Positions 1-64,000 of a DNA stretch of 64,000 bases are shown here, one piece after another. The notes beneath the pieces were generated by a model. That model made no database searches, was not told where the DNA came from, and saw nothing but the letters and a program-made list of their open reading frames with translations. The stretch covers positions 50,938-114,937 of the forward strand of contig OZ246416.1 of the NCBI GenBank assembly GCA_965231095.1. The letters run 5' to 3'. Origin of the DNA: an uncultured Gammaproteobacteria bacterium (GTDB lineage: Bacteria > Patescibacteriota > Patescibacteriia > XYB2-FULL-38-15). The position numbers and the translations under genes are program-made. Numbering within the stretch: the first letter of the stretch is position 1; each line of letters begins with the position of its first letter.

Positions 1-35
1 GCGCCGAGGAGCCTCGAATCTCACCCTCTCCGCCA
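1..35 (+). tRNA. 3' fragment of a tRNA (T-arm, acceptor 3' strand, CCA), probably a second tRNA-Ser; the 5' part lies upstream of the window
   Basis: Window starts inside ...ggagcctcgaatctcaccctctccgCCA. The acceptor 3' strand CCTCTCC plus G plus CCA is identical to that of the complete tRNA-Ser just downstream. Confidence 0.5.
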
Positions 36-46
36 TGCCGAAAAGT

Positions 47-137
47 GGAGAGGTGGCCGAGCGGCTGAAGGCAGCGGTTTGCTAAACCGTTATACGGTCG
101 AAAGTCCGTATCGCGAGTTCGAATCTCGCCCTCTCCG
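47..137 (+). tRNA. tRNA-Ser (anticodon GCU), class II tRNA with long variable arm
   Basis: Acceptor GGAGAGG pairs with CCTCTCC at 130-136 (discriminator G137). D-arm GGCCGAGCGG; anticodon loop uuGCUaa closed by a 5-bp stem; long variable arm; T-arm GAGTTCGAATCTC. ~91 nt. Confidence 0.8.
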
Positions 138-172
138 TTTTAATAAAACAATATTCATTAGCCCATAAAAAT

Positions 173-667
173 ATGTCTCCAGAAACAAAAGACATAGAAC
201 GCGGCGCGCTTTTGGCCGGGTGGAAAATTCCCGAATACACAAAACATGAGCGAGGCCGTTATTGGTACCTTTGGGCGGGAATAATTTTTGCGTTGCTTTT
301 GACGTACGCAATTTACACGCTGGATTTTCTTTTTGCGGTTATTTTAGTTTTAGCGGCGGTAATTATTTTTATTCGTTCGCGCGAGGAGCCGGCGGAAATT
401 GATTTTAATATTTTTGAAAGGGGAATTGGCGTGGGGGGAAAATTTCATACATGGAAAGAGATGGTTTGTTTTTACATAATTTATGAACCGCCGGAAGTTA
501 AAAATTTATATTTTGATTTAAAGGGTTTGAGGTCAAGATTATCTATTCCGCTCGGAAGTCAAAATCCAGTTAAAGTAAGGGAGGCATTGTTAAAATATCT
601 GACAGAAAATTTGAATGAGGAGAAGGAACCCCTATCCGAAGAGTATGAAAGATTTTTGAAAATTTAG
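173..667 (+). CDS. hypothetical small membrane protein (two predicted TM helices)
   Basis: 164-aa ORF with hydrophobic segments (WYLWAGIIFALLLTYAIY..LVLAAVIIFI); no recognisable domain. Confidence 0.5.
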   Translation: MSPETKDIERGALLAGWKIPEYTKHERGRYWYLWAGIIFALLLTYAIYTLDFLFAVILVLAAVIIFIRSREEPAEIDFNIFERGIGVGGKFHTWKEMVCFYIIYEPPEVKNLYFDLKGLRSRLSIPLGSQNPVKVREALLKYLTENLNEEKEPLSEEYERFLKI

Positions 668-679
668 TTTAAGATAATA

Positions 680-726
680 AAAATATTTTTTCCCGCGCCC
701 AGCCAGTAAAAAGCGTGGGTTTTTTA
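680..726 (+). terminator. putative intrinsic terminator after ORF 173..667 (imperfect GC stem then T-run gggttttttatt)
   Basis: cccgcgcccagccagtaaaaagcgtgggtttttt. Confidence 0.35.
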
Positions 727-806
727 TTGGATTTAGATATTTTGACGAGGAGTAGACAAAAATTTGATTTTTTGGTTAAATAGTAGAATATTCAGTTTAT
801 TTCCTT

Positions 807-878
807 GCGCCCGTAGCTCAACGGATAGAGTACGAGCTTGCGGAGCTTGTGATCGAGGTTCGATTCCTCGCGGGCGCA
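807..878 (+). tRNA. tRNA-Arg (anticodon loop uuGCGga; anticodon read as GCG/ICG-type)
   Basis: gcgcccg acceptor pairs with cgggcgc at 871-877; D-arm tagctcaacggatagagta is typical of tRNA-Arg; anticodon stem cgagc/gcttg; T-arm gaggttcgattcctc. Upstream TAGTAGAAT extended -10. Confidence 0.75.
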
Positions 879-907
879 GAGAATTAATCTGAATTAAAAA
901 TTTAAAA

Positions 908-2956
908 ATGGTTACCCGAGAAACACCGATAGAAAATCTTCTGCGGGTTGGAAAAGCAACGTCAAAAAAATTACAAAATTTAGGTCTCCGAACTGCCGAA
1001 GACCTTCTTTTTTATTTTCCCTTTAGATACGAAGATTGGAGTAAAATTTTGCCAATCGGCCAGATGACTTATGGATCAGTCGGAACTTGCCGCGGGCGAG
1101 TGGAATTGATTAAAAATACAAGAAGTTTTCATAGAAGAAAAAATATTACTGAAGCGTTAATTTCCGATAATTCCGGATCCATTAAGGCGGTATGGTTTAA
1201 TCAGCCGTTTTTGGTAAAAATTTTAAAAGTCGGCGATGAAATATTTTTATCGGGTAAGGTTGATTTTGACCGGTATGGCATACACCTTACATCTCCGTCT
1301 TATGAAAAAATCGGAGAGGAAGCGGAGACAACTCATACGGCGAGAATTGTTCCGGTTTACCGCACGACGGAGAATTTAACCAACAAACAAATAAGATTTT
1401 TAGTTAAGTTGGCCGCGCCATTGGCTCTGAAAATTTCCGAGTGGTTACCCCCGGGAATTAAAAAAGAGTTTGGTTTAATTGATTTAAATAAGGCCTTGGG
1501 GCAAATTCACTTTCCGGGGAATATTAATTTGCTTAAGGCGGCGCGCCATCGTTTGAAATTTGATGAATTATTTTTAGTTCAGCTGCGGAATTTATTGTTA
1601 AAAAATAATTTACAAAAAAGCGTCGCGCCCAAAATTATTTTCCGCGAAGAGGAAACAAAAAAATTTACCGCCGCGCTCCCTTTTAAATTAACCGACGGTC
1701 AGCGCCAGGCGGCTTGGGAAATTTTAAAGGATTTGGGGGCGGGCGTGCCAACAAATAGGCTCCTCGAGGGAGATGTCGGCTCGGGCAAAACAATTGTGGC
1801 GGCGATCGCGATTTTGAATATTTTTTTAAATGGCTACAAAACAATTTTAATGGCTCCGACAGAAATTTTGGCGCATCAACATTATGACACGTTTTGTAGG
1901 TTATTTCATAGCCTGGACGTGAAAGTTGGATTGGTCACGCGCAGCGAAAAAAAGATGAATGGAGAAAAAGATAAAAATGCGGAATTTGTTATTAGTAATT
2001 CAGATTTAGTTATCGGCACGCACGCCTTGATTCAAGATGGAATTATTTTTGATAAATTAGGGATGGCGATTGTTGACGAGCAACATCGTTTCGGCGTGAA
2101 ACAGCGGCAAGCCCTGAAAGGCAATAGGGAAAATCCGCATTTTCTTTCCATGACCGCGACGCCGATTCCGCGGACAATGTCTTTGGCTTTTTATGGCGAT
2201 TTAGACATTTCCGTCATAAAAGAATTACCAATCGGACGAAAGAAAATTTTGACTAAAGTTGTGCCGCCGGAAAAAAGAGACGCGGCTTATGAATTTGTAA
2301 AAAAGGAAATAAAGGACGGCCGGCAAGTTTTTGTGATTTGTCCGTTGATTGATCAATCAGACAAGCTCGGCGTTAAGTCGGCGAAAGAGGAATATAAAAA
2401 ATTAAGCCAAGAAATTTTTCCCGAATTAAAAATCGGACTTTTGCATGGAAAAATGAAATCGGAAGAAAAGGAAAAGGTGATGGGGGAGTTTTTGGAAAAT
2501 AAAATAAATATTTTAGTTTCTACTTCTGTTGTAGAAGTCGGCGTTGACGTGCCCAACGCGACAGTCATGATAATTGAGGGTGCGGAGCGGTTTGGTTTGG
2601 CGCAGCTGCATCAGTTCCGGGGGAGAGTGGGGCGCTCTGATTTCCAATCGTATTGTTTTTTGTTTTCCGATAGCGACAGCGAGGAAGCGGCGAAAAGGTT
2701 GTTTGTGCTGACAACTTGTAACGACGGATTTGCATTGGCGGAAAAAGATTTGGAATTCCGCGGGCCGGGGGAAATTTGGGGAGTGCGGCAGTCGGGAATG
2801 CCAGACTTACAAATCGCGACCCTTGCGGATTATGCGATTATTAAAGAAGCAAAAACAGCAGCGGAAAATTTAATAAGAAAAGACCCGGAACTTTTATCGT
2901 GGCCGGATCTCAAGGAGAGGTTGGGTGATCTTGAGAAAAAAGTACACCTGGAATAG
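908..2956 (+). CDS. recG: ATP-dependent DNA helicase RecG
   Basis: 682 aa; wedge domain then SF2 helicase motifs GDVGSGKT, DEQHRFG, TATPIPRT, QLHQFRGRVGR. Confidence 0.9.
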   Translation: MVTRETPIENLLRVGKATSKKLQNLGLRTAEDLLFYFPFRYEDWSKILPIGQMTYGSVGTCRGRVELIKNTRSFHRRKNITEALISDNSGSIKAVWFNQPFLVKILKVGDEIFLSGKVDFDRYGIHLTSPSYEKIGEEAETTHTARIVPVYRTTENLTNKQIRFLVKLAAPLALKISEWLPPGIKKEFGLIDLNKALGQIHFPGNINLLKAARHRLKFDELFLVQLRNLLLKNNLQKSVAPKIIFREEETKKFTAALPFKLTDGQRQAAWEILKDLGAGVPTNRLLEGDVGSGKTIVAAIAILNIFLNGYKTILMAPTEILAHQHYDTFCRLFHSLDVKVGLVTRSEKKMNGEKDKNAEFVISNSDLVIGTHALIQDGIIFDKLGMAIVDEQHRFGVKQRQALKGNRENPHFLSMTATPIPRTMSLAFYGDLDISVIKELPIGRKKILTKVVPPEKRDAAYEFVKKEIKDGRQVFVICPLIDQSDKLGVKSAKEEYKKLSQEIFPELKIGLLHGKMKSEEKEKVMGEFLENKINILVSTSVVEVGVDVPNATVMIIEGAERFGLAQLHQFRGRVGRSDFQSYCFLFSDSDSEEAAKRLFVLTTCNDGFALAEKDLEFRGPGEIWGVRQSGMPDLQIATLADYAIIKEAKTAAENLIRKDPELLSWPDLKERLGDLEKKVHLE

Positions 2957-2968
2957 TGGGTCAGAACT

Positions 2969-3592
2969 TTATTTTTTTGATATGAATTTATTTCCCTTAA
3001 TATAAAACCTCCAGGGTTTATTTTTGTATCGGCCGGCGTAATCCACCCCGACTCTTTTCGCGGCAACAATTTCCGACGATTTTATTTTTACGCCGCGATC
3101 TTCAACCCATAAAATATCAGAGGTGAGGTCGGTGGTATTTAAAGATTTATCTATTTTTAACGCCTGACAAAGTTTGCCCGGGCCGTTTGTGAGACTTCGT
3201 TCATCTTTCGGCGCGTGGCGTTCGTGGCGCATTAAGTCAGCTCCCTCGGCTGGTTCTAACGCGCGGATTAAAATTGCCGCCGGATAATTTTCTTTTTCCG
3301 TGACAATATTAAAACAATAATTCAGGCCGTAAATTAAATAAATATAAGCGTGGCCTGGAGGGCCAAACATCGGCGCGGTGCGGGCGGTTTTTCCGCGGGA
3401 GGCATGGCTAGCCTTGTCGCTCGGTCCGACATAGGCTTCAGTTTCTACAATTTTTCCAGCAAGAATTTTTTTACCAATTTTTTTGACTAAAAATTTACCC
3501 AGGATCTCCTGGGCAACTTTCAATGTTTCTCTATTATAAAATTTTTTTTTAATTTTCTTCTTCATTTTTTTCTTCGGTATGGCGTATGTCAA
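2969..3592 (-). CDS. DNA-3-methyladenine glycosylase (Mpg/AAG family); true start probably internal (overlaps radA 3' end)
   Basis: Motifs ETEAYVGPSDKASHA, GPPGHAYIYLIYGLNYCFNIV, LTNGPGKLCQALKI characteristic of PF02245. Confidence 0.8.
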   Translation of the reverse strand: MTYAIPKKKMKKKIKKKFYNRETLKVAQEILGKFLVKKIGKKILAGKIVETEAYVGPSDKASHASRGKTARTAPMFGPPGHAYIYLIYGLNYCFNIVTEKENYPAAILIRALEPAEGADLMRHERHAPKDERSLTNGPGKLCQALKIDKSLNTTDLTSDILWVEDRGVKIKSSEIVAAKRVGVDYAGRYKNKPWRFYIKGNKFISKK

Positions 3593-4937
3593 GTTGGAGA
3601 TATTTTATCGCTTCGGCGATATTTTTTATTTTTGTAATTTTTATATTTCCCTTAACTTGTTGTTTAAAGTTTGGCGCCAAAATTTCTTTGAATCCCATTT
3701 TTTCCGCCTCATTAATTCTTTTTTCAATTTGTCCCGCCGCGCGCACTTCGCCGCCCAAGCCGACTTCGCCAAAAGCGAGCATGGTCCGCGGCAGAGGTTT
3801 ATTTTTAAAAGCGGAGGCTACAGCCAAAACGACGGCAAGGTCGCAGGCCGGTTCTTGAATTTTATAACCGCCGGCGACGTTTAAATGGACATCGTGCGTT
3901 CCCAAATTTATTCCCGCCCTTTTTCCCAAAACCGCGAGAAGGAGCTGCAAGCGATTTAAATCAAAACCGCCGGAACGCCGTTGGGGATAGCCAAAATAAG
4001 TTCGGGAAACAAGCGATTGAATTTCAACGAGTAGCGGCCGGGAACCTTCAATCACGCAAGTCGTAGCCGAGCCGGCGATATCGCTATCGCGTTCTTCAAG
4101 AAAAATCGCCGAAGGATTTTTAACTTCTTCTAGGCCACTTGATTTCATTTCAAAAATTCCCACTTCATCGGTTCCGCCAAATCTATTTTTAACGGTGCGC
4201 AGCAGCCGGTAGGCGTGGAAGCGATCGCCTTCAAGATATAAAACCGTGTCCACTAAATGTTCCAGAGTTTTTGGTCCGGCGACTTGGCCTTCTTTTGTGA
4301 CATGGCCGATTATGAAAATCGGAATATTGTTTTTTTTGGCGACTTCCAAGAGTTTTACGGTGCAGGCGCGGACTTGGTTTACGCTGCCGGCTTCGGAGGG
4401 GAGTTCGGGCGTGGCCATGGTTTGGATTGAATCAATAATCGCCATGGCCGGTTTTAATTTTTCTATTGTCGAACAAATTATATTAATATTTGTTTCGCCC
4501 AAAAATTGAAGGGCGGTGGTTTTAAGCCCCAAGCGGTCCAGCCGCATTTTTATCTGTTCGGCGGATTCTTCTCCGGAAACGTAAAGAGTATTTCCGTTTT
4601 TTCCCGACGCGGCCATTTGCGCCACAAGAGTTGATTTTCCAATTCCCGGTTCGCCGCCCAAAAGTACAAGCGAGCCCGGAACAATTCCGCCGCCTAAAAC
4701 CTGATCAAGCTCATTAATGCCGGTTTTTATCCGCGCGAAATCTTTTCCTGTGACCTCATTAAAATTTACGACTTTACCCATGGGCATTTTTCCCGATTCT
4801 TGCATTTTTTGACTTTCAGATTTCATTACTTCCGAAAGTGTTCCCCACGCGCCGCATTCCAAGCACCGCCCCGCCCACTTGGTGGATTGAGCCCCGCACT
4901 TGGAACATTCATAAATTGTTTGTGGTGAATTGGGCAT
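3549..4937 (-). CDS. radA: DNA repair protein RadA/Sms
   Basis: N-terminal zinc ribbon CSKCGAQSTKWAGRCLECGAWGTL, Walker A GGEPGIGKSTL, KNRFG motif, C-terminal Lon-protease-like domain. Confidence 0.9.
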   Translation of the reverse strand: MPNSPQTIYECSKCGAQSTKWAGRCLECGAWGTLSEVMKSESQKMQESGKMPMGKVVNFNEVTGKDFARIKTGINELDQVLGGGIVPGSLVLLGGEPGIGKSTLVAQMAASGKNGNTLYVSGEESAEQIKMRLDRLGLKTTALQFLGETNINIICSTIEKLKPAMAIIDSIQTMATPELPSEAGSVNQVRACTVKLLEVAKKNNIPIFIIGHVTKEGQVAGPKTLEHLVDTVLYLEGDRFHAYRLLRTVKNRFGGTDEVGIFEMKSSGLEEVKNPSAIFLEERDSDIAGSATTCVIEGSRPLLVEIQSLVSRTYFGYPQRRSGGFDLNRLQLLLAVLGKRAGINLGTHDVHLNVAGGYKIQEPACDLAVVLAVASAFKNKPLPRTMLAFGEVGLGGEVRAAGQIEKRINEAEKMGFKEILAPNFKQQVKGNIKITKIKNIAEAIKYLQLDIRHTEEKNEEEN

Positions 4938-4942
4938 ATTTT

Positions 4943-6673
4943 TTACGGTTCTGGTTTATAGGTTGATGTGAGTGGGAAGGGGAGACCACAGGTGCTTTTT
5001 AGGCAAACAGTCCCTCTTTTGACAACTTTTCCCGGAGAACCCTGAACTACACTGGCTACTCCTGCTCGTGAGGTCCAGCCCATAAAAATCACGGCATGGC
5101 CACCTCGCGTAGACGAGTTGGCATTAAAAATCACAATGGAATCACCGGCCTGCAATTCGTCTGCCCAAGAATCCGGATAACCATCACCGATTCCGCTCCT
5201 TAATTTTTCATAAACCTTTCTTATTTGTTCTGCGGATTTGCAATCGGGTATACTTCCGTCGCAATTCATTGTATCTAAATATGCCCAAAGATCACTGTAT
5301 GAATAGACGGAGTGTCTCACTATGCCGCGGGTTGAGACTCCTAAACCATTTTTTAATGCCTCCTCAACGTTTCGTCCTCTTTGGCCAGCCGTAGCTTGCG
5401 GAACTCCGGCTAAGTAGTTAATTCTCAAATTTGATTCTCCGCAACTTCCCAGGATAACACAACAATTGGCAGCCGCATTTGCGACAGCTGTAACTTTAGC
5501 CCTTGTGCTTCCGCTACTAGGAATTAGTTTTTTCATAAATTCTAACGCACGAGTATTCCCCGGGCCAGTCCCAGTGTCCGCTTGTGCTTCTGCCGAAAAA
5601 GTCACAAAGCATCTTGACAAGCTCTCATCACATTTTTCAGAGGTCGCAATCGGTCTACTCCCTTCTGGAACCGAAGTATCCGATGCCGCGGCTTCACTGG
5701 CCGCAGCAGTATCAACGTTATTCCACGTTGCCTCCTCAATATACTTTACTTTTAATGAATCAAACTCCGTCAATTTGGGATTTATGGCAAAAAGAAGCAA
5801 ATATGAAGTTAAAGCAATAACCAAACCCACGAGTGACGATTCAATAAAACTTTTTGCCGTGGAAACTTTTCCTGCGTCTCCGCCGGCTGTGAGCCAGAGA
5901 AGTCCACCAATGACAATCATAATTCCCGCCAAGATTCCGACGACGCCGATGGCATATTTATAAATTGCCGCAATGTATTGCCCAAGCCAGGGGATTAAGA
6001 GATAACGGTTTGGTGCGTCGCCCTGGAGTGTCAAATCGGCAAATTGAGAAAGACTTGGGAGAGTGGGTAGAGGAATTTCAAGGGTAGGGGTGACAGATTC
6101 AAATTGATGCGGCGCCGGAGGTTCGGCAACGGGGCTCAGTTTTTCGCAAGTCGTTTTTGTTTCATCGCAGAGAAGAGATGATAATGAGGCACCTAAACAT
6201 TGCGCTTTGGCAAGACCGCAAAGATAATTGCAGGCGTCCTCGGTGGCAGTCAGAACTTCGAATCCTCCTACGATAACTTCCGACCCATCACTTTTTCTCG
6301 GAGTAAATTTACATTTTATCGTTAAAGTCGGAGTAGTTGTCTCGCCGCAAGTTGTGTAAGTCGCGTCGCAGTTTTCCGGATCGTGGGGGATGGCGTCAAG
6401 AATGCCGCCGCCTGAAGCGCATTGGGCCATCAGTCCGCCAGAAAATTCTCGGCTGCATTTTAGCAAACATTCTGCTTTTTCCAGTTCTCTGCTCCAAGGC
6501 CGGTGATCGGCGTCAGAGCCGGTATATATGATATTCCGGCTGCTATCGCGCGGGACGTATTCGCACTGAATTTTTTCCGCCAAAACCGGGCCGCCCATAA
6601 ATAAAAATAACACCGGTGATAAAAAAAATACTGACATCGCGGCGAAAAAATTTCGGCGGTTTGTTTTTTTCAT
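4943..6673 (-). CDS. secreted Cys-rich surface protein with a TrbC/VirB2-like two-helix membrane hairpin and a C-terminal CHAP/NlpC-P60-like putative hydrolase domain
   Basis: Signal peptide MKKTNRRNFFAAMSVFFLSPVLFLF; many Cys in the N-terminal region; hydrophobic hairpin IGGLLWLTAGGDAGKVSTAKSFIESSLVGLVIALTSYLLLF resembling conjugative pilins; C-terminal GDSIVIFNANSSTRGGHAVIF resembling the His motif of CHAP/NlpC-P60 hydrolases. Confidence 0.45.
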   Translation of the reverse strand: MKKTNRRNFFAAMSVFFLSPVLFLFMGGPVLAEKIQCEYVPRDSSRNIIYTGSDADHRPWSRELEKAECLLKCSREFSGGLMAQCASGGGILDAIPHDPENCDATYTTCGETTTPTLTIKCKFTPRKSDGSEVIVGGFEVLTATEDACNYLCGLAKAQCLGASLSSLLCDETKTTCEKLSPVAEPPAPHQFESVTPTLEIPLPTLPSLSQFADLTLQGDAPNRYLLIPWLGQYIAAIYKYAIGVVGILAGIMIVIGGLLWLTAGGDAGKVSTAKSFIESSLVGLVIALTSYLLLFAINPKLTEFDSLKVKYIEEATWNNVDTAAASEAAASDTSVPEGSRPIATSEKCDESLSRCFVTFSAEAQADTGTGPGNTRALEFMKKLIPSSGSTRAKVTAVANAAANCCVILGSCGESNLRINYLAGVPQATAGQRGRNVEEALKNGLGVSTRGIVRHSVYSYSDLWAYLDTMNCDGSIPDCKSAEQIRKVYEKLRSGIGDGYPDSWADELQAGDSIVIFNANSSTRGGHAVIFMGWTSRAGVASVVQGSPGKVVKRGTVCLKSTCGLPFPLTSTYKPEP

Positions 6674-6691
6674 AATATTTTAAAAATTTAT

Positions 6692-7939
6692 TTACTGCAA
6701 TCGCACTCGCTCTATCCGGCCCGTCTGGCTATTGGTAAAAGTTAAATATTGGCCGTCGGAAGTGATCGCGACATTTTCCGCGCTAAAAGATCCGTAAGGA
6801 ACGGCGACAAGACTTCTAAGTCCGGTTGTTAAATCAATTCTGTAAAATGAATCCGGGGTGGATCTGAAAAGTTCAGGTTGGAATCCGGCGCCGGTTTCCA
6901 TGGATTGAGGCACGGCGCAGTAAACGGTGTCATCGTCGGCAAAAGTGCATTTGTCGGCCCAAGTATTTACCGAGAGGCTTCTTCTTCCGGTTCCAATACT
7001 GTCTCCTTGCGCGCCCACAATCCAAAGGGTGGGTTTATATTCGGAAGCAGAGTTATAAACAGAATAAAGCAAGCGATCGCCGGTTTCCGACCATTCGGAT
7101 TGGAATCCTTGCCCTTCAACAGTTAACCCCGGAAAATTTTCATGATTTTTCCCGACGAAAAGAATTTGTTGGCGTTCAAAACCCATGGCCTGGCCGGTGC
7201 GCGAGGTGGCAATCACTTGATTGTTTGGCGACCAATTTACATCTACTTTATCCGCGTTATCGCCAAGGGGTTCAATGGCTTTTACTCCCGTGCCGTCGGG
7301 ATTGGAAGTAAAAAGCCAACGGTTATTTGGATCAATGCCAATGCTTTTACCGGCGATTTGGGCGCCGTCAGGAGAAAAACTAAAACCCTCCCAGTGTTTT
7401 GGCAGAGTGAATTGCTTGTCTGACGCGAAATCGTAGAGAACATTCGCCCCGTCGGGAAATTCCAAAATTGCCTTGTCGGTCGTGGGCGCCCAATTTACTT
7501 TTTCCACATTTTGAAAAGTTTTGTCGGAGAGTTTTAAAATATTTCCGTTTTCATCAACGCGATAGAATTTTCCATCGGTTGTGTCATAATAGGCAACATC
7601 TTTTCCGCTTGATGACATTAAAGCGTTAGCTACGGGTTTATCAACAAGCGTCCCCACCCAAGTTACGCCGCCCTTGGCAACAGTTGAAATTTCTTTAGGC
7701 AATTGTGGTGGAGGAGTAAGCGATGGCGCGAGAATTTGTGTCGGGGTCGCGGAAACTTCAACCGGCGTGGGCGGGCCCTCTAACGCTCGGCCAAGGCCGC
7801 CCGGCGTTACGGCTTCATTTGTGATTGGGGCGTTTACAATCGGAGCGGTGGGCCGGAAAAAAACATAATACATTAAATATCCGATGCCAAGCGTGACACC
7901 GATAAAAGCTGCAACAATTAATATTTTTTTCCAATCCAT
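6692..7939 (-). CDS. membrane-anchored TolB-like beta-propeller (PD40/WD40-like repeat) protein
   Basis: N-terminal TM anchor, Pro-rich linker, then repeated beta-propeller-like blades (NWAPTTD, FSFSPDGAQIAGKS, NWSPNNQVIATS, SPDGQYLTFT). Confidence 0.55.
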   Translation of the reverse strand: MDWKKILIVAAFIGVTLGIGYLMYYVFFRPTAPIVNAPITNEAVTPGGLGRALEGPPTPVEVSATPTQILAPSLTPPPQLPKEISTVAKGGVTWVGTLVDKPVANALMSSSGKDVAYYDTTDGKFYRVDENGNILKLSDKTFQNVEKVNWAPTTDKAILEFPDGANVLYDFASDKQFTLPKHWEGFSFSPDGAQIAGKSIGIDPNNRWLFTSNPDGTGVKAIEPLGDNADKVDVNWSPNNQVIATSRTGQAMGFERQQILFVGKNHENFPGLTVEGQGFQSEWSETGDRLLYSVYNSASEYKPTLWIVGAQGDSIGTGRRSLSVNTWADKCTFADDDTVYCAVPQSMETGAGFQPELFRSTPDSFYRIDLTTGLRSLVAVPYGSFSAENVAITSDGQYLTFTNSQTGRIERVRLQ

Positions 7940-7981
7940 ATTTTTAGTTATTAGTTAATAGTTATCAGTTAGCAGTTTTTA

Positions 7982-8878
7982 TTACGTCATACTGCGAAGA
8001 GATTTGATCCTTTCTTCCGCCGGGGGATGAGTCGAAAATAATTTATGAAAAAATTTTCCGGTTTTTGCGCCGAAAGGATTTGAAATATAAAGATGAGCCG
8101 TGGCGTCGTTGGCGCGTTTCATTGGTTCCCTATAAGCGGTAATTTTTTCGAGCGCTCGCGCCAATCCTTCGGGGTAGCGAGTTAAAAGCGCTCCGTCGGC
8201 GTCAGCTAAAAATTCTCGTTTTCGGGAAACCGCGAGTTGGATAAGTTTACCGATAAGCGGCGAGATTATTGCCAAAACAATGCCGGCTATAAGTAAAATC
8301 GCGCCAAGCTGTCCGCCGCCGTCGCGGTCATCGCGCCTTCCTCCAAAAAAACGAAAGCGTAAGAGCCAATCGGAAAGAAGCGCCACAACGCCGACTAAAA
8401 CAATCACCACCATCATTAACCGGATGTCATAATTTTTAATATGAGAAAGTTCGTGGGCAATAACTCCTTCCAGTTCCTCATTTTCCAGCCGTTCAATCAA
8501 GCCGGTAGTTATGGCGATTGAAGCGTGCTTCGGATCGCGGCCGGTGGCAAAGGCATTGGGCGCCGGATCAGTAATGATATAAACTTTAGGCGTGGGAAGG
8601 CCAGAGGTGATGCAGAGATTTTCCACCATTCGGTAGACGTAAGGATTATCATTTTTTTGGATCGGCCCTTTCGCGCCGGCAGTCCAAAGGGCGATTTTAT
8701 CTCCGCTATAAAAACTAAAGAGCGCCATCACAAGAGAAATAATAATGGCGAAAAAAAGCGAGCCGTATCCAAAATCCGAGATTTGGCTGAAAATCCAGCC
8801 GACAAAAATTACGAAAATAACAAAAATCGCGATTAACAAAAATGATTTTCGCTTATTAGAAGTGATTTGTTTATACAT
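7982..8878 (-). CDS. htpX: M48 family zinc metalloprotease HtpX
   Basis: HELSHIKNYD HExxH motif, two N-terminal TM segments, typical HtpX size; ATG at 8876-8878 preferred over the TTG at 8920. Confidence 0.85.
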   Translation of the reverse strand: MYKQITSNKRKSFLLIAIFVIFVIFVGWIFSQISDFGYGSLFFAIIISLVMALFSFYSGDKIALWTAGAKGPIQKNDNPYVYRMVENLCITSGLPTPKVYIITDPAPNAFATGRDPKHASIAITTGLIERLENEELEGVIAHELSHIKNYDIRLMMVVIVLVGVVALLSDWLLRFRFFGGRRDDRDGGGQLGAILLIAGIVLAIISPLIGKLIQLAVSRKREFLADADGALLTRYPEGLARALEKITAYREPMKRANDATAHLYISNPFGAKTGKFFHKLFSTHPPAEERIKSLRSMT

Positions 8879-8941
8879 AAACAGGTTTGAGACTTGAGAA
8901 TTGAGAAATTTTAATCTCAATTCTCATTTTCCAAATCCGTT

Positions 8942-9505
8942 TTAGAATTTCACGGCCGGGGCTTCTCTTTGTGCCGCTTCTTCTATTTCAAAAAATTCTT
9001 TTGACTTGAAGCCAAACATTCCGGCAATAGTGTTCGTCGGGAATTGTTCCGTTTTAGTGTTGAAGTCGCGGACGTTGCCGTTATAAAAGCGGCGGGCGGC
9101 TTGAACTTTATTTTCTGTGTCGGATAATTCATCTTGCAACTGCAAAAAATTTTGCGAAGCCTTGAGGTCGGGATAATTTTCCGCTACGGCAAAAAGGGAT
9201 TTTAGGGTTCCGGCGAGCATATTTTCCGTTTTGGCAATTTCGGCCGGATTTCCGCCTTTTTCCGCGTTAATAGCCGCGGCGCGGGCCAAAGTTACTTTTT
9301 CAAAAACTTCCTTTTCGTGGCCGGCGTAGCCTTTGACTGTTTCCACAAGATTTGGGATCAAGTCGTAGCGGCGTTTTAGTTGGACATCAATGTCAGACCA
9401 GGCTTCGTCCGTGCGGTTTCGGAGAGTAATTAATCCGTTGTAGGTGGCGATGAGCCAGATTACAATCAGGCCGACGGCACCTAAGAGTACCCAGAGAATA
9501 ATCAT
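8942..9505 (-). CDS. lemA: LemA family protein
   Basis: N-terminal TM then [51 protein letters not shown], characteristic LemA; conserved htpX-lemA pairing. Confidence 0.85.
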
Positions 9506-9647
9506 AAATTTAGACAGACGACTGACGACAAACGACTGACGACGCGGAGGTTGTTAGTTGTAAGTCGTTAGTTGTAAGTTGTAAGAATTCTTTTATTATT
9601 ATATAATGAAAAAATACAAAAGTCAAAGTTATCTTTGAAGTTGTTTT

Positions 9648-10997
9648 ATGTCCATAAATTCATCAATTTTTAAGGCTTACGATATCCGCGGGATTTACCC
9701 CGAAGATTTGAATGAAGAGGTAGTATACCGTATTGGCCGGGCGGCGGTTGTTATTACCGGCGCGAAAACCGTGGTGATTGGACGTGATGTCCGCGCTTCG
9801 TCGGACGCCCTTTTTGAATCATTGGCAAAAGGCGTAATGGAACAGGGGGCAAATGTGGTTGATATTGGAGTTGTGACCACTCCAATGTTGAATTTTGCGG
9901 TGGGTGAATATAAGGAGCATGAGGCGGGGATTATGGTGACCGCTTCGCATAATCCGAAAGAATATAATGGTTTAAAATTGTGTTATGAAAATACTTTGCC
10001 AATCGGTGAAAATACGGGCATGGCCGAGCTTGCACGGGCGGCCACGGAAGAGAATTTTCCCGCTGCGCCGACTGTTGGTAAATTGGTAAAAAAAGAAATC
10101 TTGAATGCTTATATAGAAAAAGTTTTAAGTTTGGTGGATGTTAAAAAAATCAAACCGTTAAAAGTTGTGGTGGATACGGCGAACGCGGTGGGGGCGGTTC
10201 CATTGCCCGAAATTTTTAAAAAAATTCCGTGTAAATTAATCCCGCTATATTTTGAACTTGACGGAAATTTTCCAAATCATGAAGCCAATCCGCTGAAAGA
10301 AGAAACTTTGGAAGATTTAAAAAAGAAAGTTTTAGAAGAAGGGGCGGATCTTGGCGTGGCAATTGACGGCGACGCCGACCGGATTGGTTTTGTTGATGAA
10401 AAAGGGAACACTGTGCGCGCTGATTTGATTTCAACTTTGATTGCCAAAGAGTTATTACGGGAAAAACCGGGAGAATTAATTTTATATGATGTGCGTTCAA
10501 GTCTGGTAGTTCGTGAAGAAGTTGAAAACGCTGGCGGCCGGGCGGAAATGTGCCGCGTCGGCCACGCCCCAATAAAAAAACAAATGTGGGATCATGGCGC
10601 GCTTTTTGCCGGGGAATTTTCTTCGCATTTTTATTATCGGGATTTTTATAACGTGGAATCCGGAGATCTGACCATGTTGAAATTATTGGAAATTATTAGC
10701 GAGTCCGGGAAAAATTTTAGAGATATTGTCGCGCCGCTTAATCGGTATTTTCATTCCGGAGAAATAAATTTTAAAGTGAGTGATAAGACGGGAAAAATGA
10801 AAGAATTAGAAAAAAAATATGGCGCCGCGGCAAAAGAAGTTTCTCATCTTGACGGAATTCGTTTGGATTTTTCTGATTGGTGGTTTAATGTCCGGCCGTC
10901 AAATACTGAACCGCTTTTAAGATTAAATTTGGAAGCAAAAACAAAAGAAATGATGGAGGAAAAGAAAAAAGAATTAACAGAGTTTATCAACAAATAA
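9648..10997 (+). CDS. phosphomannomutase/phosphoglucomutase family (alpha-D-phosphohexomutase)
   Basis: FKAYDIRG and TASHNPKEYNGLK active-site serine loop; GVAIDGDADR metal-binding loop. Confidence 0.85.
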   Translation: MSINSSIFKAYDIRGIYPEDLNEEVVYRIGRAAVVITGAKTVVIGRDVRASSDALFESLAKGVMEQGANVVDIGVVTTPMLNFAVGEYKEHEAGIMVTASHNPKEYNGLKLCYENTLPIGENTGMAELARAATEENFPAAPTVGKLVKKEILNAYIEKVLSLVDVKKIKPLKVVVDTANAVGAVPLPEIFKKIPCKLIPLYFELDGNFPNHEANPLKEETLEDLKKKVLEEGADLGVAIDGDADRIGFVDEKGNTVRADLISTLIAKELLREKPGELILYDVRSSLVVREEVENAGGRAEMCRVGHAPIKKQMWDHGALFAGEFSSHFYYRDFYNVESGDLTMLKLLEIISESGKNFRDIVAPLNRYFHSGEINFKVSDKTGKMKELEKKYGAAAKEVSHLDGIRLDFSDWWFNVRPSNTEPLLRLNLEAKTKEMMEEKKKELTEFINK

Positions 10998-10999
10998 TT

Positions 11000-11785
11000 A
11001 TGATTGGAGTTTTTGATTCGGGTGTTGGCGGCCTGACGGTGGTGCGCGAGATAATTAAAAAATTACCGGATTACAAAATTATTTATTTCGGCGACACGGC
11101 GCGAACTCCGTATGGCACTAAAAGCAAAGAGACAATTATAAAATACGCCCGCGAAGACGCTAAATTTTTATTGGATCACGGCGCGAAAATAATTGTTATC
11201 GCTTGTAATACCGCCTCGGCCGTGGCGGCGGAGGTTTTGCAGGAAGAATTAAATGTTCCAGTTTTTGAAGTGATTATCCCGGCCGTTTCGGCGGCAGTTT
11301 CCGCGACGCGCGGGAAAATCGGGGTGATTGGGACGCGAGCCACGATTAGAAGCGGCGTTTACGAGGAAATGATAAAAAAAGAAAATAAAAATATAGAGGT
11401 GGAAAGCCAAGCCTGTCCGCTTCTTGTGCCGCTCGTGGAAGAAGCTTGGTTAAACCAGCCGGAAACGAAAAAAATTGTTAGAAAATATCTTCAGCCGTTA
11501 AAAAATAAGCAGATTGATACGTTAATTTTGGGCTGTACGCATTATCCGGTTTTAAAAAATATTATTAAAACGCGGATCGGCCGGAAGGTTAAATTGGTGG
11601 ATTCGGCCGAAGAGGTGGTGGGTAATTTAGAAAAATTTTTGGCGAAAAATAGCGAGGTAGAAAAAAGTTTGGAGAAAGATGGTGAACATAAATTTTTTGT
11701 TTCCGACTTGACGGAGCAGGTGCCGAAAATCGCGGAGAAGTTACTTGGCAGAGCGGTAAAATTTGAAAAAGCGGAAGTGGGGTAA
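11000..11785 (+). CDS. murI: glutamate racemase
   Basis: VFDSGVGGLTV, IACNTAS, LGCTHYP motifs. Confidence 0.9.
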   Translation: MIGVFDSGVGGLTVVREIIKKLPDYKIIYFGDTARTPYGTKSKETIIKYAREDAKFLLDHGAKIIVIACNTASAVAAEVLQEELNVPVFEVIIPAVSAAVSATRGKIGVIGTRATIRSGVYEEMIKKENKNIEVESQACPLLVPLVEEAWLNQPETKKIVRKYLQPLKNKQIDTLILGCTHYPVLKNIIKTRIGRKVKLVDSAEEVVGNLEKFLAKNSEVEKSLEKDGEHKFFVSDLTEQVPKIAEKLLGRAVKFEKAEVG

Positions 11786-11832
11786 ATAATTTAAAGATGA
11801 TCATAAATCATAATTTTTAATAAAATAAAAAA

Positions 11833-12942
11833 ATGTTTCTTACTATAATCGTTTTTATCCTAATCCTCGGCCTTCTCGTTTTTGTCCACGAGCTTGGTCA
11901 TTTTGTCGCCGCGAGAAAAAACGGCGTAAAGGTTGAGGAATTTGGTTTTGGTTTTCCTCCGAGAATTTTTGGGATAAAAAGGGGAGACACAATTTATTCC
12001 TTAAATTGGATACCGCTCGGAGGTTTTGTAAAAATTAAAGGTGAAGGAGGAGAAAACAGGGAAGATGAGGACAGTTTTTCTCATAAAAAAATTTGGCGGC
12101 GCGCGGTAATTTTGGCGGCGGGAGTTTTGATGAATTTTATTTTGGCGGCCGTTCTTTTGTCCATCGGTTTTATGGTCGGCTTGCCTCAAGTGGTTGACGG
12201 AGAAAATGGTTATGCCAAAGTTAAAGACGCTAAAGTTCAAGTTGTCCAGATTTTAGAGGGGACGCCGGCCTCAGAGGCGGGGGTGGCGGTGGGAGATGCG
12301 ATTTTAGAAATTGATGGGCAAACCTTGGAAGAAGTTGAAACCATGCAAAATTATCTCGCGGGAAAAATTGACGCGCCGGTGAAATTTGTTTTGGAAAGAG
12401 ACGGGCAAAAAATTGAAAAGGAAATCAGTCCGACGTTTTTGATTGAAACCGGCCGCGGGGGAATTGGCGTGGGGCTTATAAAAACCGGAATAGTTTCTTA
12501 TCCTTGGTATTTATCTTTATGGAAAGGGGCGGAGAGCGCGGTTTTGTTCACCGGAGAAGTGGTGGTCGCTTTTTATGAATTAATTAAAAATTTAATTGTC
12601 ACGCAAAAAGTTTCCGTTGATCTCTCGGGTCCGGTCGGTATCGCGGTTTTGACCGGACAAGTGGCGAGAATGGGAATAATTTATCTTTTGCAATTTACAG
12701 CGCTGCTCTCTATAAATTTAGCAGTGATAAATTTTTTGCCGTTTCCGGCGTTGGATGGCGGAAGAATTTTATTTTTGATAATTGAAAAAATTCGCCGCAA
12801 GCCGGTCAGCCAAAAAATTGAAAATTTAGTTCATAATATTGGTTTTGGCCTTCTGATGCTTTTAGTGCTGCTCGTCACTTATCGCGATGTTATAAAATTT
12901 AGCGATAAATTTGTGGGATTGTGGGATAAAATCGTAAAATAA
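11833..12942 (+). CDS. rseP: RIP site-2 metalloprotease (M50, RseP family) with PDZ domain
   Basis: HELGHF HExxH in TM1, PDZ domain, LAVINFLPFPALDGG motif. Confidence 0.85.
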   Translation: MFLTIIVFILILGLLVFVHELGHFVAARKNGVKVEEFGFGFPPRIFGIKRGDTIYSLNWIPLGGFVKIKGEGGENREDEDSFSHKKIWRRAVILAAGVLMNFILAAVLLSIGFMVGLPQVVDGENGYAKVKDAKVQVVQILEGTPASEAGVAVGDAILEIDGQTLEEVETMQNYLAGKIDAPVKFVLERDGQKIEKEISPTFLIETGRGGIGVGLIKTGIVSYPWYLSLWKGAESAVLFTGEVVVAFYELIKNLIVTQKVSVDLSGPVGIAVLTGQVARMGIIYLLQFTALLSINLAVINFLPFPALDGGRILFLIIEKIRRKPVSQKIENLVHNIGFGLLMLLVLLVTYRDVIKFSDKFVGLWDKIVK

Positions 12943-12946
12943 TTAT

Positions 12947-13972
12947 ATGATGCAAGAAAACCTTCAACAATTAAAGGCGCGGGCATTGGATGAAATTAAA
13001 AAAATCGGCGACCAAAATCAGCTGCAAAGTTTGGAAATTAAGTATCTCGGCCGAAAAGGGGAGCTGACAAAAATTTTGCGGACGGTCGGCGAATTGCCGG
13101 CGGAAGAACGCGGAAAAATGGGAGATCTTGCAAATCAGGTGAAGCAAGTTTTGGCGAGCGAAATTGGGCGAGTAAAAAAATCTCTCGGCGAAAAAAGTGG
13201 CGGGGTGACAGATGAAAAAGAATGGATTGATGTGACTGCTTCAAAAACGAGCGACGGTTTTGGCCATTTAAATCCGGTTTCTAAAATTCAGTATGAATTA
13301 GAAGATATTTTTTCTTCTATGGGTTTTATGGTTTTGGACGGCCCGGAACTGGAATCGGAATATTATAATTTTGAGGCGCTGAATATTCCCTCCTGGCATC
13401 CGGCGCGGGAAATGCAAGATACTTTTTACGTTGAAGGTGATGGACTCCTGATGCGCACACAGACTTCGGCGATGCAAGTGCGGGCCATGGAAAAATATGG
13501 AGCGCCACTTCGGGCGATTGTGCCCGGCCGCTGTTTTAGAAATGAGGCGACTGATGCCCGTCATGAACATACATTTTATCAATTTGAAGGCTTTATGGTT
13601 GATAAAAATATTTCTTTTGCCAACTTAAAAGCAGTTTTGGAAGTGGTGGCAAGAAAATTATATGGTCCGGAAACAAAAATGCGCTTGCGGCCAAAATATT
13701 TTCCTTTTGTTGAGCCAGGAGTAAATGGTGAAGTGACCTGTTTTTTGTGCCACGGAAAAGGTTGCCGGCTTTGTAAAAATACCGGATGGTTGGAAATTTT
13801 TGGCGCGGGCTTAATTCATCCAAATGTTTTGAAAGCGGGCGGAATCAATCCGGAAAAATGGAGTGGGTTTGCTTTTGGTTTTGGGCTGACGCGGCTCGCA
13901 ATGCTAAAATATGGTATTGATGACGTTAGATTATTTTGTAGCGGAGATATTAGGTTTTTAAATCAATTTTAA
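12947..13972 (+). CDS. pheS: phenylalanine--tRNA ligase alpha subunit
   Basis: FRNEATDARHEHTFYQFEG and GAGLIHPNVL class II aaRS motifs. Confidence 0.9.
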   Translation: MMQENLQQLKARALDEIKKIGDQNQLQSLEIKYLGRKGELTKILRTVGELPAEERGKMGDLANQVKQVLASEIGRVKKSLGEKSGGVTDEKEWIDVTASKTSDGFGHLNPVSKIQYELEDIFSSMGFMVLDGPELESEYYNFEALNIPSWHPAREMQDTFYVEGDGLLMRTQTSAMQVRAMEKYGAPLRAIVPGRCFRNEATDARHEHTFYQFEGFMVDKNISFANLKAVLEVVARKLYGPETKMRLRPKYFPFVEPGVNGEVTCFLCHGKGCRLCKNTGWLEIFGAGLIHPNVLKAGGINPEKWSGFAFGFGLTRLAMLKYGIDDVRLFCSGDIRFLNQF

Positions 13973-13975
13973 TAT

Positions 13976-16408
13976 ATGAAAATATCTTTAAATTGGCTGA
14001 AAGATTTTGTAAGCGTTTCCAAAAATGTTACGCCGGAAATTTTGGCGTCAAAATTAATGCTCGTGACAACGGAAATTGAAGGAATGGAAAAACGCGGTGA
14101 GGTTTTGGATAAATTAATTGTGGGATATGTCGAAAGCCGAGAGAAACATCCGAATGCCGACCGGCTTTCCGTGACAAAAGTTGATGTTGGTGGCGGGAAA
14201 ATTTTGACGATTGTTTGCGGCGCACCAAACGTCGCGGCCGGACAAAAAGTAGTCGTGGCCTTGCCGGGAGTAACTTTGCCGAATGGTCTCACATTGGAAC
14301 GGCGGGAAGTTCGAGGAATCGTGTCAGAGGGTATGATCTGCTCAGCAGACGAAGTGGGCCTTGGCCCGTCGTCGCACTCCGGGATTTTGGTTTTAAATCC
14401 TTCGGCAAAAGTCGGGACAAAAGTGAGCGAAGTAATGCCCTCGAAAGATGTAATTTATGAAATTGACAATAAATCACTTTCTCATCGAAGCGATCTTTGG
14501 GGACATTATGGTTTGGCGCGGGAAGTGGCGGCGATTCTTGGGCAGAAATTTAAAGAATATAAAATTAAGAAAGCAAAAACGGCGGCGAAGTCCTCAATAA
14601 AATTTGATGTTAAAGTTCAAAATAAAAAATTGTGTCCAAGGTATCTCGGCGTTGTCGTGGAAAATATTAGCGTCGGTCCGTCGCCCGCGTGGCTTGCCGC
14701 GAGATTGGAGGCGGTTGGGGTTCGTTCTATTAATAATATTGTGGATATTACAAATTATGTAATGTTGGAATTTGGCCAGCCGATGCATGCATTTGATTTT
14801 GATAAAATTGGTGACGCGAAACAAAGAACAATTGTGGTTCGGGAAGCAAAAGAGGGAGAAAATTTGACCACGCTTGACGGCGCGCAAAGAAAATTAGATA
14901 AATCCATGCTCGTGATCGCCGATAATAAAAAGGCAGTGGCGATTGCCGGAGTGATGGGCGGGGCAAACAGTGAGGTTGATGAAAAAACCACGGCCATTAT
15001 TTTGGAAGCGGCAAATTTTGATTTTGTCAGTGTCAGAAAAGCTTCAATGAAATTGGGTTTGCGGTCCGAGGCTTCGATCCGTTTTGAAAAAGGACTGGAC
15101 CCGGATCTGGCGGAAATGGGAATGGCGCGGGCGATTGAGCTTATTTTGAAAGTTATGCCCGGAGCAAAACTCGGCGGAAAAATTATTGACGTGAAAAATT
15201 TTAAATTAAATCAGGGTCCGATAAAATTGAGCTTGGATTATTTGGATAAAAAAATCGGCGAAACAATTCCGCCGGCAAAAGTGGTAAGTATTTTAAAATC
15301 TCTAGGTTTTGGAGTGACAAAAGTTGGAAAAAATTTAAATGTTAAAATTCCGAGCTGGCGGGCGACGGGTGATATTAAAATTACCGAAGATTTGATTGAA
15401 GAAGTGGCGCGGGTTTATGGGTACGATAATATCCCGGGAAAAATGCCGGAAGTATCAATGTCGGCGCCGGAAGAAAATCGCGCGCGAAAAGCGGAACGGA
15501 TGGTAAAAAATATTTTGGCCGCTGGGCTCGGGATGACCGAAGTTTATAATTATTCTTTTACCGAGGAAAAGGTTGTAAGAAAATTTGGGCTTAATCCGGC
15601 CGAACATATTAAATTAAAAAATTCCATCAATAAAAATTTAACTCATCTGCGGCAGAGTTTGATTCCCGGGCTGGTGGAAAATATCTCTACCAACCAATAT
15701 TTTGCCGACGAAGTTAGAATTTTTGAAATGGGAAAAATTTTCTTCCGCGAATTGGGAGAATTAAAAAAAGACGGAAAAGGCGCCGAACGTCTGAGCCGGC
15801 AGGATGAATCTTTAGCCGGGATGATTTTGGCAAAAAATAATGAGACCCCGTTTTATGAAGCAAAAGCCGCAGCCGAAGAGATTTTAAACGCCTTGCACAT
15901 CGCGCATAAATTTGAAATTTGGCAAAAAGATTTGCCGACTTGGGCGAACGGGGCGAGAACCGCGAAGATTGTGGCCGGCGGAAGGACGCTGGGAGTTGTG
16001 AGCGAACTTGCGACGGGAGTGCAACAGAGCTCGGGCATCCGGCATCGGGTTGGAATTTTTGGCATGAATTGGTTGAATCTGGTAGAATTACATAAAGAGG
16101 CCGTGGTCTATAAGCCGATTCCTAAATATCCGGGCGTCGAGCTTGATTTGGCGATTTTAGTGCCAAGAAAAACGGTTTGGAATGATGTTTTGAAAAATAT
16201 TTTTGAAACGGAAAATAAATTAGTAAAAGAAGTTAAACTTTTTGATGTTTATGAGGGCAGGGGAATGGAGCCGGGGAAAAAGAGTTTGGCTTTCAGGGTT
16301 GTTTATCTCTCGGACGAGAGGACATTGAAACTTGAAGAGGTAAAAAATGTGGAACAAAAAATCATTAAAAAGTTGGAGCAGAAATTTGGCGCAAAGTTGA
16401 GAAGTTAA
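13976..16408 (+). CDS. pheT: phenylalanine--tRNA ligase beta subunit
   Basis: MKISLNWLKDFV N-terminus, tRNA-binding domain, B3/4, B5, FDX-ACB domains; 810 aa. Confidence 0.9.
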   Translation: MKISLNWLKDFVSVSKNVTPEILASKLMLVTTEIEGMEKRGEVLDKLIVGYVESREKHPNADRLSVTKVDVGGGKILTIVCGAPNVAAGQKVVVALPGVTLPNGLTLERREVRGIVSEGMICSADEVGLGPSSHSGILVLNPSAKVGTKVSEVMPSKDVIYEIDNKSLSHRSDLWGHYGLAREVAAILGQKFKEYKIKKAKTAAKSSIKFDVKVQNKKLCPRYLGVVVENISVGPSPAWLAARLEAVGVRSINNIVDITNYVMLEFGQPMHAFDFDKIGDAKQRTIVVREAKEGENLTTLDGAQRKLDKSMLVIADNKKAVAIAGVMGGANSEVDEKTTAIILEAANFDFVSVRKASMKLGLRSEASIRFEKGLDPDLAEMGMARAIELILKVMPGAKLGGKIIDVKNFKLNQGPIKLSLDYLDKKIGETIPPAKVVSILKSLGFGVTKVGKNLNVKIPSWRATGDIKITEDLIEEVARVYGYDNIPGKMPEVSMSAPEENRARKAERMVKNILAAGLGMTEVYNYSFTEEKVVRKFGLNPAEHIKLKNSINKNLTHLRQSLIPGLVENISTNQYFADEVRIFEMGKIFFRELGELKKDGKGAERLSRQDESLAGMILAKNNETPFYEAKAAAEEILNALHIAHKFEIWQKDLPTWANGARTAKIVAGGRTLGVVSELATGVQQSSGIRHRVGIFGMNWLNLVELHKEAVVYKPIPKYPGVELDLAILVPRKTVWNDVLKNIFETENKLVKEVKLFDVYEGRGMEPGKKSLAFRVVYLSDERTLKLEEVKNVEQKIIKKLEQKFGAKLRS

Positions 16409-16444
16409 TTATATAATTTAAATAATTAATTTGTAGGGGGAAAT

Positions 16445-16726
16445 ATGATTGAGACAAGTAAAGATTTACTTTACGTAGTTTTGGCTTTTTCGGTTTTGTG
16501 GCTGACGATTTTTCTTTCCTGGATGCTTTACTATGTTATAATGATGCTACGTCAGACAAACCAGGCGGTAAAACATTTCCGCGAAAAAATGGAAAAAGTT
16601 AGCCAGGCCGTGGAGAAAATCAAGGAGAAATTTGAAAACACCTCGGCGTATTTGGGGCTTATCGGCAAGGCCGTGGAGAAAATGGTTGAGTTTATTGGGG
16701 AGAGGAAGAAAAAATCCAGAAAGTAG
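16445..16726 (+). CDS. small membrane protein with coiled-coil tail (hypothetical)
   Basis: 93 aa, one TM helix, KE-rich C-terminus; AGGGGG Shine-Dalgarno-like upstream. Confidence 0.45.
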   Translation: MIETSKDLLYVVLAFSVLWLTIFLSWMLYYVIMMLRQTNQAVKHFREKMEKVSQAVEKIKEKFENTSAYLGLIGKAVEKMVEFIGERKKKSRK

Positions 16727-16819
16727 AAAGAGAATAAGAAGTAAGGGTTTTTAAAGTCAAAATTCCTATTTTAGTTTTTTATAATGTAAGGGGGATTTTG
16801 ACTTTTGAGTTTTATAAAT

Positions 16820-19800
16820 ATGTTTGTCCATCTCCACACCCACAGCCACTACTCTCTGCTTGACGGCTTGGCAAAACTTGATGATTTGATTGCCAAAGCC
16901 AAAGCAGAAAAGATGCCGGCGCTGGCCTTAACCGATCACGGCGTGATGTATGGTGTGGTTGAATTTTATCAAAAATGTCGGGCGGCCGGCGTAAAACCGA
17001 TTTTGGGAGTGGAGGCGTATCTCGCGAGAAACGGGCGGCAGAATAAACGGGCAAGAATTGACGAACGGCCATATCACCTCGTACTCCTCGCGAAAAATAA
17101 AACCGGTTATCAAAATCTTATCAAACTGACTTCCATTGCTCATTTGGAAGGTTTTTATTATAAACCAAGAATTGATTGGGAAATTTTGGAAAAATATCAC
17201 GAAGGATTGATTGCTCTCTCGGCTTGTCTTCAGGGGGAAATTCCCGCGTCGGTTTTAAACGGTGATTTAGAAAAAACTAAAGAATTAATTTTAAAATATC
17301 AAAATCTTTTTGGTCCGGAAAATTTTTATTTGGAAATACAGCACCATCCCTCAAGCGAAGAACAAAAAGTTGTAAATCGTGAGTTAATAAATTTTTCTAA
17401 AACCTTGGGCGTGCCGCTTGTCGCGACCAATGATATTCATTATTTAAACTCAGAAGACGCCGAAGCGCAGGATGTTTTGCTTTGCCTTCAGACTAAAAGA
17501 AAAATTAATGAAAAGGATAGAATGTGCATGTTGGGTGAAGATTATTCAATGCGACCGACAGAGCAGATGGAGAGAGATTTTAGCGCGACACCGGAGGCAA
17601 TCGCGAACACCGCAAAAGTTGCCGAGATGTGCAACGTGGAATTGGAGCTTGGGAAAATAATGTTGCCGCACTTTGAAGTGCCGGACGGGAAAACGGCGAA
17701 TGTTTACCTCCGTGAATTATGCGAGAAGGGTTTGGAAAAAAGATATGGGATTGTCCGTGATGGCGAAGAATTTATGGTGAAAGATGGCGCGGGAGAAGTG
17801 GATGTGAATAAAGTTATTGAAAGATTAAATTATGAATTGGGAGTAATTGATAAAACCGGATTTGCATCTTACTTTTTAATTGTTCAGGATTTTGTTAATT
17901 GGGCGAAAAATAATGGAATTGTTGTCGGGCCGGGACGTGGGTCGGCTGCCGGATCAATCGTGTCCTATTTAACAAACATTACAAACATTGATCCGTTGCT
18001 TTACAATTTGCTTTTTGAAAGATTTTTGAATCCGGAAAGAATCAGCATGCCTGATATTGATTTGGATTTTACCGACACCAGGCGCGACGAAGTTATCCGT
18101 TATGTGGAAGGAAAATACGGCCGTGATCATGTGGCGCAGATTATTACTTTTGGAACAATGGCCGCGCGCGCCGCGATCCGCGATGTCGGGCGCGTATTGG
18201 ATTTTCCGTATGGTTTTTGCGATCAGTTAGCAAAATTAATCCCCATGATGTTTACGCTTGATGAAGCTCTAAAAAATATTTTGGAATTTAAGGAAGTATA
18301 CGACAAAGATGTCGGCGCGAAAAAATTAATTGATACGGCGCGAAAATTGGAAGGAGTGGCACGCCACGCTTCAACTCATGCTTGTGGGGTTGTAATTACA
18401 AAAAATCCGCTGGATCACCACACGCCGCTGCAGTTCGCGAGTAGCGGCGACCAGACTATTGTTTCCCAATATTCTCTGCATCCGATTGAAGATTTGGGAC
18501 TTTTGAAAATGGACTTTTTGGGATTGAAAAATTTAACCATTTTGGAAAATACGCTGGGAATTATTGAAAAAATTCATGGTGAAAAAATTCACACGGAAAC
18601 AATTCCGCTGCAAGATGAAAAAACATTTGCGCTTTTGCGAAAAGGGGACACGACGGGTGTGTTCCAATTAGAATCCTCGGGCATGAAAAGATATTTGCGC
18701 GAGTTGAAACCGACAATTTTTGAAGACATCATTGCCATGGTTGCGCTCTATCGGCCGGGACCGATGGACTGGATACCGAGTTTTATTGCCGGGAAAAATT
18801 CAAATAAAAAAATAAAATATCTTCATCCAAAATTGGAGCCGATTTTGGCGACGACGCATGGCATCGCTGTTTATCAAGAACAAGTTTTGCAAATCGCCCG
18901 CGATCTCGCCGGCTTCACTCTTGGCGAAGCGGATATTTTGCGTAAAGCTGTCGGTAAAAAAATCGCCAAACTCCTGGCCGAACAAAAAGAAAAATTTATT
19001 AATGGTTGTATAAAAAATGGCATCAGTAAAGAAACGGCGGAAAATGTTTTTGCTTTTATTGAACCCTTCGCCGGTTATGGTTTTAATCGGTCGCACGCCG
19101 CCTGCTACGCGCGAATTGCTTATGAAACGGCATATTTCAAGGCAAATTATCCGGCCGAATTTATGGCCTCGCTTTTGACTTCAGACCAAGGGGACATTGA
19201 GCGCATCGCTGTTTTGGTTGAAGAATGCAAGCAGATGAAGTTGGAAGTTTTGCCGCCGGATATTAATGAAAGTTTTTCCACTTTTACGGTTGTGGCTGCA
19301 TCCCTCGCCGAAGGCCGGCCGCGCATCAGGTTTGGACTTTTGGCCGTGAAAAATGTTGGAGAAAATATTGTTAAAACGATAATTCATGAAAGAAAAGCAA
19401 ATGGGCCGTATAAAAATTTGGAAGATTTTCTGACGAGAGTCCAGACAAAAGATTTAAATAAAAAATCTTTGGAAAGTTTGATAAAATGCGGGGCGTTGGA
19501 TTTTTTTGGTGAGAGAAATCAGATGCTTCATAATTCGGACAGGCTACTTGATTTTACAAAAGATTTGGGGCGCGAAGCGGCGAGCCAGCAGACAAGTTTA
19601 TTTGGAATGATGGCGACGTCGTCGGGCGTTCCGACGCTACGGCTTGACCCCGCACCTGAGGCGACGAAAGAAGAAAAACTTTCTTGGGAAAAAGAACATC
19701 TTGGATTATACATCAGTGAGCATCCTTTAACCGAGTTTGCGCCCAGTCTCCGGGAAATTGTTGTGGCGTGTTCGGCGCTAAACCAATGTCCGCCCAATAC

Positions 19801-20413
19801 AAAAATAAAAATTGCCGGAGTGATCAATGATGTTAAAAAAGTAATTACGCGAAGCGGTGAGCCGATGATGTTTGCCAAAGTGGAAGATCTGGGCGGTTCC
19901 ACAGAACTTTTAATTTTTCCTAAAACGTTAAAAAATTTAAGCGACGTTTTTCATGTTGGAAAAATGATTCTGGCGGGCGGCCGGCTATCGGATAAAGACG
20001 GGGAGATGAAATTGATTTGTGAAGACGCGAAAGAAATAAATAAAAATAATATCACGGAAGTCGTAAGAAACGCAGGAAAAACAAACGGAAATTTTTATCA
20101 TACGGCTCGATCGGCCGAAGAAAACGGCGCGGCAAAAATTCAAAATGGCCTCGGCGCCCCGCCGGCTTCCGAAATTTTAAATTGTCCCAAGGCCGTGTGT
20201 ATTCGGATAAATTCTTTGGGCGCGGAAACAACGCAAAAATTAAAAGAGATATTTTTTCAATACAAGGGAGAACATAGGGTAGTGCTCTCGGTTTTAAGCC
20301 CTGACGGCAGAAAAAAAATTCAGACAGATTATGCCGTTTCTCCAAACGACGAATGCCGCGCGGCTCTTGAAGCGATAATCGGCAAGGGGAATTTACAGGT
20401 TTTGACAAGTTAG
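16820..20413 (+). CDS. dnaE: DNA polymerase III alpha subunit
   Basis: PHP domain MFVHLHTHSHYSLLDG, polymerase core, OB fold; start moved to the ATG at 16820 rather than the TTG at 16805. Confidence 0.9.
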   Translation: MFVHLHTHSHYSLLDGLAKLDDLIAKAKAEKMPALALTDHGVMYGVVEFYQKCRAAGVKPILGVEAYLARNGRQNKRARIDERPYHLVLLAKNKTGYQNLIKLTSIAHLEGFYYKPRIDWEILEKYHEGLIALSACLQGEIPASVLNGDLEKTKELILKYQNLFGPENFYLEIQHHPSSEEQKVVNRELINFSKTLGVPLVATNDIHYLNSEDAEAQDVLLCLQTKRKINEKDRMCMLGEDYSMRPTEQMERDFSATPEAIANTAKVAEMCNVELELGKIMLPHFEVPDGKTANVYLRELCEKGLEKRYGIVRDGEEFMVKDGAGEVDVNKVIERLNYELGVIDKTGFASYFLIVQDFVNWAKNNGIVVGPGRGSAAGSIVSYLTNITNIDPLLYNLLFERFLNPERISMPDIDLDFTDTRRDEVIRYVEGKYGRDHVAQIITFGTMAARAAIRDVGRVLDFPYGFCDQLAKLIPMMFTLDEALKNILEFKEVYDKDVGAKKLIDTARKLEGVARHASTHACGVVITKNPLDHHTPLQFASSGDQTIVSQYSLHPIEDLGLLKMDFLGLKNLTILENTLGIIEKIHGEKIHTETIPLQDEKTFALLRKGDTTGVFQLESSGMKRYLRELKPTIFEDIIAMVALYRPGPMDWIPSFIAGKNSNKKIKYLHPKLEPILATTHGIAVYQEQVLQIARDLAGFTLGEADILRKAVGKKIAKLLAEQKEKFINGCIKNGISKETAENVFAFIEPFAGYGFNRSHAACYARIAYETAYFKANYPAEFMASLLTSDQGDIERIAVLVEECKQMKLEVLPPDINESFSTFTVVAASLAEGRPRIRFGLLAVKNVGENIVKTIIHERKANGPYKNLEDFLTRVQTKDLNKKSLESLIKCGALDFFGERNQMLHNSDRLLDFTKDLGREAASQQTSLFGMMATSSGVPTLRLDPAPEATKEEKLSWEKEHLGLYISEHPLTEFAPSLREIVVACSALNQCPPNTKIKIAGVINDVKKVITRSGEPMMFAKVEDLGGSTELLIFPKTLKNLSDVFHVGKMILAGGRLSDKDGEMKLICEDAKEINKNNITEVVRNAGKTNGNFYHTARSAEENGAAKIQNGLGAPPASEILNCPKAVCIRINSLGAETTQKLKEIFFQYKGEHRVVLSVLSPDGRKKIQTDYAVSPNDECRAALEAIIGKGNLQVLTS

Positions 20414-20517
20414 TTTTGTTAGTGGAGTTTTACTAAAACCCCATTTTCGTGTATAATTGAATAATGTGTTTTGTTAATATTAGCTCCAAGCGGGGCTGTA
20501 ATATATTTTTTAAAAAT

Positions 20518-21969
20518 ATGAAAAAACTCATCGCGAAAAAAGTATTTTTTGGGGTGGCGATTTTTGTTGTCACCTTTTTGCCATTTGGCCTCGGCGCCCA
20601 ATCTTTAGAATACGATTTGGGCATAAGCGCGGGTGATATTTTCTTTTCAGAGGCAACTTTAATCGCGGGCAAGCCAATGAGGCTTTATGCCTCCATAAGA
20701 AATTATGGCACGAGAGATGTTTCGGGTTATGCCACTTTTTATTCGGGTCCAACCATTATTGGTTCATCGCAAGTCGTTTCAGTGCGCGCCGGCGGTTATA
20801 GCGACGAAGTTTTTGTTGACTGGACCATTCCCGAAGGAAGTTTCAATGTGAAAGTTGATATAAATGGCCAATTGCCTCAAGATCAAAATCCATCCAACGA
20901 TTCGGCCCTGACTGGAATGTTTTTTCCGGAAAAAGATACCGATGGCGATGGAGTGATTGATAAAAATGACAATTGCCCCAGCATGGCGAATTCCAACCAA
21001 ACAGATACCGACGGCGATGGAATAGGAAATGTTTGCGATGCCGACGATGATAATGACGGATTGACTGATGTAAAAGAACAAGAAATCGGGACAGATCAAC
21101 TTGATTCAGATACTGACAATGACGGAGTTTTAGACGGCCAAGATAATTGCCCAAAAGTTTCCAACGCGAACCAAGCCGATAAAGACAAAGATGGCGCGGG
21201 TGATGCTTGCGATTCAGTTGATAATAGCGGTCCGCCGCCAAGTTCTGGCGGTGGCTCCTCCTCTCCGGTTGATACAGATGGAGACGGAGTGGCCGACGGC
21301 CGTGATAATTGTAAAACAGTGGCTAACGCTTCCCAGGCAGACAACGATAAAGACGGGATCGGAGATGTTTGCGATTCTGATGATGATAATGACGGAGTGA
21401 GCGACGTCGACGAAGGAAAAACCGGGACTGATCCAAAAAATTCAGATACTGATAATGATGGGACAAAAGACGGCGATGATGCCGCGCCATTGAATCAAGA
21501 TGAAAGTGGTGTCTTAGGCGAAGAGGGTGGAGAGGGTGAGGATGTTTTAGTAGGCGGAGGAACTCTCAGGGGCGACGATTTTTCCGGACAAACCACGGGA
21601 CTAGAAAATATATTTATTGATTCATCCCAACTAAGTTGGAATACTTTTATTTTTAAAGTCAGAGATAATTCCGGAATGGAAAATTTAAGTTATGACTGGG
21701 ATTTAGGGGATAATACGGCCGCCTCCGGAAGCGAAGCCCAGCATTCCTACGGAAAGTCGGGGACGTACCTTGTAATTTTAAGCATTAATGACGGAGCGGG
21801 CGTTGTGAAAAAAGTTCCGACCACCGTGCGAGTAAGTTTCTTGTCAGTAAAAAATCCATACCTCTCTTTCCCGCTCGGAATTTTGTTTGGCTTGACAATT
21901 CTTTTCGGAACCAGAAAATGGTTAAAGAAGAAAAATGAATTGAACGAGATAGACGGAGAAATTAAATAG
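20518..21969 (+). CDS. secreted calcium-binding surface protein with thrombospondin type-3 repeats and a PKD-like domain, C-terminal TM anchor
   Basis: Signal peptide MKKLIAKKVFFGVAIFVVTFL; repeated DTDGDGVxDxxDNCPxxxNxxQxDxDxDGxGDxCD units; YDWDLGDNTAASGSEAQHSYGKSGTYLVILSINDGAG PKD signature; C-terminal hydrophobic helix. Confidence 0.7.
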   Translation: MKKLIAKKVFFGVAIFVVTFLPFGLGAQSLEYDLGISAGDIFFSEATLIAGKPMRLYASIRNYGTRDVSGYATFYSGPTIIGSSQVVSVRAGGYSDEVFVDWTIPEGSFNVKVDINGQLPQDQNPSNDSALTGMFFPEKDTDGDGVIDKNDNCPSMANSNQTDTDGDGIGNVCDADDDNDGLTDVKEQEIGTDQLDSDTDNDGVLDGQDNCPKVSNANQADKDKDGAGDACDSVDNSGPPPSSGGGSSSPVDTDGDGVADGRDNCKTVANASQADNDKDGIGDVCDSDDDNDGVSDVDEGKTGTDPKNSDTDNDGTKDGDDAAPLNQDESGVLGEEGGEGEDVLVGGGTLRGDDFSGQTTGLENIFIDSSQLSWNTFIFKVRDNSGMENLSYDWDLGDNTAASGSEAQHSYGKSGTYLVILSINDGAGVVKKVPTTVRVSFLSVKNPYLSFPLGILFGLTILFGTRKWLKKKNELNEIDGEIK

Positions 21970-21996
21970 ATTTAAAAATATTTTTAAGGAGGTACT

Positions 21997-23178
21997 ATGG
22001 CAAAAAACAAAACATCGCGAAAACATGAGGCGCCGGTCAGTTTTTATAGAAAAATCGCTTTTGTTTTCGTGGCGCTGACGAGTGTTTTAATAATTTTCGC
22101 GGCGTACTTTGTTTTGAGTAGGGCCGAGATAACCGTGACTATTGCCAAGGAATCGGTCAGTACGGATTTTATTGCCGACTTGAAGGAAGTGGCTGTGCAA
22201 AATCCGGCCGAGCCGTCGGTTGCCGTGCCCGGCGCGGCGACAATTTCGGGAAAAGTTACGGAAGCGACTGTTTCGGGAAGCGAAGAGTATCCGACTACCG
22301 GGAAGAAAACCGCGGAAGGGGAGGTGGGCGGGACGGTTACAATTTTTAACAATTACAGCAAAGACCAGCCGCTTGTGGCGACCACGCGATTGCTTTCTTC
22401 AGAAGGTATTTTATATCGTCTAAAAAACAGAGTTAACGTCCCAGCCGGCGGCAAAGTGGAAAATGTGGAAGTCTACGCCGACACGCCCTCGGAGGCGGCA
22501 TCAAAACTCGGGCCGACAAAATTTACCATTCCCGGACTTTGGGAAGGATTACAAGATAAAATTTATGCCCAGAGTTTTGGGGCGATGCACGGCGGAGAGC
22601 AAGAAGTTAAATTTGCCACACAAGCTGATCTGGATAATGCTTACGCCGATTTAACAAAAACTCTTTCGGAACAACTATTGAATGATTTAAAAAAGGAAAT
22701 GCCCTCGGCCGGAGAGATTTTTGGAAAAGTTGTAATAAAAGAAATTTCTGAAAAACGCAGTAGTCTTAAGGCAGACGCCGTGGGAGATAAATTTACCATC
22801 AACTTGAAAATGAAAGTTATTGGCATCGCTTTTTACAAGCGAGATTTGGAAAGTTTGGCATGGCAAGAATTGAGCGCGAAAATTCCGGCGGATAAAGAGT
22901 TAAAGAGCGTTGATTATGAAGGCATGACTTTCCTGGTGGAAAAATATGATGTGGAAAGCGGCGAGGCAAATATTTTAGTTCATCTTGCCGGAGAGATGGC
23001 TCTGAAAGTTGACAGCTCCATTTTTGACAAAGATAAATTTATCGGACTCTCCAAGGAAAAAATAATCCAGTATCTGTCTATTTATCCGGAGATTGAACGC
23101 ATCACCATAAAATTTTCTCCTTTCTGGGTGAAAAAAGTTCCGCAGATAAAAAATAATATCAGCATCATTGTTAAATAA
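21997..23178 (+). CDS. hypothetical membrane-anchored protein
   Basis: 393 aa, N-terminal TM (IAFVFVALTSVLIIFAAYFVL), no recognised domain. Confidence 0.5.
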   Translation: MAKNKTSRKHEAPVSFYRKIAFVFVALTSVLIIFAAYFVLSRAEITVTIAKESVSTDFIADLKEVAVQNPAEPSVAVPGAATISGKVTEATVSGSEEYPTTGKKTAEGEVGGTVTIFNNYSKDQPLVATTRLLSSEGILYRLKNRVNVPAGGKVENVEVYADTPSEAASKLGPTKFTIPGLWEGLQDKIYAQSFGAMHGGEQEVKFATQADLDNAYADLTKTLSEQLLNDLKKEMPSAGEIFGKVVIKEISEKRSSLKADAVGDKFTINLKMKVIGIAFYKRDLESLAWQELSAKIPADKELKSVDYEGMTFLVEKYDVESGEANILVHLAGEMALKVDSSIFDKDKFIGLSKEKIIQYLSIYPEIERITIKFSPFWVKKVPQIKNNISIIVK

Positions 23179-23302
23179 AGGGCTTCGCCCTGTGTTATCT
23201 GCACTCGCTCGGAAATGAATAAATTCATTTCTCTTACTCGCTTGATAATAAAAAATTTATATTTATAGAATCTTTGTAAATGGGGGAGACAAAGTTTTAT
23301 TT

Positions 23303-25087
23303 ATGAATAAAGAAAAATTGGAAATGATGAGACATTCCGCGGCACATGTTTTGGCAGCCGCTGTTTTGGAGTTATATCCGACCGCGAAATTCGGAGTGGG
23401 GCCGGTTGTGGAAAATGGATTTTATTATGATTTTGAATTGGGAAAAAATTTGACCGTGGCTGATTTGCCAAAAATTGAAAGTAAAATGCGCGAAATTATA
23501 AAAAGGAATTTGCCCTTTGAAAGACAAGAATTGTCGCGCGAAGAAGCAATCAAACTTTTTGAACAATATAAACAGCCGTATAAATTGGAATTGTTGCGCG
23601 AGGGAACGGTGGGCGTTGAAGGGAAAATGGAATCGCTTGGTGAACGCGTCACAATTTATAAAACCGGAAAATTTACCGATCTTTGCCGGGGGCCGCATAT
23701 CCCGACGACGCGGGGGATCGGCGTTTTTAAATTGACGACCGTGGCCGGCGCGTATTGGCGCGGCGATGAAAATAAGCCGATGCTCCAGCGGATTTATGGT
23801 GTGGCTTTTGAAACGCAGAAAGAATTGGATGAATATTTGAAAATGCGGGAAGAAGCAGAAAAACGAGATCATAGAAAGCTTGGAAAAGATCTGCAGATAT
23901 TTTCCTTCAGTGATTTTGTCGGTCCGGGTTTGCCGCTTTGGCTTCCGAACGGCGCAGTGGTTATTAATGAATTGGAAAAATTAGCGAAAGAAACGGAGCG
24001 CGAAGCCGGGTATCTTGAAGTCAGAACGCCGCATGTTGCCAAGGAAGAAATGTATTTAAAATCCGGGCATCTTCCGTACTATAAAGACAGCATGTTTCCT
24101 CCAATGATTATGATGGAAGAAAATGGCCAAAAGACGACGTATTACCTGAAAGCGATGAATTGTCCGCACCATCATCAAATTTTTGCGGCCGATCCCAAGA
24201 GTTATCGCGATATGCCGCTCCGACTCGCGGAATATGGAACTTGTTATCGTTATGAAAAAAGCGGTGAACTTTTTGGTTTGATGCGCGTTCGGATGCTCTC
24301 CATGAACGATGCCCATATTTATTGCACTGAAGAACAATTTGCTAATGAGTTTATGGGCGTGATAAAACTTTATTTGAAATATTTTAAAATTTTCGGAATC
24401 AAAAAATACGTGATGCGGTTAAGTTTGCACAGCAAAGAGGGTTTGGGCAAAAAATATATTGATAACCCCGAACTTTGGAAAAAAACAGAAGAGATGGTGC
24501 GAGCGGCGATGAAAAAAGGAAAAGTTTCTTTTGTGGAGGTGGCTGACGAGGCGGCATTTTACGGGCCGAAAATTGATGTGCAAATTTGGAGCGCGATCGG
24601 CCGGGAGTTTACGCTCGCCACCAATCAAGTTGATTTTGCCGTGCCGGAAAGATTCGGTCTGGCTTACAAAGATGCTGACGGAAAAGATAAAACGCCGATT
24701 TGCATTCATCGCGCGCCCCTCTCCACTCATGAACGAATGATCGGATTTTTGCTTGAGCATTATGCTGGGGCTTTTCCGACGTGGCTCGCGCCCGTGCAGG
24801 TAGCCGTGATTCCGGTTGGCAAGCGCCACGTTAAGGCATCGCAGAAGTTGGGAAAAGAATTACGTGCAGAGGGGATTAGAGTTCAGGTCGAAGACGCCAA
24901 CGAAACAGTTGGTTACAAGATCAGAAAAGCGGAAAAACAAAAAGCGCCGTATATGCTCGTGATCGGAGATAAGGAAATGGGTGGGAAGAAGTTAAACGTC
25001 CGCGTCCGCGGTAAACAAAAGACCGTAGCGATGACCGTGAAGAAATTTATTGAAAAAGTTAAGACGGAAATTGATAAGAGAAAATAA
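23303..25087 (+). CDS. thrS: threonine--tRNA ligase (lacks N-terminal TGS domain)
   Basis: Begins at second additional domain (HSAAHVLAAAV...GFYYDFEL), class II core, anticodon-binding domain; 594 aa. Confidence 0.9.
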   Translation: MNKEKLEMMRHSAAHVLAAAVLELYPTAKFGVGPVVENGFYYDFELGKNLTVADLPKIESKMREIIKRNLPFERQELSREEAIKLFEQYKQPYKLELLREGTVGVEGKMESLGERVTIYKTGKFTDLCRGPHIPTTRGIGVFKLTTVAGAYWRGDENKPMLQRIYGVAFETQKELDEYLKMREEAEKRDHRKLGKDLQIFSFSDFVGPGLPLWLPNGAVVINELEKLAKETEREAGYLEVRTPHVAKEEMYLKSGHLPYYKDSMFPPMIMMEENGQKTTYYLKAMNCPHHHQIFAADPKSYRDMPLRLAEYGTCYRYEKSGELFGLMRVRMLSMNDAHIYCTEEQFANEFMGVIKLYLKYFKIFGIKKYVMRLSLHSKEGLGKKYIDNPELWKKTEEMVRAAMKKGKVSFVEVADEAAFYGPKIDVQIWSAIGREFTLATNQVDFAVPERFGLAYKDADGKDKTPICIHRAPLSTHERMIGFLLEHYAGAFPTWLAPVQVAVIPVGKRHVKASQKLGKELRAEGIRVQVEDANETVGYKIRKAEKQKAPYMLVIGDKEMGGKKLNVRVRGKQKTVAMTVKKFIEKVKTEIDKRK

Positions 25088-25115
25088 TGGATCTAAATCT
25101 ACAAAATAACAAAAA

Positions 25116-25138
25116 CCCGCCGGCGAGGCGGGTTTTTT
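25116..25138 (+). terminator. bidirectional intrinsic terminator between thrS and the convergent PP2C gene
   Basis: aaaaacCCGCCggcgaGGCGGGtttttt. Confidence 0.7.
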
Positions 25139-25145
25139 AACATAT

Positions 25146-26522
25146 TTAAGCTACTTTGGATTTTATTCTATCAATGGTTTCTTGATCTCGCGCCTTAAGA
25201 TGTTTTTCTCTGGTTTCCCGGAGTTCGCGAAGCTGCTCAGTTATTTTTTGCATGTCCGCGATATTTCCTTGATGTTCCGCAAGGTTACGTTCCATTTGGA
25301 GAATTTCCGTTTGAGTTGTGTAAAGCGTGTCTTCCACACCGCGCGCTCCGCCCAATACCATAATTTCTTCCAATCTTTTTTTACTGGTCAGCGGCTTTAA
25401 TCCTTTTTCCATGGTTTTAGCCATAGGTAAAAGTTTTCCAAGATACTCGGACATTTCCCGGAGTTTTTGGAGATCAACCTCTATTTTAGCGGCTTGCTCG
25501 GGAGTGATAGTTGGTTCCTCGGCCGCTTCCATGGCTTCAATCTTTTCTGGAACCTCAATAACAAGCGCAGTTTTATCATCTTCTTTAGATCTTAAAACTT
25601 TTTTAGCAACACGTTTTCCTGCCGCCTCAACAAGCCGCGCGGAAATTTCCGCTGGCGTTCCGCCTTTTATCATTTCTAACTGAATTTCCTCATCGGTTAG
25701 ATTATCGTGGATACCATCAGAAGTAACAACTGTTAGGTCGCCCGGCTCAAGGTGTTCAATGCCTGTTTGAAATTCACATCCGTTAAGTCCAAGGGCGCTC
25801 TTTACGCCTCGTCGTAAATCTTTGTAAAGAAGGGCTACGGTTTTACCTCTTTCCGGTCCGAATTTTTGAATTATTTCCTCTTTGCTGGTCGCTTGGTCAA
25901 TAAAATCGGCCTCTTCTTTTGTAATGTATTTGTTTTGAACAGCTTCTTCTAGGGCGCCTTGATCTTTCGTTAGTCTTTTAAATTCCTTACCTCCCTTTAA
26001 AACATAAATTCTACTGTCGCCAGTGTGACCGAATACCAAGTCGGCGCCGCCGTCTGGTTGTTCAAGCATTTTTATGATAGAAGCTGTTGTTCCTGCAGGG
26101 GACATTCCCTTTTCCATAATTAATTCTTGGATTTTATCTTGGGGTTGGTCTTTATAGGCGGCTTCAGTAAAGGGGTCGTCTAATTGTTCAAAAAAAAGAT
26201 GGTTGCCTAATTTTATAACTTCTTCTTGAGTTTTTTCTAGGGCTCGTCTAATAGCAGTCTCCCATTTTTTGGCATCGACCCCCTCGGGGACTCGAGCTAG
26301 CTCTTCAGAAGAAATTTTGGCAGCTAATTCACTAGTTTGTTTTCCAGCCAAACCACCGCCCATGCCATCAAAAAGACCAGATAATTCTTTTTGGGCGTCT
26401 ACAAAAGTAGAGTCTTCATTGTCGGGATGGTTTTTTGATTTTTCAGAAGTTTTTGCGATATGGGCCGCAATTTTTTCTATTTCTGGCGCCGCAATTTTTT
26501 CTGCCCTTGAAGTTTGTGGCAT
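25146..26522 (-). CDS. PPM/PP2C-family Ser/Thr protein phosphatase with long C-terminal coiled-coil extension
   Basis: PP2C motifs LFDGMGG, TGDSRIYVL, VVTSDGIHDNL; C-terminal ~200 aa Glu/Lys-rich predicted coiled coil. Confidence 0.65.
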   Translation of the reverse strand: MPQTSRAEKIAAPEIEKIAAHIAKTSEKSKNHPDNEDSTFVDAQKELSGLFDGMGGGLAGKQTSELAAKISSEELARVPEGVDAKKWETAIRRALEKTQEEVIKLGNHLFFEQLDDPFTEAAYKDQPQDKIQELIMEKGMSPAGTTASIIKMLEQPDGGADLVFGHTGDSRIYVLKGGKEFKRLTKDQGALEEAVQNKYITKEEADFIDQATSKEEIIQKFGPERGKTVALLYKDLRRGVKSALGLNGCEFQTGIEHLEPGDLTVVTSDGIHDNLTDEEIQLEMIKGGTPAEISARLVEAAGKRVAKKVLRSKEDDKTALVIEVPEKIEAMEAAEEPTITPEQAAKIEVDLQKLREMSEYLGKLLPMAKTMEKGLKPLTSKKRLEEIMVLGGARGVEDTLYTTQTEILQMERNLAEHQGNIADMQKITEQLRELRETREKHLKARDQETIDRIKSKVA

Positions 26523-26650
26523 ATAAATTAATCAAGAATTATTCTTTTATTTTAACATAAAATCATAGCTTATTTAAGAGAAAAAGTCAACCCTACGTAA
26601 AAAATAAAAAAAAGGGGACCGAAGCGCTTTTTCGCGTCGATCCCATGCGG

Positions 26651-27055
26651 TCACGAGGTTTCCTTGACCTCGTGTATTTTGTCCTCCTTGGTGGCGACAA
26701 ACGACTTTTCTTGTTCACCAGCCACAAAGACGATTTCTAGCGTTTTCCACTCCCCGAGGGGTTCTTCGCGGCCCGTTTTCGGGTCGCGGAACTCAATCCT
26801 CGCATAATGGATGTTCTCTTCGTTCGAAAAATGATGGAGCCCCTGACAGCGTCCTCCATCAAGAGTCCGCTCGCCGCCGTTCACAATGAAGCGGAAAATC
26901 ACGTGGCTGGTGATCCAGTGGTAATTCACATCACCGGTTGCAGCCAAGCGAAGGTAAAGGCAGCCGTTCATGTAGTCGAGGTCAAGCCTCGTGATTCGGT
27001 CCAAGAGTTGCCGATGGAGTCTGCCATCGGCGAAGATACTTTTTACTTCACCCAT
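26651..27055 (-). CDS. GC-rich island A: hypothetical 134-aa protein, no recognisable domain
   Basis: ~58% GC versus ~38% for flanks; strong SD aaaGGAGtacgATG; upstream TTGACA-N17-TAAGAT promoter (27101-27129, minus); hairpin overlapping stop. Confidence 0.55.
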   Translation of the reverse strand: MGEVKSIFADGRLHRQLLDRITRLDLDYMNGCLYLRLAATGDVNYHWITSHVIFRFIVNGGERTLDGGRCQGLHHFSNEENIHYARIEFRDPKTGREEPLGEWKTLEIVFVAGEQEKSFVATKEDKIHEVKETS

Positions 27056-27100
27056 GGCGTACTCCTTTCTTTTGCCACGCGCTCCTTGTGGAGACCTCTT

Positions 27101-27129
27101 ATCTTATAATGATATCATAAATTTGTCAA
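27101..27129 (-). promoter_or_regulatory. sigma70-type promoter of island A (TTGACA-N17-TAAGAT, minus strand)
   Basis: Minus-strand reading cTTGACAaatttatgatatcattaTAAGATaag; contrasts with native extended -10 promoters. Confidence 0.5.
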
Positions 27130-27173
27130 GCCTTGAAGAAAGTAAGGTTTTTTGATAGAATAATTTTACGAGT

Positions 27174-28460
27174 ATGAAAAAATATTTTATTATTTCCTAC
27201 GGCTGCCAAATGAATAAGAGCGATTCCGAGCGAGTGGCGGCGGCGCTGGAAAAAATCGGTTATAAGCCCGCTCGGAGCGAAGCGCAGGCTGATTTGGTTG
27301 TGCTCGTAGCGTGCTCCGTGCGGCAGGCGGCGGTGGATCGGCTTTTTGGGAAAGCAAGAGAGTTGGCCAAACTTAAAACTCATAACTTAAAACTTAAAAC
27401 AGTTTTAACCGGTTGCGTTTTGCCGCAGGACAAGAAAAAATTTATAGGCAAATTTGATTTTATTTTAAATTTAGAAGATATCTCAAAATTAAAAAATCCA
27501 AAATCCAAGATACAAGATACTAAATACAAAATACTAAACACGGGCTATTTGCACCTTCAGCCGCGGCGTACGGAAAAATTTCGCGCTTACGTGCCGATTA
27601 TGACCGGCTGTAATAATTTTTGTTCATACTGCGCCGTGCCTTATGTCCGGGGAAGGGAAGCAAGCCGCCCAGCCGCCGAAGTCCTGGCCGAAATAAAAAA
27701 TTTAGCAAAAAATGGCTGCCTTGAGGTGACACTTCTTGGACAAAATGTAAATGCTTATCGGCCGAGTGACGTGAAAATTTTTTCCAAAAAAAATCCATAT
27801 AAGCATCCTTTTGCCGCGCTCTTATGGGAAGCAAATCAAACCCCGGGTATAGAGCGAATATTTTTTACCGCGCCGCATCCGCGCGATATGACGGACGATG
27901 TAATTCGCGCTCTGACTTTACCCAAAATGGTAAATTATTTGCATCTGCCGGTGCAGGCGGGCGATGATGAAGTTTTAAAACGGATGAATCGCCGTTATAC
28001 CGTGGCAGATTATTTAAAATTGGTGGCGAAAATAAAAAAGAAAAAACCGGGCATCGCGCTCGGCACGGATATTATTGTTGGATTTCCCGGCGAAACCAAA
28101 AAGGCGTTTCAAAATACTGTGGAACTTTATAAAAAAGCGGATTTTGATATCGCGTATCTGGCAATATACTCGCCACGGCAGGGGACAGCGGCAGCGAAAT
28201 TAGTTGATGATGTTCCGCGGCAAGAGAAAAAACGTCGGCGGGATATTTTGCAAAAGTTAATGGAGAAAATAGTTTTAGAAAAAAATCAAAAGTATGTCGG
28301 AAAGACAGTGTCAGTTTTGGTTGATAAATTTAAAAACGGCCAGTGTGTCGGTAATTCGCGGGAAATGAAAGTAGTACGATTTTCCGGAAAGAAAAATATG
28401 GTTGGGAAAATTTTTGAGGTTAAAGTTAAAAAAGCGTTGGAGTGGATTTTGGAAGGATAA
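27174..28460 (+). CDS. miaB: radical-SAM methylthiotransferase, MiaB/RimO family, with in-frame low-complexity insert
   Basis: MTTase N-domain YGCQMNKSDSE, radical SAM CNNFCSYC, C-terminal TRAM domain; tandem DNA repeats at 27375-27410 and 27490-27545 encode KLKTHNLKLKT and KSKIQDTKYKILNTG. Confidence 0.8.
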   Translation: MKKYFIISYGCQMNKSDSERVAAALEKIGYKPARSEAQADLVVLVACSVRQAAVDRLFGKARELAKLKTHNLKLKTVLTGCVLPQDKKKFIGKFDFILNLEDISKLKNPKSKIQDTKYKILNTGYLHLQPRRTEKFRAYVPIMTGCNNFCSYCAVPYVRGREASRPAAEVLAEIKNLAKNGCLEVTLLGQNVNAYRPSDVKIFSKKNPYKHPFAALLWEANQTPGIERIFFTAPHPRDMTDDVIRALTLPKMVNYLHLPVQAGDDEVLKRMNRRYTVADYLKLVAKIKKKKPGIALGTDIIVGFPGETKKAFQNTVELYKKADFDIAYLAIYSPRQGTAAAKLVDDVPRQEKKRRRDILQKLMEKIVLEKNQKYVGKTVSVLVDKFKNGQCVGNSREMKVVRFSGKKNMVGKIFEVKVKKALEWILEG

Positions 28461-28495
28461 AAAAAGGGCTCGCTTTGAGGTGGAGCCCGTACCAT
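28461..28495 (-). terminator. intrinsic terminator of island B operon (also downstream of miaB)
   Basis: Minus strand GGGCTCcacctcaaagcGAGCCCttttttt. Confidence 0.6.
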
Positions 28496-28505
28496 TTGCT
28501 GTCCG

Positions 28506-28754
28506 CTAGCCGATCCTTTGGACGACTTTGACATCGTGGATCTTCTGGACGTCGAACCAGTGAGTTGCTTCGCAGAGCGGTTTGTGGGGTTGATCGTACC
28601 CGCAGGGCAAGAGTTGGAAGATGTGACCATGGACCGTGATCACCTCGCCGATAAAAGCGTCCCATGGGTCGACCCACAATTGTTTTCCCTCTTTAGCCGT
28701 CTTCACAAAAGAGATCAACTTGCCGAGGTACCTTTCGGCCGATGCTTCAGCCAT
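28506..28754 (-). CDS. GC-rich island B gene 3: 83-aa soluble His/Cys-containing protein (hypothetical)
   Basis: MAEASAERYLGK...ITVHGHIFQLLPCGYDQPHKPLCEATHW; SD GAGGAGGAGG; start overlaps stop of upstream gene (gATGgcTGA). Confidence 0.55.
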   Translation of the reverse strand: MAEASAERYLGKLISFVKTAKEGKQLWVDPWDAFIGEVITVHGHIFQLLPCGYDQPHKPLCEATHWFDVQKIHDVKVVQRIG

Positions 28755-28980
28755 CGTCTTCCTCCTCCTCTTCTTCGCAGTTTTTCTTGCGGGCGCGGCG
28801 GAGAGATTCAGCCACGCAAATGACAAGGACGACGGTCATGCCGACAAGCACGGCGATCATGTAGGCCTTTCGCCAGAAGGTCAGTCCCTCGGCGGGAAGA
28901 ACCACAATGACGCCGATCACGCAGAGAATCGCGAGTAGGGCGAAGAACAGAGCGCGTAGCACGCTCCAGAGTTGTTTCAT
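28747..28980 (-). CDS. GC-rich island B gene 2: 77-aa two-TM membrane protein with poly-Glu/Asp C-terminal tail (holin-like topology)
   Basis: MKQLWSVLRALFFALLAILCVIGVIVVLPAEGLTFWRKAYMIAVLVGMTVVLVICVAESLRRARKKNCEEEEEEDDG; SD GGGGGGAG; ATGA start/stop overlap with gene 1. Confidence 0.55.
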   Translation of the reverse strand: MKQLWSVLRALFFALLAILCVIGVIVVLPAEGLTFWRKAYMIAVLVGMTVVLVICVAESLRRARKKNCEEEEEEDDG

Positions 28981-29210
28981 GGGCGTGACTCCCCCCAACG
29001 CCGCCGGGCGAAAAGCGATGCCACCGAGGTGCCGACAACCGAAAGAGCAATCCCGACGAAGCATCCAAGGATCACTTCCGTCTTCAGCTCTCCGAAGAGG
29101 TTGGTATGCGCCGCCAGGGGAATCGCCGCGGCCAGGGTGCATCCGATCAGGGCGAAGACGAGCAGACAACGGCCCGTCCTATCCTCACGTCGCGATTCTT
29201 CAAGAGTCAT
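28977..29210 (-). CDS. GC-rich island B gene 1: 77-aa two-TM membrane protein (holin/antiholin-like topology)
   Basis: MTLEESRREDRTGRCLLVFALIGCTLAAAIPLAAHTNLFGELKTEVILGCFVGIALSVVGTSVASLFARRRWGESRP; SD GGAGGAAG 2 nt before ATG. Confidence 0.55.
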   Translation of the reverse strand: MTLEESRREDRTGRCLLVFALIGCTLAAAIPLAAHTNLFGELKTEVILGCFVGIALSVVGTSVASLFARRRWGESRP

Positions 29211-29248
29211 GGCTTCCTCCTTTGCCACTTATAAGTTAATATAAAAAG

Positions 29249-30232
29249 ATGAAAGTGTCAAGAATTAAACCCCGCCTAAAGGCGGGACTCCGATCGGAGT
29301 ATAAATTGCCAAAACTAATTGTTATTTTAGGTCCGACGGCGTCGGGAAAGACGGGCTTGTCTTTGAAATTGGCAAAAAAATTTGGTGGAGAAATCGTGAA
29401 TGCCGACTCGCGGCAAGTTTATAAAAAAATGGATATTGGAACTGGAAAAGTTGAAAATAAAAAAGGAGTAAGGCATTATTTGTTGGACGTGGTCAATCCC
29501 GACGAAGAGTTTACTTTGGCAGGTTATAAAAAAAAAGCCGTGGCGGCGATTGACCATATTTTGAAACGTGGGAAAACCCCGTTTTTAGTCGGTGGCACTG
29601 GGTTATATATTCAAGCCATCGTGGACAACTTAACTATTCCCAGTGTTCCGCCGAATAAGAAACTTCGCACTGAATTCGAGCATGAACTGGCTAAAGCAAA
29701 AGAATTAGGAATTAAGAAGTATGAATTAAGAGTTTTGGAGAAGTGGTTTAAGAAATTATTAAAACTTGATCCTTGCGTAAAAGATGTAGTGGACGCTAAA
29801 AATCCGCGGAGAATAATTCGGGCGCTGGAAATTTGTCTTGCAACCGGCCGGCCGTTTTCAAAAATGCGGGGAAAGGGCGAGCCGTTGTTTCACGCGCTAC
29901 AACTTGGCATCACCATGCCGCGAGAAAAACTTTATAAAAATATTGATGATCGCGTAGACGAAATGATTAAAGACGGGTTAATAGAGGAGACAAAAAAATT
30001 ATTAAAAAAATATAATCCGAATATCCCATCAATGAGCGGGATTGGATATAAAGAAATAGGGGACTATCTGGGTGGAAGCTATGATTTAGATGAGGCGGCA
30101 GAGAAAATTAAATTTCGAACGCACGCGTACGCTCGGCGGCAGATGACGTGGTTCCGCCGTGGTAAAAGAATTAAGTGGATAAAAAATTATAAAGAAGCGG
30201 AACGAAAAATTGGTAAATGGCTAAATGGTTAA
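29249..30232 (+). CDS. miaA: tRNA dimethylallyltransferase; real start probably the SD-preceded TTG near 29309 (the first ~60 nt as tracked look like island B promoter/operator sequence)
   Basis: P-loop ILGPTASGKT, DSRQVYK motif; annotated N-terminal 20 aa are GC-rich and contain hairpins and the palindrome ACTCCGATCGGAGT. Confidence 0.8.
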   Translation: MKVSRIKPRLKAGLRSEYKLPKLIVILGPTASGKTGLSLKLAKKFGGEIVNADSRQVYKKMDIGTGKVENKKGVRHYLLDVVNPDEEFTLAGYKKKAVAAIDHILKRGKTPFLVGGTGLYIQAIVDNLTIPSVPPNKKLRTEFEHELAKAKELGIKKYELRVLEKWFKKLLKLDPCVKDVVDAKNPRRIIRALEICLATGRPFSKMRGKGEPLFHALQLGITMPREKLYKNIDDRVDEMIKDGLIEETKKLLKKYNPNIPSMSGIGYKEIGDYLGGSYDLDEAAEKIKFRTHAYARRQMTWFRRGKRIKWIKNYKEAERKIGKWLNG

Positions 30233-30284
30233 ATTGTTAAAACAAAAACGCCCCGGGATATAACCGAGGTGTTTTTTTATTTTT

Positions 30285-31850
30285 TTATGACAACTTCTTT
30301 TTAATAATTTCTTCGGCGACTTTTGGATTGGCCTTTCCTTGAGTTTTTTTCATTGTCTGGCCGATGAAGAATTGGAGAAGCGCTAGTTTACCTTGTTTAT
30401 ATTCCGCTACTTCCTCGGGATGTTCAGCGATCAGCGCGTCAATTATTTTTTCAAGTTCCCCGGTATCGCTAATTTGGCCAAGATTTTTACTTTCCATAAT
30501 CTGCGAAGGATCGCCGCCGGTCATCATCATTTCTTCAAGAATTTTTAAGGCCGTCGGACCGGAAATTTTATTTTGATAAATCATGGTGATAAATTCGGCA
30601 AAATTTTCCGGAGTGATTTTCAAGCGGCGAATATCAATTTTATTGTCCGCCATCAAACCGCCGAGTTTATTGATAAGCCATCCGGCGAGGAGGCGAACTA
30701 ATTTATGTTTATGCTTTTCCCAAATTTCTTTTTCCGTGCCTTCTACTTCTTCCAGCGACAAAAGCCATGACTGAAGTTCGGAAATAACGTTTTCCGCGTA
30801 GCTAGCTAATTTTTTATCTTCAACTAAAATTCGCGTTTCTTCTTCGGTAAATTCGTATTGAGTTATAAATCGGATTTTTTTGGCGCGCGGCAATTCGGGC
30901 AGATGGCCGATAACTTTATCGCGTAATTTACTTAAATCAAGTGGCGGCAAATCCGGTTCGGGAAAATAGCGATAATCATTTTCCGCTTCTTTGGTGCGCT
31001 GCGGAACGGTTTTCTGCCCCGCATCATCCCAGCCGCGAGTCGTCGTGACGGCCGGCGGTTTTCCGGCTTCCCAAAGTTCGGTTTGTCTTTTTATTTCATA
31101 CTCAAGCGCTCGCTCAACCGCCCGGAAAGAATTTAAATTTTTAATTTCCGTTTTCGCATTAAGTTTAAGAAGATTTTTTTCTTTAGCAGGATTATCCAAA
31201 GCTTCTCGAAGAGAAATATTGGCGTCGCAGCGGAGATGCCCCTTTTCCATATCGGCATCGGAAATTTCAAGATAGCGGGCAATGAGCCGCAATTCTTGCA
31301 TAAAAATTTTTGCTTCAAGTGGTGAATGCAAATCCGGTTCAGTGACAATCTCCAAAAGCGGCGTGCCGGAACGGTTGTAATCAATCAGGCTGTATTTTCC
31401 GTCTTCGCTATGGAAATTTTTAGCCGCGTCTTCTTCAAGATGGACGCGGTTGATTTTTATTTTTGCCCAAGGGCGTTGTTTTTTTTCATCCTTGGTCGGA
31501 ATATCAATTTCCAGAAATCCGCCCAGACAGACAGGTTTGTCGTATTGAGAAATTTGATAACCCTTTGGCAGATCAGGATAAAAATATTGTTTGCGGTCAA
31601 ATTTTGATTCATCTTGGATTTTACAATTCAAAGCCATGGCCAGAAGTCCCGCCCATTCGAGCGCCTGCTCATTTATGACTGGCAATGTGCCGGGATGGCC
31701 CATGCAGATCGGGCAGACGGTAGAGTTCGGCGGTTGGTCTTCGCCGGTATTGTCGCAACCGCAGAACATTTTTGATTTTGTTTTCAATTGGACATGGATT
31801 TCAAGCCCAATGACCGGGACGAGATGCATAAAAAATAATTCAAAAATCAA
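30285..31850 (-). CDS. gatB: aspartyl/glutamyl-tRNA amidotransferase subunit B
   Basis: VIGLEIHVQLKTKSKMFCGCDN...CPICMGHPGTLPV, GatB/YqeY C-terminal domain; start may be the internal Met (MHLVPVIGLE) at 31829. Confidence 0.9.
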   Translation of the reverse strand: MIFELFFMHLVPVIGLEIHVQLKTKSKMFCGCDNTGEDQPPNSTVCPICMGHPGTLPVINEQALEWAGLLAMALNCKIQDESKFDRKQYFYPDLPKGYQISQYDKPVCLGGFLEIDIPTKDEKKQRPWAKIKINRVHLEEDAAKNFHSEDGKYSLIDYNRSGTPLLEIVTEPDLHSPLEAKIFMQELRLIARYLEISDADMEKGHLRCDANISLREALDNPAKEKNLLKLNAKTEIKNLNSFRAVERALEYEIKRQTELWEAGKPPAVTTTRGWDDAGQKTVPQRTKEAENDYRYFPEPDLPPLDLSKLRDKVIGHLPELPRAKKIRFITQYEFTEEETRILVEDKKLASYAENVISELQSWLLSLEEVEGTEKEIWEKHKHKLVRLLAGWLINKLGGLMADNKIDIRRLKITPENFAEFITMIYQNKISGPTALKILEEMMMTGGDPSQIMESKNLGQISDTGELEKIIDALIAEHPEEVAEYKQGKLALLQFFIGQTMKKTQGKANPKVAEEIIKKKLS

Positions 31851-31885
31851 AAGTCAAAATGCAAAATTAATTTTGTAATAAAAAT

Positions 31886-32656
31886 TTATTGTTTAGCCGG
31901 CGTGGGCGCAATTTCTTTTTTAACGGAGTTGTAGAGGATTAAACCTAACGCGTAGAAAAGCGGAGCGGCTAAAACAGGAATGATGTTGGCGATAATCATT
32001 GACCACCAGGTTGAGGCGGCGGTAAAGCTTGCGCCGGGTCGGCCCGCGGCAAAATCAATTATGTAAATAGGAACCAAGATGATAATTAAAAGAATTATGC
32101 CGTAAACAAAATTTGGGGCAATCCACCGCCAGAGAAGCGGCCAAAATTTTCCCTTTACCAATTCGCGGCTCGCGGAAAGCGCCTCGGTTCCTTTTTTATT
32201 TTCCAGAACAAGAACATAAAGGCTGAAGGAAAACCAGACAGAAAAAATTATGCCGGGGATAATCAAAAGCAGCGTGCCAAAACCAACCGCAAGGGAAACC
32301 AAAATGGAAAGGATTATTCCGGAAAAAGTTTTTGAATAACTCAAATTATAAATATTTTTAAAATTGACTGGTTCTTTCTTAATTGTGGCGTCCATTACTA
32401 AAATCAAAGCGATTGTGACCAAAACGCTCAACACCCACGAGGCGAGGGAAAGGATGAAGTTCGTCGCCAAAAAGGCCACGGGACTTGAGATAAAGTAGGG
32501 GAGTAAAGACAAGATGACGGACGGAATAAGGAGCCAGGCAATAATTTTGGCGAAGAGGGCAAAATTATTTTTGTAAAGCGTCCAGCTCTCGCGCATTAGG
32601 GCGCCGACTTGAATAAGCATAAGATTACGAATTAAAGCGAATAAAAGCGAATACAA
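31886..32656 (-). CDS. polytopic integral membrane protein (hypothetical)
   Basis: 256 aa, ~6 predicted TM helices, no recognised motif. Confidence 0.5.
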   Translation of the reverse strand: MYSLLFALIRNLMLIQVGALMRESWTLYKNNFALFAKIIAWLLIPSVILSLLPYFISSPVAFLATNFILSLASWVLSVLVTIALILVMDATIKKEPVNFKNIYNLSYSKTFSGIILSILVSLAVGFGTLLLIIPGIIFSVWFSFSLYVLVLENKKGTEALSASRELVKGKFWPLLWRWIAPNFVYGIILLIIILVPIYIIDFAAGRPGASFTAASTWWSMIIANIIPVLAAPLFYALGLILYNSVKKEIAPTPAKQ

Positions 32657-32686
32657 ATAAATTTGTATTGATTCGCTATGATTTGC

Positions 32687-33418
32687 TTAAGATTCGCATT
32701 TATTTATTATAAAATTTTTCCAAATATTAACCGCTTCTTCCATTGTATCATAAACGGTTTTGTCTGTCTTTAAATAAACAAATTCACTGCCGCGCGATTC
32801 CATGAGTTTCCGAAACCACGGCGCGTCGTATCTTTTGGCTATTTTTTCCAAGAATGGCAATTTTTCAAAAATAGAATTATCTTTTTTATCACGTTCGGCA
32901 AGGCGCGCCATTGCTTCTTTGGGATCAACTTGGGCAATGATCAATAAATCCGGCCGGTACTCCAGCGCAAGTTTATTGCCGGGCAATTCCATAATTTTTT
33001 CAAGAGGCAACGCCTCCTCCTGAATCGGCTGATAAATTATTGAAGTTGTGACGCCGCGTTCTTGAAAAATAATTTTTCCTTGGGCAAGCGCCGGAATAAT
33101 TACGCGGCGGTATAAAATTTCCCGGTCGAGAGAAAAAGCTTGAGAGGTAGTCCAGGCAGAATAATGGCGATTATTTTCGCGGACAATTTCTTCGCGAATC
33201 GCCTGGCCAACCATGGCAAAAGTCGGTTCATTGGAAATGATAACGTCAAACTCGGCAATTTCTTCCGGCTCCGGGAAGGTGTGTTTTTCTTTCCAATAAT
33301 TTCTTATATCAAAAATCTTCATCTTTTCCGCCGCCGCCCAGTCGGCGAAAGTTTTCAAAATTACGCCTTTGCCGCTGCCGTCAATTCCATCAATCATGAC
33401 AAGGATACCCTTTTTCAT
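32687..33418 (-). CDS. deoxynucleoside / thymidylate kinase-like P-loop kinase
   Basis: VMIDGIDGSGKG P-loop resembling dNK/Tmk families; embedded in dTMP-synthesis gene block. Confidence 0.55.
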   Translation of the reverse strand: MKKGILVMIDGIDGSGKGVILKTFADWAAAEKMKIFDIRNYWKEKHTFPEPEEIAEFDVIISNEPTFAMVGQAIREEIVRENNRHYSAWTTSQAFSLDREILYRRVIIPALAQGKIIFQERGVTTSIIYQPIQEEALPLEKIMELPGNKLALEYRPDLLIIAQVDPKEAMARLAERDKKDNSIFEKLPFLEKIAKRYDAPWFRKLMESRGSEFVYLKTDKTVYDTMEEAVNIWKNFIINKCES

Positions 33419-33987
33419 ATTTTATTTAAAATATTTTCTATTTGGGTGTAAGCATTTTCCAGCGTGCTGGTATTTAAAATTGTATAATCAGCCATGGCGA
33501 TTGGCCCACCCTTTTCTATATTTTCAATTTCCGCATAATCACGATCCCTCGCCGCTTCGGGGGTAGAAGAGCGATATTTTAATTTTGAATCGTCTCCATG
33601 GCGCGCGGCGCGGCCGGACAATCTTTTGTATCTTAATTTCGGCGGGGCGTAAACCGCGATAACAATTAAATTTTCTCCGTATTTATCTTTTAAAATTTTA
33701 TATTCCGACCAACTGTAAAGTCCGTCGCCAACCACATCGCCGTTTTTCAAAGCCTCATCAAATTTTGGGATATTTAAAGTAGCAAAAGCGCCAGGGCCAT
33801 ATTGTTTTCGGAGTTCTTCGCGGATTGGCCGCTCGTTTTCTTCGGTCGGCGCGAGCCCTCGTTTTTTAACTTCGTCCAGGGTGATCTGGCCAAAACGAAT
33901 ATATTGATAACCTTGTTTTTTTAAAAAATCGGCCACCTCGGTTTTTCCCGCACCAGGCATCCCGACTAGGGCGACAAAGTTATTCAT
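33415..33987 (-). CDS. P-loop nucleotide kinase (adenylate/dNMP kinase-like)
   Basis: VALVGMPGAGKTEVADFL Walker A; 190 aa. Confidence 0.5.
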   Translation of the reverse strand: MNNFVALVGMPGAGKTEVADFLKKQGYQYIRFGQITLDEVKKRGLAPTEENERPIREELRKQYGPGAFATLNIPKFDEALKNGDVVGDGLYSWSEYKILKDKYGENLIVIAVYAPPKLRYKRLSGRAARHGDDSKLKYRSSTPEAARDRDYAEIENIEKGGPIAMADYTILNTSTLENAYTQIENILNKI

Positions 33988-33994
33988 AAATGTT

Positions 33995-34492
33995 TTATTT
34001 TACCAATTCAATAAATTTAAATTTCAATCCGTTGTGTTCCTGTGTTTCAGATTCATTTATAATTTTAAATTTAGAATAATCTGGGAAAAAAGTGTCAACT
34101 TCTGCGGGCTCATCATCAACAATTGTTAAATAAAGTTTTTCCACGCGCGGGAGAAGCTGCGTATAAATTGACGCGCCGCCGATGACAAAAATTTCTTTGT
34201 GATCGTTTGCCAATTTTTCTTCTTCAATTTTTGCGCGCTCCAAGGCTTCGTCCGGAGAAGAAACAATAATGCAACCTGGCGCGGTAAAATCTTTGTTTTT
34301 GGTGATAACAATATTTGTGCGGTTCGGAAGCGGGCGGCCGAGCGATATAAAAGTATTGCCACCCATAATAACCGTATGGCCGGAAGTAATTTTTTTGAAA
34401 TGTTCCAAATCAGGCGGAAGATTCCAAAGTAATTTATTTTTAAAACCGATGGCGCGGTTTTTGTTTGTAACCGCGATGGCTGAAATTGTCAT
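33995..34492 (-). CDS. folA: dihydrofolate reductase
   Basis: ISAIAVTNKNRAIGFKNKLLWNLPPDLEHFKKITSGHTVIMG, GGASIY motif. Confidence 0.85.
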   Translation of the reverse strand: MTISAIAVTNKNRAIGFKNKLLWNLPPDLEHFKKITSGHTVIMGGNTFISLGRPLPNRTNIVITKNKDFTAPGCIIVSSPDEALERAKIEEEKLANDHKEIFVIGGASIYTQLLPRVEKLYLTIVDDEPAEVDTFFPDYSKFKIINESETQEHNGLKFKFIELVK

Positions 34493-34495
34493 AAA

Positions 34496-35494
34496 TTAAA
34501 ATCCTCCGATGTTTGCGATTTCGGCTTTGATCGCCGGATGAGATTCGTAATTTTGTAATTCAAAATCTTCAAATTTAAAATCATCAATATTTTTTATCTC
34601 TGGATTTAATTTTAGAGCAGGGAAGGGGAATGGCTTGCGTGAGAATTGTTCTTTAACCGCGTCAAAATGATTTGAGTAAATATGAACGTCGCCAAAAGTA
34701 TGAACAAATTCTCCGGGTTTAAGCCCGGTGATTTGCGCGACCATAAGTAAAAGCATGGCGTAACTTGCGATATTAAACGGAACACCCAAAAATAAATCGG
34801 CGCTTCGCTGATAAAGTCCAAGATTTAATCGGCCGTCGGAGGTGGTTTGAAATTGAAAAGTCGTGTGGCAAAACGGGGGAACTTCGTTAGCGTTTCCCTT
34901 GCTCGCCATGGCGTAAATAAAATCCGGATTCCAGGCGGAAACAACATAAGATTTTCTGTAAGGTTTTTCTTTTAAACCTTGGATGCACCAACCGAGTTGA
35001 TCAATCTCGCGACCGTCGGAGGCCGGCCAGCGCCGCCACATTTTTCCATAAACCATAATCAAATCGCCCCATTTTTTTACGAATTCATCCGTCGCTGGCA
35101 GCGATTCCAGTTTCGCGATAAATTGTTCTTGGGTCAAATCTTCTGTCGGGGCGGAGGCGAGGCAATATTTATGATAACGTTTCCACGCCCATTCATCCCA
35201 AATATGGATTTTTTGATCAAGTAGAGGTTTGATGTTCGTGTCGCCGGATAAGAACCAAAGAAGTTCAACTAAAATTCCCCGGAAAAAAGTTTTTTTCGTG
35301 GTGAGGAGCGGAAAACCTTGCGACAAATCAAACCTAATCTGCCGGCCAAAAACCGAACGGATAAACGGCGGTTCTTCGCCTTTCTTTTTATATTCTTCCA
35401 AAACTTCGGGAGTAAAAAAAAGTTTTTTATCCGAGCCGTGATCTAAAATATCTTGCGCGAGGTCAAGATATTGGTATTCGGGATGTTTGTCCAT
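34496..35494 (-). CDS. thyA: thymidylate synthase ThyA
   Basis: LVELLWFLSGDTNIKPL, catalytic Cys region PFCHTTFQF; start set at MDKHPEYQYL. Confidence 0.85.
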   Translation of the reverse strand: MDKHPEYQYLDLAQDILDHGSDKKLFFTPEVLEEYKKKGEEPPFIRSVFGRQIRFDLSQGFPLLTTKKTFFRGILVELLWFLSGDTNIKPLLDQKIHIWDEWAWKRYHKYCLASAPTEDLTQEQFIAKLESLPATDEFVKKWGDLIMVYGKMWRRWPASDGREIDQLGWCIQGLKEKPYRKSYVVSAWNPDFIYAMASKGNANEVPPFCHTTFQFQTTSDGRLNLGLYQRSADLFLGVPFNIASYAMLLLMVAQITGLKPGEFVHTFGDVHIYSNHFDAVKEQFSRKPFPFPALKLNPEIKNIDDFKFEDFELQNYESHPAIKAEIANIGGF

Positions 35495-35498
35495 AAAA

Positions 35499-35996
35499 TT
35501 ATTTATTAAAAATTGCCATGGATAAAAAATCGTGATACTTACCTTTATAAAAAACTTCATCTTTCATTCTTCCTTCGATGACAAAACCCAGAGATTGATA
35601 TACTTTAATCGCATGGTTGTTGTCTTTGACGACACCAAGGTTGATTTTGTGGAGTTTCAGTTTTTTAAATCCGTAATTGATGAGCCATATTATGGCGATT
35701 TTTCCAATTCCCTTGCCACGATAATCATCTTCGCCGATAGCAATAAATAAATCAGCGTTTTTATTGGACTTGCTAATATTCGATAATCCCATAAAACCTA
35801 TTGGTTTGGAATTATCACAGATAGTAAAAAATTTCTTGTTTTTCGCTTTTTGATAATTAAAAAACCATTCTTTTTCTTTTTTTAGATTTGTCTTTTGTCC
35901 CATCTCGTCACCAATAAATTTGTTTACCTCGGGATTGTTTAACCATTTTACACGGTAGGGAATGTCTTTTTGTAAGTGTTTTCTAATTTTTATCAT
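35499..35996 (-). CDS. GNAT family N-acetyltransferase
   Basis: Acetyl-CoA binding motif IAIGEDDYRGKGIGKIAI; N-terminal Arg-rich extension in the track is out-of-frame overlap with dcd. Confidence 0.65.
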   Translation of the reverse strand: MIKIRKHLQKDIPYRVKWLNNPEVNKFIGDEMGQKTNLKKEKEWFFNYQKAKNKKFFTICDNSKPIGFMGLSNISKSNKNADLFIAIGEDDYRGKGIGKIAIIWLINYGFKKLKLHKINLGVVKDNNHAIKVYQSLGFVIEGRMKDEVFYKGKYHDFLSMAIFNK

Positions 35997-36541
35997 ATTT
36001 GCGTTTCTTTGCCGCCAGTCGCGACTCGGCCGCCTTGCCACTGGCCGCGGTATTGGTTGCCTTCGCCCAGCACTTCGTGAAAAGTGATATGGACAACCCG
36101 CGCGCCGAAAGAAATTTTGATATTTGATTTTCCAAGATTGCAAAGTCCAAAAGTCAGTTCGCCTTGATATCCCGGCTGGACAACGCCGTTAAAAAGGCCC
36201 AAGCCGGAGCGGAATAGCGTTGTGCGGGGGAAAATAATTCCGGAGACAGTGACCGGCAGATTTACTTTTTCCATTGTCTTTACCAAATAATATTTTCCCG
36301 GTTCAAAAATGAAAAAGTTTTCGCTTTCTGGTTTGCCTTCCTCATTTTTTGCCACGAGTTTGATGGTCGGCGTGTTTCGCTCTTCAACTCCCAAAAATCC
36401 GTCGCCTTCCAATTCATAAATTTCTCCCAGTCGCAAATCAAAACCCGCGCCTTCGGGATTATTTTTTTCCCGGTCACAGAGATTTTCCACTAAATTCATT
36501 TCCTTAACTAATTCGTGTAATTTTTTTATTCCAAGGATCAT
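35993..36541 (-). CDS. dcd: dCTP deaminase
   Basis: dUTPase-like fold motifs VTVSGIIFPRTTLFRSGL, GYQGELTFGLCN. Confidence 0.75.
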   Translation of the reverse strand: MILGIKKLHELVKEMNLVENLCDREKNNPEGAGFDLRLGEIYELEGDGFLGVEERNTPTIKLVAKNEEGKPESENFFIFEPGKYYLVKTMEKVNLPVTVSGIIFPRTTLFRSGLGLFNGVVQPGYQGELTFGLCNLGKSNIKISFGARVVHITFHEVLGEGNQYRGQWQGGRVATGGKETQI

Positions 36542-36662
36542 ATGATAATAGTGTCATTGCGAGCGGAACGTAGTGGAGCGAAGCAATCTCATGGGGTTTA
36601 GAAACAAGGGGATTGCCGCGTCGCTTCCTTCGGTCGCTCCTCGCAATGACATGTTGAGTGTG

Positions 36663-37193
36663 TTATTTAGTAAAATCAATATCGCAATAAACTTTGCCGT
36701 CGTATTTTCTGATAACAATACCTCGTTTGTCGGCCAACTCTTGCGCCTCGTTTTCTTCTTCTTTCCCTTCGCCGCCGGTTTTTATCCGTTCGTATTTTTC
36801 AAAATAAACAATTTCTTTCACTCCAACATTATTAAAAGCTTTCATGCAGTCGTAGCAGGGATAAAGGGCGGTGTAGACCGTCGCGCCGTTTAGGCGTCTT
36901 GTGTCCTGGGCGTTGATAATGCTGTTTATCTCGGCGTGCGCCCCGCGGCAGCGTTTTAATTTTCCCGTCACCGGATCGCCGTCAACTTTGGCGCAACCGA
37001 CTTCAAGGCAATGGTCGTCTCCGGCGGTCGGGCCGTTGTAACCGACAGAGACAATTCTCTTGTTTGCATCAACTACGACGACGCCGGCGGTATGAAATTT
37101 GCAGGCGGTGCGTTGCGCCGCTATCAGCGCCATGTTCATAAATGTCTCGTCCCAAGAGAGGCGGTTTTTTCTAGGATTTTGCAAATTACTCAT
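36663..37193 (-). CDS. dCMP deaminase (ComEB/cytidine-deoxycytidylate deaminase family)
   Basis: Zinc-binding HAEINSIINA...PCYDC motifs. Confidence 0.85.
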   Translation of the reverse strand: MSNLQNPRKNRLSWDETFMNMALIAAQRTACKFHTAGVVVVDANKRIVSVGYNGPTAGDDHCLEVGCAKVDGDPVTGKLKRCRGAHAEINSIINAQDTRRLNGATVYTALYPCYDCMKAFNNVGVKEIVYFEKYERIKTGGEGKEEENEAQELADKRGIVIRKYDGKVYCDIDFTK

Positions 37194-37296
37194 ATAAGTT
37201 TAGATCAAATTATTTATTAGTCAGTCTTTATATTTTAGCAAAATGAAAAAGAATAGGCAATTAAAAATCAAGGGGGATAAATGGCGCCAAAATAAG

Positions 37297-37329
37297 CAAA
37301 AAAACACCCCGATTAGAGGGTGTTTTTTA
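37297..37329 (-). terminator. intrinsic terminator downstream of rplA
   Basis: aaaaaaACACCCcgattagaGGGTGTtttttat. Confidence 0.65.
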
Positions 37330-37342
37330 TGTAAAATTTTAA

Positions 37343-38020
37343 TTATACGCTAAGTTTTATTCCCGGGCCCATGGTGGTGCAAAGTACCGCGGTTTGGATG
37401 TAGACACCCTTGGATGCCGCCGGTTTGGCTTTTTTCACCACTTCAATAAACATGGTCAAATTTTCCAAAAGCTTTTCTTTATCGTAGGAAACTTTGCCGA
37501 GTAATTGATGAATATTCCCGCCATCATCATTTTTGAAATTGATTTTTCCTTTTTTTAATTCACCAATTATTTTTTTGATGTTTGGGTTAACAGTTTCTGT
37601 TTTTGGATTTGGCATCAAACCCTTTGGACCCAAAATTTTCGCGATCTGGGCCAATTTAGGCATCATGGAGGGCGTTGCCACGGCGATTTCAAAGTTTGCT
37701 CTTTCTGTGGATTTGATTTCTTTAATCAAGTCCTCACCGCCGACAATTTCCGCTCCGGCTTCTTTCGCTTCTTTTTCCAAGGCCGGTTCAACGAAAGCGG
37801 CAATTTTTTTGGTCTTGCCGATTCCGTGCGGTAAAACTAAAGTGCCGCGCACGAGCTGGTCGCCTTTTTTAGGATCAATACCAAGTTTGATGTGGACTTC
37901 CACGCCGGCATCAAATTTTTCTTTTGGTCCGTTTTTTATTAAGTCCAAAGCCTCGGCGAGCGAATAGCTCTTTTTCGGGTCAATGGATTTTTTTGTTTCT
38001 TCGTAGCGTTTTCCGCGCAT
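37343..38020 (-). CDS. rplA: 50S ribosomal protein L1
   Basis: 225 aa; GKTKKIAAFV, L1 fold motifs. Confidence 0.9.
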   Translation of the reverse strand: MRGKRYEETKKSIDPKKSYSLAEALDLIKNGPKEKFDAGVEVHIKLGIDPKKGDQLVRGTLVLPHGIGKTKKIAAFVEPALEKEAKEAGAEIVGGEDLIKEIKSTERANFEIAVATPSMMPKLAQIAKILGPKGLMPNPKTETVNPNIKKIIGELKKGKINFKNDDGGNIHQLLGKVSYDKEKLLENLTMFIEVVKKAKPAASKGVYIQTAVLCTTMGPGIKLSV

Positions 38021-38044
38021 AAGTTTTTGGTGGTAATAACGTCC

Positions 38045-38190
38045 CCCACTAATTTTGCCATCGATAGATAAAAGTAATTTTGAGTGATTAATTTATTTTC
38101 TAAATTTGTGGCGCCGCTTGCCCGAATAGGGCAGGGCTATTCGCCCTCGCGGCGCCCCCGGGATCGGGAGCAAAATTAGTGGGGGACTCC
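38045..38190 (-). promoter_or_regulatory. large structured leader upstream of rplA: 17-bp outer inverted repeat enclosing GC-rich hairpins (possible L1-binding autoregulatory mRNA mimic or inserted GC-rich element)
   Basis: tcccccactaattttgc (38046-38062) pairs with gcaaaattagtggggga (38166-38184); inner ggcgccgc...gcggcgcc and cgaatag..ctattcg stems. Confidence 0.45.
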
Positions 38191-38203
38191 CACAAATTAT
38201 TTT

Positions 38204-38641
38204 TTAAACTTCTTTATTGTTTTCTTTCGACTCTTTTGTTTCTTTGCTAATCATTTTCCAGTGCCACAAGAACAGGGGAATAGCAACAACGAGCATGGAA
38301 ATATCGCGAACAGCGTTTTTCTGTTTTCTCGCAACTTTCATAATTCCTTGCTGATCCTGCCAATTTTTATAATCAACCAACCAATTTTGAATCTGCAATT
38401 TTTCGTCGGCAGTCAGGTCGCATTTTTCCGCGCAACGCTCGGCCGTTTCACCCTGCGCCCGCTCATTAATCATGTAAGGAACCGGCGGCGCCCATTCATC
38501 GGCGCGATCAGCGTTTTTAAAGACCCAAGTTTTGAGGCCGAGATTTGCGAGATCAACCGTTCCCCAAACAATCATCATTAAAGCAATCAAGGCAATCAGG
38601 TAGAAATAAACCGTTCGGATTGAGTTTAGTTTGATGGCCAT
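38204..38641 (-). CDS. hypothetical membrane protein inserted between rplK and rplA
   Basis: Start set at MAIKLNSIRTVYFYLIALIALMMIVW (TM helix); upstream track extension is GC-rich overlap with island G. Confidence 0.5.
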   Translation of the reverse strand: MAIKLNSIRTVYFYLIALIALMMIVWGTVDLANLGLKTWVFKNADRADEWAPPVPYMINERAQGETAERCAEKCDLTADEKLQIQNWLVDYKNWQDQQGIMKVARKQKNAVRDISMLVVAIPLFLWHWKMISKETKESKENNKEV

Positions 38642-38724
38642 ACATTGTAAATTAAGAGAAATAATTTTTTGTTCGCATAAAATTAGGTGGGGGAGTACTT
38701 GCGGAAGCACGCCCCCAACCTGGT

Positions 38725-38940
38725 CTACTTGGTCGCTGGTGGTGTTACGGCGTCGCCGTGATGGACGGGACAATTGGGGTCGTCTCGCTTAATCACATTC
38801 AGCTTTATCCCCATGCCAGTGCGCAAATGTCCGCAGGTGCATCTTGGGTCTACTCTGCCCAATCCGAAGCACGAGCAAACGGCAAAGTTGCAGTCGTCAT
38901 AGAATACGGCGCCGCACTTGTCACACCGGAATTCATGCAT
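38725..38940 (-). CDS. GC-rich island G: 71-aa Cys-rich putative metal-binding protein
   Basis: MHEFRCDKCGAVFYDDCNFAVCSCFGLGRVDPRCTCGHLRTG...NCPVHHGD (8 Cys, 4 His); SD GGAGG 7 nt before ATG; hairpin tgggggagtacttgcggaagcacgccccca at 38691-38722. Confidence 0.5.
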   Translation of the reverse strand: MHEFRCDKCGAVFYDDCNFAVCSCFGLGRVDPRCTCGHLRTGMGIKLNVIKRDDPNCPVHHGDAVTPPATK

Positions 38941-39008
38941 CTCTTTCCTCCTTCTCTTTACGGGAACAAAAAATTATTTCTCAAAATTTTTAATGAACTT
39001 TTATTATT

Positions 39009-39434
39009 TTATCCAACGACTTCCAAACCCATCTGCCGCGCCGTGCCTTCAATAGTTCTCATCGCCGCGTCAATATCATGAGCATTCAAGTCCGGCATTT
39101 TTTTCTCGGCGATTTCCCGGATTTGCGCTTTTGTCACTTTGCCAACTTTTTCCTGAAGCGGTTTTCCTGAACCCTTGGCGATTCCCGCTGCTTTTTTCAA
39201 AAGTTCAGCCGCCGGAGGAGTTTTTAAAATGAAAGTATAGGTGCGGTCTTCGTAAACCGTGATTTCCGCCGGAATAACATCGCCGGCCATTTTTGCAGTC
39301 GCGGCATTGAACTTCGTGCAGAACTCAGCGATATTCAAACCATGCTGACCCAAGGCCGGGCCGATTGGCGGCGCGGGGTTTGCTTTAGCAGCCTCAATTT
39401 GTAATTTTATTACTGTCTTAATTTTTTTTGCCAT
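39009..39434 (-). CDS. rplK: 50S ribosomal protein L11
   Basis: [35 protein letters not shown]. Confidence 0.9.
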
Positions 39435-39501
39435 AATTCTTATGTTACATAGTTAAGAGCTAAACTAGAAGCCTTTAGCGCTTAATAATGTAATTTTTAT
39501 T

Positions 39502-40047
39502 TTATATTTTTTTAACTTGTAAAAAATCCAGTTCTACCGGAGTTTCGCGGCCAAACATACTCACTAATACTTTAACTTTTCCGCGAGCTTCGTCAATCGC
39601 CGAAATTTTTCCTTCAAAGCCCTTAAACGGCCCGTCATTAATTTTAACCGGCGCGCCGACCGTGACATCAATTTTATATTGCGGTTCTTCTTCACCCATT
39701 CTTTTTTGTAAAACTTTTATTTCCGCTTCGGAAAGGGGAGTCGGGATTGTGCCCGTGCCGATAAAACCGGTGACATTCGGCGTATTTCGGACAACATACC
39801 ACGAATCATCAGTGACAAGCATTTCCACTAAAACATATCCCGGAAAAATTTTTTCAATGACTGTCCGGCGTTTGCCGTTTTTTATTTTTATCTTTTTTTC
39901 GGTGGGAATCAAGACATTGAAAATTTTGTCCTGCATTGCCATTGATTCAATTCTTTGTTTTAAATTGTGGGCGACATTTTCTTCATAACCGGAATAAGTG
40001 TGAATCGCGTACCAGAGCCGGCCTCTTTGGGCTATTTGTTTAGGCAT
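39502..40047 (-). CDS. nusG: transcription termination/antitermination factor NusG
   Basis: WYAIHTYSGYEENV NGN domain, KOW domain GPFKGFEG. Confidence 0.9.
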   Translation of the reverse strand: MPKQIAQRGRLWYAIHTYSGYEENVAHNLKQRIESMAMQDKIFNVLIPTEKKIKIKNGKRRTVIEKIFPGYVLVEMLVTDDSWYVVRNTPNVTGFIGTGTIPTPLSEAEIKVLQKRMGEEEPQYKIDVTVGAPVKINDGPFKGFEGKISAIDEARGKVKVLVSMFGRETPVELDFLQVKKI

Positions 40048-40094
40048 AAATAAAATTCAAAAGTCAAAATTCAAAAGTCAAAAGTTTTGTAAAA

Positions 40095-40295
40095 TTACTT
40101 TATATATTTTTCCAAGAGCCAAGTAAAAAGAAAATCAAGCGCTCCAAGAAAAACAGCCACGCCCAAACTTATGCCGATCACGGCCAGAGTGTGGTTTGTG
40201 GTTTCGCGTCTTGTCGGCCAGACAACTTTCTTTAATTCCCGATAAGAATCGCGAAAGTAGTTTGTTAATTTGTTGTTGGGAATGGATAGTTGCAT
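40095..40295 (-). CDS. secE: preprotein translocase subunit SecE
   Basis: 66 aa, single C-terminal TM; conserved position upstream of nusG. Confidence 0.8.
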   Translation of the reverse strand: MQLSIPNNKLTNYFRDSYRELKKVVWPTRRETTNHTLAVIGISLGVAVFLGALDFLFTWLLEKYIK

Positions 40296-40448
40296 GTTTT
40301 TATGTATTTTAAGCGGTTTTTAGCAAAATTTATGGTATTTAAAACAGCCCTGGGGGCTATTTAAATAAAGTATAGCACAGGGTGGAAAAAGCGCAAGGGC
40401 TGGGGGGTGATATAAATAAAAATGCGCCAAATTTGATAACAATTTTAG

Positions 40449-42506
<2,058 letters not shown>

Positions 42507-42717
42507 TTAAACCTCTCCGCCCACGGCGGAAAATGAGGTGAAATTGGCTAATATTTATTAAGTTATTATAGCATAGATTATTTTGTAAAACAAGGGTTTA
42601 ATGTTTGACTTTTTATAATAAAAAAAGATAGGATAAAAGCGCTTCTCATGGCGAGAAGACCCGGGCCACGGGCAGTGGCAAATTACCTTCGGGCTTACAG
42701 TCCGGAAGGAGACAGAA

Positions 42718-43632
42718 ATGGCGAAGTATGAAAAGCTGAACCTGGGTCAGATTGAAGCGCTCGTGAACATCTTGGGTGGCATGGAGGTCGTGAAGAAGAT
42801 TCTTCGCGGGACGAAGAAGCCTCTTCCCCCGGACAAAGGCTTTCGGTCCCTTTTTGACAACTACGGCCGCCGCGTTGCGCCTCCTACGATGAGCGACAAG
42901 GGAGGAGCCGATCCGGAGGTGTGTTTGGCTCAGCCGGCGATGCATCTTCCACCGGGACCGGGAACAAGGTTCAAGGGTTTGTGCGAACGCCTTGGCTGGC
43001 AGAACCAGATGACTCCGGAAGAATTTCGCGCGCGGGTGGACAAGGCGGTAGAGAAGATCAACTTCGGCAGCATCAGAGAAGAGGTGAGGGGAATTTTGGG
43101 TGGTGTGTATCTGCCCTTTGGTCTTCCGCAGGTGACCTCCAGCGATTGCGGGGAGATCCTTGACGAACTCGGCTTGATCAATGCGGTTGAGCGTGTTTTC
43201 AAGGAAAGATTTCCCGAGGGGCAGTTTTTCGGACAAGAAAAATCCCTGAAGGGAGGCTTCCGCTTGATCGAAGGAAGTCGCCACGAGCGATTTTTGGAGG
43301 CCTTGACAAAGGAGCCGGTCGTTGCCATCTACTTCCCATTGGCGCTCCAAGGGTATTTGCCCGATAAGGCCGTCGAGCAGATGGAGAGCCTGCCGGAAGA
43401 GTTTCTGCTTTCCGGTGTGGTTGATACAGCGGCGGCGATCATGATGTATCCGGAAGTTCTACTTCGGGACACCTGCGTGCCGCAGCTCGGATGTTCGGCA
43501 GTGAAGCGCTGGGTGACCGGAGTTTCCTCATTCGATGTCAGTGACGGCAGCGACAAGATCACGCTCGCCTTCGGGGGGTGCCAGATCTTTGGGCGCGGCA
43601 AGTTTACTTCCGGCCTCACCGTCATCGCGTAG
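42718..43632 (+). CDS. GC-rich island C: hypothetical 304-aa protein, no recognisable domain
   Basis: ~60% GC; SD GGAAGGAGA 6 nt before ATG; TTGACT promoter-like element at 42605; downstream terminator 43695-43728. Confidence 0.6.
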   Translation: MAKYEKLNLGQIEALVNILGGMEVVKKILRGTKKPLPPDKGFRSLFDNYGRRVAPPTMSDKGGADPEVCLAQPAMHLPPGPGTRFKGLCERLGWQNQMTPEEFRARVDKAVEKINFGSIREEVRGILGGVYLPFGLPQVTSSDCGEILDELGLINAVERVFKERFPEGQFFGQEKSLKGGFRLIEGSRHERFLEALTKEPVVAIYFPLALQGYLPDKAVEQMESLPEEFLLSGVVDTAAAIMMYPEVLLRDTCVPQLGCSAVKRWVTGVSSFDVSDGSDKITLAFGGCQIFGRGKFTSGLTVIA

Positions 43633-43694
43633 TGCAGAGTCGTTGTGCCTTGAGTTAAACCCGATAAGGGTTTGATTCTTGGACGCTAGTCGTC

Positions 43695-43728
43695 TGAGCG
43701 GATCCCGTGCGGTCCGCTCTTTTTTATA
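43695..43728 (+). terminator. intrinsic terminator of island C
   Basis: GAGCGGAtcccgtgcggTCCGCTCtttttt. Confidence 0.65.
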
Positions 43729-43783
43729 TTCGCCCAGATTTCATTTTTTTGGTATAATATAAATGTAATTAAAATTATTTTTT

Positions 43784-44653
43784 ATGGCAGTAGGAGTTGA
43801 GGGCCGAATGGCCGCACAATTGGACCGTGAACGGGTTTGGGGCTTTACTGATGATGAGAAATTTAACCGTGAGATTGCGCGGCCATGGAAAGACTCCGCT
43901 TTTAATCCGGAAGATTTTGTCGGCCGGCCGTACGCGCGCGCGGAAATTGCCGCGGATTTAGAGAGAGTTTCGGAAATAAAAAAATCTCCGGAGTTTGTGC
44001 ACGAACGAAGGAGCGAGGCGGTTGCTCTGGAATATGTTTTGATGGAAGGAATAAAAGTTCATGGTTGGTTTGGGGACAACGTGGAGTCGGTTCAAAAAAC
44101 TTCAGAATACGACGATGTGATGAATGGCGCGGATTTTGTCGTGACATTTCACGATGAGGATACGGATAGATTTATCCATTTGGCAGTTGATGCTACGACT
44201 TCTTCGGACGAAATGGTTCTTTGGCGTAAGGCGGAAAAAAATTTTGAAAAATTGGCCGGAGGGAAAATGGCAAAAATAAAATATTTTGAAGATCCGGATG
44301 AAACAGCGGGCGAGGTTCAAATGCCGCGAGTTGTTTTGGCCTTAAGCCCGGAAAAAACCGTGGCGTTACAAAAATTAATGTCCAATCCCAAAAACGCGGT
44401 AGGGGACGCGGCGGAAAAATATGAGTTTCTCGCTTCAGTGGAAAATCAATTATTAAAATTTATAAATTATATTTTGATTCGCGGAAAATTTCTCGGTGAA
44501 GGAAGAGACCTTAAAAGTTACGGCGAAGTTTTGGAGTTTATGTCGCGCCATGATGGAGATTTGGATGAAAAAACAAAAAATTTAATTTCAGCGCACATGG
44601 ATGTCTTGCAGTTTGTGTATGCCTCCGCGCCAAGACCGAAATCCTTGCATTAA
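43784..44653 (+). CDS. hypothetical protein (intermediate GC ~48%)
   Basis: 289 aa, no recognised motif; TATAAT -10 upstream. Confidence 0.45.
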   Translation: MAVGVEGRMAAQLDRERVWGFTDDEKFNREIARPWKDSAFNPEDFVGRPYARAEIAADLERVSEIKKSPEFVHERRSEAVALEYVLMEGIKVHGWFGDNVESVQKTSEYDDVMNGADFVVTFHDEDTDRFIHLAVDATTSSDEMVLWRKAEKNFEKLAGGKMAKIKYFEDPDETAGEVQMPRVVLALSPEKTVALQKLMSNPKNAVGDAAEKYEFLASVENQLLKFINYILIRGKFLGEGRDLKSYGEVLEFMSRHDGDLDEKTKNLISAHMDVLQFVYASAPRPKSLH

Positions 44654-44670
44654 ATTAATCATACAAAAAT

Positions 44671-45537
44671 ATGGACAACCAAAATCAGCCGGCGGATTTT
44701 ACCGAAAGCCAATTAAAAGTCGCTTCATGGTATGTCTCCCATAAAATTTTGTTGAAGAAAATTTTTATAGGTTTTTTGATTTTTTTGTGCGCGATTTTTT
44801 GGGGATTTGGGCTTTATGGTTTGATAAATTATTATTTTATTGAAGGTCCGAGTTTTAATTTGGCGATCAGAGAATTGAGCCGCGGAACGGATTATTCCAT
44901 TATCAATCAAAAAATTCAGCCAAAAGGCTTAGATATTGGAACAACGACAATTTTTTCTTCGGGAAAGGGGAGATATGATTTTGTGGGAAAGATTTTTAAT
45001 TCCTCCGCCGATTGGCGCGCGGAATTTACTTATGATTTTTTAGTGGATGGGGTGGCGCGAGCGGGGAAGAGCGGATTTATTTTGCCCGGCGAGGAAAAAT
45101 ATATTTTTGAACTTGGCGTGGAGGCGCCGGCAAAACCGCGTTCCGCGACTTTAGAAATTAAAGAGATAAAATGGCAGAGAATTGACGCCCACGAAATTTC
45201 CGATTACGCCGCCTGGCAGGACGAGCGCTTGAATTTTCCCGTGGCCGACGTGAAATTTACTCCGGCGGCGGTCGGAGAAAATATTCCGATAAGCCGAGCG
45301 TCTTTTACGGCGCGAAACGCGACAGCTTTCAGTTTTTGGGATGTGGGTTTTGCTATTTTTCTTTATCGCGGAAGTTCGGTTGCCAGCGTAAATTACGTGA
45401 CACTTGAGGAATTTCGTTCTGGACAAACCCGCCCGGTTGAAGTAAGTTGGTTTGAAACATTGCCAAGCATTACGCAAGTAAAAGTCGTACCGGAAGTGAA
45501 TATTTTTGATCCAAAAGTTTTCATGCCGGTGAATTAA
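44671..45537 (+). CDS. hypothetical membrane-anchored protein
   Basis: 288 aa, N-terminal TM region ILLKKIFIGFLIFLCAIFWGFGLYGLINYYF. Confidence 0.45.
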   Translation: MDNQNQPADFTESQLKVASWYVSHKILLKKIFIGFLIFLCAIFWGFGLYGLINYYFIEGPSFNLAIRELSRGTDYSIINQKIQPKGLDIGTTTIFSSGKGRYDFVGKIFNSSADWRAEFTYDFLVDGVARAGKSGFILPGEEKYIFELGVEAPAKPRSATLEIKEIKWQRIDAHEISDYAAWQDERLNFPVADVKFTPAAVGENIPISRASFTARNATAFSFWDVGFAIFLYRGSSVASVNYVTLEEFRSGQTRPVEVSWFETLPSITQVKVVPEVNIFDPKVFMPVN

Positions 45538-45621
45538 TTTAAAAGTCAAAGGTCAAAAATCAAAGGTCAAAAATTAAAGTCGAAATCCGAAATTTTGTCT
45601 TTTGAATTTTGACTTTTTGTT

Positions 45622-46716
45622 ATGCTCTCAAAATATTTTTCATTTTTAAAACGTTTTGACTGGGTGCTCGTCGTTGCAGTTTTTTTGCTTTTGGTTTTAA
45701 GTTTGGTCGCGCTCTACAGCGTTTCTTTAAGCAAAACAAATCCTGATTTTTTAAATTTGAAAAAGCAGATGATTTTCATTTTGGTCGGGTTGGTCGGATT
45801 TTTCGCCTTGTGCGCCATTGATTACAAGTGGTTGAAGTTTTACAGCATTCCCATTTATGGTTTGGCCGCCGCGCTCCTCCTCGCCGTTTTGATTTTTGGC
45901 CGGGTTATTCGCGGAACTCAAGGATGGTTTGGATTTGGGTGGTTTAATTTTCAGCCGGTGGAATTTGCCAAGCTCGCGATGATTATTTTTTTGGCAAAAT
46001 ATTTTTCCCGCGGGGCGCATGAAATTTTTCGCTTTCGGCATATTATGGTTAGCGGAATTTTTTCGGCAATTTTAATTGGCCTTGTTTTACTTCAACCCGA
46101 TTTTGGTTCCGCGCTTGTGCTCTTTTTTTTGTGGCTTCTGATGTTATTTTTAATTGGAATAAAGCGATCGCATTTGGTTGTTCTTTTACTTTTAGTTGCG
46201 ACGTTTTTGGCCGGTTCGTGGCTTTTTATTTTCCAAGATTATCAGAAAGAAAGAATTTTGGGATTTTTTGATCCTTCGCGCGATCCACTCGGCCGCGGTT
46301 ACAACATTACTCAAGCGCAAATCGCCGTTGGTTCCGGCCAAATACTCGGCCGCGGAATCGGTTTTGGGCCGCAAAGCCAATTGCGTTTTGTGCCGGAAAA
46401 TCAGACGGATTTTATTTTCGCCGTTTTGGCCGAAGAACTCGGATTTTTGGGAGCGGCGTTGATTCTTGCGCTTTGGGGAATTATTTTTTGGCGGATTCTT
46501 CGGATTGCCCGGCGGGCGCGAGATGATTTCAGTTTATTTTTTGCGGCCGGGTCGGCGATTGTTTTTTTGATTCAGATTTTTATTAATATCGGAATGACGG
46601 TCGGTGTGGCGCCGGTGACGGGCATTTCTCTGCCCTTTGTAAGTTATGGGGGAAGCGCGCTAGTTGTAAATTTGGCCATGGTCGGGATTTTGGAAAGTAT
46701 CGCGGCGAGAAGTTAA
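45622..46716 (+). CDS. SEDS family peptidoglycan glycosyltransferase (FtsW/RodA)
   Basis: 10 TM helices, NFQPVEFAKL, GISLPFVSYGGSALV motifs. Confidence 0.85.
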   Translation: MLSKYFSFLKRFDWVLVVAVFLLLVLSLVALYSVSLSKTNPDFLNLKKQMIFILVGLVGFFALCAIDYKWLKFYSIPIYGLAAALLLAVLIFGRVIRGTQGWFGFGWFNFQPVEFAKLAMIIFLAKYFSRGAHEIFRFRHIMVSGIFSAILIGLVLLQPDFGSALVLFFLWLLMLFLIGIKRSHLVVLLLLVATFLAGSWLFIFQDYQKERILGFFDPSRDPLGRGYNITQAQIAVGSGQILGRGIGFGPQSQLRFVPENQTDFIFAVLAEELGFLGAALILALWGIIFWRILRIARRARDDFSLFFAAGSAIVFLIQIFINIGMTVGVAPVTGISLPFVSYGGSALVVNLAMVGILESIAARS

Positions 46717-46812
46717 ATTGTTAGCCATTTAGCCATGGTTCATCTTGACTATTTTTATCTTTACTGCTAACATCTAATTATCGTATTTTAATTTAATTAA
46801 GCAGAGAATCTT

Positions 46813-47514
46813 ATGACCTTGAGTCTAAATGTCAAAAAACGAGAAGTGACTGGGAAGGGAGTAAAGAATCTCCGTAAGCAAAATTTGATTCCGGCCGTTA
46901 TCTATGGAAAAGACGTGCCGTCCCAAAATTTGGCTGTGGAGTATCTTCCCTTCAATAAACTTTACAGGGAAGCCGGAGAAAGTACGCTCATTGATTTAAA
47001 AGTTGATGACGCCGCGCCGGTAAAAGTTTTGGTGCAGGAAGTGCAATCGGATCCACTGACGGGAAAATTCGCGCACGTTGATTTTCGCCAAATTAAGATG
47101 ACGGAGAAACTCAAGGTGGACGCGCTCTTGAAATTTATTAATGAATCGCCGGCGGTTAAAGAACTTGGCGGAACTTTTGTCCACAGCATGGATAAAGTGG
47201 AAATTGAATGTTTACCGAGCGATTTGGTTCACGAAATTGAAGTTGATATTTCCGGGCTTAAAACTTTTGAAGACAGGATTCATATTAGAGATTTGAAAGT
47301 TTCTTCCGGTGTTAAAATTTTATCTGATATGAACGCGACGATTGCCGCGGTTGAAGCGCCTTTGACTGAAGAAGAATTGAAGGCAGAACTTGAAACGCCG
47401 GTCGTCGAGAAAGTTGAAGAAGTTGGCGTGGTGGAAAAAGAAAAGAAAGAAGGCGAAGAAGAGGCTGCTGCCGCTCCGGAAGCTCAAGGCGAGAAAAAGG
47501 AAGAGAAAAAATAA
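46813..47514 (+). CDS. rplY: 50S ribosomal protein L25 / general stress protein Ctc with Lys/Glu-rich C-terminal tail
   Basis: MTLSLNVKKREVTGKGVKNLRKQNLIPAVIYGK; two-domain Ctc form. Confidence 0.85.
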   Translation: MTLSLNVKKREVTGKGVKNLRKQNLIPAVIYGKDVPSQNLAVEYLPFNKLYREAGESTLIDLKVDDAAPVKVLVQEVQSDPLTGKFAHVDFRQIKMTEKLKVDALLKFINESPAVKELGGTFVHSMDKVEIECLPSDLVHEIEVDISGLKTFEDRIHIRDLKVSSGVKILSDMNATIAAVEAPLTEEELKAELETPVVEKVEEVGVVEKEKKEGEEEAAAAPEAQGEKKEEKK

Positions 47515-47536
47515 AAAAATTATCAGAATTATTTTG

Positions 47537-48628
47537 ATGGAGAAATTATTCAAAAAAATAATTGCTTTTGTAAAGAAACAACCGTCGATCTGGCTGGTTG
47601 TTTCTTTGTTATTAATTTCAGTTTTTGTTGTGGCCGGCGGAGGTTATCTACTTTTATCCCGAACTTCTTTTTTGGATTTTTTTTCACGGGCGGGAGCCGA
47701 GCAGAGAAATGAAGAAAACGAAACAGCGCCAGCCGCGGAATTTCGCCGGTTGATTGACGGGGTGAAAGTTGACGACGAAGCAAAAATAAATCCCGCGCTT
47801 TTTGCCGTGCAGATTGAAAATATGGTCGACGCTCGTCCGCTCTCGGGGGTGTCTCGCGCAAATTTAGTTTATGAAACTTTGGCCGAGGCCGGGATCACAA
47901 GATTTCTCGCGATTTATGCCGCAGACAGCGATGTTTCGGAAATCGGACCGGTTCGAAGCGCCCGGCCGTATTTTCTGGATTGGGTTTCTGAATTTGGCGC
48001 GCTCTACGCCCATTCCGGCGGCAGTCCGGAAGCGCTGCGCTTGATTCCCCAGTACGATATTTTGGATTTGAACGAATTTGCTTACGGAAGATTTTTTTGG
48101 CGAGCAAAGTCAAGATATATGCCGCATAATCTTTACACTTCAACTGAATTGCTGAACGAAGCTTTTGCGGCAAAAGAAGGCGAGATAAAAAATTTTCGCG
48201 GCTGGCAGTTTAAAGATGAAGCCTTATTGGAGGCGCGCCCGGAAGAAGAGAAAAGAATTAAAATTTATTTTTCCACAAAAACCTACGAAGCTGGATGGCA
48301 GTATAGTCGCGAGACAAATGATTATTTGAGATATCAAGCTGGATTGATCCAGCAAGACAGAGATGGCGGCGAAGTTCGGGCAAAAAATATTGTAGTGCAG
48401 TTTACGCGCGTGGTGGTTTTGGATGAAATTGGGAGAAAAGATATTGATACAGTTGGAGGGGGCGAGGCAATTGTTTTTCAGGATGGAGTCCGGATTGAAG
48501 GAACTTGGAAAAAAGAGGCGCGCGGGGAGCGGACAAGTTTTTATGATACAGTCGGAGTAGAAATAAAATTCAACCCAGGAGTGACTTGGGTTGAAGTGGT
48601 GCCAAACGGAACGGAAATTGAATTTTAA
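47537..48628 (+). CDS. DUF3048-like secreted/membrane-anchored protein
   Basis: N-terminal TM then conserved GVSRANLVYETLAEAGITRFLAIYAADS...SARPYFLDW; track start 47390 is out-of-frame readthrough of rplY tail. Confidence 0.55.
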   Translation: MEKLFKKIIAFVKKQPSIWLVVSLLLISVFVVAGGGYLLLSRTSFLDFFSRAGAEQRNEENETAPAAEFRRLIDGVKVDDEAKINPALFAVQIENMVDARPLSGVSRANLVYETLAEAGITRFLAIYAADSDVSEIGPVRSARPYFLDWVSEFGALYAHSGGSPEALRLIPQYDILDLNEFAYGRFFWRAKSRYMPHNLYTSTELLNEAFAAKEGEIKNFRGWQFKDEALLEARPEEEKRIKIYFSTKTYEAGWQYSRETNDYLRYQAGLIQQDRDGGEVRAKNIVVQFTRVVVLDEIGRKDIDTVGGGEAIVFQDGVRIEGTWKKEARGERTSFYDTVGVEIKFNPGVTWVEVVPNGTEIEF

Positions 48629-48738
48629 TTTTATATTTTAAAAATAACCAAACGATCTCGGCCGGCGAGGTCTTTTTTTACCCTCACACCAATGCATTGG
48701 TGTGAGGGTTTATTTCTCTTTGGGCTGGGGGTATAATT

Positions 48739-49623
48739 TTAAATTTCAAAAATAGCAATTCTATTTCTTCCCGAAAGATCTTGTTTAATCTTAATTTTTG
48801 CGGAAGGGAAGCGGCGTTTGATTAATTTTGTGATGGATTTTTTTTGAGAAGGGTCGATTTCAAAGATTGAAGTAATGGGTGACGAGTAATGGGTAACGAG
48901 GAATTCTATTTGTTGGAGGAGCTCGCGGTAATAATTTAAGCCATCGGTACCGCCGTCAAGCGCCGTTCGTGGTTCGTATTTTTTTATTTCCGGCTGGGTT
49001 TTTTGCCATTGGCGGGTTGTGAGATACGGAAGGTTGGCGACAATTAATAAATTTTCAATTTTCAATTTACAATTTTCAATTTTGCGAATTACAGGTTTTA
49101 GTAAGTCGCCATGGATTAGGGTGACGGCCGCCTCGTGGTGTTTAATATTTTTTCTTGCCACCTCCATGGCGCCGGAGGAAATTTCCGTGGCGAAGATTTT
49201 GGCATTGGGCAGACGGCGGGCAAGTGCGATGGCGATGGCCCCGCTTCCGGTTCCGACATCGACGATTGATGTATCTTGTATCTTGTATTTTGTATTTTGT
49301 ATTTTTCTCAAAACTTCCTCCACTAAAATTTCCGTTTCGGGGCGGGGGATTAAAACATTTTTGTTTACAAAAAAATCCAGGCCAAAAAATTCTTTGAGGC
49401 CAGTGATGTAGGCGATTGGTTCATGTTTGGCGCGGCGGGCGATAAGTTTTTTAAATTTTAACAATTGTGCCGCCGTCAATTTTTTTTCAGAATGCGCGTA
49501 TAAAAATTCTCGCGGTTTTTTTATGACAAAAGATAAAAGAATCTCGGCGTCCAAAGACGGGGAGAGAGTTTTTGATTTTTTTAAAATTTTTATCGCCCAG
49601 ACGATGGATTGTTTGATGGTCAT
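48739..49623 (-). CDS. prmC: release factor glutamine N5-methyltransferase PrmC/HemK with several in-frame tandem-repeat inserts
   Basis: SAM motif VDVGTGSGAIAIALA, NLPY substrate motif; in-frame repeats at 48860-48895, 49040-49090, 49265-49300. Confidence 0.85.
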   Translation of the reverse strand: MTIKQSIVWAIKILKKSKTLSPSLDAEILLSFVIKKPREFLYAHSEKKLTAAQLLKFKKLIARRAKHEPIAYITGLKEFFGLDFFVNKNVLIPRPETEILVEEVLRKIQNTKYKIQDTSIVDVGTGSGAIAIALARRLPNAKIFATEISSGAMEVARKNIKHHEAAVTLIHGDLLKPVIRKIENCKLKIENLLIVANLPYLTTRQWQKTQPEIKKYEPRTALDGGTDGLNYYRELLQQIEFLVTHYSSPITSIFEIDPSQKKSITKLIKRRFPSAKIKIKQDLSGRNRIAIFEI

Positions 49624-49650
49624 ATAAATATTTAAATATTATAACATAAA

Positions 49651-49692
49651 AAATCACCCGAGCGTTGCGTGCGATTGGGCGCGCAAAACTCG
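49651..49692 (-). terminator. intrinsic terminator of island D 197-aa gene
   Basis: Minus strand CACCCGAGttttgcgcgcccaatcgcacgcaacgCTCGGGTGattttttat. Confidence 0.6.
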
Positions 49693-49706
49693 GGTGTGAC
49701 GGTCGG

Positions 49707-50297
49707 TTACGGGGAAGTGATGTCCTTCGTCCCGTCGTAGGGATCGCCGGAGTCGGCGGAATCGTCGGCGGGCGGCGCAGCGGGCGAGACGACCTCGACT
49801 TCCTCCTCGATGTCCTCGGCCACCACGACCGTGGTTTCCGGCGCGTCTTCGAGGATCTCGACCATCTTCATCGCCTGGCGCACACAGGCCGACAGCTCGG
49901 CGGTGGAGAAGGCGTAGGAGAGTTGTTCGAAGGTAACCCGGCGTCCTGGTTCCGTGTCCTTCGACATCCAGTGTTCGATCAGCTTGGCGAGATCATCGTC
50001 GGAGACGCGTTTCAGGATCTCCTCGATCGCGGATTTTGCGCCGTTCTCGATACCGCCGAGCATCGCCTGGCGCATGATGGGCACGGTGTCTTTCTTGTCA
50101 CCGGGCCAGATCCCGAGTAGATCGCCAACGATCTTCTCGAAGGTGTGCACTTGGGCAATGTGAGCCAGGCCGCTGGCCCGGCTCAAATTGATGTGGTGCA
50201 AGATGATCCAGATGTTCAGGACGCCGAGATCCACGAAGTGCTGGAGCATCGCCGCTAGCGTCAACTTCTTGTCTCTTTCCTTCTTGGATTCCGCCAT
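49707..50297 (-). CDS. GC-rich island D gene 2: hypothetical ~197-aa protein (helical, acidic C-terminal tail)
   Basis: MAESKKERDKKLTLAAMLQHFVDLGVLNIWIILHH...; ~62% GC; minus-strand promoter cTTGACAa-N17-TAAGGT at 50342-50370; 5' UTR palindrome CTCCGATTAATCGGAG. Confidence 0.55.
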   Translation of the reverse strand: MAESKKERDKKLTLAAMLQHFVDLGVLNIWIILHHINLSRASGLAHIAQVHTFEKIVGDLLGIWPGDKKDTVPIMRQAMLGGIENGAKSAIEEILKRVSDDDLAKLIEHWMSKDTEPGRRVTFEQLSYAFSTAELSACVRQAMKMVEILEDAPETTVVVAEDIEEEVEVVSPAAPPADDSADSGDPYDGTKDITSP

Positions 50298-50382
50298 TGT
50301 CTTCCACTCGCTCCGATTAATCGGAGTCCTTTCTATCCGCACCTTAGTTTAAAAAATAAAATTTGTCAAGATAAAAAAAGAG

Positions 50383-50445
50383 CCCGTGGATTGCTTGGAG
50401 TTGGGGCACGGGACGTGTCTCCAAAGCAATCCACGGGCTGGGTGA
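50383..50445 (-). terminator. long-stem intrinsic terminator after island D zinc-ribbon gene
   Basis: agcccgtggattgcttggag...ctccaaagcaatccacgggct ~20-bp stem followed on minus strand by ctcttttttt. Confidence 0.6.
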
Positions 50446-50608
50446 TGCCCAGCGGGTGCCGTGAGGCTGGCCGGCTGGGCTCAGTCGCGTGACCCGCCCG
50501 GGGGGTAGGAGGGCACCGGGGAGCCGACGCGAGCTTGGGGAACGGAGAGTTCTCGAGCGAACTCGCAAACTCTCACGTTATTGGTGGGTAAGTTACAGGC
50601 GGGTCTTG

Positions 50609-50881
50609 TCAGGGTCGGGGGCAGTTCCGGACGACATGCATTCGCTTGCGCCTGGCGCGGGCGACGCCGTCCGTGTACTTCTTGCCCTTGCGTTCGGCGA
50701 AAGTGTGCATCGAGCAGTAGTGCCCGGTATTCCCGCTACGGAGAATCGTTCCACAGTCGGGTTCCTGGCATCGCCGCGGCTTGCCATCGTCGGTGCTCCG
50801 ACCGCTGTCGTGCACGTCGCCGAGCGAATTGGCGCCGACCGTGCCGGTACCCTGATCCATTCCGAGCGCGCTCCAGTCCAT
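50609..50881 (-). CDS. GC-rich island D gene 1: 90-aa Cys/His-cluster (zinc-ribbon-like) protein, possibly nucleic-acid binding
   Basis: ...RRCQEPDCGTILRSGNTGHYCSMHTF...; SD GGAGGAGGAAGG before ATG; 5' UTR hairpin ccttgcgt..acgcaagg. Confidence 0.55.
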   Translation of the reverse strand: MDWSALGMDQGTGTVGANSLGDVHDSGRSTDDGKPRRCQEPDCGTILRSGNTGHYCSMHTFAERKGKKYTDGVARARRKRMHVVRNCPRP

Positions 50882-51004
50882 CCTTCCTCCTCCTCAACCT
50901 TCCCTATTATCAACTCGTCCTGTCCACCAGGCCGAGGCTTAGGGCCACCTTCCTTGCGTTTTGACGCGTGCCAATAACGCAAGGCCACCCTGTTTGTTGA
51001 TTTT

Positions 51005-51065
51005 AGAATATAATAAAAAGCTTAATTTGTCAACCCCTTGACAAATTTTAAGATTGTGGTAGAGT
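51005..51065. promoter_or_regulatory. divergent sigma70-type promoter pair with palindromic overlapping -35 boxes (TTGTCAAccccTTGACAA)
   Basis: Plus: TTGACA(51038-43)-N16-TAGAGT(51060-65). Minus: TTGACA-N16-TATTCT (plus agaata 51005-10). Perfect inverted repeat ttgtcaa/ttgacaa around cccc. Confidence 0.55.
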
Positions 51066-51071
51066 GTTCTG

Positions 51072-51388
51072 TAGGGTAATGGGGAGTCCTGTTTGGTTGA
51101 TGCCGGCAGCGCACCGGCGTCGTGGGCAGTCATTTTTTGCTTCACTCTGAATCCGGAACCCTTGGCTGGTGAACAGCGCGTTGTAGCGCGGCTGGCCTTG
51201 TGGCGAAGGACCCACGGAGTGGCCCGACAGGAACCCGGTTCGCGAGCTGCCCGTTAAGCAGACGTGGGCTGAAATCTCCCCAGCGCATCTGATCCTCCAA
51301 GTCCGCTTCGGCGGGCACGGAGGTCACCATTCTTTGCACACCGCTGCATTTCGCGTTGTGCCCGTCGGTCGAACACCCTGTTCGACCG
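51072..51388 (+). ncRNA. candidate ~320-nt GC-rich structured non-coding RNA of unknown class, driven by the island D plus-strand promoter and ending in a strong intrinsic terminator
   Basis: No plus-strand ORF with SD; CCGCuucgGCGG UUCG tetraloop hairpin, several GC stems; terminator GTCGGTCGAACaccctGTTCGACCGACtctttttt at 51354-51388. Confidence 0.45.
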
Positions 51389-51394
51389 ACTCTT

Positions 51395-51418
51395 TTTTAT
51401 ATAAAAAACCGGCCTTGC
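51395..51418 (-). terminator. intrinsic terminator of prfA
   Basis: Minus strand CCGGCCgcaaGGCCGGtttttt, preceded by cccgactaaagtcggg hairpin. Confidence 0.6.
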
Positions 51419-51489
51419 GGCCGGAGGGAACGGAGTCCCGACTTTAGTCGGGTTATACATTGCCCACCCTGAAGAGTGGACTCCAAAAT

Positions 51490-52530
51490 TTAGTTTATAT
51501 CTTTTTTCAATACCTCAATAATTCCGTCCAATTCGCCGTCCATTACGTTATTAATATTGTGCCAACTTTCTTTTACCCGATGATCGGAAACGCGGTCTTG
51601 GGGAAAATTGTAAGTTCTGATTTTTTCCGCGCGCATGGCCGAACCGATTTGCGAACGCCGCGACGCAACTTCTGCCGCCTGGCGTTTTTCTTGTTCCATG
51701 GCAAAAAGACGGGCGCGCAAAACCTGCATGGCTTTTTCCCGGTTTTGCTGCTGCGATCGTTCGTCTTGGCAGGCGACAACAAGCCCGGTTGGAAGATGCG
51801 TAATTCTTACGGCCGAATATGTTGTTTGCACGCTTTGTCCGCCGTGGCCGCCGGATAAAAATGTATCAATGCGCAAATCCTTTGGTTCAATTTTTATATC
51901 AATTTCTTCGGCTTCGGGAAGTACGGCGACCGAGGCGGTTGAGGTATGAACCCGTCCGCTTTTTTCCGTGTCCGGAACGCGCTGAACGCGGTGCACGCCG
52001 CTTTCAAATTTTAAATTTCCCCAGGCGCCTTTTCCAATGACGGAAAAAATAATTTCTTTAAAACCGCCGAGGTCAGTGCGGCTTGAGGATATTAATCTTG
52101 TCTGCCAACCTTTCCATTCGGCAAACATGGAATACATTCTGAATAATTGCGCGGCAAAAAGCGCGGCCTCGTCTCCGCCCGCGCCGGCCCGGATTTCCAC
52201 AATAATATTTCTTTTGTCCAGCGGATCTTTTGGCGTCAGCTCTTCTTTGATTTCTATTTCAAGCGCTGCCTTATCTTGCCGAATTTTTTCCAACTCATCT
52301 TTCGCGATGGCGACCAGTTCCGGAACATTTTGTTTTGCGACTGTTTCTGTGTCGGCTTCTTCTTTTTCCCATTTATGAAATTTTTTTATTTTTTCCATCA
52401 CGTCTTTTATCTCGCTGTATTCACGGGAAACGGTTTTTAATTTTTCCGGATTAGAAACCACCTCGGGGCGGGCAAGTTCCGCTTCGAGTTCGGCAAAACG
52501 TTTTTCAGCTTTTTGGATTTCCGGGAGCAT
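51490..52530 (-). CDS. prfA: peptide chain release factor 1
   Basis: GGQ motif [12 protein letters not shown], PxT-type recognition motif RVPDTE, RF-1 size 346 aa; normally directly upstream of prmC. Confidence 0.85.
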
Positions 52531-52605
52531 AATTTAAATATTAGTTTATTCTAACATAAAAACATGATAACAAAAACGTCACCATGTTTTTTATGATTGG
52601 AATAG

Positions 52606-52863
52606 CTACTTTGTTTTTTTCGCTCTCGGTTTCTTTTCTTTTTTTGTTGCCGCCATAGACGCCTTCTTTTCCATTTTTTCTTTGAATTTTTCCACGCGTC
52701 TGGCCGAATCAACTAATTTCTGTTTGCCGGTGTAGAACGGATGGCAGGCAGAACACAACTCAACCTTTATTTCTTTTAAGGTTGAGCCGACGGTAAAAGC
52801 GTTGCCGCAGGCGCAAGTCACTTTTGCTTTTGGATAATATTCTGGGTGAATTTCTTTTTTCAT
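52606..52863 (-). CDS. rpmE: 50S ribosomal protein L31
   Basis: [23 protein letters not shown]...[10 protein letters not shown]. Confidence 0.9.
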
Positions 52864-52925
52864 AAAATAGATTATTTATTTACATTAATCTTAATTTAAC
52901 ATAAGGCCGTGAGTTTGGCAAGGGG

Positions 52926-52956
52926 TTGACAAAATTACGGGGTGGAGTAATAAGAT
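52926..52956 (+). promoter_or_regulatory. sigma70-type promoter of island E (TTGACA ... TAAGAT)
   Basis: ggggTTGACAaaattacggggtggagtaaTAAGATgag. Confidence 0.5.
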
Positions 52957-52987
52957 GAGTAGGGGTTGCCACAAAAGGAGGTGTTCT

Positions 52988-53224
52988 ATGGCAAGAAGAA
53001 GTTGGAGTTTCGAGCATCGGGGTACGGAAGGCGTCATCAAGACGCCTGACGGGGAGCACGTCGTCCATTCCAAAGAGGAGGCCAAGCGGCACTTGCAAGA
53101 GGGTGCACACCTGAAATATATCAGCTCTTCGATTGCCGGCCCTACCCTCGCGGAGCGGGACGAGGCCAGGGAATGGAGAGAGGCGGTGAGGCAGGTCAAT
53201 GAGTCCAGCCTTCCCGACAAGTAG
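52988..53224 (+). CDS. GC-rich island E: hypothetical 78-aa protein
   Basis: MARRSWSFEHRGTEGVIKTPDGEHVVHSKEEAKRHLQEG...; SD aaaGGAGGtgttctATG; terminator 53233-53285 with nested tccga-gaaa-tcgga hairpin. Confidence 0.55.
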   Translation: MARRSWSFEHRGTEGVIKTPDGEHVVHSKEEAKRHLQEGAHLKYISSSIAGPTLAERDEAREWREAVRQVNESSLPDK

Positions 53225-53232
53225 TCGGACAT

Positions 53233-53285
53233 CGGTTGTGTTGGTCGGCAGGAAATCCGAGAAATCGGAGAGTACTGCCGGCCGT
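53233..53285 (+). terminator. intrinsic terminator of island E with nested GAAA-tetraloop hairpin
   Basis: GTCGGCAGgaaaTCCGAgaaaTCGGAgagtaCTGCCGGCcgttttttt. Confidence 0.6.
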
Positions 53286-53621
53286 TTTTTTATTTTCAAA
53301 AATCTCTCCCCCTCCTTTCGAAGGAGGGGTTAGGGGTGGTTTTTAAAAACTCCCACCCCACCTAACCTCCCCTCGGGCAGGGGAGGAATATTGAGCATTT
53401 GCCCTTGCCCCCACACCAATTTCAGCGAGGCCATTTTTATCCGAGTTTAAAATAAAAAAATTGGTGTGGGGGCTTGCATTATTTTTGCTTTTGTGTAAAA
53501 ATAGATGAAAGTCATTTATTAATAGTAATCCCACATGTTTTGCCTTTAAAACTTGTTCCTGATCCCCGCCACTGCGGGGACCCGCAAGTTTTGGCAAAAC
53601 AGAGGTTAAAAAGGAAAATTT

Positions 53622-54407
53622 ATGCCAGAGATCCCAACAATGTTGGAAATGCTCCAGGCCGGTGTTCATTTTGGACACAAGGCCTCAAAGTGGCATCCGA
53701 AAATGAAGCCGTTTATTTTTGGAGAACGGAGCGAGGTCCACATCATCAACTTAGAAGAAACGGCGAAAAAATTAAAAGAAGCGTTAGAATTTGTCAGAAA
53801 AACAACAGCCGCGGGCGGAGTTGTTCTTTTTGTCGGTTCAAAAGAGCAAGCCAAAGAAATTGTGAAGCGCCACGCAAAAGACGCCGGCATGCCTTATGTT
53901 ACGACTCGTTGGCTCGGCGGAACTTTTACAAATTTTAAAACTATCAAGAGTGTGACTGATCGGTTTACTGATTTAAAAAACAAAACAGCGACCGGCGGAC
54001 TCGCGAAGTACACCAAAAAAGAGCAGTTGAATTTCCAAAAAGAAATTGTGAAATTGGAAGAATTGGTTGGCGGCATTGAAACTTTAAAGAAATTGCCGGA
54101 AGCGATTTTTGTCGTTGACGTCAGGGCGGAAAAAACCGCGGTGGCCGAAGCGAGAAATAGAAAAGTTCCGGTGGTCGCTCTTTGCGATACAAATATTAAT
54201 CCGGAAGATGTTGATTATCCGGTTCCTTCAAACGATGACGCGGTAAAAGCGATTGAAATGATGGTGGGACTTTTCGCCGCGGTCGCGAAAGAGGGAAAAG
54301 CGGAGTTTGAATCAAAAAGAGGCGCGGCTCCGGCTGCGGAAAAACCGGCGGCTCCAACTCCAACTCCGGCTCCGGTTACGGAGGTGAAAGAGGAAGAGAA
54401 AAAATAA
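53622..54407 (+). CDS. rpsB: 30S ribosomal protein S2
   Basis: MLEMLQAGVHFGHKASKWHPKM...; Pro/Ala-rich C-terminal tail. Confidence 0.9.
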   Translation: MPEIPTMLEMLQAGVHFGHKASKWHPKMKPFIFGERSEVHIINLEETAKKLKEALEFVRKTTAAGGVVLFVGSKEQAKEIVKRHAKDAGMPYVTTRWLGGTFTNFKTIKSVTDRFTDLKNKTATGGLAKYTKKEQLNFQKEIVKLEELVGGIETLKKLPEAIFVVDVRAEKTAVAEARNRKVPVVALCDTNINPEDVDYPVPSNDDAVKAIEMMVGLFAAVAKEGKAEFESKRGAAPAAEKPAAPTPTPAPVTEVKEEEKK

Positions 54408-54536
54408 TTCAATTGAAGTAATTAGTAATTGGTAATTAGTGCAGAACCACCCCCAACCCCCTCCTTCTAAAGGAGGGGAAAATGGTGGTTGAAATTACTC
54501 GTTGCCCGTTACGCGTTACTCGTTACTTATAAACAT

Positions 54537-55127
54537 ATGGGGGTAGATTCAAAATTAGTCATGCAACTTCGAGAACAAACCGGCGCGGGAATTGTTGAAT
54601 GTAAAAATGCCTTAGATGAGGCGGGCGGAGATATTCTAAAAGCGATTGAAGTTTTAAGAAAAAAAGGTGAAATAAAAGCGGCGAAAAAATCGGCGGAACG
54701 GACAGCCAAGGAAGGTTTAATCCATGCTTACGTCCACGCCAATGGAAAAGTCGGAGCAATGGTTGAAATAAGTTGTGAAACAGATTTTGTGGCGCGCACC
54801 GAAGAATTCCAAGCGTTGGTTCATGATATTGCCATGCAAGTCGCGGCGACGAATCCATTGTATGTAAAACCGGAAGACGTGCCGGAAGAAGTGGTTGCCA
54901 AAGAAAAAGAAATGTATCTTGAAGAAGTGCAGGGACAGGAAAAACCGCCAGCGGTCATAGAAAAAATTTTAGAGGGAAAATTGGAAAAATATTTTGAAGA
55001 CATTTGTCTTACCAAACAGCCGTTCGTGAAAGACGAAGATACTACGATTGAAGAATTGGTAAATCAAAAAATCGCCAAGATCGGAGAGAAGATTGAAATA
55101 AAAAGATTTGTAAGATTCCAAATATAA
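54537..55127 (+). CDS. tsf: elongation factor Ts (start at internal Met; track ORF begins earlier in a GC-rich repeat)
   Basis: LVMQLREQTGAGIVECKNAL UBA-like N-terminus typical of EF-Ts. Confidence 0.85.
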   Translation: MGVDSKLVMQLREQTGAGIVECKNALDEAGGDILKAIEVLRKKGEIKAAKKSAERTAKEGLIHAYVHANGKVGAMVEISCETDFVARTEEFQALVHDIAMQVAATNPLYVKPEDVPEEVVAKEKEMYLEEVQGQEKPPAVIEKILEGKLEKYFEDICLTKQPFVKDEDTTIEELVNQKIAKIGEKIEIKRFVRFQI

Positions 55128-55133
55128 GCCGCT

Positions 55134-55925
55134 ATGAAAATTGTTGAAGTCCAATTCACGCCCTGGGGGAGAATTTACGATTTTGACGCCGGGGAGATTA
55201 ATTTCTCAGTGGGTGATTTTGTGGTGGTGAAAACCGATTTGGGAGTGGAGATAGGAAAGGTGGTTGGCACGAAAGAATTTAACGCGAAAGAAATTGAAGC
55301 GGCGAAAATTGAAATCAAACCGATTTTCAGAAAAGCCAGCACGGCCGACATGATAAAATTTAAAGAAAAAGAAGATCAGAAAAAAGAGGCGCTCGCGGTT
55401 TGCAAACAATTAGTTAAAAAATATAATTTGCCGATAAAATTAATTGACGCTCACTTTTCTTTTGACGGTGGGCGTCTTACTTTTGCTTTTGTGGCCGACG
55501 GGCGAGTTGATTTCCGCGACTTGGTAAAAGATTTAACCAAAAATTTTCAAAAATCAATCAGGCTTCAGCAATTGGGAATTCGTGATGAAGCGAAAATTTC
55601 CGGCGACGTCGGAGCTTGCGGCAGAAATCTTTGCTGCCAAAAATTTAAAAAAGATTTGGGAAATATTTCTTCGGATTTGGCCGATCTCCAGCAAATCGCC
55701 CATCGCGGGAGCGATCGGCTGACCGGAGTTTGTGGCCGGCTGATGTGCTGTTTGGCCTACGAGCAAAAAAATTATGAAGAAGCGGTGAAAAAACTTCCGC
55801 CGATTGGCACAAGTGTCCGGACCGACCGCGGCCGGGGAAAAATAATCGGCTGGCATACCCTAAAACAGTCAGTTGTAGTAAAATTAGATGAAGGGACGAT
55901 AATTGAGGTGCAGATAAAAAAATAA
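55134..55925 (+). CDS. PSP1 C-terminal domain protein (RicT/YaaT-like)
   Basis: MKIVEVQFTPWGRIYDFDAGEINFSVGDFVVVKTDLGVEIGKVVG; Cys cluster CGRNLCCQ...CGRLMCC. Confidence 0.7.
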   Translation: MKIVEVQFTPWGRIYDFDAGEINFSVGDFVVVKTDLGVEIGKVVGTKEFNAKEIEAAKIEIKPIFRKASTADMIKFKEKEDQKKEALAVCKQLVKKYNLPIKLIDAHFSFDGGRLTFAFVADGRVDFRDLVKDLTKNFQKSIRLQQLGIRDEAKISGDVGACGRNLCCQKFKKDLGNISSDLADLQQIAHRGSDRLTGVCGRLMCCLAYEQKNYEEAVKKLPPIGTSVRTDRGRGKIIGWHTLKQSVVVKLDEGTIIEVQIKK

Positions 55926-56000
55926 GAGAATAGTTTCGTTTCGTGATTTTAATAGATTTTAATATTATATTTTGAAGACATAACCTGTTTTCAAAAATAG

Positions 56001-57020
<1,020 letters not shown>

Positions 57021-57042
57021 GATTTTTGATTTAAGATTTTAG

Positions 57043-57078
57043 ATTAAAATATAGAGCCAGCCCCGCCATGGCGGGGCT
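57043..57078 (+). terminator. intrinsic terminator after gap
   Basis: GCCAGCCCCGCCatgGCGGGGCTGGCttttattt. Confidence 0.7.
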
Positions 57079-57139
57079 GGCTTTTATTTATAATGCCTTC
57101 ATGTTAAAATGTTATAATGATTAAATGTTTTAATAGGGT

Positions 57140-57754
57140 ATGTTTTATCGCGCGATGAGAATTATTTTTTGGTTGGCCTTTTGCGTGGCTTTGGCGGCGG
57201 CGGCGTTTTATGGCTGGCAAGGAAATATTTTTTTGTTAAATAGTTTTGTTCTGGGAGCCTTGGCCTTACTTTTCCTTTATTTTTTACAAAAATCGGCGTT
57301 CGTTAGAAAATATTATAATGATAATTTTGGGGATACTTTGCTCGGGCTTGGCGGTTTGATTTTTTTAACAACCTCGCTTGGCACTTTTTATTTTTATCAT
57401 TACATAAAATTTTTTGAATACGATTTAATCGCCCACACGGTTATTCCGGCTTCTTTTGTAATTATGGGGGCGATGGCGTACGAAATCTTAAAAATAAAAA
57501 ATGGCGCGCCGAAAAAAATTGAAGCAATTTTGATCAGCGGAATTTTGGTTTTGTTGTTATCATTTTTTTGGGAACTTTTTCAGGAGCAGGGGGATATTTG
57601 GTGGGGGACGCGGATGTTTTTTGATTCCAACCAGCCGATCGCCGTTGACGTGGCAAATGATTTAGCGGCTGATACCTTTGGAGTTTTTGTCGGTTGTGTT
57701 TTGATTTTTAAAAATTGGGAGGGGTGGAATAAAAAGTGGCTCAAAAATAGTTAG
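57140..57754 (+). CDS. hypothetical integral membrane protein
   Basis: 204 aa, ~6 TM helices. Confidence 0.5.
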   Translation: MFYRAMRIIFWLAFCVALAAAAFYGWQGNIFLLNSFVLGALALLFLYFLQKSAFVRKYYNDNFGDTLLGLGGLIFLTTSLGTFYFYHYIKFFEYDLIAHTVIPASFVIMGAMAYEILKIKNGAPKKIEAILISGILVLLLSFFWELFQEQGDIWWGTRMFFDSNQPIAVDVANDLAADTFGVFVGCVLIFKNWEGWNKKWLKNS

Positions 57755-57847
57755 CGGGCGACGGTCAACAGTTAACAGTAATAAATATAGAGCGGGTTTT
57801 ATGCCCGCCTTTTTTGTGTTATAATGTTTTAATGTTAAAACGATTTT

Positions 57848-58813
57848 ATGACTCATAGCGAGTTGCAAAAATTTGTCGGATTTTTGATGAAGCGCGGTTA
57901 TATTGTGTGGGCGCCGGAAAAACGGCCGGAGGAAGTGGTCTACGCGAAAGTGGAAGACGCTACAAAAGTGAAATTGATTTCCGAGCCGCCGCTGCATTCG
58001 TTCAAGAGATTTTTAGTTCCGCCCGAGGAAACGCTTTTTGAATATAAAAAAGATAAAATGAGTGAAGCGCGGGAGAAGGGAGGGCAGGTAATTTTTGGTA
58101 TTAATCCGGTGGATTTAAAAGCGGTGGTAATGCTGAATCAAATTTTTGAGCGCGATCCGTGGTACCAAGAAAGAATGCGGCGGACGTTAATTATCGGCCA
58201 GAGTTTGATTCCGGAAGATGCCGAGCAAAATCTTTTCCAAATTAAATACGAAGAAGATATTTTGGAACATTTGCAATTTGATATTTTTTTGGAGGTGCAG
58301 AAAAATAAATATTTTGTTTTTACCGGTTCGGAAGAAGGGCAGAAAATTTTGGAAAAATTCGGGTACAAAGATTATGAGCATGTTGCCTACGCCGGCCCGA
58401 TTAAAGAAAGTGGGTTGGATCCCATGATGGTGAAATATCGCGACGCACTCCGGAAAAATTATAAAAAAGAAATTTGGGAGGAAGATGTTGGCGCGCGTTG
58501 CATTGAATGCGGGAAATGTACTTTAATTTGTCCGACTTGTTTTTGTTTTGATATGAAAGATCAGCCGGATCTCGTGGGCGACGGGGGAACGAGAAAACGG
58601 ACGTGGGGCGCCTGTTTTTATAATGATTTCTCAGAAGTCGCTGGCGGACATAAATTTTTGAAGACGACGGCGGAGAGAATTCATTTTTGGTATTATCATA
58701 AATTTGTTCGGATTCCCGACCAGATTCAGATTATGGGTTGCGTCGGCTGCGGGCGATGCGCGAAAGTTTGCCCCGTGAATATTAATATTTTTAAAGTGCT
58801 GGCGGCGTTATGA
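57848..58813 (+). CDS. sulfhydrogenase (group 3b [NiFe]-hydrogenase) beta subunit-like 4Fe-4S protein
   Basis: CIECGKCTLICPTCFC and CVGCGRCAKVCPVNI ferredoxin-type cluster motifs; operon context with gamma, delta, alpha subunits. Confidence 0.7.
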   Translation: MTHSELQKFVGFLMKRGYIVWAPEKRPEEVVYAKVEDATKVKLISEPPLHSFKRFLVPPEETLFEYKKDKMSEAREKGGQVIFGINPVDLKAVVMLNQIFERDPWYQERMRRTLIIGQSLIPEDAEQNLFQIKYEEDILEHLQFDIFLEVQKNKYFVFTGSEEGQKILEKFGYKDYEHVAYAGPIKESGLDPMMVKYRDALRKNYKKEIWEEDVGARCIECGKCTLICPTCFCFDMKDQPDLVGDGGTRKRTWGACFYNDFSEVAGGHKFLKTTAERIHFWYYHKFVRIPDQIQIMGCVGCGRCAKVCPVNINIFKVLAAL

Positions 58814-59622
58814 AAAATCCATATCAAACAGAGTCCGTAAAAATTTTAAAGATTGAGGACGAAGGTTCGCGTTCTCGGCTTTTTACGCTCGCCGCGCCGC
58901 GCGGATTTAAGGTTAAAAGTGGACAGTTCGTGGAAATTTCTTTGCCGGGATTTGGCGAGGCGCCGATTTCACTTTGTTCTGATCCGTTGGAAAAAAATAA
59001 ATTTGAATTGTGCGTCCGAAAAGCGGGAATGGTGACGGGCGCTCTGCACAAAATGAAAGTTGGCGACAAAGTCGGAGTGCGCGGCCCGTACGGCCGGCCG
59101 TTTCCGGTGGAACTTGGAAAAAAAAGAAATTTACTTTTGGTGGCCGGCGGATTGGGTTTGGAACCATTACGTCCAGCGATTTGGGAAATTATGAAAAACC
59201 GCGAGCAGTTTCAAAAAGTCCAAATTTTTTACGGCGCTTGCGACGAGAATGATTTGCTTTTTGCGAAAAATTACGACGAGTGGAAGAAAAAAATTGATTT
59301 ACATATTACCCTTGATAAACCAAGGGGCGGCAAAACTCCGGTGGCTTGCGGCACGGGCGTTGTCACCACACTTTTTGATCACGTAAAACTTTATAAAAAA
59401 CCGGTGGCGTTTTTGTGCGGTCCGCCCGTGATGTATAGATTTGTCATTAAAAAATTAAAAGAATTAAATTTTGAAGATAGCGATATATATTTATCGCTCG
59501 AGCGGCGGATGCATTGCGGCATCGGCGTTTGTAATCACTGCGCCGTCGGGAGTTTTTTTGTCTGCCAGGACGGTCCGGTTTTTTCTTGGGCGGAATTGAA
59601 AGATATTCGCGGCGCGATATAA
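58810..59622 (+). CDS. sulfhydrogenase gamma subunit-like FAD/NAD(P)-binding oxidoreductase with C-terminal 2Fe-2S motif
   Basis: Ferredoxin-NADP reductase-like fold, C-terminal CGIGVCNHCAV. Confidence 0.7.
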   Translation: MKNPYQTESVKILKIEDEGSRSRLFTLAAPRGFKVKSGQFVEISLPGFGEAPISLCSDPLEKNKFELCVRKAGMVTGALHKMKVGDKVGVRGPYGRPFPVELGKKRNLLLVAGGLGLEPLRPAIWEIMKNREQFQKVQIFYGACDENDLLFAKNYDEWKKKIDLHITLDKPRGGKTPVACGTGVVTTLFDHVKLYKKPVAFLCGPPVMYRFVIKKLKELNFEDSDIYLSLERRMHCGIGVCNHCAVGSFFVCQDGPVFSWAELKDIRGAI

Positions 59623-59659
59623 ACCTGACAATTAACAGTTGACAATTAACAATTAACAG

Positions 59660-60565
59660 TTGACTATGAAAAATAAAGGATATTTTTTGGTTTTAGGAAC
59701 GGCGATAATTTCCGGCGTTTCTATTTTTGTAAATCAGTTTGGCGTTAAAGTTATCAATTCGGATATTTTTACCGGTTTGAAAAATATAGTGGTGGCCGTA
59801 ATTTTGTTGTGTCTTATTTTTTGGTTTAAAGAATGGAAGTTATTGGCAAAATTAAAAATCAAGGAATGGCTGACTTTGGTTTTAATCGGTTTGGTCGGCG
59901 GCAGCATTCCGTTTTTACTTTTCTTCAAGGGCCTGGCCGCGACAAGCGGAGCGAGCACGTCTTTTATTCATAAAACTTTATTTATTTATGTAATAATTTT
60001 GGCGGCGCTGTTTTTGAAAGAAAAAATAAGTAAAAATTTAGCGATCGGCGCGGCCTTGCTTTTGCTCGGCAATGTGGCGCTCTTGAAAATTTTTAATGGA
60101 TTTCAATTCGGTTATGGCGAGTTATTGGTTTTGTTTGCTACGCTGTTTTGGGCGGCGGAACAAATTATTTCTAAGCGGGCGCTTCAAGATATTTCTCCGA
60201 AAATTGTCGCTTGGGGCAGAATGTTTTTCGGATTTTTATTTATTTTTATTTTTTGGGCGGCGACGGGTCAGTTGAAATTGCTGGGCGGGGTGGGAGCGGC
60301 GGAATTAAGTTGGGTTTGGATTACAGCCGTTTTTCTTTTAGGCTATGTTTTAACTTGGTATTCTGGCTTGAAATATATAAAAGTTTCAACCGCGGCGTGT
60401 ATTTTATCTTTAGGCGCGCCAATTACCAGCTTGCTTGAAATGGCGCAAAAAGGAATTTTTGATTGGCAGATTTTTCTCGGGAGTTTGTTGATGTTTGCGG
60501 GAGTAATTTTAGCGGTAGATTTATTTTCACGGATTAAAATGGCGGCAACAAACGCGATCCGTTAA
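59660..60565 (+). CDS. EamA/DMT superfamily transporter, flanked by ~35-bp inverted repeats
   Basis: 10 TM helices in two EamA-like halves; flanking caattaacagttgacaattaac (59629-59663) and its reverse complement (60561-60597). Confidence 0.65.
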   Translation: MTMKNKGYFLVLGTAIISGVSIFVNQFGVKVINSDIFTGLKNIVVAVILLCLIFWFKEWKLLAKLKIKEWLTLVLIGLVGGSIPFLLFFKGLAATSGASTSFIHKTLFIYVIILAALFLKEKISKNLAIGAALLLLGNVALLKIFNGFQFGYGELLVLFATLFWAAEQIISKRALQDISPKIVAWGRMFFGFLFIFIFWAATGQLKLLGGVGAAELSWVWITAVFLLGYVLTWYSGLKYIKVSTAACILSLGAPITSLLEMAQKGIFDWQIFLGSLLMFAGVILAVDLFSRIKMAATNAIR

Positions 60566-60599
60566 CTGTCAACTGTTAATTGTTAACTGTTTATTTACC

Positions 60600-60833
60600 A
60601 TGTGTTTTGGTGTCCCTTGTAAAATTGAAAAAGTAAATAAAAATAAAGCCACCATAAAAAATGGCGGCAAAGTTTTTGATATAGACACCTCGCTCTTGCC
60701 AAAAATAAAAAAAAATGATTGGATATTGGTGCAGGGCAATATTGGAATGAAGCAAATATCGGAGGATGAAGCAAAAAGTTGCCTTGCCGTTTTGGACGAA
60801 TTCCAAAGTAAAGAGGGGAAGGGAGGACTGTGA
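60600..60833 (+). CDS. hypC: [NiFe]-hydrogenase maturation chaperone HypC/HupF family
   Basis: N-terminal MCFGVPCKI (MCxxxP signature), ~77 aa. Confidence 0.75.
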   Translation: MCFGVPCKIEKVNKNKATIKNGGKVFDIDTSLLPKIKKNDWILVQGNIGMKQISEDEAKSCLAVLDEFQSKEGKGGL

Positions 60834-61567
60834 TGGAGAGAACATACGCAAGAGCGGCGCGCTACGCGCTCTATCCGAACATGCTCGGGCTTTGCGGGCC
60901 GCGCGGAAGGGGCAAGGAAAAACTCTACGAGTATTTGACTCTCAAGACCAAGGTGGACGACCAAGAGGCGAGGGAATTACTCGAGCAATTCACCGCGGCC
61001 ACGGCCTACATGAAACTGATTGCCGCGGCAAACGAGATTCCGGACTGGCTGGATCCGAGGGTGGTTGACGCCTACTGGATTGGAAACGACCTTTTGAACC
61101 TTGTCCGCGCCGAGGATCTGAAGGAATTGATCCATGGTCTCGTTCTAGCAGGAAAGCTTGCCGAGTCCGCGGCGGAAGAAGCGATTGCCCGTGTCCACCG
61201 CGATCATCGTCCGCACCATAGCTTCCATGTTTTTGTGATCGGCGGACTTTCCGGCCAAGTGGAGCGCGGGTCAATCGGCTGGGAACTTTGCCGTATCGGC
61301 TGGGGGACGGTCGCCCGCGTCAAGCATGACGGCAACCTCACAGTTTTGGCAGAGTCTTTGTTGCAAAAGGGCGGCAAGATTTTTCCTGAACTTGAGGGAG
61401 TGGAAAGAGAGCGGCTCATCAGGCGCGACCGGGAACTTTTCCCACGCGTTTCCTCTGGTGACCTCGTTGCTTTCCACTGGGGCAGAGTGGTTGAAATTAT
61501 TGACCACGACGCAGCACGGCGGCTGGACTATTGGACCGAACGGACGCTCCGGCACTGCAGACTGTAG
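60833..61567 (+). CDS. GC-rich island F: hypothetical 244-aa protein inserted in the hydrogenase cluster directly after hypC
   Basis: ~60% GC; SD AAGGGAGG; start overlaps hypC stop (gtgATGg); terminator 61593-61625 AGACTAGCttttaggGGCTAGTCttttttt. Confidence 0.55.
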   Translation: MERTYARAARYALYPNMLGLCGPRGRGKEKLYEYLTLKTKVDDQEARELLEQFTAATAYMKLIAAANEIPDWLDPRVVDAYWIGNDLLNLVRAEDLKELIHGLVLAGKLAESAAEEAIARVHRDHRPHHSFHVFVIGGLSGQVERGSIGWELCRIGWGTVARVKHDGNLTVLAESLLQKGGKIFPELEGVERERLIRRDRELFPRVSSGDLVAFHWGRVVEIIDHDAARRLDYWTERTLRHCRL

Positions 61568-61592
61568 AAAAAATCCATCGCAAACGTTTTCG

Positions 61593-61625
61593 GAGACTAG
61601 CTTTTAGGGGCTAGTCTTTTTTTGT
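61593..61625 (+). terminator. intrinsic terminator of island F
   Basis: GAGACTAGCttttagggGCTAGTCTttttttgtg. Confidence 0.65.
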
Positions 61626-61676
61626 GAATAAAAAATTCCGCCGAAGCGGATTTTTATTTTTGATATTTAATTTTTT

Positions 61677-62309
61677 TTAAAGTTTTTTTATAAGATTAAT
61701 TACTTCATCGTCGGTCGTCTGGCCAAATTCTTCGTAAAAAGATCCGACGGCGCCGAAAAAGGCCGGAGCTTCAAGATAAATTATTTCGTGAACTTCTTTT
61801 TTTATCAATTCCGCCGCTTCCGGCGAAGTGATAGGAGTGGCGACAATAATTTTTGCCGCGCCCATTTTTTCCACAGATTTTATTGCCGCGCGCATCGTAA
61901 GCCCGGTTGCCAGGCCGTCGTCAACAATAATGGCGGTTTTATTTTTCAGATCAAACGGCGAACGCGAACCTCGGTATAATTTTAACCGTCGCCCTGCTTC
62001 GACTTTTTCTTTTTCAATTTCATTTTGTAAATAAGATTCAGTTATTCCGTAAGCGCCGACTGTCATTTCGTCAAAAACTCCTTCGCCAGTCTCGGTAATG
62101 GCGCCGATCGCAAATTCGGGATTTCCCGGCGCGCCGATTTTTCGGGGGACAACAATATCCATCGGCAAGTTCAATTTTTTTGCCACTTCATACCCGACAA
62201 CAACTCCGCCTCTTGGCAAGGCCATGATTACGGTATTTGCCGCGTTTTTAAATTTTTCCAGCGCTTCAGCCAATTTTTGGCCTGCTTCCACGCGATTTTT
62301 GAATAACAT
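61677..62309 (-). CDS. type I phosphoribosyltransferase domain protein
   Basis: PRPP-binding motif TAIIVDDGLATGLTMRAA; start set at MLFKNRVEAG. Confidence 0.7.
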   Translation of the reverse strand: MLFKNRVEAGQKLAEALEKFKNAANTVIMALPRGGVVVGYEVAKKLNLPMDIVVPRKIGAPGNPEFAIGAITETGEGVFDEMTVGAYGITESYLQNEIEKEKVEAGRRLKLYRGSRSPFDLKNKTAIIVDDGLATGLTMRAAIKSVEKMGAAKIIVATPITSPEAAELIKKEVHEIIYLEAPAFFGAVGSFYEEFGQTTDDEVINLIKKL

Positions 62310-62357
62310 ATTAATAAATAATAGCAGTTTTAAACATTCCGTAAAAGTGCTATAATA

Positions 62358-63125
62358 ATGAAACATATGCCGAAGCCAACATTAGCCATTGCCAGCATGA
62401 CTTGTTGTGAAGGTTGTCAGGTGGAAATTTTGAATTTAGGGAAAAGGTTATTGGACATTTTCCAGGTTTTTGATTTAGGAAATTTTTCCTGGGCAGAAGA
62501 AAAGCGCGAACGGCCAAGTTATGACATCGCTGTGGTTGAGGGCACGCCGCTTACGGAAGAGGATATAAAATATTTAAAAGAATTAAGAAAAAAATCAAAA
62601 ATTTTGGTGGCGATTGGGAGTTGCGCCCATTTGGGCGGAGTTCAGGAAATAAAAAATTACGCCGAAAAAAATAAAGATGAAAAAGTAAAATACGTTTATC
62701 CAAAATATCAGCGGATACAAAATCCGACGGTCGTGCCGGTTTGGAAAGTGGTGAAAGTTGATTATACCGTGCCGTGCTGTCCGATTGATAAAGATGAATT
62801 TTTTCGGGTGATTTCAGATATTGCTTTTGGGCGCGCGCCGCGGATTCCTCTTCGACCGGTGTGTTTTGAGTGCCAGACACAAGGATATGAGTGTCTTTTG
62901 CAAAAAGGGGAGCCGTGTCTTGGGCCAATTACGATCGGCGGTTGCAAAGCGATTTGTTTACGCAGTAAAAGATTTTGCTACGGTTGCCGCGGACCGCTCG
63001 CTGGAGCCGGATCGCAAATTAAAAAACATCTGCGGAATTTAGAAAAATTAGTTGGGAAAAAATATCTCGCCGAAATTATGGAAACCTACGGCGCGGAAGA
63101 CGATTTTTTACGAATTGAAAAATAA
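62358..63125 (+). CDS. [NiFe]-hydrogenase small subunit (sulfhydrogenase delta-like)
   Basis: TCCEGCQV proximal cluster motif, GSCAHLGG, CPIDKDEF, C-terminal Cys cluster. Confidence 0.75.
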   Translation: MKHMPKPTLAIASMTCCEGCQVEILNLGKRLLDIFQVFDLGNFSWAEEKRERPSYDIAVVEGTPLTEEDIKYLKELRKKSKILVAIGSCAHLGGVQEIKNYAEKNKDEKVKYVYPKYQRIQNPTVVPVWKVVKVDYTVPCCPIDKDEFFRVISDIAFGRAPRIPLRPVCFECQTQGYECLLQKGEPCLGPITIGGCKAICLRSKRFCYGCRGPLAGAGSQIKKHLRNLEKLVGKKYLAEIMETYGAEDDFLRIEK

Positions 63126-63126
63126 T

Positions 63127-64000
63127 ATGAAAATCAAAATAAGCCATCTTGCCAAAATTGAAGGGCACGCCAGTTTTTTTGCTGATATGCTCGCCGGTGA
63201 TATTCGTAACGCCAAATTAAAAATTACGATTGGTGCGCGGTTGATTGAGTCAATAATTTTAAATCGGAATTATATTGAAACGCCGATTGTGACGTCGCGA
63301 ATTTGCGGCATATGTTCCGTGGCGCACAATATCACGAGTATCAAGGCGATTGAAAACGCCCTTGGCGTGAAAATTAATCCGCAAATTGAACGGCTCCGAA
63401 AAGTTTTGGTCCTCGCCGAGCCGATTCAAAGTCATGCGGCTCATCTTTTCTTTTTGTCCTTGTCTGATTTTTTTAAATATGAAAGCGACGTTGATTTGAT
63501 AAAAAAATATCCTGACCTCGCCAAAAAAATAATTTTAATTCGTGATTTTGGGAATAAAATAAAAGATGTGGTCGGCGGGCGGGATATGCACATGATTGTG
63601 ACGGAAATTGGGGGATTTAGAAGAGTGCTCGATGATAAAATTATTCAAGGATTAATTAATGAAACTGAAGGCGTGCTTGAAGCAGCGATTGGTGCGGCGA
63701 AATTTTTTCGGGCGCTTAATTATCCAAAATATGAAAGAAAAGTTGAATTTGCCGGATTGGTTGCGTCGCGGGAGTACGCGTTTTATGATGGCATGGTTGG
63801 ATCAAATATGGGATCAGCTCGCCCCGTGAAGAAATTTTATAAAGAACTTGCGGAAAAACAAACGACCAATGATCCGACCAAGCGCGCGAGCCATCTTGGA
63901 AAAAGTTTTATGCCCGGGGCGATTGCGCGGCTGAATTTGAGCCATAAATTTTTAAATCCCGAGGCAAAAAAGTTTTTGTCATTTTTTGAAAAACCAAACG
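63127..64000 (+). CDS. [NiFe]-hydrogenase large subunit (sulfhydrogenase alpha-like), 3' truncated by window end
   Basis: N-terminal Ni-binding RICGICSVAH (RxCGxCxxxH) motif. Confidence 0.8.
   Translation, partial: MKIKISHLAKIEGHASFFADMLAGDIRNAKLKITIGARLIESIILNRNYIETPIVTSRICGICSVAHNITSIKAIENALGVKINPQIERLRKVLVLAEPIQSHAAHLFFLSLSDFFKYESDVDLIKKYPDLAKKIILIRDFGNKIKDVVGGRDMHMIVTEIGGFRRVLDDKIIQGLINETEGVLEAAIGAAKFFRALNYPKYERKVEFAGLVASREYAFYDGMVGSNMGSARPVKKFYKELAEKQTTNDPTKRASHLGKSFMPGAIARLNLSHKFLNPEAKKFLSFFEKPN

What the first reader, a model, noticed from the sequence alone, without database searches (positions are those of the whole stretch)
38045..38190. Large inverted-repeat structure in the rplA leader
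A perfect 17-bp inverted repeat (tcccccactaattttgc / gcaaaattagtggggga) brackets ~100 nt that include GC-rich nested hairpins (ggcgccgc...gcggcgcc; cgaatag-ggcaggg-ctattcg) immediately upstream of the L1 start codon. It could be an L1-binding autoregulatory mRNA mimic of the 23S L1 stalk, or another GC-rich inserted element.
Basis: partly seen in the sequence, partly recalled or inferred. Interest (0 to 1): 0.5.

Follow-up and report, generated by a model that had tools for sequence, protein, structure and literature searches.

The report
rRNA-type palindromic insert in L1 leader
The leader of the ribosomal protein L1 gene carries a conserved small RNA fold that copies L1's binding site on 23S rRNA, and in this genome alone the tip of that fold holds a 145-base palindromic element whose other copies found here all lie inside 23S rRNA genes.

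Summary
A perfect 18-bp inverted repeat (38041-38058 / 38170-38187) encloses 111 nt that include a GC-rich branched hairpin, and it ends 20 nt upstream of the rplA start codon.

1. The L1-binding mimic is real, but it lies in the flanks. On the minus strand it reads GUGG-GA-G[...]C-GUUAUUA-CCAC. The same fold lies upstream of rplA in 65 of 80 Patescibacteria loci, with strong covariation. It matches the 23S L1-stalk junction of E. coli (GGUGG-GA-G...C-G...AUA-CCACC).

2. The repeat and the GC hairpins are an inserted 145-nt element (38042-38186) that replaces the small apical hairpin. The closest relatives (L1 96-97% identical) have only a 4-7-bp hairpin there.

A metagenome scan for the two arms found copies only in 23S rRNA genes. 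They sit at the helix 25 tip, at the helix 63 position and in domain I. They share the 17-nt arms and the branched core. They resemble the short, ORF-less, IVS-like insertions reported in CPR rRNA.

Most likely this is an L1 autoregulatory leader carrying a tolerated rRNA-type palindromic insert. L1 binding, RNase III cleavage and the mode of mobility are untested. The element's orientation is ambiguous.

The parts
37343..38020 (-). rplA, ribosomal protein L1, 225 aa; the gene this leader would control.
   Evidence: ORF. Pfam PF00687 is recorded on the identical protein. It is 95% identical to the L1 of a Candidatus Falkowbacteria MAG.
38021..38029 (-). Nine-nt spacer CAAAAACUU between helix P1 and the AUG. 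No Shine-Dalgarno-like sequence is visible.
   Evidence: Read directly. The spacer is identical in relatives L001, L003 and L085.
38030..38040 (-). 3' half of the L1-site core: 7-nt joining strand GUUAUUA (38040-38034) and the P1 3' strand CCAC (38033-38030).
   Evidence: These are conserved columns of alignments A1/A2. Compare E. coli 23S ...GACCUUGAAAUA-CCACC.
38188..38193 (-). 5' half of the L1-site core: P1 5' strand GUGG (38193-38190) and the GA bulge (38189-38188).
   Evidence: In the training alignment A1 these columns are invariant (three of the four P1 positions and the bulge A), nearly invariant (the bulge G) or covarying (U/A, second P1 position). E. coli 23S has GGUGG-GA and the L088 23S has GGUGG-GA.
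38041..38187 (-). Helix P2 of the leader as it now stands. The closing pair G38187-C38041 is probably ancestral. Everything inside it is the inserted element.
   Evidence: In the MFE fold, P1, the GA bulge, a 19-23-bp P2 and the 7-nt joining strand have the same architecture as in relatives.
38042..38186 (.). 145-nt palindromic element, UCCCCCACUAAUUUUGC ... GCAAAAUUAGUGGGGGA, a member of a family otherwise found here only in 23S rRNA genes. Which strand corresponds to the rRNA sense is ambiguous.
   Evidence: Model R2, built from four rRNA copies, matches 38042-38186 on the plus strand at 89.1 bits, E 6e-19, full length. The minus strand matches only in the core, at 46 bits. Other copies.
38170..38186 (-). 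Element arm at the 5' end in mRNA sense, UCCCCCACUAAUUUUGC.
   Evidence: Identical in L086 copies 1 and 2. L088 differs at the first base. L086 copy 3 has a compensated U-to-C change.
38042..38058 (-). Element arm at the 3' end in mRNA sense, GCAAAAUUAGUGGGGGA.
38110..38156 (.). GC-rich branched core: an 8-bp stem GGCGCCGC/GCGGCGCC carrying two small hairpins with loops GAAUA and UAUUC.
   Evidence: Fold of -34.4 kcal/mol. Conserved in all rRNA copies. Read on the minus strand, the inner 27 nt are identical to the rRNA-sense core of L088 (sequences; difference count by hand).
38059..38109 (.). 51-nt AT-rich variable arm of the element.
   Evidence: The rRNA copies have an arm of the same length but little sequence similarity.
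38179..38193 (-). Alternative 5-bp hairpin GUGGG-AGUCC-CCCAC followed by UAAUUUUGCU. It is created by the insertion, is terminator-like, and competes with P1.
   Evidence: Flagged by the consensus scan and seen as a local hit of model R1. The MFE fold does not use it.
38204..38641 (-). Upstream gene, a DUF5671-like membrane protein. Its stop codon lies 10 nt before P1, so rplA is probably co-transcribed with it.
   Evidence: Pfam PF18920, faint. The same gene order is found in L084 and L085.

Best explanation
The region is the autoregulatory leader of rplA. A 4-bp helix P1 (GUGG/CCAC), a GA bulge, a hairpin P2 closed by a G-C pair, and a 7-nt 3' joining strand (GUUAUUA) imitate the H76/H77 junction of the 23S rRNA L1 stalk. 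P1 ends 9 nt before the AUG.

Inferred mechanism: when L1 exceeds the free 23S rRNA available, it binds this site and blocks translation initiation of its own mRNA.

In this genome the small apical hairpin of P2 has been replaced by a 145-nt palindromic element. Its 17-nt terminal inverted repeats prolong P2 into a roughly 19-25-bp helix, and its interior carries a GC-rich branched hairpin. The element belongs to a family whose other copies found here all sit in hairpins of 23S rRNA genes, that is, short ORF-less IVS-type rRNA insertions. It landed, or survived, at the one place in the leader where extra RNA does not disturb the L1-recognition core, so it is most likely a tolerated passenger.

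Shown here: the structure, its conservation and covariation, the resemblance to rRNA, the absence of the insert in close relatives, and the rRNA location of the other copies.

Inferred, not shown: L1 binding, translational repression, neutrality of the insert, and any RNase III cleavage of the long stem.
For: 1. Fold. The MFE fold of the leader gives P1, the GA bulge, a long P2 and the 7-nt joining strand, with z = -8.2.

2. Close relatives. The flanks are identical or nearly so to those of close relatives, whose P2 is a simple 4-7-bp hairpin. Examples are L003/L085 GUGGGA-GUCCGCC-AAR-GGCGGAC-GUUAUUACCACCAAAAACUUAUG, and also L083 and L084.

3. Conservation. Model R1, built from 49 such leaders, finds 69 sites in 80 Patescibacteria rplA loci. 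All are on the sense strand: 65 lie just upstream of rplA and 4 lie about 490 nt further upstream, the spacing expected for a site before rplK. In the window its only two hits are the two halves of this leader.

4. Covariation. 97.8% of cells are paired against 70.5% in shuffles. There are 154 cells with changes on both sides, 0 of 500 shuffles reach this, and slid controls give 39-53% pairing.

5. rRNA resemblance. E. coli 23S reads GGUGG-GA-GGCU...AGCC-GACCUUGAAAUA-CCACC. The L088 23S reads GGUGG-GA-CGCU...AGCG-GCCAGUGAGAUA-CCACC.

6. Literature on L1 sites. L1-binding RNAs precede rplA or rplK in many phyla and consist of a stem with a bulge carrying a G-A pair (PMC3616713). L1 domain I recognises a motif that is invariant between mRNA and rRNA (PMC2175363). 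Falkowbacteria are among the lineages in which helix 78 is reported lost, so their rRNA site would have the same simple architecture (PMC9297842).

7. Element family. The metagenome scan for the two arms returned only 23S rRNA genes. A fifth copy and truncated forms were found by inspection. The insertion sites map to the helix 25 tip, the helix 63 position and domain I. Model R2 hits the window at 89 bits and finds nothing in 494 kb around rplA in 83 other loci.

8. Literature on rRNA inserts. CPR 23S genes carry many short ORF-less inserts under 200 bp at known IVS sites (PMC11270868). IVSs are stem-loops with terminal inverted repeats that replace hairpin loops (PMC4990558).

9. Permissive site. 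The P2 apex is independently expanded by unrelated long palindromes in L006, L072 and L075.
Against: - No Rfam family matches the leader, here or in relatives.
- Model R1 detects the real L1 stalks only weakly: 7.2 bits in E. coli, where it is the best E. coli hit, and 6 bits in L088.
- P1 is only 4 bp, and its strands are 164 nt apart in this genome.
- The insertion creates a competing hairpin, GUGGG/CCCAC plus a U-rich tail, that could trap the P1 5' strand during transcription.
- The family is known from only four distinct full-length rRNA copies in two or three metagenome contigs. The scan required exact 13-nt arms, so 'rRNA only' rests on a small and biased sample.
- The covariation alignment was fitted to the model.
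- Nothing shows that L1 binds, or that the insert is neutral.
Confidence: 0.72

Rival explanations
1. The element is not a passenger but a working part. Its roughly 19-25-bp stem is an RNase III site, as in 23S rRNA intervening sequences. Cleavage would separate rplA mRNA from the upstream DUF5671 message and reset its stability or its L1 control.
For: The rRNA copies have 17 bp plus a further roughly 7 bp of pairing, with compensatory changes. The window copy has 25-nt arms at 88% complementarity. IVS stems of this kind are cut by RNase III (PMC4990558). CPR short inserts at IVS sites are proposed to be the same (PMC11270868). The stop codon of the upstream gene is 10 nt from P1, so the two genes are probably on one transcript.
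Against: There is no transcript evidence. No RNase III signature is encoded in this 64-kb window, though it is only a small part of the genome. The closest relatives do without any such stem. This is a single occurrence with no conservation.
Confidence: 0.15
2. The whole inverted-repeat structure, including the GC-rich hairpins, is itself an enlarged mimic of the L1 stalk (H76-H78) that evolved for L1 binding.
For: It sits inside the L1 leader. A branched GC-rich domain on a long stem loosely recalls H77/H78.
Against: Relatives with 96-97% identical L1 lack it. The same element sits at helix 25, helix 63 and domain I of 23S genes, which have nothing to do with L1. The L1 stalks of the two 23S genes that carry the element have no insert. 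Only domain I of L1, contacting the junction motif, is needed for mRNA binding (PMC2175363).
Confidence: 0.04
3. The insertion turned the leader into a terminator or attenuator. The small hairpin GUGGGAGUCCCCCAC plus UAAUUUUGCU ends the upstream transcript, or ends it conditionally depending on whether P1/P2 forms.
For: Terminator-like sites were called on both strands at 38179-38193. A similar CCCCCACC+UAAUUUUAU hairpin follows the 71-aa ORF at about 38680-38735.
Against: The stem has only 5 bp and the U-tract is broken. The scan found 4 such sites in the region against 2.8 expected by chance. The long-range fold is far more stable. No promoter-like site for rplA lies downstream of it.
Confidence: 0.06
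4. The element is an independent small-RNA gene on the plus strand, antisense to the rplA leader, ending at the plus-strand hairpin GUGGGGGACUCCCAC plus AAAUUAUUUUUU.
For: Model R2 fits the plus strand best. There is a plus-strand terminator-like site at 38179-38193.
Against: No plus-strand promoter-like site was found. All other copies lie inside rRNA transcripts, not as separate genes. No Rfam match was found.
Confidence: 0.03

Closest known systems
L1-binding autoregulatory mRNA site (E. coli rplKA leader; Methanococcus vannielii L1 mRNA; the bacterial sites before rplA or rplK catalogued by Fu et al. 2013, PMC3616713)
   Same: It lies directly before rplA. It is a short helix interrupted by a purine bulge with a conserved G and A, and its sequence and shape copy the 23S H76/H77 junction. 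It is widely conserved with covariation, and a few relatives have dual sites before rplK and rplA.
   Different: It is found here in Patescibacteria, which that survey did not list (it named other phyla). The upper helix carries a 145-nt foreign element, so the two P1 strands are 164 nt apart. No Rfam model recognises it. Binding is untested.
23S rRNA intervening sequences (IVS) of Salmonella, Leptospira, Coxiella and others, and the short ORF-less insertions in CPR rRNA genes (PMC4990558, PMC11270868)
   Same: It is about 100-150 nt with terminal inverted repeats that form a long stem replacing the loop of an existing hairpin. Its distribution is sporadic and it has no ORF. Sister copies sit at the classical helix 25 site and at other peripheral helices of 23S rRNA.
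   Different: This copy is in an mRNA leader, not in rRNA. Excision by RNase III is unknown. The family has a conserved branched GC core and near-invariant 17-nt arms across helices and organisms, which to my knowledge is not described for classical IVSs.
Bacterial MITEs and palindromic repeats (Correia/NEMIS, RPE of Rickettsia, REP/BIME)
   Same: It is small and non-coding with perfect terminal inverted repeats. Several copies occur in one 23S gene, together with truncated derivatives of 68 nt and 23 nt. RPEs are known, from my own knowledge, to insert into RNA and protein genes without destroying them.
   Different: No target-site duplication is seen at any of five copies. No copy was found in 494 kb of other Patescibacteria DNA or in the rest of the window. 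No partner transposase is known.

Membership tests
L1-binding autoregulatory leader | Located in the 5' UTR immediately before rplA (or rplK) | tested here: met
   P1 ends 9 nt before the rplA AUG. Of the 69 hits of model R1, 65 are in that position and 4 lie about 490 nt further upstream, consistent with a site before rplK.
L1-binding autoregulatory leader | Helix interrupted by an asymmetric bulge with conserved G and A, copying the 23S H76/H77 junction | tested here: met
   Leader GUGG-GA-G...C-GUUAUUA-CCAC against E. coli GGUGG-GA-G...C-GACCUUGAAAUA-CCACC and L088 GGUGG-GA-C...G-GCCAGUGAGAUA-CCACC. The consensus description is in PMC3616713.
L1-binding autoregulatory leader | Structure conserved with compensatory changes in relatives | tested here: met
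   97.8% of cells are paired. The second P1 pair is U-A in 52 sequences and A-U in 14. All 5 P2 pairs change on both sides. 0 of 500 shuffles reach the observed score. Caveat: the alignment was fitted to the model.
L1-binding autoregulatory leader | Recognised by a curated model or by the rRNA site itself | tested here: inconclusive
   No Rfam hit at E up to 10. Model R1 ranks the E. coli L1 stalk as its best E. coli 23S hit, but at 7.2 bits, E 3.4; the L088 stalk scores 6 bits.
L1-binding autoregulatory leader | L1 binds the RNA and represses translation | not testable with these tools
   Needs filter binding or EMSA, and reporter assays.
23S rRNA intervening sequence / CPR short rRNA insertion | Lies within an rRNA gene at the tip of a peripheral helix | tested here: not met
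   This copy is in an mRNA leader. Its sister copies do meet the feature, at the helix 25 tip, the helix 63 position and domain I.
23S rRNA intervening sequence / CPR short rRNA insertion | Terminal inverted repeats form a long stem that replaces the loop of a pre-existing hairpin | tested here: met
   The 18-bp perfect stem, extending to 25 nt, replaces the P2 hairpin seen in L003, L083, L084 and L085.
23S rRNA intervening sequence / CPR short rRNA insertion | Sporadic presence among close relatives | tested here: met
   Absent from relatives whose L1 is 84-97% identical. No R2 hit in 83 other loci.
23S rRNA intervening sequence / CPR short rRNA insertion | Excised by RNase III without re-ligation | not testable with these tools
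   Needs transcript end mapping or in vitro cleavage.
MITE | Terminal inverted repeats | tested here: met
   17-nt arms, identical or nearly so in five copies.
MITE | Target-site duplication flanking each copy | tested here: not met
   The flanks of the five copies share no direct repeat.
MITE | Many dispersed copies in one genome and a related autonomous element | tested here: inconclusive
   Three full and two truncated copies occur in one 23S gene. There is one copy in this 64-kb window and none in 494 kb of relatives. The whole genome and any transposase were not available.

The most novel reading that the evidence does not exclude
The CPR short rRNA inserts of this family are mobile palindromes that are not restricted to rRNA genes. 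They enter, or are retained only at, the apical loops of rRNA-like hairpins. This copy would then be the first member seen outside rRNA, captured by an mRNA element that imitates the L1 stalk of 23S rRNA. It would show that IVS-type elements move at the DNA level independently of the rRNA context, and it would give a defined family (17-nt arms plus a branched core) with which to search for the enzyme or mechanism that spreads them.
Probability: 0.25. Interest if true: 0.8.

Novelty: new variant of a known kind. Interest (0 to 1): 0.6.

Why it matters
Two known things meet here in a way I have not found described.

L1 autoregulatory sites are textbook rRNA mimics. Finding one conserved across Patescibacteria extends that class to a phylum with reduced ribosomes, parts of which lack L1 or helix 78.

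The origin and mobility of rRNA intervening sequences have been unclear since 1990. In CPR bacteria, short ORF-less rRNA inserts are common but uncharacterised. A sequence-defined family with copies at several 23S helices in different organisms, plus one copy in an mRNA leader, makes the question testable. One can census the family, look for empty and filled sites, and ask whether the mRNA copy is cut like an IVS.

It also gives a natural experiment on how much foreign RNA an L1 site tolerates in its upper helix.

Tried and rejected
- Rfam at gathering and E-value thresholds, on the window and on relatives: only tRNAs and chance-level hits, no ribosomal-leader family.
- blastn-short of the element against the window and the 80 loci: no other copy.
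- Distant search of PLSDB plasmids: only short chance matches.
- Viral contigs with a degenerate arm pattern: 0 hits.
- MITE reading: no target-site duplications and no dispersed copies.
- Promoter inside the element or upstream on either strand: none called.
- A second L1 site before rplK in the window: none. R1 hits only the rplA leader.
- Leader model R1 on real 23S L1 stalks: it finds them, but below significance.
- RNase III signature in six-frame translations of the window: none, which is uninformative for a 64-kb piece.
- Orientation of the element: unresolved. The architecture (51-nt arm, core, 13-nt arm) and model R2 favour the plus strand, at 89 against 46 bits. The 27-nt core, however, equals the rRNA-sense core of L088 when read on the minus strand (0 differences) and differs at 9 of 27 positions, which I judge to be stem-strand swaps (all compensatory), on the plus strand (sequences; counted by hand).
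- Gene conversion from a 23S L1 stalk carrying the element: not supported. The two 23S genes with the element have no insert in the L1 stalk. The 23S gene of this genome was not available.
- uORF 38061-37939 (40 aa, starting inside the element): no ribosome-binding site and not conserved, so taken as spurious.

Full report
**Setting**

The window comes from a Patescibacteria (CPR) genome close to Candidatus Falkowbacteria. Its L1 protein is 95% identical to that of a Falkowbacteria MAG.

On the minus strand the gene order is:
- secE, nusG, rplK;
- a 71-aa Cys-rich ORF;
- a DUF5671-like membrane protein (38641-38204);
- 183 nt of non-coding DNA;
- rplA (38020-37343).

The finding lies in that non-coding stretch, so it is in the rplA leader when read on the minus strand.

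**Observation**

With one more pair they form a perfect 18-bp inverted repeat (38041-38058 / 38170-38187). Complementarity extends to 25 nt at 88%. The nested GC-rich repeats are also there.

The 179-nt leader folds at -79.6 kcal/mol, against -45.4 for shuffles (z = -8.2, 0 of 200 shuffles as stable). By my estimate a perfect 18-bp inverted repeat within 250 nt is expected about 2e-4 times per 64 kb. An independent Logan assembly carries the identical sequence.

**What relatives show**

I fetched 80 loci encoding related L1 proteins from species-representative genomes, and three more from the closest protein clusters, 96-97% identical.

In the close relatives the leader is short. An example is L003/L085: GUGG-GA-GUCCGCC-AAR-GGCGGAC-GUUAUUA-CCAC-CAAAAACUU-AUG.

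The window has exactly the same flanks: GUGGGAG on the 5' side and CGUUAUUACCACCAAAAACUUAUG on the 3' side. Between them, in place of the roughly 15-nt hairpin, it has 145 nt. The predicted fold keeps the same architecture, with P1, the GA bulge, P2 and the 7-nt joining strand.

**The conserved fold is an L1 site**

A covariance model built from 49 short leaders (A1, R1) finds 69 sites in the 80 loci. All are on the sense strand: 65 lie directly upstream of rplA and 4 lie about 490 nt further upstream, the spacing expected for a site before rplK. In the window its only hits are the two halves of this leader.

On the model-fitted alignment:
- 97.8% of cells pair, against 70.5% in shuffles and 39-53% when partners are slid.
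- The second P1 pair alternates between U-A (52 sequences) and A-U (14).
- All five scored P2 pairs change on both sides.

The fold copies the L1 stalk junction of 23S rRNA. E. coli reads GGUGG-GA-GGCU...AGCC-GACCUUGAAAUA-CCACC. A CPR-type 23S gene (L088) reads GGUGG-GA-CGCU...AGCG-GCCAGUGAGAUA-CCACC.

This fits published work:
- L1-binding mRNA sites are short helices with a bulge holding a G-A pair. They occur before rplA or rplK in many phyla, and sometimes before both (PMC3616713).
- L1 domain I recognises a motif that is invariant between mRNA and rRNA (PMC2175363).
- Falkowbacteria are named among the lineages in which helix 78 is lost, so their rRNA site would have the same simple shape (PMC9297842).

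P1 ends 9 nt before the AUG. Bound L1 would therefore sit on the ribosome-binding region. This step is inferred.

Weak points: no Rfam model matches. R1 scores the true L1 stalks only 6-7 bits, although the stalk is its best hit in E. coli 23S.

**The insert is a member of an rRNA-borne element family**

The element has no second copy in the window or in the 80 loci.

A scan of metagenome contigs for the two arms, 85-115 nt apart, returned three contigs with four copies. All of them lie inside 23S rRNA genes. Inspection of one of these genes (L086) revealed three more relatives:
- a full copy with a compensated arm variant (CCACCAAUUUUGC / GCAAAAUUGGUGG);
- a 68-nt derivative;
- a 23-nt 'arms only' hairpin.

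Mapping against E. coli 23S places the full copies as follows:
- at the tip of helix 25 (replacing E. coli about 541-554), which is the classical IVS site;
- at the helix 63 position (about 1705-1773), in two different contigs;
- in domain I (about 270-300).

The helix numbers are from my own knowledge of the E. coli numbering.

The copies share the 17-nt arms, about 7 further pairs with compensatory changes, a roughly 51-nt variable arm, and a branched GC core with loops GAAUA and UAUUC.

A model of the four rRNA copies (R2) matches the window at 38042-38186 with 89 bits, E 6e-19. It finds nothing in 494 kb around rplA in 83 other loci, and the arm pattern finds nothing in viral contigs.

The 23S genes that carry the element also hold a group I intron, and one contig has a LAGLIDADG-like ORF next to the rRNA gene. 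That is typical of CPR rRNA genes (PMC9297842, PMC11270868). I did not identify these organisms further.

**Relation to known elements**

The family looks like bacterial 23S intervening sequences. Those are about 100-450 nt, have terminal inverted repeats forming a long stem that replaces a hairpin loop, and are sporadically distributed. Where tested, they are cut out by RNase III, and their origin is unknown (PMC4990558).

In CPR rRNA genes, many short ORF-less inserts under 200 bp occur at the known IVS sites and were suggested to be IVSs (PMC11270868).

I found no description of this sequence family, nor of an IVS-type element in an mRNA, in the papers searched. That search is limited to the held library.

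A MITE reading fits the inverted repeats and the truncated derivatives. It does not fit the lack of target-site duplications at all five copies.

**Why here**

The P2 apex is evidently permissive. Three other lineages (L006, L072, L075) carry unrelated long palindromic expansions at the same spot, and L013 has a two-hairpin version.

A palindrome landing anywhere else in this roughly 55-nt leader would break the L1 core or the start region. Selection alone could therefore explain the position.

The alternative is that the element is directed to rRNA-like hairpins. This cannot be decided from one non-rRNA copy.

Gene conversion from a 23S L1 stalk carrying the element is not supported. The L1 stalks of the two element-bearing 23S genes are uninterrupted. 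The 23S gene of this genome was not available.

**Open points**

- Orientation is ambiguous. The arm lengths and R2 favour the plus strand, which is antisense to rplA. The 27-nt core, however, is identical to the rRNA-sense core of L088 when read on the minus strand, and differs at 9 positions on the plus strand; I judge these to be stem-strand swaps and so all compensatory (sequences; counted by hand).
- The insertion creates a 5-bp hairpin, GUGGG/CCCAC, followed by UAAUUUUGCU. It competes with P1 and was called terminator-like. It is much weaker than the long-range fold, and I rate an attenuator role as unlikely.
- The 19-25-bp stem is a plausible RNase III substrate. If it is cut, rplA mRNA would be separated from the upstream message. 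This is untested.

**Verdict**

Its two alternative interpretations are each right for a different part of the sequence.

The leader is a new member of the known L1 autoregulatory class. The insert is a new variant of the IVS or short rRNA-insert kind, notable for sitting in an mRNA that imitates rRNA.

I give 0.72 confidence to the combined explanation. Of its parts, I rate the L1 site at about 0.85, family membership of the insert at about 0.9, and its status as a tolerated passenger at about 0.6.

Noticed in passing
window 53306-53473: A second palindrome with the same arm style (GCCCCCACACCAATTT / AAATTGGTGTGGGGGC, 65 nt, 53407-53473) and a long GC-rich hairpin (53306-53390). Both lie in a roughly 760-nt ORF-poor gap between rpmE (52606-52863, minus strand) and rpsB (53622-54407, plus strand), that is, upstream of another ribosomal protein gene. 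Rfam gave only chance-level hits.
   Followed up: partly
window 38677-38940: A 71-aa Cys-rich, GC-rich ORF (38725-38940, minus strand) sits between rplK and the DUF5671 gene. It is absent from relatives L084 and L085. It is followed by a hairpin GGUUGGGGG...CCCCCACC plus UAAUUUUAU whose 3' half resembles the element arm.
   Followed up: partly
window 49700-51300: A GC-rich island (68-72% GC against 44% overall) lies between prmC and prfA. It has one plausible 211-aa ORF (49707-50342, minus strand) and otherwise no convincing genes. A perfect 16-bp inverted repeat lies at 50381-50439.
   Followed up: no
L006:2822-2992; L072:2827-2941; L075:2851-2975: Unrelated long palindromic sequences (a GC-rich core in L006, AAAGUU-type AT-rich repeats in L072 and L075) have independently expanded the same P2 apex of the rplA leader in other Patescibacteria.
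   Followed up: partly
L030:2449-2492, L040:274-317, L051:2448-2490, L074:2416-2458: A second copy of the L1-site fold lies about 490 nt upstream of the rplA site, the spacing expected for a position before rplK. This would give dual sites like those described in Firmicutes. The intervening gene was not checked in these four loci.
   Followed up: partly
L086:504-3869 (23S rRNA gene): At least five peripheral positions of one 23S gene are capped by UCCCCCAC...GUGGGGGA stems: three full 145-nt copies, one 68-nt form (2499-2566) and one 23-nt arms-only hairpin (657-679). This looks like colonisation followed by internal deletion.
   Followed up: partly
L085:1062-1160 and L002:2790-2950: The short spacer between the DUF5671 gene and the rplA leader has also taken up other inserts in close relatives: an approximately 85-nt GC-rich piece in L085 and approximately 130 nt of TACAAATT-type palindromic repeats in L002.
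   Followed up: no
window 48680-48709: A perfect 15+15-nt palindrome, ACCCTCACACCAATG/CATTGGTGTGAGGGT, is flanked by T-rich sequence on both sides. This looks like a bidirectional terminator next to the 3' end of prmC.
   Followed up: no
window 37939-38061 (minus strand): A 40-aa ORF starts at an AUG inside the element (AUGGCAAAAUUAGUG..., 'MAKLVG') and overlaps the rplA start out of frame. It has no ribosome-binding site and is absent in relatives, so it is probably spurious.
   Followed up: partly

What the first reader, a model, noticed from the sequence alone, without database searches (positions are those of the whole stretch)
38690..38960. Island G: Cys-rich 71-aa protein plus a membrane protein inserted between rplK and rplA
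The secE-nusG-rplK-rplA cluster is among the most conserved in bacteria. Here rplK and rplA are separated by a GC-rich mini-gene (8 Cys, 4 His, strong SD, terminator hairpin) and a native-GC membrane protein. The Cys spacing suggests two zinc-ribbon/knuckle units.
Basis: seen in the sequence. Interest (0 to 1): 0.55.

Follow-up and report, generated by a model that had tools for sequence, protein, structure and literature searches.

The report
Small zinc-protein gene inserted after rplK
A real 71-residue, probably two-zinc protein gene from an undescribed family of Patescibacteria (CPR) small proteins sits as a compact, inverted-repeat-bracketed insert between ribosomal genes rplK and rplA, but the membrane protein next to it is a normal lineage feature and this junction is often interrupted in these bacteria.

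Summary
On the minus strand the order is secE, nusG, rplK (39009-39434), a 71-aa ORF (38725-38940; 8 Cys, 4 His, GGAGG + ATG, hairpin of -22.6 kcal/mol), a 145-aa membrane protein (38204-38641) and rplA (37343-38020).

The ORF is a real gene. An exhaustive HMMER search found about 40 small proteins with the same pattern, CxxCG...CPxCxGxG...CxC...CPxH (7 Cys + 1 His, so probably two zinc sites). They lie in CPR-like chromosomes, each at a different locus. They match no Pfam or NCBIfam family and no solved fold, and none was found in phages or plasmids.

The window's copy looks recently acquired. Its GC3 is 0.63 against a median of 0.44. None of 80 related rplK loci has it. Its 275-bp GC-rich core (SD, ORF, hairpin) sits at the centre of a 39-nt AT-rich inverted repeat, the strongest local one in the window.

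The "island" idea fails for the membrane protein. It is DUF5671, has native GC, and lies between rplK and rplA in at least 8 other Patescibacteria.

The junction is permissive. A conserved L1-binding leader lies directly upstream of rplA, here with a 147-nt hairpin.

Protein function is unknown. Interest is moderate.

The parts
39009..39434 (-). rplK (ribosomal protein L11), upstream neighbour
   Evidence: Pfam Ribosomal_L11_N and Ribosomal_L11, E 3.5e-27 and 2e-30
38957..38995 (.). Right arm of the 39-nt inverted repeat. It is the 5' arm on the mRNA and lies between the rplK stop and the mini-gene's SD. The two arms together have GC 0.21.
   Evidence: the repeat finder I2/I1: 39 nt, 85% complementary, 275 nt apart. 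It is the top-scoring local IR in the 64-kb window: score 21 against 13-19 in 20 randomisations.
38947..38951 (-). Shine-Dalgarno GGAGG, 6 nt upstream of the ATG
   Evidence: read from the sequence
38725..38940 (-). 71-aa Cys-rich protein gene (cys71), member of an unnamed CPR family with the pattern CxxCG / CPxCxGxG / CxC / CPxH
   Evidence: ORF. 43 cluster representatives at E<=1e-3, about 39 of them genuine relatives and mostly proteins of 60-90 aa. Alignments A1, A3, A4. Profile score 86.3 bits.
38685..38721 (-). Terminator-like hairpin directly after the cys71 stop codon, followed by UAAUUUUA
   Evidence: RNA fold -22.6 kcal/mol, z = -3.99, 0 of 200 shuffles as stable
38643..38681 (.). 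Left arm of the inverted repeat. It is the 3' arm on the mRNA and ends 2 nt before the DUF5671 start codon.
   Evidence: The long closing stem appears in both the MFE and centroid folds of 38630-39010 (z = -3.7).
38204..38641 (-). DUF5671 membrane protein (145 aa from ATG 38641). Native GC; a lineage-conserved occupant of the rplK-rplA gap.
   Evidence: PF18920 E 1.6e-11, 44.7 bits. DUF5671 at the same position in at least 8 other loci. GC 0.437, GC3 0.49.
38028..38196 (-). rplA leader: P1 GUGG (38193-38190) / CCAC (38033-38030), GA bulge, giant P2 hairpin (IR 38163-38187 / 38041-38065 enclosing a GC-rich hairpin at 38110-38156), joiner GUUAUUA, then 9 nt to the AUG. A putative L1-binding autoregulatory site.
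   Evidence: Motif conserved upstream of rplA in about 30 related loci. Covariation: 92.7% of cells paired, 51 double-change cells against 17.5 +/- 3.4 in shuffles. The two best hits of model R1 in the window are its two halves. Fold -79.6 kcal/mol, z = -6.6. Matches the L1-interacting RNA preceding rplA described in PMC3616713.
37343..38020 (-). rplA (ribosomal protein L1), downstream neighbour
   Evidence: Pfam Ribosomal_L1, E 1e-55
37299..37328 (-). Intrinsic-terminator-like site after rplA (12-bp stem plus T run)

Best explanation
cys71 is a functional gene for a small, probably two-zinc protein. Site 1 would be Cys4 (C6, C9, C22, C24) and site 2 Cys3His (C34, C36, C57, H60). It belongs to an undescribed family confined, as far as seen, to Patescibacteria/CPR chromosomes.

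In this genome it is a recent horizontal arrival. A minimal 275-bp cassette (SD, ORF, its own hairpin) lies exactly at the symmetry centre of an AT-rich palindromic spacer downstream of rplK. The two halves of that spacer now bracket it as a 39-nt inverted repeat.

It landed upstream of two native features: a lineage-conserved DUF5671 membrane-protein gene, and a conserved L1-binding leader that regulates rplA on its own. Because the L1 control site sits directly before rplA rather than before rplK, the rplK|rplA junction tolerates inserts in this lineage. The cassette has no promoter of its own that I could recognise, so it is probably transcribed from the rplK side.

Shown: the gene family, ligand conservation, compositional foreignness, the IR, absence from relatives, DUF5671 synteny, and the leader motif with covariation.

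Inferred: zinc binding, the pairing of ligands into sites, the insertion-into-a-hairpin mechanism, read-through transcription, and what the protein does. My best guess is a structural zinc micro-protein that binds a macromolecular partner, possibly connected with translation.
For: Gene and family
- An exhaustive HMMER search gave 43 representatives at E<=1e-3, 6 of them at E<=1e-10, mostly full-length matches of 60-90 aa.
- Invariant or nearly invariant columns are C6, C9, G10, C22, P, C25, G, G, C34, C36, C57, P, H60.
- The window copy scores 86 bits, as well as other members.
- AF2 models reach pLDDT 77 and 81 with two beta-hairpins.

Distribution
- All 11 contexts with usable flanks are CPR-like chromosomal loci, and all differ: DnaB/RecR; Suf/PFOR; TyrRS/DnaJ; DprA/SerRS; PilM/RuvX; MMPL; TsaD/ValRS; rpsI/grpE; fusA.
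- No neighbour is shared between contexts.
- There are no phage, plasmid or viral-contig matches.

Recent acquisition
- GC3 is 0.634 against a gene median of 0.442. Observed GC is 0.549 against 0.497 expected from host codon usage (P about 0.007).
- Most homologues track their host's GC3.
- No family member lies within 4 kb of rplK in 80 relatives.

Inverted repeat
- It is the best local IR in the window and beyond all 20 randomisations.
- Arms have GC 0.21 and the core 0.55. Deleting 38682-38956 leaves a 98-nt spacer that folds into one hairpin of -29.2 kcal/mol.
- The three relatives whose rplK-DUF5671 spacer exceeds about 80 nt (L004, L017, L032) carry strong hairpins there, e.g. L017 at -46.4 kcal/mol; five others have short, unstructured spacers.

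Native neighbours
- DUF5671 synteny.
- L1 leader: and PMC3616713.
Against: - The window copy is the only family member lacking the Pro of CPxC. It has C-S-C, a one-residue deletion, so site 1 geometry may be altered or the gene may be starting to decay.
- No close homologue (more than 55% identity) exists, so purifying selection could not be tested.
- No empty-site relative is available, so insertion into a pre-existing hairpin cannot be told apart from an element that brought its own terminal repeats.
- The closest homologue (P0004, 54% identity) lies on a low-GC contig (0.37), so no GC-rich donor is identified.
- The translation-related neighbourhood (6 of 10 distinct contexts) is not clearly above what gene-dense CPR genomes give by chance.
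Confidence: 0.6

Rival explanations
1. The 353-bp unit (38643-38995) is itself a small mobile element, a MITE-like cassette whose 39-nt terminal inverted repeats were brought in with the gene and are mobilised in trans by a transposase encoded elsewhere.
For: The IR arms end exactly at the borders of the foreign GC-rich core. The total size of 353 bp is in the MITE range. The IR is the strongest in the window.
Against: - No target-site duplication is visible (flanks ...GGCCATA | AACTTTT...).
- No second copy of the arms exists in the 64-kb window or in 97 fetched loci.
- An exact two-arm pattern had no hit in metagenome contigs (low power, because this genome seems absent from that collection).
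- None of 14 other family members has a flanking IR: best scores 5-8 against 21 here.
- The arms have the AT-rich composition of native spacers (GC 0.21).
Confidence: 0.15
2. The inverted repeat is kept for an RNA function and is not just a scar. In the rplK-...-rplA transcript the two arms form a stem of about 39 bp that loops out the cys71 cistron. This would create an RNase III-type processing site, or couple DUF5671 translation to upstream events, because the 3' arm ends 2 nt before the DUF5671 AUG and would mask its ribosome-binding region. This reading is compatible with the main explanation.
For: The stem is predicted in both MFE and centroid structures of 38630-39010 (z = -3.7, 0 of 100 shuffles as stable). 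The arm position relative to the DUF5671 start comes from the sequence. No SD is visible before DUF5671.
Against: There is no comparative support: the structure exists in one genome only, so covariation cannot be tested. There are no RNA data. Six of 39 positions are mismatched.
Confidence: 0.2
3. The IR-bracketed segment is an invertible DNA switch (inverton) that turns cys71 on or off by flipping it relative to rplK-driven transcription.
For: An IR flanks a 275-bp segment that holds a complete promoterless gene. This geometry resembles known invertons (my own knowledge of IR-flanked phase-variable regions).
Against: The independent Logan assembly of SRR8863431 shows the same orientation. No recombinase gene was noticed in the ORFs from 34.5 to 43.6 kb, which were not all scanned against protein families. 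Arms of 39 nt at 85% identity are longer and less perfect than typical recombinase sites.
Confidence: 0.04
4. cys71 is a decaying or non-functional remnant, dead on arrival. The CPxC to CSC deletion has disabled the first zinc site, and the ORF persists only because the insertion is recent.
For: It is the only one of about 46 family members without the Pro and the two-residue spacing in the second knuckle. It is found in a single genome or cluster only.
Against: The ORF is intact, with a strong SD and an ATG. All eight conserved ligand positions are occupied. Its profile score is as high as that of typical members. CxC is itself a working ligand pair in the family's second site. An extra Cys17 replaces the His that is frequent at that position in the family.
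Confidence: 0.1
5. One reading: cys71 plus the membrane protein form one foreign island that broke an otherwise conserved rplK-rplA pair.
For: Both genes lie between rplK and rplA. The closest relatives by L11 identity (L002 at 86%, L003 at 84%) have neither gene.
Against: DUF5671 has native GC and GC3. It lies outside the inverted repeat. It recurs between rplK and rplA in at least 8 other Patescibacteria loci with 27-42% protein identity, which indicates old, vertical residence.
Confidence: 0.05

Closest known systems
C(P)XCG zinc-finger micro-proteins of haloarchaea (e.g. HVO_0758, HVO_2753, Brz; PMC11241148, PMC10716476, PMC2253796)
   Same: Stand-alone proteins of about 60-75 aa built around Cys knuckles. 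The N-terminal knuckle here is CxxCG (C6-D-K-C9-G10, with G10 at least 90% conserved). They are scattered through the genome without conserved partners. 15 of 40 family members give weak hits to DUF7129 and 21 of 40 to the HypA zinc knuckle.
   Different: This family is bacterial (CPR), not archaeal. Only one strict C(P)XCG motif is present; the second knuckle is CPxCxGxG (CSCFGLG in the window). There is a second conserved ligand set, CxC...CPxH, which implies two metal sites. No sequence match reaches any family threshold.
Zinc ribbon / rubredoxin-like knuckle domains (Pfam Zn_ribbon_3, Zn_ribbon_8, RUBY_RBDX, Zn_ribbon_LapB)
   Same: Two CxxC-type knuckles about 12 residues apart flanking a beta-hairpin (AF2: strands 3-5 and 12-14).
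DnaJ cysteine-rich domain (CXXCXGXG repeats, PF00684)
   Same: The family's second knuckle, CPxCxGxG, is literally a CXXCXGXG motif, and two zinc centres are expected.
   Different: There is one such motif rather than four, and no Pfam DnaJ_CXXCXGXG hit. The window copy has lost the spacing (CSCFGLG).
L1-interacting autoregulatory RNA preceding rplA (Fu et al. 2013, PMC3616713). This applies to the 38028-38196 element, not to cys71.
   Same: A short stem with an internal GA bulge directly upstream of rplA, between rplK and rplA, as reported for Cyanobacteria, Actinobacteria and Chloroflexi. P1 and P2 covary in 27 Patescibacteria sequences.
   Different: It is found here in Patescibacteria. In the window the P2 hairpin is expanded to 147 nt, against about 10-30 nt in relatives. 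There is no Rfam model. L1 binding is untested.
Insertion of foreign DNA into palindromic or hairpin sequences, e.g. IS elements that target REP palindromes and group II introns that target terminators (recalled from memory, not tested)
   Same: The foreign core lies exactly at the centre of a palindrome, and there is no target duplication.
   Different: No transposase, intron or integrase is associated. The cargo is a bare SD-ORF-hairpin unit.

Membership tests
Unnamed CPR Cys7His micro-protein family (defined here) | 60-90 aa protein with full-length similarity to the family profile | tested here: met
   71 aa; 86.3 bits, E 8.6e-25 against the A1 profile; 33-54% identity to members
Unnamed CPR Cys7His micro-protein family | Eight conserved ligand positions: CxxCG, C(P)xC, CxC, CPxH | tested here: met
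   C6, C9, G10, C22, C24, C34, C36, C57, P58, H60 are all present
Unnamed CPR Cys7His micro-protein family | Second knuckle written CPxCxGxG (Pro at least 90% conserved, two residues between the Cys) | tested here: not met
   The window has C22-S-C24-F-G-L-G, a one-residue deletion with no Pro. This is unique among the aligned members.
C(P)XCG zinc-finger micro-proteins (haloarchaea) | [quoted passage not shown] | tested here: not met
   Only C6-D-K-C9-G10 fits. The second knuckle is CSCFG. Length is 71 aa.
C(P)XCG zinc-finger micro-proteins (haloarchaea) | Binds zinc | not testable with these tools
   Inferred only from conserved Cys/His. The cited work shows that several such proteins do not bind zinc.
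Pfam zinc-ribbon families (Zn_ribbon_3 and relatives) | Score at or above the Pfam gathering threshold | tested here: not met
   Best hit is PF13248 at 14.9 bits against 27. Across 40 members no zinc-ribbon-type family was reported near its gathering score; the best E-value among them was 5e-06 for Zn_ribbon_LapB, matched by 3 of 40 members.
DnaJ cysteine-rich domain | Four CXXCXGXG repeats; Pfam PF00684 hit | tested here: not met
   One motif in the family, none intact in the window copy; no PF00684 hit
DUF5671 (PF18920), for the membrane protein 38204-38641 | Score at or above the gathering threshold of 28.4 bits | tested here: met
   44.7 bits, E 1.6e-11. Syntenic homologues score 36.6-77.9 bits.
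L1-interacting mRNA leader, for 38028-38196 | Short closing stem with an internal G-A/A bulge, located directly before rplA | tested here: met
   GUGG-GA-[P2]-GUUAUUA-CCAC ending 9 nt before the AUG. The same layout occurs in about 30 relatives with covariation. Description in PMC3616713.
L1-interacting mRNA leader | Binds ribosomal protein L1 and represses translation | not testable with these tools
   Needs filter binding or reporter assays
MITE / TIR-bounded non-autonomous element | Terminal inverted repeats | tested here: met
   39-nt arms, 85% complementary
MITE / TIR-bounded non-autonomous element | Target-site duplication and multiple genomic copies | tested here: not met
   No direct repeat flanks the arms. 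There is no other copy in the window or the fetched loci or in metagenome contigs. The rest of the 886-kb genome could not be searched.
Inverton (invertible segment) | Both orientations present in reads; a site-specific recombinase | tested here: inconclusive
   The second assembly has the same orientation. No recombinase was noticed in the surrounding ORFs, which were not all scanned. Reads were not available.
Anti-phage defence proteins (PADLOC) | Match to a PADLOC model | tested here: not met
   No hit for cys71, a canonical member, or DUF5671 at E<=1

The most novel reading that the evidence does not exclude
CPR bacteria may move a private family of two-zinc micro-proteins around as bare, promoterless SD-ORF-hairpin cassettes. 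These would integrate at the apex of palindromic spacers or terminators inside essential operons and ride on ribosomal-protein transcription. The resulting long stem would then loop the new cistron out of the mRNA. This would be a gene-capture route with no recognisable transposase or integrase. It may be helped by the lineage's habit of regulating rplA from its own L1 leader, which leaves the rplK|rplA junction free.
Probability: 0.1. Interest if true: 0.65.

Novelty: new variant of a known kind. Interest (0 to 1): 0.38.

Why it matters
Small proteins of CPR/Patescibacteria are almost wholly uncharacterised. This work defines a compact, recognisable family: about 45 cluster representatives, 7 Cys + 1 His invariant, no Pfam or NCBIfam model and no solved fold. 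The family could be expressed and tested for metal content and partners.

It also shows that a textbook-conserved ribosomal gene pair is routinely split in this radiation, often by a DUF5671 membrane protein. A simple reason is offered: the L1 autoregulatory site lies directly before rplA.

The inverted-repeat-bracketed insert is a clean natural example of a minimal gene landing in the middle of a palindrome. If it recurs, it would point to an unrecognised route of gene gain in reduced genomes.

None of this overturns existing ideas. The value is descriptive and hypothesis-generating.

Tried and rejected
- Word-indexed protein search: found only the protein itself, which wrongly suggested an orphan. 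The exhaustive HMMER search corrected this.
- Pfam, NCBIfam, PHROGs and PADLOC: nothing above threshold.
- PDB sequence profile search: only spurious C2H2 or rubredoxin-knuckle similarities.
- The search for related loci with family alignments A1 and A2: failed for lack of a conserved 7-10-column stretch. I replaced it with hand-made degenerate DNA patterns: 0 hits in viral contigs and 6 in metagenome contigs.
- Phage and plasmid tblastn: no match.
- Conserved partner gene among homologue neighbourhoods: none.
- Flanking inverted repeats around 14 other family members: none.
- Arms and 147-nt element against all fetched loci: only AT-rich chance matches. A loose 'CCCCCAC..AATT' motif occurs at a few places in the window but does not form a repeat family.
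- Rfam on the window, the locus and 16 relatives: no family for either structured spacer.
- Covariance model R1 of the rplA leader: could not span the 147-nt P2 and matched only the two halves separately.
- GC-rich donor: the closest homologue is on a GC 0.37 contig.
- Metallothionein and ribosomal zinc-protein paralogue ideas: dropped for lack of any profile hit.

Full report
**What is there**

The window is a low-GC (0.438) Patescibacteria/CPR chromosome segment. The best L11 match among species representatives is a Candidatus Komeilibacteria MAG at 86%. The source contig is 886 kb.

On the minus strand the genes run as follows:
- gyrB, secE (40095-40295), nusG (39502-40047), rplK (39009-39434)
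- a 71-aa ORF (38725-38940)
- a 145-aa membrane protein (38204-38641)
- rplA (37343-38020), then a dCMP deaminase

The 71-aa product has 8 Cys and 4 His. It has a GGAGG 6 nt before its ATG. A hairpin at 38685-38721 (-22.6 kcal/mol, z = -4.0) follows the stop codon and is itself followed by UAAUUUUA.

**Is the mini-gene real?**

The word-indexed search returned only the protein itself. The exhaustive HMMER scan of 1.84 billion representatives returned 43 proteins at E<=1e-3. After setting aside three long repetitive proteins as spurious, almost all are 60-90 aa and match end to end at 33-54% identity.

Alignments show invariant or nearly invariant C6, C9, G10, C22, Pro, C25, G, G, C34, C36, C57, P58 and H60. 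The pattern is CxxCG ... CPxCxGxG ... CxC ... CPxH.

Seven Cys plus one His give eight ligands, which is the number needed for two tetrahedral zinc sites. The simplest reading is an N-terminal Cys4 ribbon and a C-terminal Cys3His site. An interleaved arrangement cannot be excluded.

AF2 gives two beta-hairpins with pLDDT 77 for the window protein and 81 for a canonical member.

Nothing known matches:
- Pfam hits to zinc-ribbon, HypA and DUF7129 knuckles are all sub-threshold.
- NCBIfam, PHROGs and PADLOC are empty or insignificant.
- A PDB profile search gives only generic knuckle similarities.

The window copy scores as well against the family profile as other members (86 bits). It is unique in having C-S-C instead of C-P-x-C, and a Cys at position 17, where many members have His.

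**Where the family lives**

Eleven contexts could be read. All are CPR-like chromosomal neighbourhoods and all differ:

| Locus | Neighbours |
|---|---|
| L082 | between dnaB and recR, as a tandem pair whose second copy the gene caller missed |
| L083/84 | after a Suf/NifU cluster |
| L085-87 | between TyrRS and dnaJ |
| L088 | between dprA and SerRS |
| L089 | near pilM/ruvX |
| L091 | next to an MMPL gene |
| L093 | between tsaD and ValRS |
| L095 | a tandem pair directly after rpsI and before grpE |
| L098 | upstream of fusA |

No neighbour is shared between contexts. Degenerate-pattern scans of viral contigs and tblastn against phage and plasmid collections found nothing.

Six of ten distinct contexts touch a translation gene. 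That is suggestive, but it is not clearly above chance in such genomes. The family has a median net charge of +3.

**Is it an island?**

For the mini-gene, yes:
- Its GC3 is 0.634 against a median of 0.442 for 57 window genes.
- Only about half of its GC excess comes from amino-acid composition: expected GC 0.497, observed 0.549, P about 0.007.
- Most homologues track their host's GC3.
- No family member lies within 4 kb of rplK in 80 related loci.

For the membrane protein, no:
- It is DUF5671 (44.7 bits against a cutoff of 28.4) with native GC.
- DUF5671 genes occupy the same rplK-rplA gap in L004, L007 (a double domain), L013, L015, L023, L017, L032 and L064. L075 has one after rplK, but no rplA was found in that locus.

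More generally, 18 of the 80 loci carry more than 400 nt between rplK and rplA, and about 19 have no rplA within about 4 kb. All of these are Patescibacteria-like. Every non-CPR locus has a gap of 18-198 nt. Some CPR lineages are known to lack L1 altogether (bioRxiv 10.1101/2022.01.07.475337).

**The inverted repeat**

The mini-gene is bracketed by 39-nt arms (38643-38681 and 38957-38995, 85% complementary). This is the highest-scoring local inverted repeat in the 64-kb window. It scores 21, against maxima of 13-19 in 20 composition-preserving randomisations.

The arms are AT-rich (GC 0.21) and the 275-bp core is GC-rich (0.55). The composition switches exactly at the inner ends of the arms.

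Removing the core leaves a 98-nt rplK-DUF5671 spacer that folds into one long hairpin (-29.2 kcal/mol). Relatives whose rplK-DUF5671 spacer is longer than about 80 nt also carry strong hairpins there (L017 at -46.4, L032 at -58.2, L004 at -17.4 kcal/mol). Relatives with short spacers (L007, L013, L015, L023, L064) show no significant structure.

No target duplication is visible. No other copy of the arms was found. No other family member is flanked by such a repeat.

I therefore favour insertion of a bare SD-ORF-hairpin cassette at the centre of a pre-existing palindromic spacer. A TIR-bearing element is the main alternative. The two cannot be separated without an empty-site relative.

In RNA the arms are predicted to close a long stem around the cistron. 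The stem's 3' strand ends 2 nt before the DUF5671 start codon. A processing or coupling role is possible but untested.

**The second structured spacer**

The second-best local inverted repeat of the window (38041-38058 / 38170-38187, 18 nt perfect, extendable to 25 nt) lies between DUF5671 and rplA. The whole spacer folds at -79.6 kcal/mol (z = -6.6).

Comparison of rplA upstream regions in relatives shows a conserved motif: G(U/C)GG-GA-[hairpin]-GUUNNNA-CC(A/G)C, ending about 5-30 nt before the AUG in most relatives.

On 27 sequences, 92.7% of cells pair, against 37-52% when the partners are slid. There are 51 double-change cells against 17.5 +/- 3.4 in shuffles. The second P1 pair switches cleanly between U-A and C-G.

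This fits the published L1-interacting RNA, which in several phyla lies directly before rplA (PMC3616713). Rfam has no model that detects it.

The window's version has the same P1, GA bulge and joiner, but its P2 hairpin is expanded to 147 nt. A covariance model built from the relatives puts its two best window hits on the two halves.

This leader explains why the junction tolerates inserts. rplA carries its own control site, so upstream insertions need not disturb L1 autoregulation.

**Mechanism and limits**

Shown:
- a real, conserved micro-protein family with eight conserved metal-ligand positions
- a compositionally foreign copy, absent from relatives at this site, at the centre of a significant palindrome
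- a native DUF5671 gene and a native L1-type leader downstream

Inferred:
- zinc binding and 2:1 stoichiometry
- expression by read-through from rplK
- insertion into a hairpin apex
- any cellular role

My working guess is a structural zinc micro-protein that binds a protein or RNA partner, perhaps related to translation. The evidence for that is thin. The CSC variant leaves open that this particular copy is impaired.

**Verdict**

The thing is a new variant of a known kind: a small zinc-knuckle protein from an undescribed CPR family, with an unusual inverted-repeat-bracketed insertion geometry. Interest is moderate.

Noticed in passing
window 38028-38196 (-): Conserved rplA leader: GUGG-GA-[P2]-GUUAUUA-CCAC, ending 9 nt before the AUG. 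It matches the L1-interacting RNA type and has a P2 hairpin expanded to 147 nt. The same motif, with covariation, lies upstream of rplA in about 30 Patescibacteria loci. No Rfam model detects it.
   Followed up: yes
loci L002-L081 (rplK neighbourhoods): In Patescibacteria the rplK-rplA adjacency is broken in about 37 of 80 loci, by inserts of 0.4-3.7 kb or by the absence of rplA within about 4 kb. A DUF5671 membrane-protein gene lies between rplK and rplA in at least 8 of them. Non-CPR loci all have gaps of 18-198 nt.
   Followed up: partly
window 38204-38773 (-): Public gene calls give the DUF5671 protein 189 aa from a TTG at 38773. That start overlaps cys71 and reads through its hairpin and the IR arm. 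The ATG at 38641 (145 aa, MAIKLNSIRTVYFYL...) fits the N-termini of homologues better.
   Followed up: partly
window 59628-59664 and 60561-60595: A second whole gene, an EamA-family transporter at 59660-60565, is bracketed by an inverted repeat. It scores 20, second only to the cys71 repeat, and is built from repeated AACAGTTGACAATTAAC-like units. Unlike cys71, the enclosed gene has native GC (0.39).
   Followed up: partly
window 51026-51045, 52914-52933, 50357-50370, 51037-51050, 27119-27152: A recurring palindromic intergenic motif, TTTGTCAA-nnnn-TTGACAAA / CTTGACAAATTT. It may be bidirectional promoters or an operator. Copies flank the release-factor gene (51490-52530) and a GC-rich ORF (50489-50977).
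   Followed up: no
window 42718-43632 (+), 49707-50342 (-), 50489-50977 (+), 26651-27055 (-), 28747-29169 (-), 60830-61567 (+): Other ORFs with strongly elevated GC3 (0.60-0.81 against a median of 0.44). Five have no Pfam hit and one is DUF6390. No cys71 paralogue lies among them.
   Followed up: partly
L082 3195-3422 and about 3488-3712; L095 9482-9766 and 9785-10048: The Cys-rich family occurs as tandem pairs in two genomes. In L082 the second copy was missed by the gene caller, which called an opposite-strand ORF instead. In L095 the pair sits directly after rpsI at the end of the rpsM-rpoA-rplQ-rplM-rpsI cluster.
   Followed up: partly
window 40052-40086, 31842-31881, 45541-45617, 16753-16834: AT-rich repeats of the type AAAAGTCAAAATTCAAAAGTCAAAAG recur in several intergenic spacers in both orientations (families D9, D16, I4, I9). 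Their meaning is unknown.
   Followed up: no
window 53309-53336 and 54451-54478; 48680-48709; 53407-53473: GC-rich palindromic hairpins: CCCCTCCTT-nnnn-AGGAGGGG, ACCCTCACACCAATG/CATTGGTGTGAGGGT, and GCCCCCACACCAATTT...AAATTGGTGTGGGGGC. They loosely share a CCC(C/T)CAC..AAT core with the hairpins after cys71 and DUF5671. They may be this genome's terminator style.
   Followed up: partly

What the first reader, a model, noticed from the sequence alone, without database searches (positions are those of the whole stretch)
42600..43730. Island C: isolated GC-rich 304-aa ORF with no recognisable fold next to gyrB
Strong SD, promoter-like TTGACT element, SD-sequestering 5' UTR hairpin (ccttc...gaagg overlapping GGAAGGAG) and clean terminator. 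Protein has no motifs I can place (features a C-terminal GGCQIFGRGKFTSGLTVIA). It is the largest single protein among the islands and a candidate enzymatic component of the set.
Basis: seen in the sequence. Interest (0 to 1): 0.55.

Follow-up and report, generated by a model that had tools for sequence, protein, structure and literature searches.

The report
Orphan hypermutation-target lectin-fold gene with conserved leader
The GC-rich 304-aa gene beside gyrB is real. It belongs to an unannotated Patescibacteria family whose relatives are the hypermutated "variable proteins" of diversity-generating retroelements, but this copy has no retroelement within 64 kb and carries a conserved, previously uncatalogued structured leader RNA.

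Summary
"No recognisable fold" and "candidate enzyme of a set" do not hold.

- **Family.** There are no Pfam, NCBIfam, PHROG, PADLOC or PDB-sequence hits. A profile search still finds 580 clusters.
- **Relatives are DGR targets.** In four related loci (L009, L010, L144, L150) homologues (31-38% identical where scored) sit next to a DGR reverse transcriptase (with bAvd in L144 and L150). Their last ~40 codons match a template repeat that differs almost only at adenines.
- **This copy looks orphaned.** The window has no TR or RT. A 94%-identical strain variant is barely changed in the VR-equivalent segment.
- **Allele swap.** The CDS core is about 44% identical to syntenic alleles whose flanking genes are 54-91% identical. 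This suggests allelic replacement between the conserved ends.
- **New RNA elements.** A three-hairpin 5' leader (11 of 20 pairs covary, not in Rfam) and a 3' hairpin accompany most stand-alone family genes examined (not detected at L012 or L150).

Best reading: a fixed-specificity ligand-binding protein descended from DGR targets, under leader-mediated translational control. The ligand is unknown.

The parts
42605..42634 (+). Sigma-70-type promoter: TTGACT, 18 nt, TAGGAT
   Evidence: 9 of 12 matches. The -35 box is invariant in alignment A2 and present upstream of the leader in L008, L009, L010, L026, L083 and L091. The transcription start is inferred to lie just before hairpin P1; it has not been measured.
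42638..42713 (+). Conserved structured 5' leader RNA with three hairpins. P1 is 42642-42658, P2 is 42665-42679 (GCCAC-GGGCA-GUGGC), and P3 is 42686-42709, whose 3' arm overlaps the SD.
   Evidence: Covariance model R1 scores 96 bits (E about 1e-19) and gives the only strong hit in the window with filters off; the next best scores 16.6 bits, E 0.048. On 13 leaders, 94.6% of cells pair against 36-54% in slid controls, and 11 of 20 pairs change on both sides. There is no Rfam match. Nucleotide identity to L008 is 88%, against 61% for the CDS.
42704..42711 (+). Shine-Dalgarno GGAAGGAG, partly inside the 3' arm of P3
   Evidence: Sequence and fold. In L091 the SD lies outside P3, so occlusion is common but not universal.
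42718..43632 (+). CDS of 304 aa. It has an N-terminal helical module (about residues 1-35), an LFD.HGR.PP motif (45-56), and a core domain (about 100-304) with a C-type-lectin-like C-terminal half.
42820..43611 (+). Divergent core of the CDS, where colinear nucleotide alignment with the syntenic relatives L005, L006 and L008 breaks. Only 43310-43482 aligns, at about 72-73%.
   Evidence: Protein identity is 43-46% to the L003, L005 and L008 alleles, although those are 74-83% identical to each other. Flanking genes are 54-91% identical.
43501..43608 (+). VR-equivalent segment (residues about 262-297), homologous to the adenine-mutagenised variable repeat of DGR-linked relatives
   Evidence: Alignments. 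TR/VR pairs in L009, L010, L144 and L150. No matching TR in the window. Only 4 of 36 residues differ in the 94%-identical variant P0158.
43609..43634 (+). IMH-like conserved 3' end of the CDS (TCCGGCCTCACCGTCATCGCGTAGTG), encoding SGLTVIA plus the stop codon
   Evidence: Nearly identical (two synonymous third-position differences in the SGL codons) in the window, L003, L005 and L008 despite the divergent CDS. It corresponds to the TR/VR-identical end ...GGCGGGCTCGTCGTCCTCGGG of L009 and L010, followed in the VR copies by TAGTG. Its function as an IMH is inferred.
43645..43686 (+). Conserved long imperfect 3' UTR hairpin (GUGCC UU GAGUUAAACCC GAUAA GGGUUUGAUUC UU GGAC)
   Evidence: RNAalifold on 7 loci gives 23 pairs in the whole 3' UTR consensus, 5 with compensatory changes. 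The 3' UTR is 91% identical to L008. It sits where the inverted repeat downstream of the IMH lies in DGR targets (PMC5758913); that equivalence is inferred.
43696..43725 (+). Intrinsic terminator (9-bp stem, 6 GC pairs, then TTTTTT)
   Evidence: Conserved in L003, L005 and L008.

Best explanation
The ORF encodes a stand-alone member of an unannotated protein family of Patescibacteria. The family's characterisable relatives are the variable (target) proteins of diversity-generating retroelements. These are ligand-binding proteins whose C-terminal C-type-lectin-like domain displays about 40 hypermutable residues.

In this genome the copy appears DGR-orphaned, so it most likely acts as a cytoplasmic ligand-binding protein of fixed specificity. 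It has no signal peptide or transmembrane segment by inspection of the sequence. The ligand is unknown.

**Expression (inferred).** Transcription starts at a sigma-70-type promoter. The mRNA begins with a conserved three-hairpin leader whose third hairpin occludes the SD, so translation is probably gated by this leader, through a bound factor or a metabolite. The mRNA ends with a conserved long hairpin and an intrinsic terminator. The conserved last 25 nt of the CDS plus that hairpin correspond in position to the IMH and inverted repeat that DGRs use to recognise targets.

**Evolution (inferred).** The divergent CDS core between conserved ends, at a conserved chromosomal slot, is best explained by allelic replacement. 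Homologous recombination in the conserved leader/N-terminus and the C-terminus/3' UTR would swap in a distant family allele. The family-wide high GC reflects membership of the horizontally exchanged flexible gene pool.

**Shown:** the ORF and its signals, family membership, DGR linkage of relatives, leader and trailer conservation with covariation, and the divergence pattern.
**Inferred:** ligand binding, translational gating, orphan status beyond the 64 kb, and the recombination mechanism.
For: **Family**
- 8 close homologues and 580 50%-identity clusters by profile search, 315 of them at E<=1e-30.

**DGR linkage of homologues**
- L144 has two tandem family genes, then a TR, bAvd and RVT_1. 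VRs at 5610-5742 and 6870-7002 match the TR at 7377-7509.
- L009 and L010 have a TR about 400-480 nt downstream plus an RT carrying the IGNLTSQ motif.
- L150 has a TR, bAvd and RVT_1.
- TR-to-VR differences fall at TR adenines in 16/16, 24/24, 17/18, 21/22 and 10/11 cases.

**Fold**
- AF2 pLDDT 80, pTM 0.81.

**Orphan status**
- No repeat of the 3' end anywhere in the window.
- No RT or Avd by tblastn.
- P0158, 94% identical, differs at 4/36 VR-equivalent residues against 14/268 elsewhere.
- The L005 and L008 alleles are no more divergent in the VR than overall, and they show synonymous third-position changes there.
- CPR DGRs usually have one adjacent target, and remote targets belong to another lineage (PMC5758913).

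**Leader and trailer**
-.

**Allelic replacement**
- Flanking genes are 54-91% aa identical to L003, L005 and L008, while the target is 42-44%.
- The L003, L005 and L008 alleles are 74-83% identical to each other, and the nearest allele (55%) lies in a different context, L004 beside uvrC.
- Alignment breakpoints fall at 42819 and 43612.

**Literature fit**
- CPR DGR targets typically lack recognisable domains and probably carry novel C-type-lectin variants (PMC8144416).
Against: - Only 64 kb of a genome whose largest reported contig is 886 kb was searchable, so a remote DGR cannot be excluded. The strong nucleotide conservation of the IMH-like end and 3' hairpin could mean the site is still used.
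- The same domain is also fused to, or encoded beside, radical SAM/SPASM enzymes in sugar-biosynthesis clusters. A catalytic or enzyme-accessory role is therefore not excluded.
- No ligand, partner or expression data exist.
- Leader function is untested, and in L091 the SD is not inside P3.
- GC-richness is not explained mechanistically. In DGR loci the target gene is GC 0.50-0.68 while its own RT and avd are 0.35-0.40, which does not fit simple co-transfer from a GC-rich donor.
Confidence: 0.62

Rival explanations
1. The gene is still an active DGR target, diversified in trans by a DGR elsewhere in the genome (largest reported contig 886 kb). The conserved IMH-like end and 3' hairpin would be its functional target-recognition site.
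For: Homologues are genuine cis targets. The last 25 nt of the CDS and the 3' hairpin are conserved at the nucleotide level even at most synonymous sites. DGR components can act in trans, and non-adjacent targets exist (PMC5758913).
Against: There is no TR, RT or Avd in 64 kb. The VR-equivalent segment is almost unchanged in a 94%-identical strain. The syntenic clade L003, L005 and L008 shows no excess VR divergence and has ordinary synonymous changes there. Codons in the segment are not dominated by the NNC pattern seen in the active VRs. [quoted passage not shown]
Confidence: 0.17
2. The protein is an enzyme or an obligatory enzyme partner. It could act on a sugar or nucleotide-sugar, as suggested by the domain's fusion to radical SAM/SPASM enzymes.
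Against: There is no radical SAM partner or sugar genes next to the stand-alone Patescibacteria genes. The stand-alone clade is the one linked to DGRs, and DGR targets are binding proteins. Across the whole family the invariant positions are mostly G, P, L and F.
Confidence: 0.1
3. It is an intracellular invader sensor, that is, a defence or conflict-system component. The lectin-like domain would recognise a phage or host molecule, and the N-terminal module would signal.
For: The core domain replaces the C-terminal region in a bSEFIR/TIR protein (P0133; PADLOC bSEFIR 1.1e-57 for the N-terminal domain). It is also fused to a possible PD-(D/E)xK-like N-terminal domain in P0095; that assignment is from reading the sequence and has no Pfam hit. 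The pattern of allelic hypervariability at a fixed slot, GC anomaly and DGR diversification in relatives fits this. DGR-diversified lectin sensors in conflict systems are described in PMC10907252.
Against: PADLOC gives no hit for the target itself. No effector domain is recognisable in it, and no defence genes neighbour it. This reading overlaps with, rather than excludes, the best explanation.
Confidence: 0.1

Closest known systems
DGR variable proteins with a C-type-lectin fold (Bordetella phage Mtd; Treponema denticola TvpA, PDB 2y3c; the CPR 'clade 2' DGR targets of Roux et al. 2021)
   Different: No TR, RT or Avd within 64 kb, and no VR-restricted variation. No Pfam FGE-sulfatase or DUF1566 signature. 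It carries a family-specific N-terminal helical module and a conserved structured 5' leader, which I did not find described for DGR targets in the papers I consulted.
Radical SAM/SPASM domain-containing proteins of about 630 aa (for example Rhodocyclus gracilis, P0213) in sugar or flagellin-glycosylation-type clusters
   Same: Their C-terminal ~290 residues are homologous to nearly the whole target protein (profile positions 2-297; 220-295 bits).
   Different: The target lacks the radical SAM/SPASM half and has no sugar-pathway neighbours. Those genes have no leader motif. They were not checked for a TR/VR; the annotated neighbouring genes include no RT or Avd.
SD-sequestering translational leaders and small pseudoknot riboswitches (for example preQ1-I, guanidine-III)
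   Same: It is a short (~76 nt) conserved leader with covarying helices. Loop and junction sequence is nearly invariant (CCC..GCCAC-GGGCA-GUGGC-AAA), and a hairpin occludes the SD.
   Different: No Rfam family matches even at E<=10. It is tied to a single protein family, which is more typical of autoregulatory protein-binding leaders. No ligand or alternative fold has been shown. It is paired with an equally conserved 3' UTR.
bSEFIR single-gene anti-phage defence proteins
   Same: One family member (P0133) has a bSEFIR/TIR N-terminal domain fused to the same core domain.
   Different: The target has no SEFIR/TIR domain and no PADLOC hit.

Membership tests
DGR variable (target) protein | Sequence homology to proteins whose 3' end is a VR paired with a TR | tested here: met
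   Homologues in L009, L010, L144 (two genes) and L150 have TR/VR pairs. Identity to the target is 31-38% where scored.
DGR variable (target) protein | A cognate template repeat in the same genome differing from the VR only at adenines | tested here: not met
   No repeat of 43463-43657 anywhere in the 64-kb window. The rest of the genome was not available.
DGR variable (target) protein | DGR reverse transcriptase (IGxxxSQ motif) and Avd nearby | tested here: not met
   tblastn of four related RTs and one Avd against the window gives nothing below E 0.5.
DGR variable (target) protein | C-type-lectin fold carrying the VR at the C-terminus | tested here: inconclusive
DGR variable (target) protein | IMH at the VR 3' end followed by an inverted repeat | tested here: inconclusive
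   A conserved 25-nt CDS end and a conserved 3' hairpin are present. Without a TR, the IMH/IMH* pairing cannot be defined.
DGR variable (target) protein | Variation between close strains concentrated in the VR | tested here: not met
   P0158 (94% identical) differs at 4/36 VR-equivalent residues against 14/268 elsewhere. L005 against L008 is 81% in the VR against 83% overall.
Structured cis-regulatory leader RNA | Conserved secondary structure supported by covariation, in a fixed position relative to the gene | tested here: met
   13 leaders: 94.6% of cells paired against 36-54% in slid controls, and 11 of 20 pairs changed on both sides, 0/500 shuffles reaching this. The leader is always immediately 5' of the family gene.
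Structured cis-regulatory leader RNA | Membership of a described Rfam family | tested here: not met
   No match at gathering score or at E<=10 on 42560-43780.
Riboswitch | Ligand-dependent alternative folding that controls the SD or a terminator | not testable with these tools
   Only an SD-occluding P3 and a possible CCC/GGG pseudoknot are seen by inspection. No ligand is known.
FGE-sulfatase (PF03781) / DUF1566 lectin-type Pfam families common in DGR targets | Pfam profile match | tested here: not met
   No Pfam hit at E<=1 for the target. None of the 50 family members scanned matches these families.
Radical SAM/SPASM-associated C-terminal domain proteins | Fusion to, or translational coupling with, a radical SAM/SPASM enzyme in a sugar cluster | tested here: not met
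   The target's neighbours are gyrB and two unannotated ORFs. Fusion or coupling is seen only in proteobacterial relatives.
Known anti-phage defence systems (PADLOC) | Profile match to a defence protein model | tested here: not met
   No PADLOC hit at E<=1. Only the fusion protein P0133 hits bSEFIR, through its N-terminal domain.

The most novel reading that the evidence does not exclude
The conserved 5' leader (P1-P3 with a near-invariant CCC..GCCAC-GGGCA-GUGGC-AAA core) and the 3' hairpin together form a new RNA module dedicated to this family of variable-protein genes in Patescibacteria. It could be a riboswitch or an autoregulatory protein-binding element that gates production of the variable protein. 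In addition, the conserved ends may serve as recombination anchors, letting whole receptor alleles be swapped at fixed chromosomal slots. That would be a cassette-exchange route to receptor diversity operating alongside, or after the loss of, DGR hypermutation. The one other GC-rich island ORF compared across genomes (49707-50297) shows the same pattern of a divergent core at a conserved slot.
Probability: 0.25. Interest if true: 0.75.

Novelty: new member of a known kind. Interest (0 to 1): 0.5.

Why it matters
**Placing a 'hypothetical' family.** DGR targets of candidate-phyla-radiation bacteria are numerous but mostly lack recognisable domains. This places a 'hypothetical' family of at least 580 clusters among them.

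**What the family shows**
- The family also has DGR-less members kept at conserved chromosomal slots.
- The same domain has been recruited by radical SAM/SPASM sugar-pathway enzymes and by a SEFIR/TIR defence-type protein.
- Most stand-alone genes examined carry an uncatalogued structured leader RNA and a conserved 3' element.

**What becomes testable**
- Which RNA and DNA signals mark a DGR target.
- How expression of variable proteins is controlled.
- Whether tiny-genome epibionts diversify receptors by allele swapping as well as by hypermutation.

**Practical use.** The leader model (R1) and the protein profile could be used to annotate these genes.

Tried and rejected
1. **Standard libraries.** Pfam, NCBIfam, PHROGs, PADLOC and PDB sequence searches found nothing for the target.
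2. **Foldseek.** Searches against PDB and BFVD found nothing significant. The afdb50 library was not available.
3. **Word-index homologue search.** It gave only 8 hits and wrongly suggested a tiny family. The exhaustive profile search corrected this.
4. **The search for related loci.** It failed with the broad alignments and worked only with six close sequences.
5. **Collection scans with CCACGGGCAGTGGCAAA.** They mostly hit Walker-A (PTGSGK) coding sequence.
6. **Leader shared by other islands.** I tested whether the leader is a signal shared by the other GC-rich islands. It is not: only one hit in the window with filters off.
7. **GC-richness from DGR mutagenesis.** I tested whether it reflects A-to-G-biased DGR mutagenesis spread over the gene. 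This was rejected. The apparent asymmetry came from comparing with minus-strand gyrB. Against same-strand neighbours, G and C rise symmetrically.
8. **Cis DGR in the window or syntenic relatives.** None was found.
9. **Integron attC or MITE-like explanation for the conserved ends.** Considered by inspection only and dropped. The gene has its own promoter, is single-copy, and lies between housekeeping genes.
10. **N-terminal module.** It resembles a HeH/SAP motif by eye, but no profile supports this, so I do not rely on it.
11. **Literature.** Searches for GC-rich hypervariable islands in Patescibacteria and for the radical SAM fusion found nothing relevant.
Full report
**1. The observation**

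The ORF runs from ATG 42718 to TAG 43632 on the + strand and encodes 304 aa with the quoted C-terminus. Its GC is 0.567 (GC3 0.685). gyrB, nusG, L11, L25, ftsW and the two downstream ORFs have GC 0.41-0.48, and the window mean is 0.438. The GC-rich run spans 42651-43750.

- TTGACT-18-TAGGAT promoter at 42605-42634
- GGAAGGAG SD at 42704-42711
- the ccttc...gaagg hairpin at 42686-42709
- a 9-bp-stem terminator followed by TTTTTT, at 43696-43725

Taken alone, the promoter match and the leader fold are no better than chance: about one promoter match is expected by chance, and the fold has z = -1.04. Their reality rests on the comparative evidence in section 3. The identical locus occurs in independent assemblies. 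The genome is a Patescibacteria MAG.

**2. The protein family**

Pfam, NCBIfam, PHROGs, PADLOC and PDB sequence searches give nothing. The word-indexed search found only 8 homologues. An exhaustive profile search of 1.84 billion representatives found 580 clusters at E<=1e-3 and 315 at E<=1e-30. This is a real, diverse and unannotated family.

The typical architecture has three parts:
- one or two copies of a ~30-aa helical module (KY..LT.GQ.EAL.N.LGG....IL.G)
- an LFD.HGR.IP motif
- a ~200-aa core that ends in a poorly conserved ~35-aa stretch followed by a conserved ...SGGL(V/L)V(L/I)(G/A) tail

- Legionella Lcl
- FGE-type domains of OvoA, EgtB, SUMF2 and PvdO
- invasin and intimin
- dozens of animal C-type lectins

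**3. Conserved ends around a divergent core**

Relatives L003, L005/L006 and L008 keep the same neighbourhood: gyrB, then this gene, a 289-aa ORF, a 288-aa ORF, ftsW, L25 and DUF3048.

- Flanking proteins are 54-91% identical to the window's, but this protein is only 42-44% identical.
- The L003, L005 and L008 alleles are 74-83% identical to each other.
- The window's nearest relative (55%) lies in a different context, next to uvrC (L004).
- Nucleotide alignment with L005 and L008 runs colinearly from gyrB to 42819. It then breaks, leaving only a 72-73% island at 43310-43482, and resumes at 43610-43612.
- The 5' leader is 88% identical to L008 and the 3' UTR is 91%, against 61% for the CDS.

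I read this as replacement of the CDS core by a distant family allele, with crossovers in the conserved ends. That is an inference. Gradual acceleration in this one lineage is the alternative.

**4. The leader RNA**

Upstream of most stand-alone family genes I could examine there is a TTGAC promoter followed by three hairpins. This includes genes only 33-39% identical, in different genomic contexts.

- A covariance model built from seven leaders finds one hit per stand-alone family gene at E<=0.004, in every stand-alone locus searched except L011, L012 and L150 (two hits in L144).
- At E<=0.5 it finds no hit in the proteobacterial radical SAM fusion loci L139, L140 and L142. The split-form loci L146-L149 give only weak minus-strand hits at E 0.09-0.25. 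In the rest of the window with filters off, the next best hit scores 16.6 bits, E 0.048.
- On 13 distinct leaders, 94.6% of cells pair, against 36-54% when partners are slid by 1-3 columns. 11 of 20 pairs show changes on both sides: 6 of 6 in P1, 2 in P2 and 3 in P3. No shuffle out of 500 reaches this. The alignment is model-fitted, but P1 covariation is obvious in the raw MAFFT alignment.
- P2 and its surroundings (CCC-N2-GCCAC-GGGCA-GUGGC-AAA) are nearly invariant.
- By inspection, CCC could pair with the loop GGG as a compact pseudoknot, or with the CGGG of the P3 5' arm. That would be a switch-like arrangement, but it is speculation.
- P3 overlaps the SD in most loci, though not in L091.
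- Rfam has no match.

**5. The 3' end**

The last 25 nt of the CDS are nearly identical in the window, L003, L005 and L008; only two synonymous third-position differences occur, in the SGL codons. The following UTR forms a long imperfect hairpin (43645-43686) with compensatory changes across loci, ahead of the terminator.

**6. The DGR link**

Four related loci carry a complete DGR immediately downstream of a family gene.

| Locus | DGR components | TR-to-VR differences at TR adenines |
|---|---|---|
| L144 | two tandem family genes, TR 7377-7509, bAvd, RVT_1 | 17/18 and 21/22 |
| L009 (Candidatus Falkowbacteria) | TR and an RT with IGNLTSQ | 16/16 |
| L010 | TR and an RT with IGNLTSQ | 24/24 |
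| L150 | TR, bAvd, RVT_1 | 10/11 |

The exceptions include the stop codon. The VR is the last ~40 codons. This is exactly the poorly conserved stretch of the family alignment, and the invariant tail is the TR/VR-identical end.

**7. Is this copy diversified?**

Probably not.

- There is no TR-like repeat of 43463-43657 anywhere in the window.
- There is no RT or Avd.
- The same holds for the syntenic relatives, within the flanks available.
- A 94%-identical strain variant (P0158) differs at 4 of 36 VR-equivalent residues and 14 of 268 others.
- L005 and L008 are as similar in the VR-equivalent segment as elsewhere, and they show ordinary synonymous changes there.
- CPR DGRs usually have one adjacent target.

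Only 64 kb could be searched, out of a genome whose largest reported contig is 886 kb. I therefore keep about 17% for an active remote target.

**8. Other architectures of the domain**

- About 90 clusters of ~630-aa radical SAM/SPASM proteins (Rhodocyclus, Zoogloeaceae, Hydrogenophilus and others) carry the whole domain at their C-terminus. They sit in clusters with NeuB, a TPP enzyme, a C-methyltransferase, NUDIX, an epimerase, further radical SAM enzymes and glycosyltransferases, once beside fliD and fliE.
- In L146 and L148 the domain is a separate 267-aa gene overlapping the stop of the radical SAM gene.
- One member has a bSEFIR/TIR N-terminus. Another has a possible PD-(D/E)xK-like N-terminus, assigned only from reading the sequence.

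These suggest a generic ligand-recognition module. They also keep open, at low probability, a catalytic or accessory role.

**9. Composition**

Family genes are GC-rich relative to their hosts in most loci. In DGR loci they are GC 0.50-0.68 while their own RT and avd are 0.35-0.40. I tested whether this reflects A-to-G-biased DGR mutagenesis. Against same-strand neighbours, G and C rise symmetrically at third positions, so it does not.

The other GC-rich islands of the window share the symmetric enrichment. The one island ORF compared across genomes (49707-50297) shows the same pattern of a hyperdivergent core at a conserved slot. I found no functional or sequence link between the islands and this gene. 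The cause of the GC bias remains unexplained. Candidates are a horizontally exchanged gene pool or recombination-associated GC-biased conversion.

**10. Verdict**

The interpretation as a foldless candidate enzyme belonging to a set is not supported.

The gene is a DGR-orphaned member of a new family of lectin-fold variable proteins. It is expressed from its own promoter, under a conserved and previously uncatalogued structured leader, and it was apparently exchanged as an allele between conserved ends. In kind it is known (a DGR-type variable protein). The family definition, the leader and trailer RNA, the DGR-less clade and the radical SAM and SEFIR fusions are new details of moderate interest.

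Noticed in passing
window 49660-50400 (ORF 49707-50297, minus strand): A second GC-rich single-gene island with its own TTGACA promoter and terminator. Its 196-aa product is only 26-31% identical to the syntenic ORF in L003 and L008, while the flanking prmC, prfA and L31 are 70-98% identical. It has no Pfam hit. This is the same pattern of a hyperdivergent core at a conserved slot seen in the target.
   Followed up: partly
window 50400-51460 (ORF 50609-50881, minus strand): A GC-rich (up to 0.66) island with a 90-aa Cys-rich ORF behind a TTGACA promoter near 51030. It also contains a ~350-nt GC-rich stretch (51050-51400) with no convincing ORF and no Rfam hit. Parts of the non-coding flanks are 79-83% conserved in L003.
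   Followed up: partly
window 60600-61567: A HypC/HupF-like 77-aa ORF (Pfam 2.8e-14) is immediately followed by a GC-rich 245-aa DUF6390 protein (1.8e-40). No other hydrogenase genes were noticed in the window.
   Followed up: partly
window 28451-29300 and 52880-53330: Two further GC-rich patches (0.54-0.61) lie between housekeeping genes (miaB-like/miaA and L31/rpsB). They contain only short overlapping ORFs. One encodes a possible small membrane protein (28747-29169, minus strand; weak holin/toxin-like Pfam hints at E about 0.01).
   Followed up: partly
window 40054-40085, 45536-45581, 31823-31868, 16753-16784: An AT-rich repeat (AAAAGTCAAAATTCAAAAGTCAAAAGT and variants) recurs in intergenic regions in both orientations (D1, D18, I11). 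Its function is unknown.
   Followed up: no
window 59617-59664 and 60561-60595: 35-nt inverted repeats rich in AATTAACAGTTGAC flank the 301-aa membrane-protein gene at 59660-60565 (I5, I7).
   Followed up: no
window 53309-53336 and 54451-54478: Matching CCCCTCCTT...AAGGAGGGG palindromic elements flank rpsB (I23). Similar GGGAGAGGG-type palindromes occur upstream of the family gene in L009.
   Followed up: no
L139 10001-11974; L140 10001-11896; L142 10001-11890; L146 4874-6804; L148 4877-6804: Radical SAM/SPASM proteins are fused to, or translationally coupled with, the same domain. They sit in conserved NeuB/TPP-enzyme/C-methyltransferase/NUDIX/epimerase/B12-radical-SAM/glycosyltransferase clusters, once next to fliD and fliE. 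The C-terminal domain has no annotation.
   Followed up: partly
L144 4798-8914: Two tandem family genes, each with its own copy of the leader RNA, are diversified from a single TR. Two serine recombinases and a Fic protein lie just upstream, suggesting a mobile context.
   Followed up: partly
proteins P0133 and P0095 (no loci): The core domain alone (from about residue 100) is fused to a bSEFIR/TIR domain (P0133). In P0095 it is fused to an N-terminal domain with a possible PD-(D/E)xK-like motif, read by eye and with only weak PADLOC hits.
   Followed up: partly
L009, L010, L144, L150: In DGR loci the target gene is much more GC-rich (0.50-0.68) than its own RT and avd (0.35-0.40) and than the host contig (0.41-0.47). 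This argues against simple co-transfer from a GC-rich donor and remains unexplained.
   Followed up: partly
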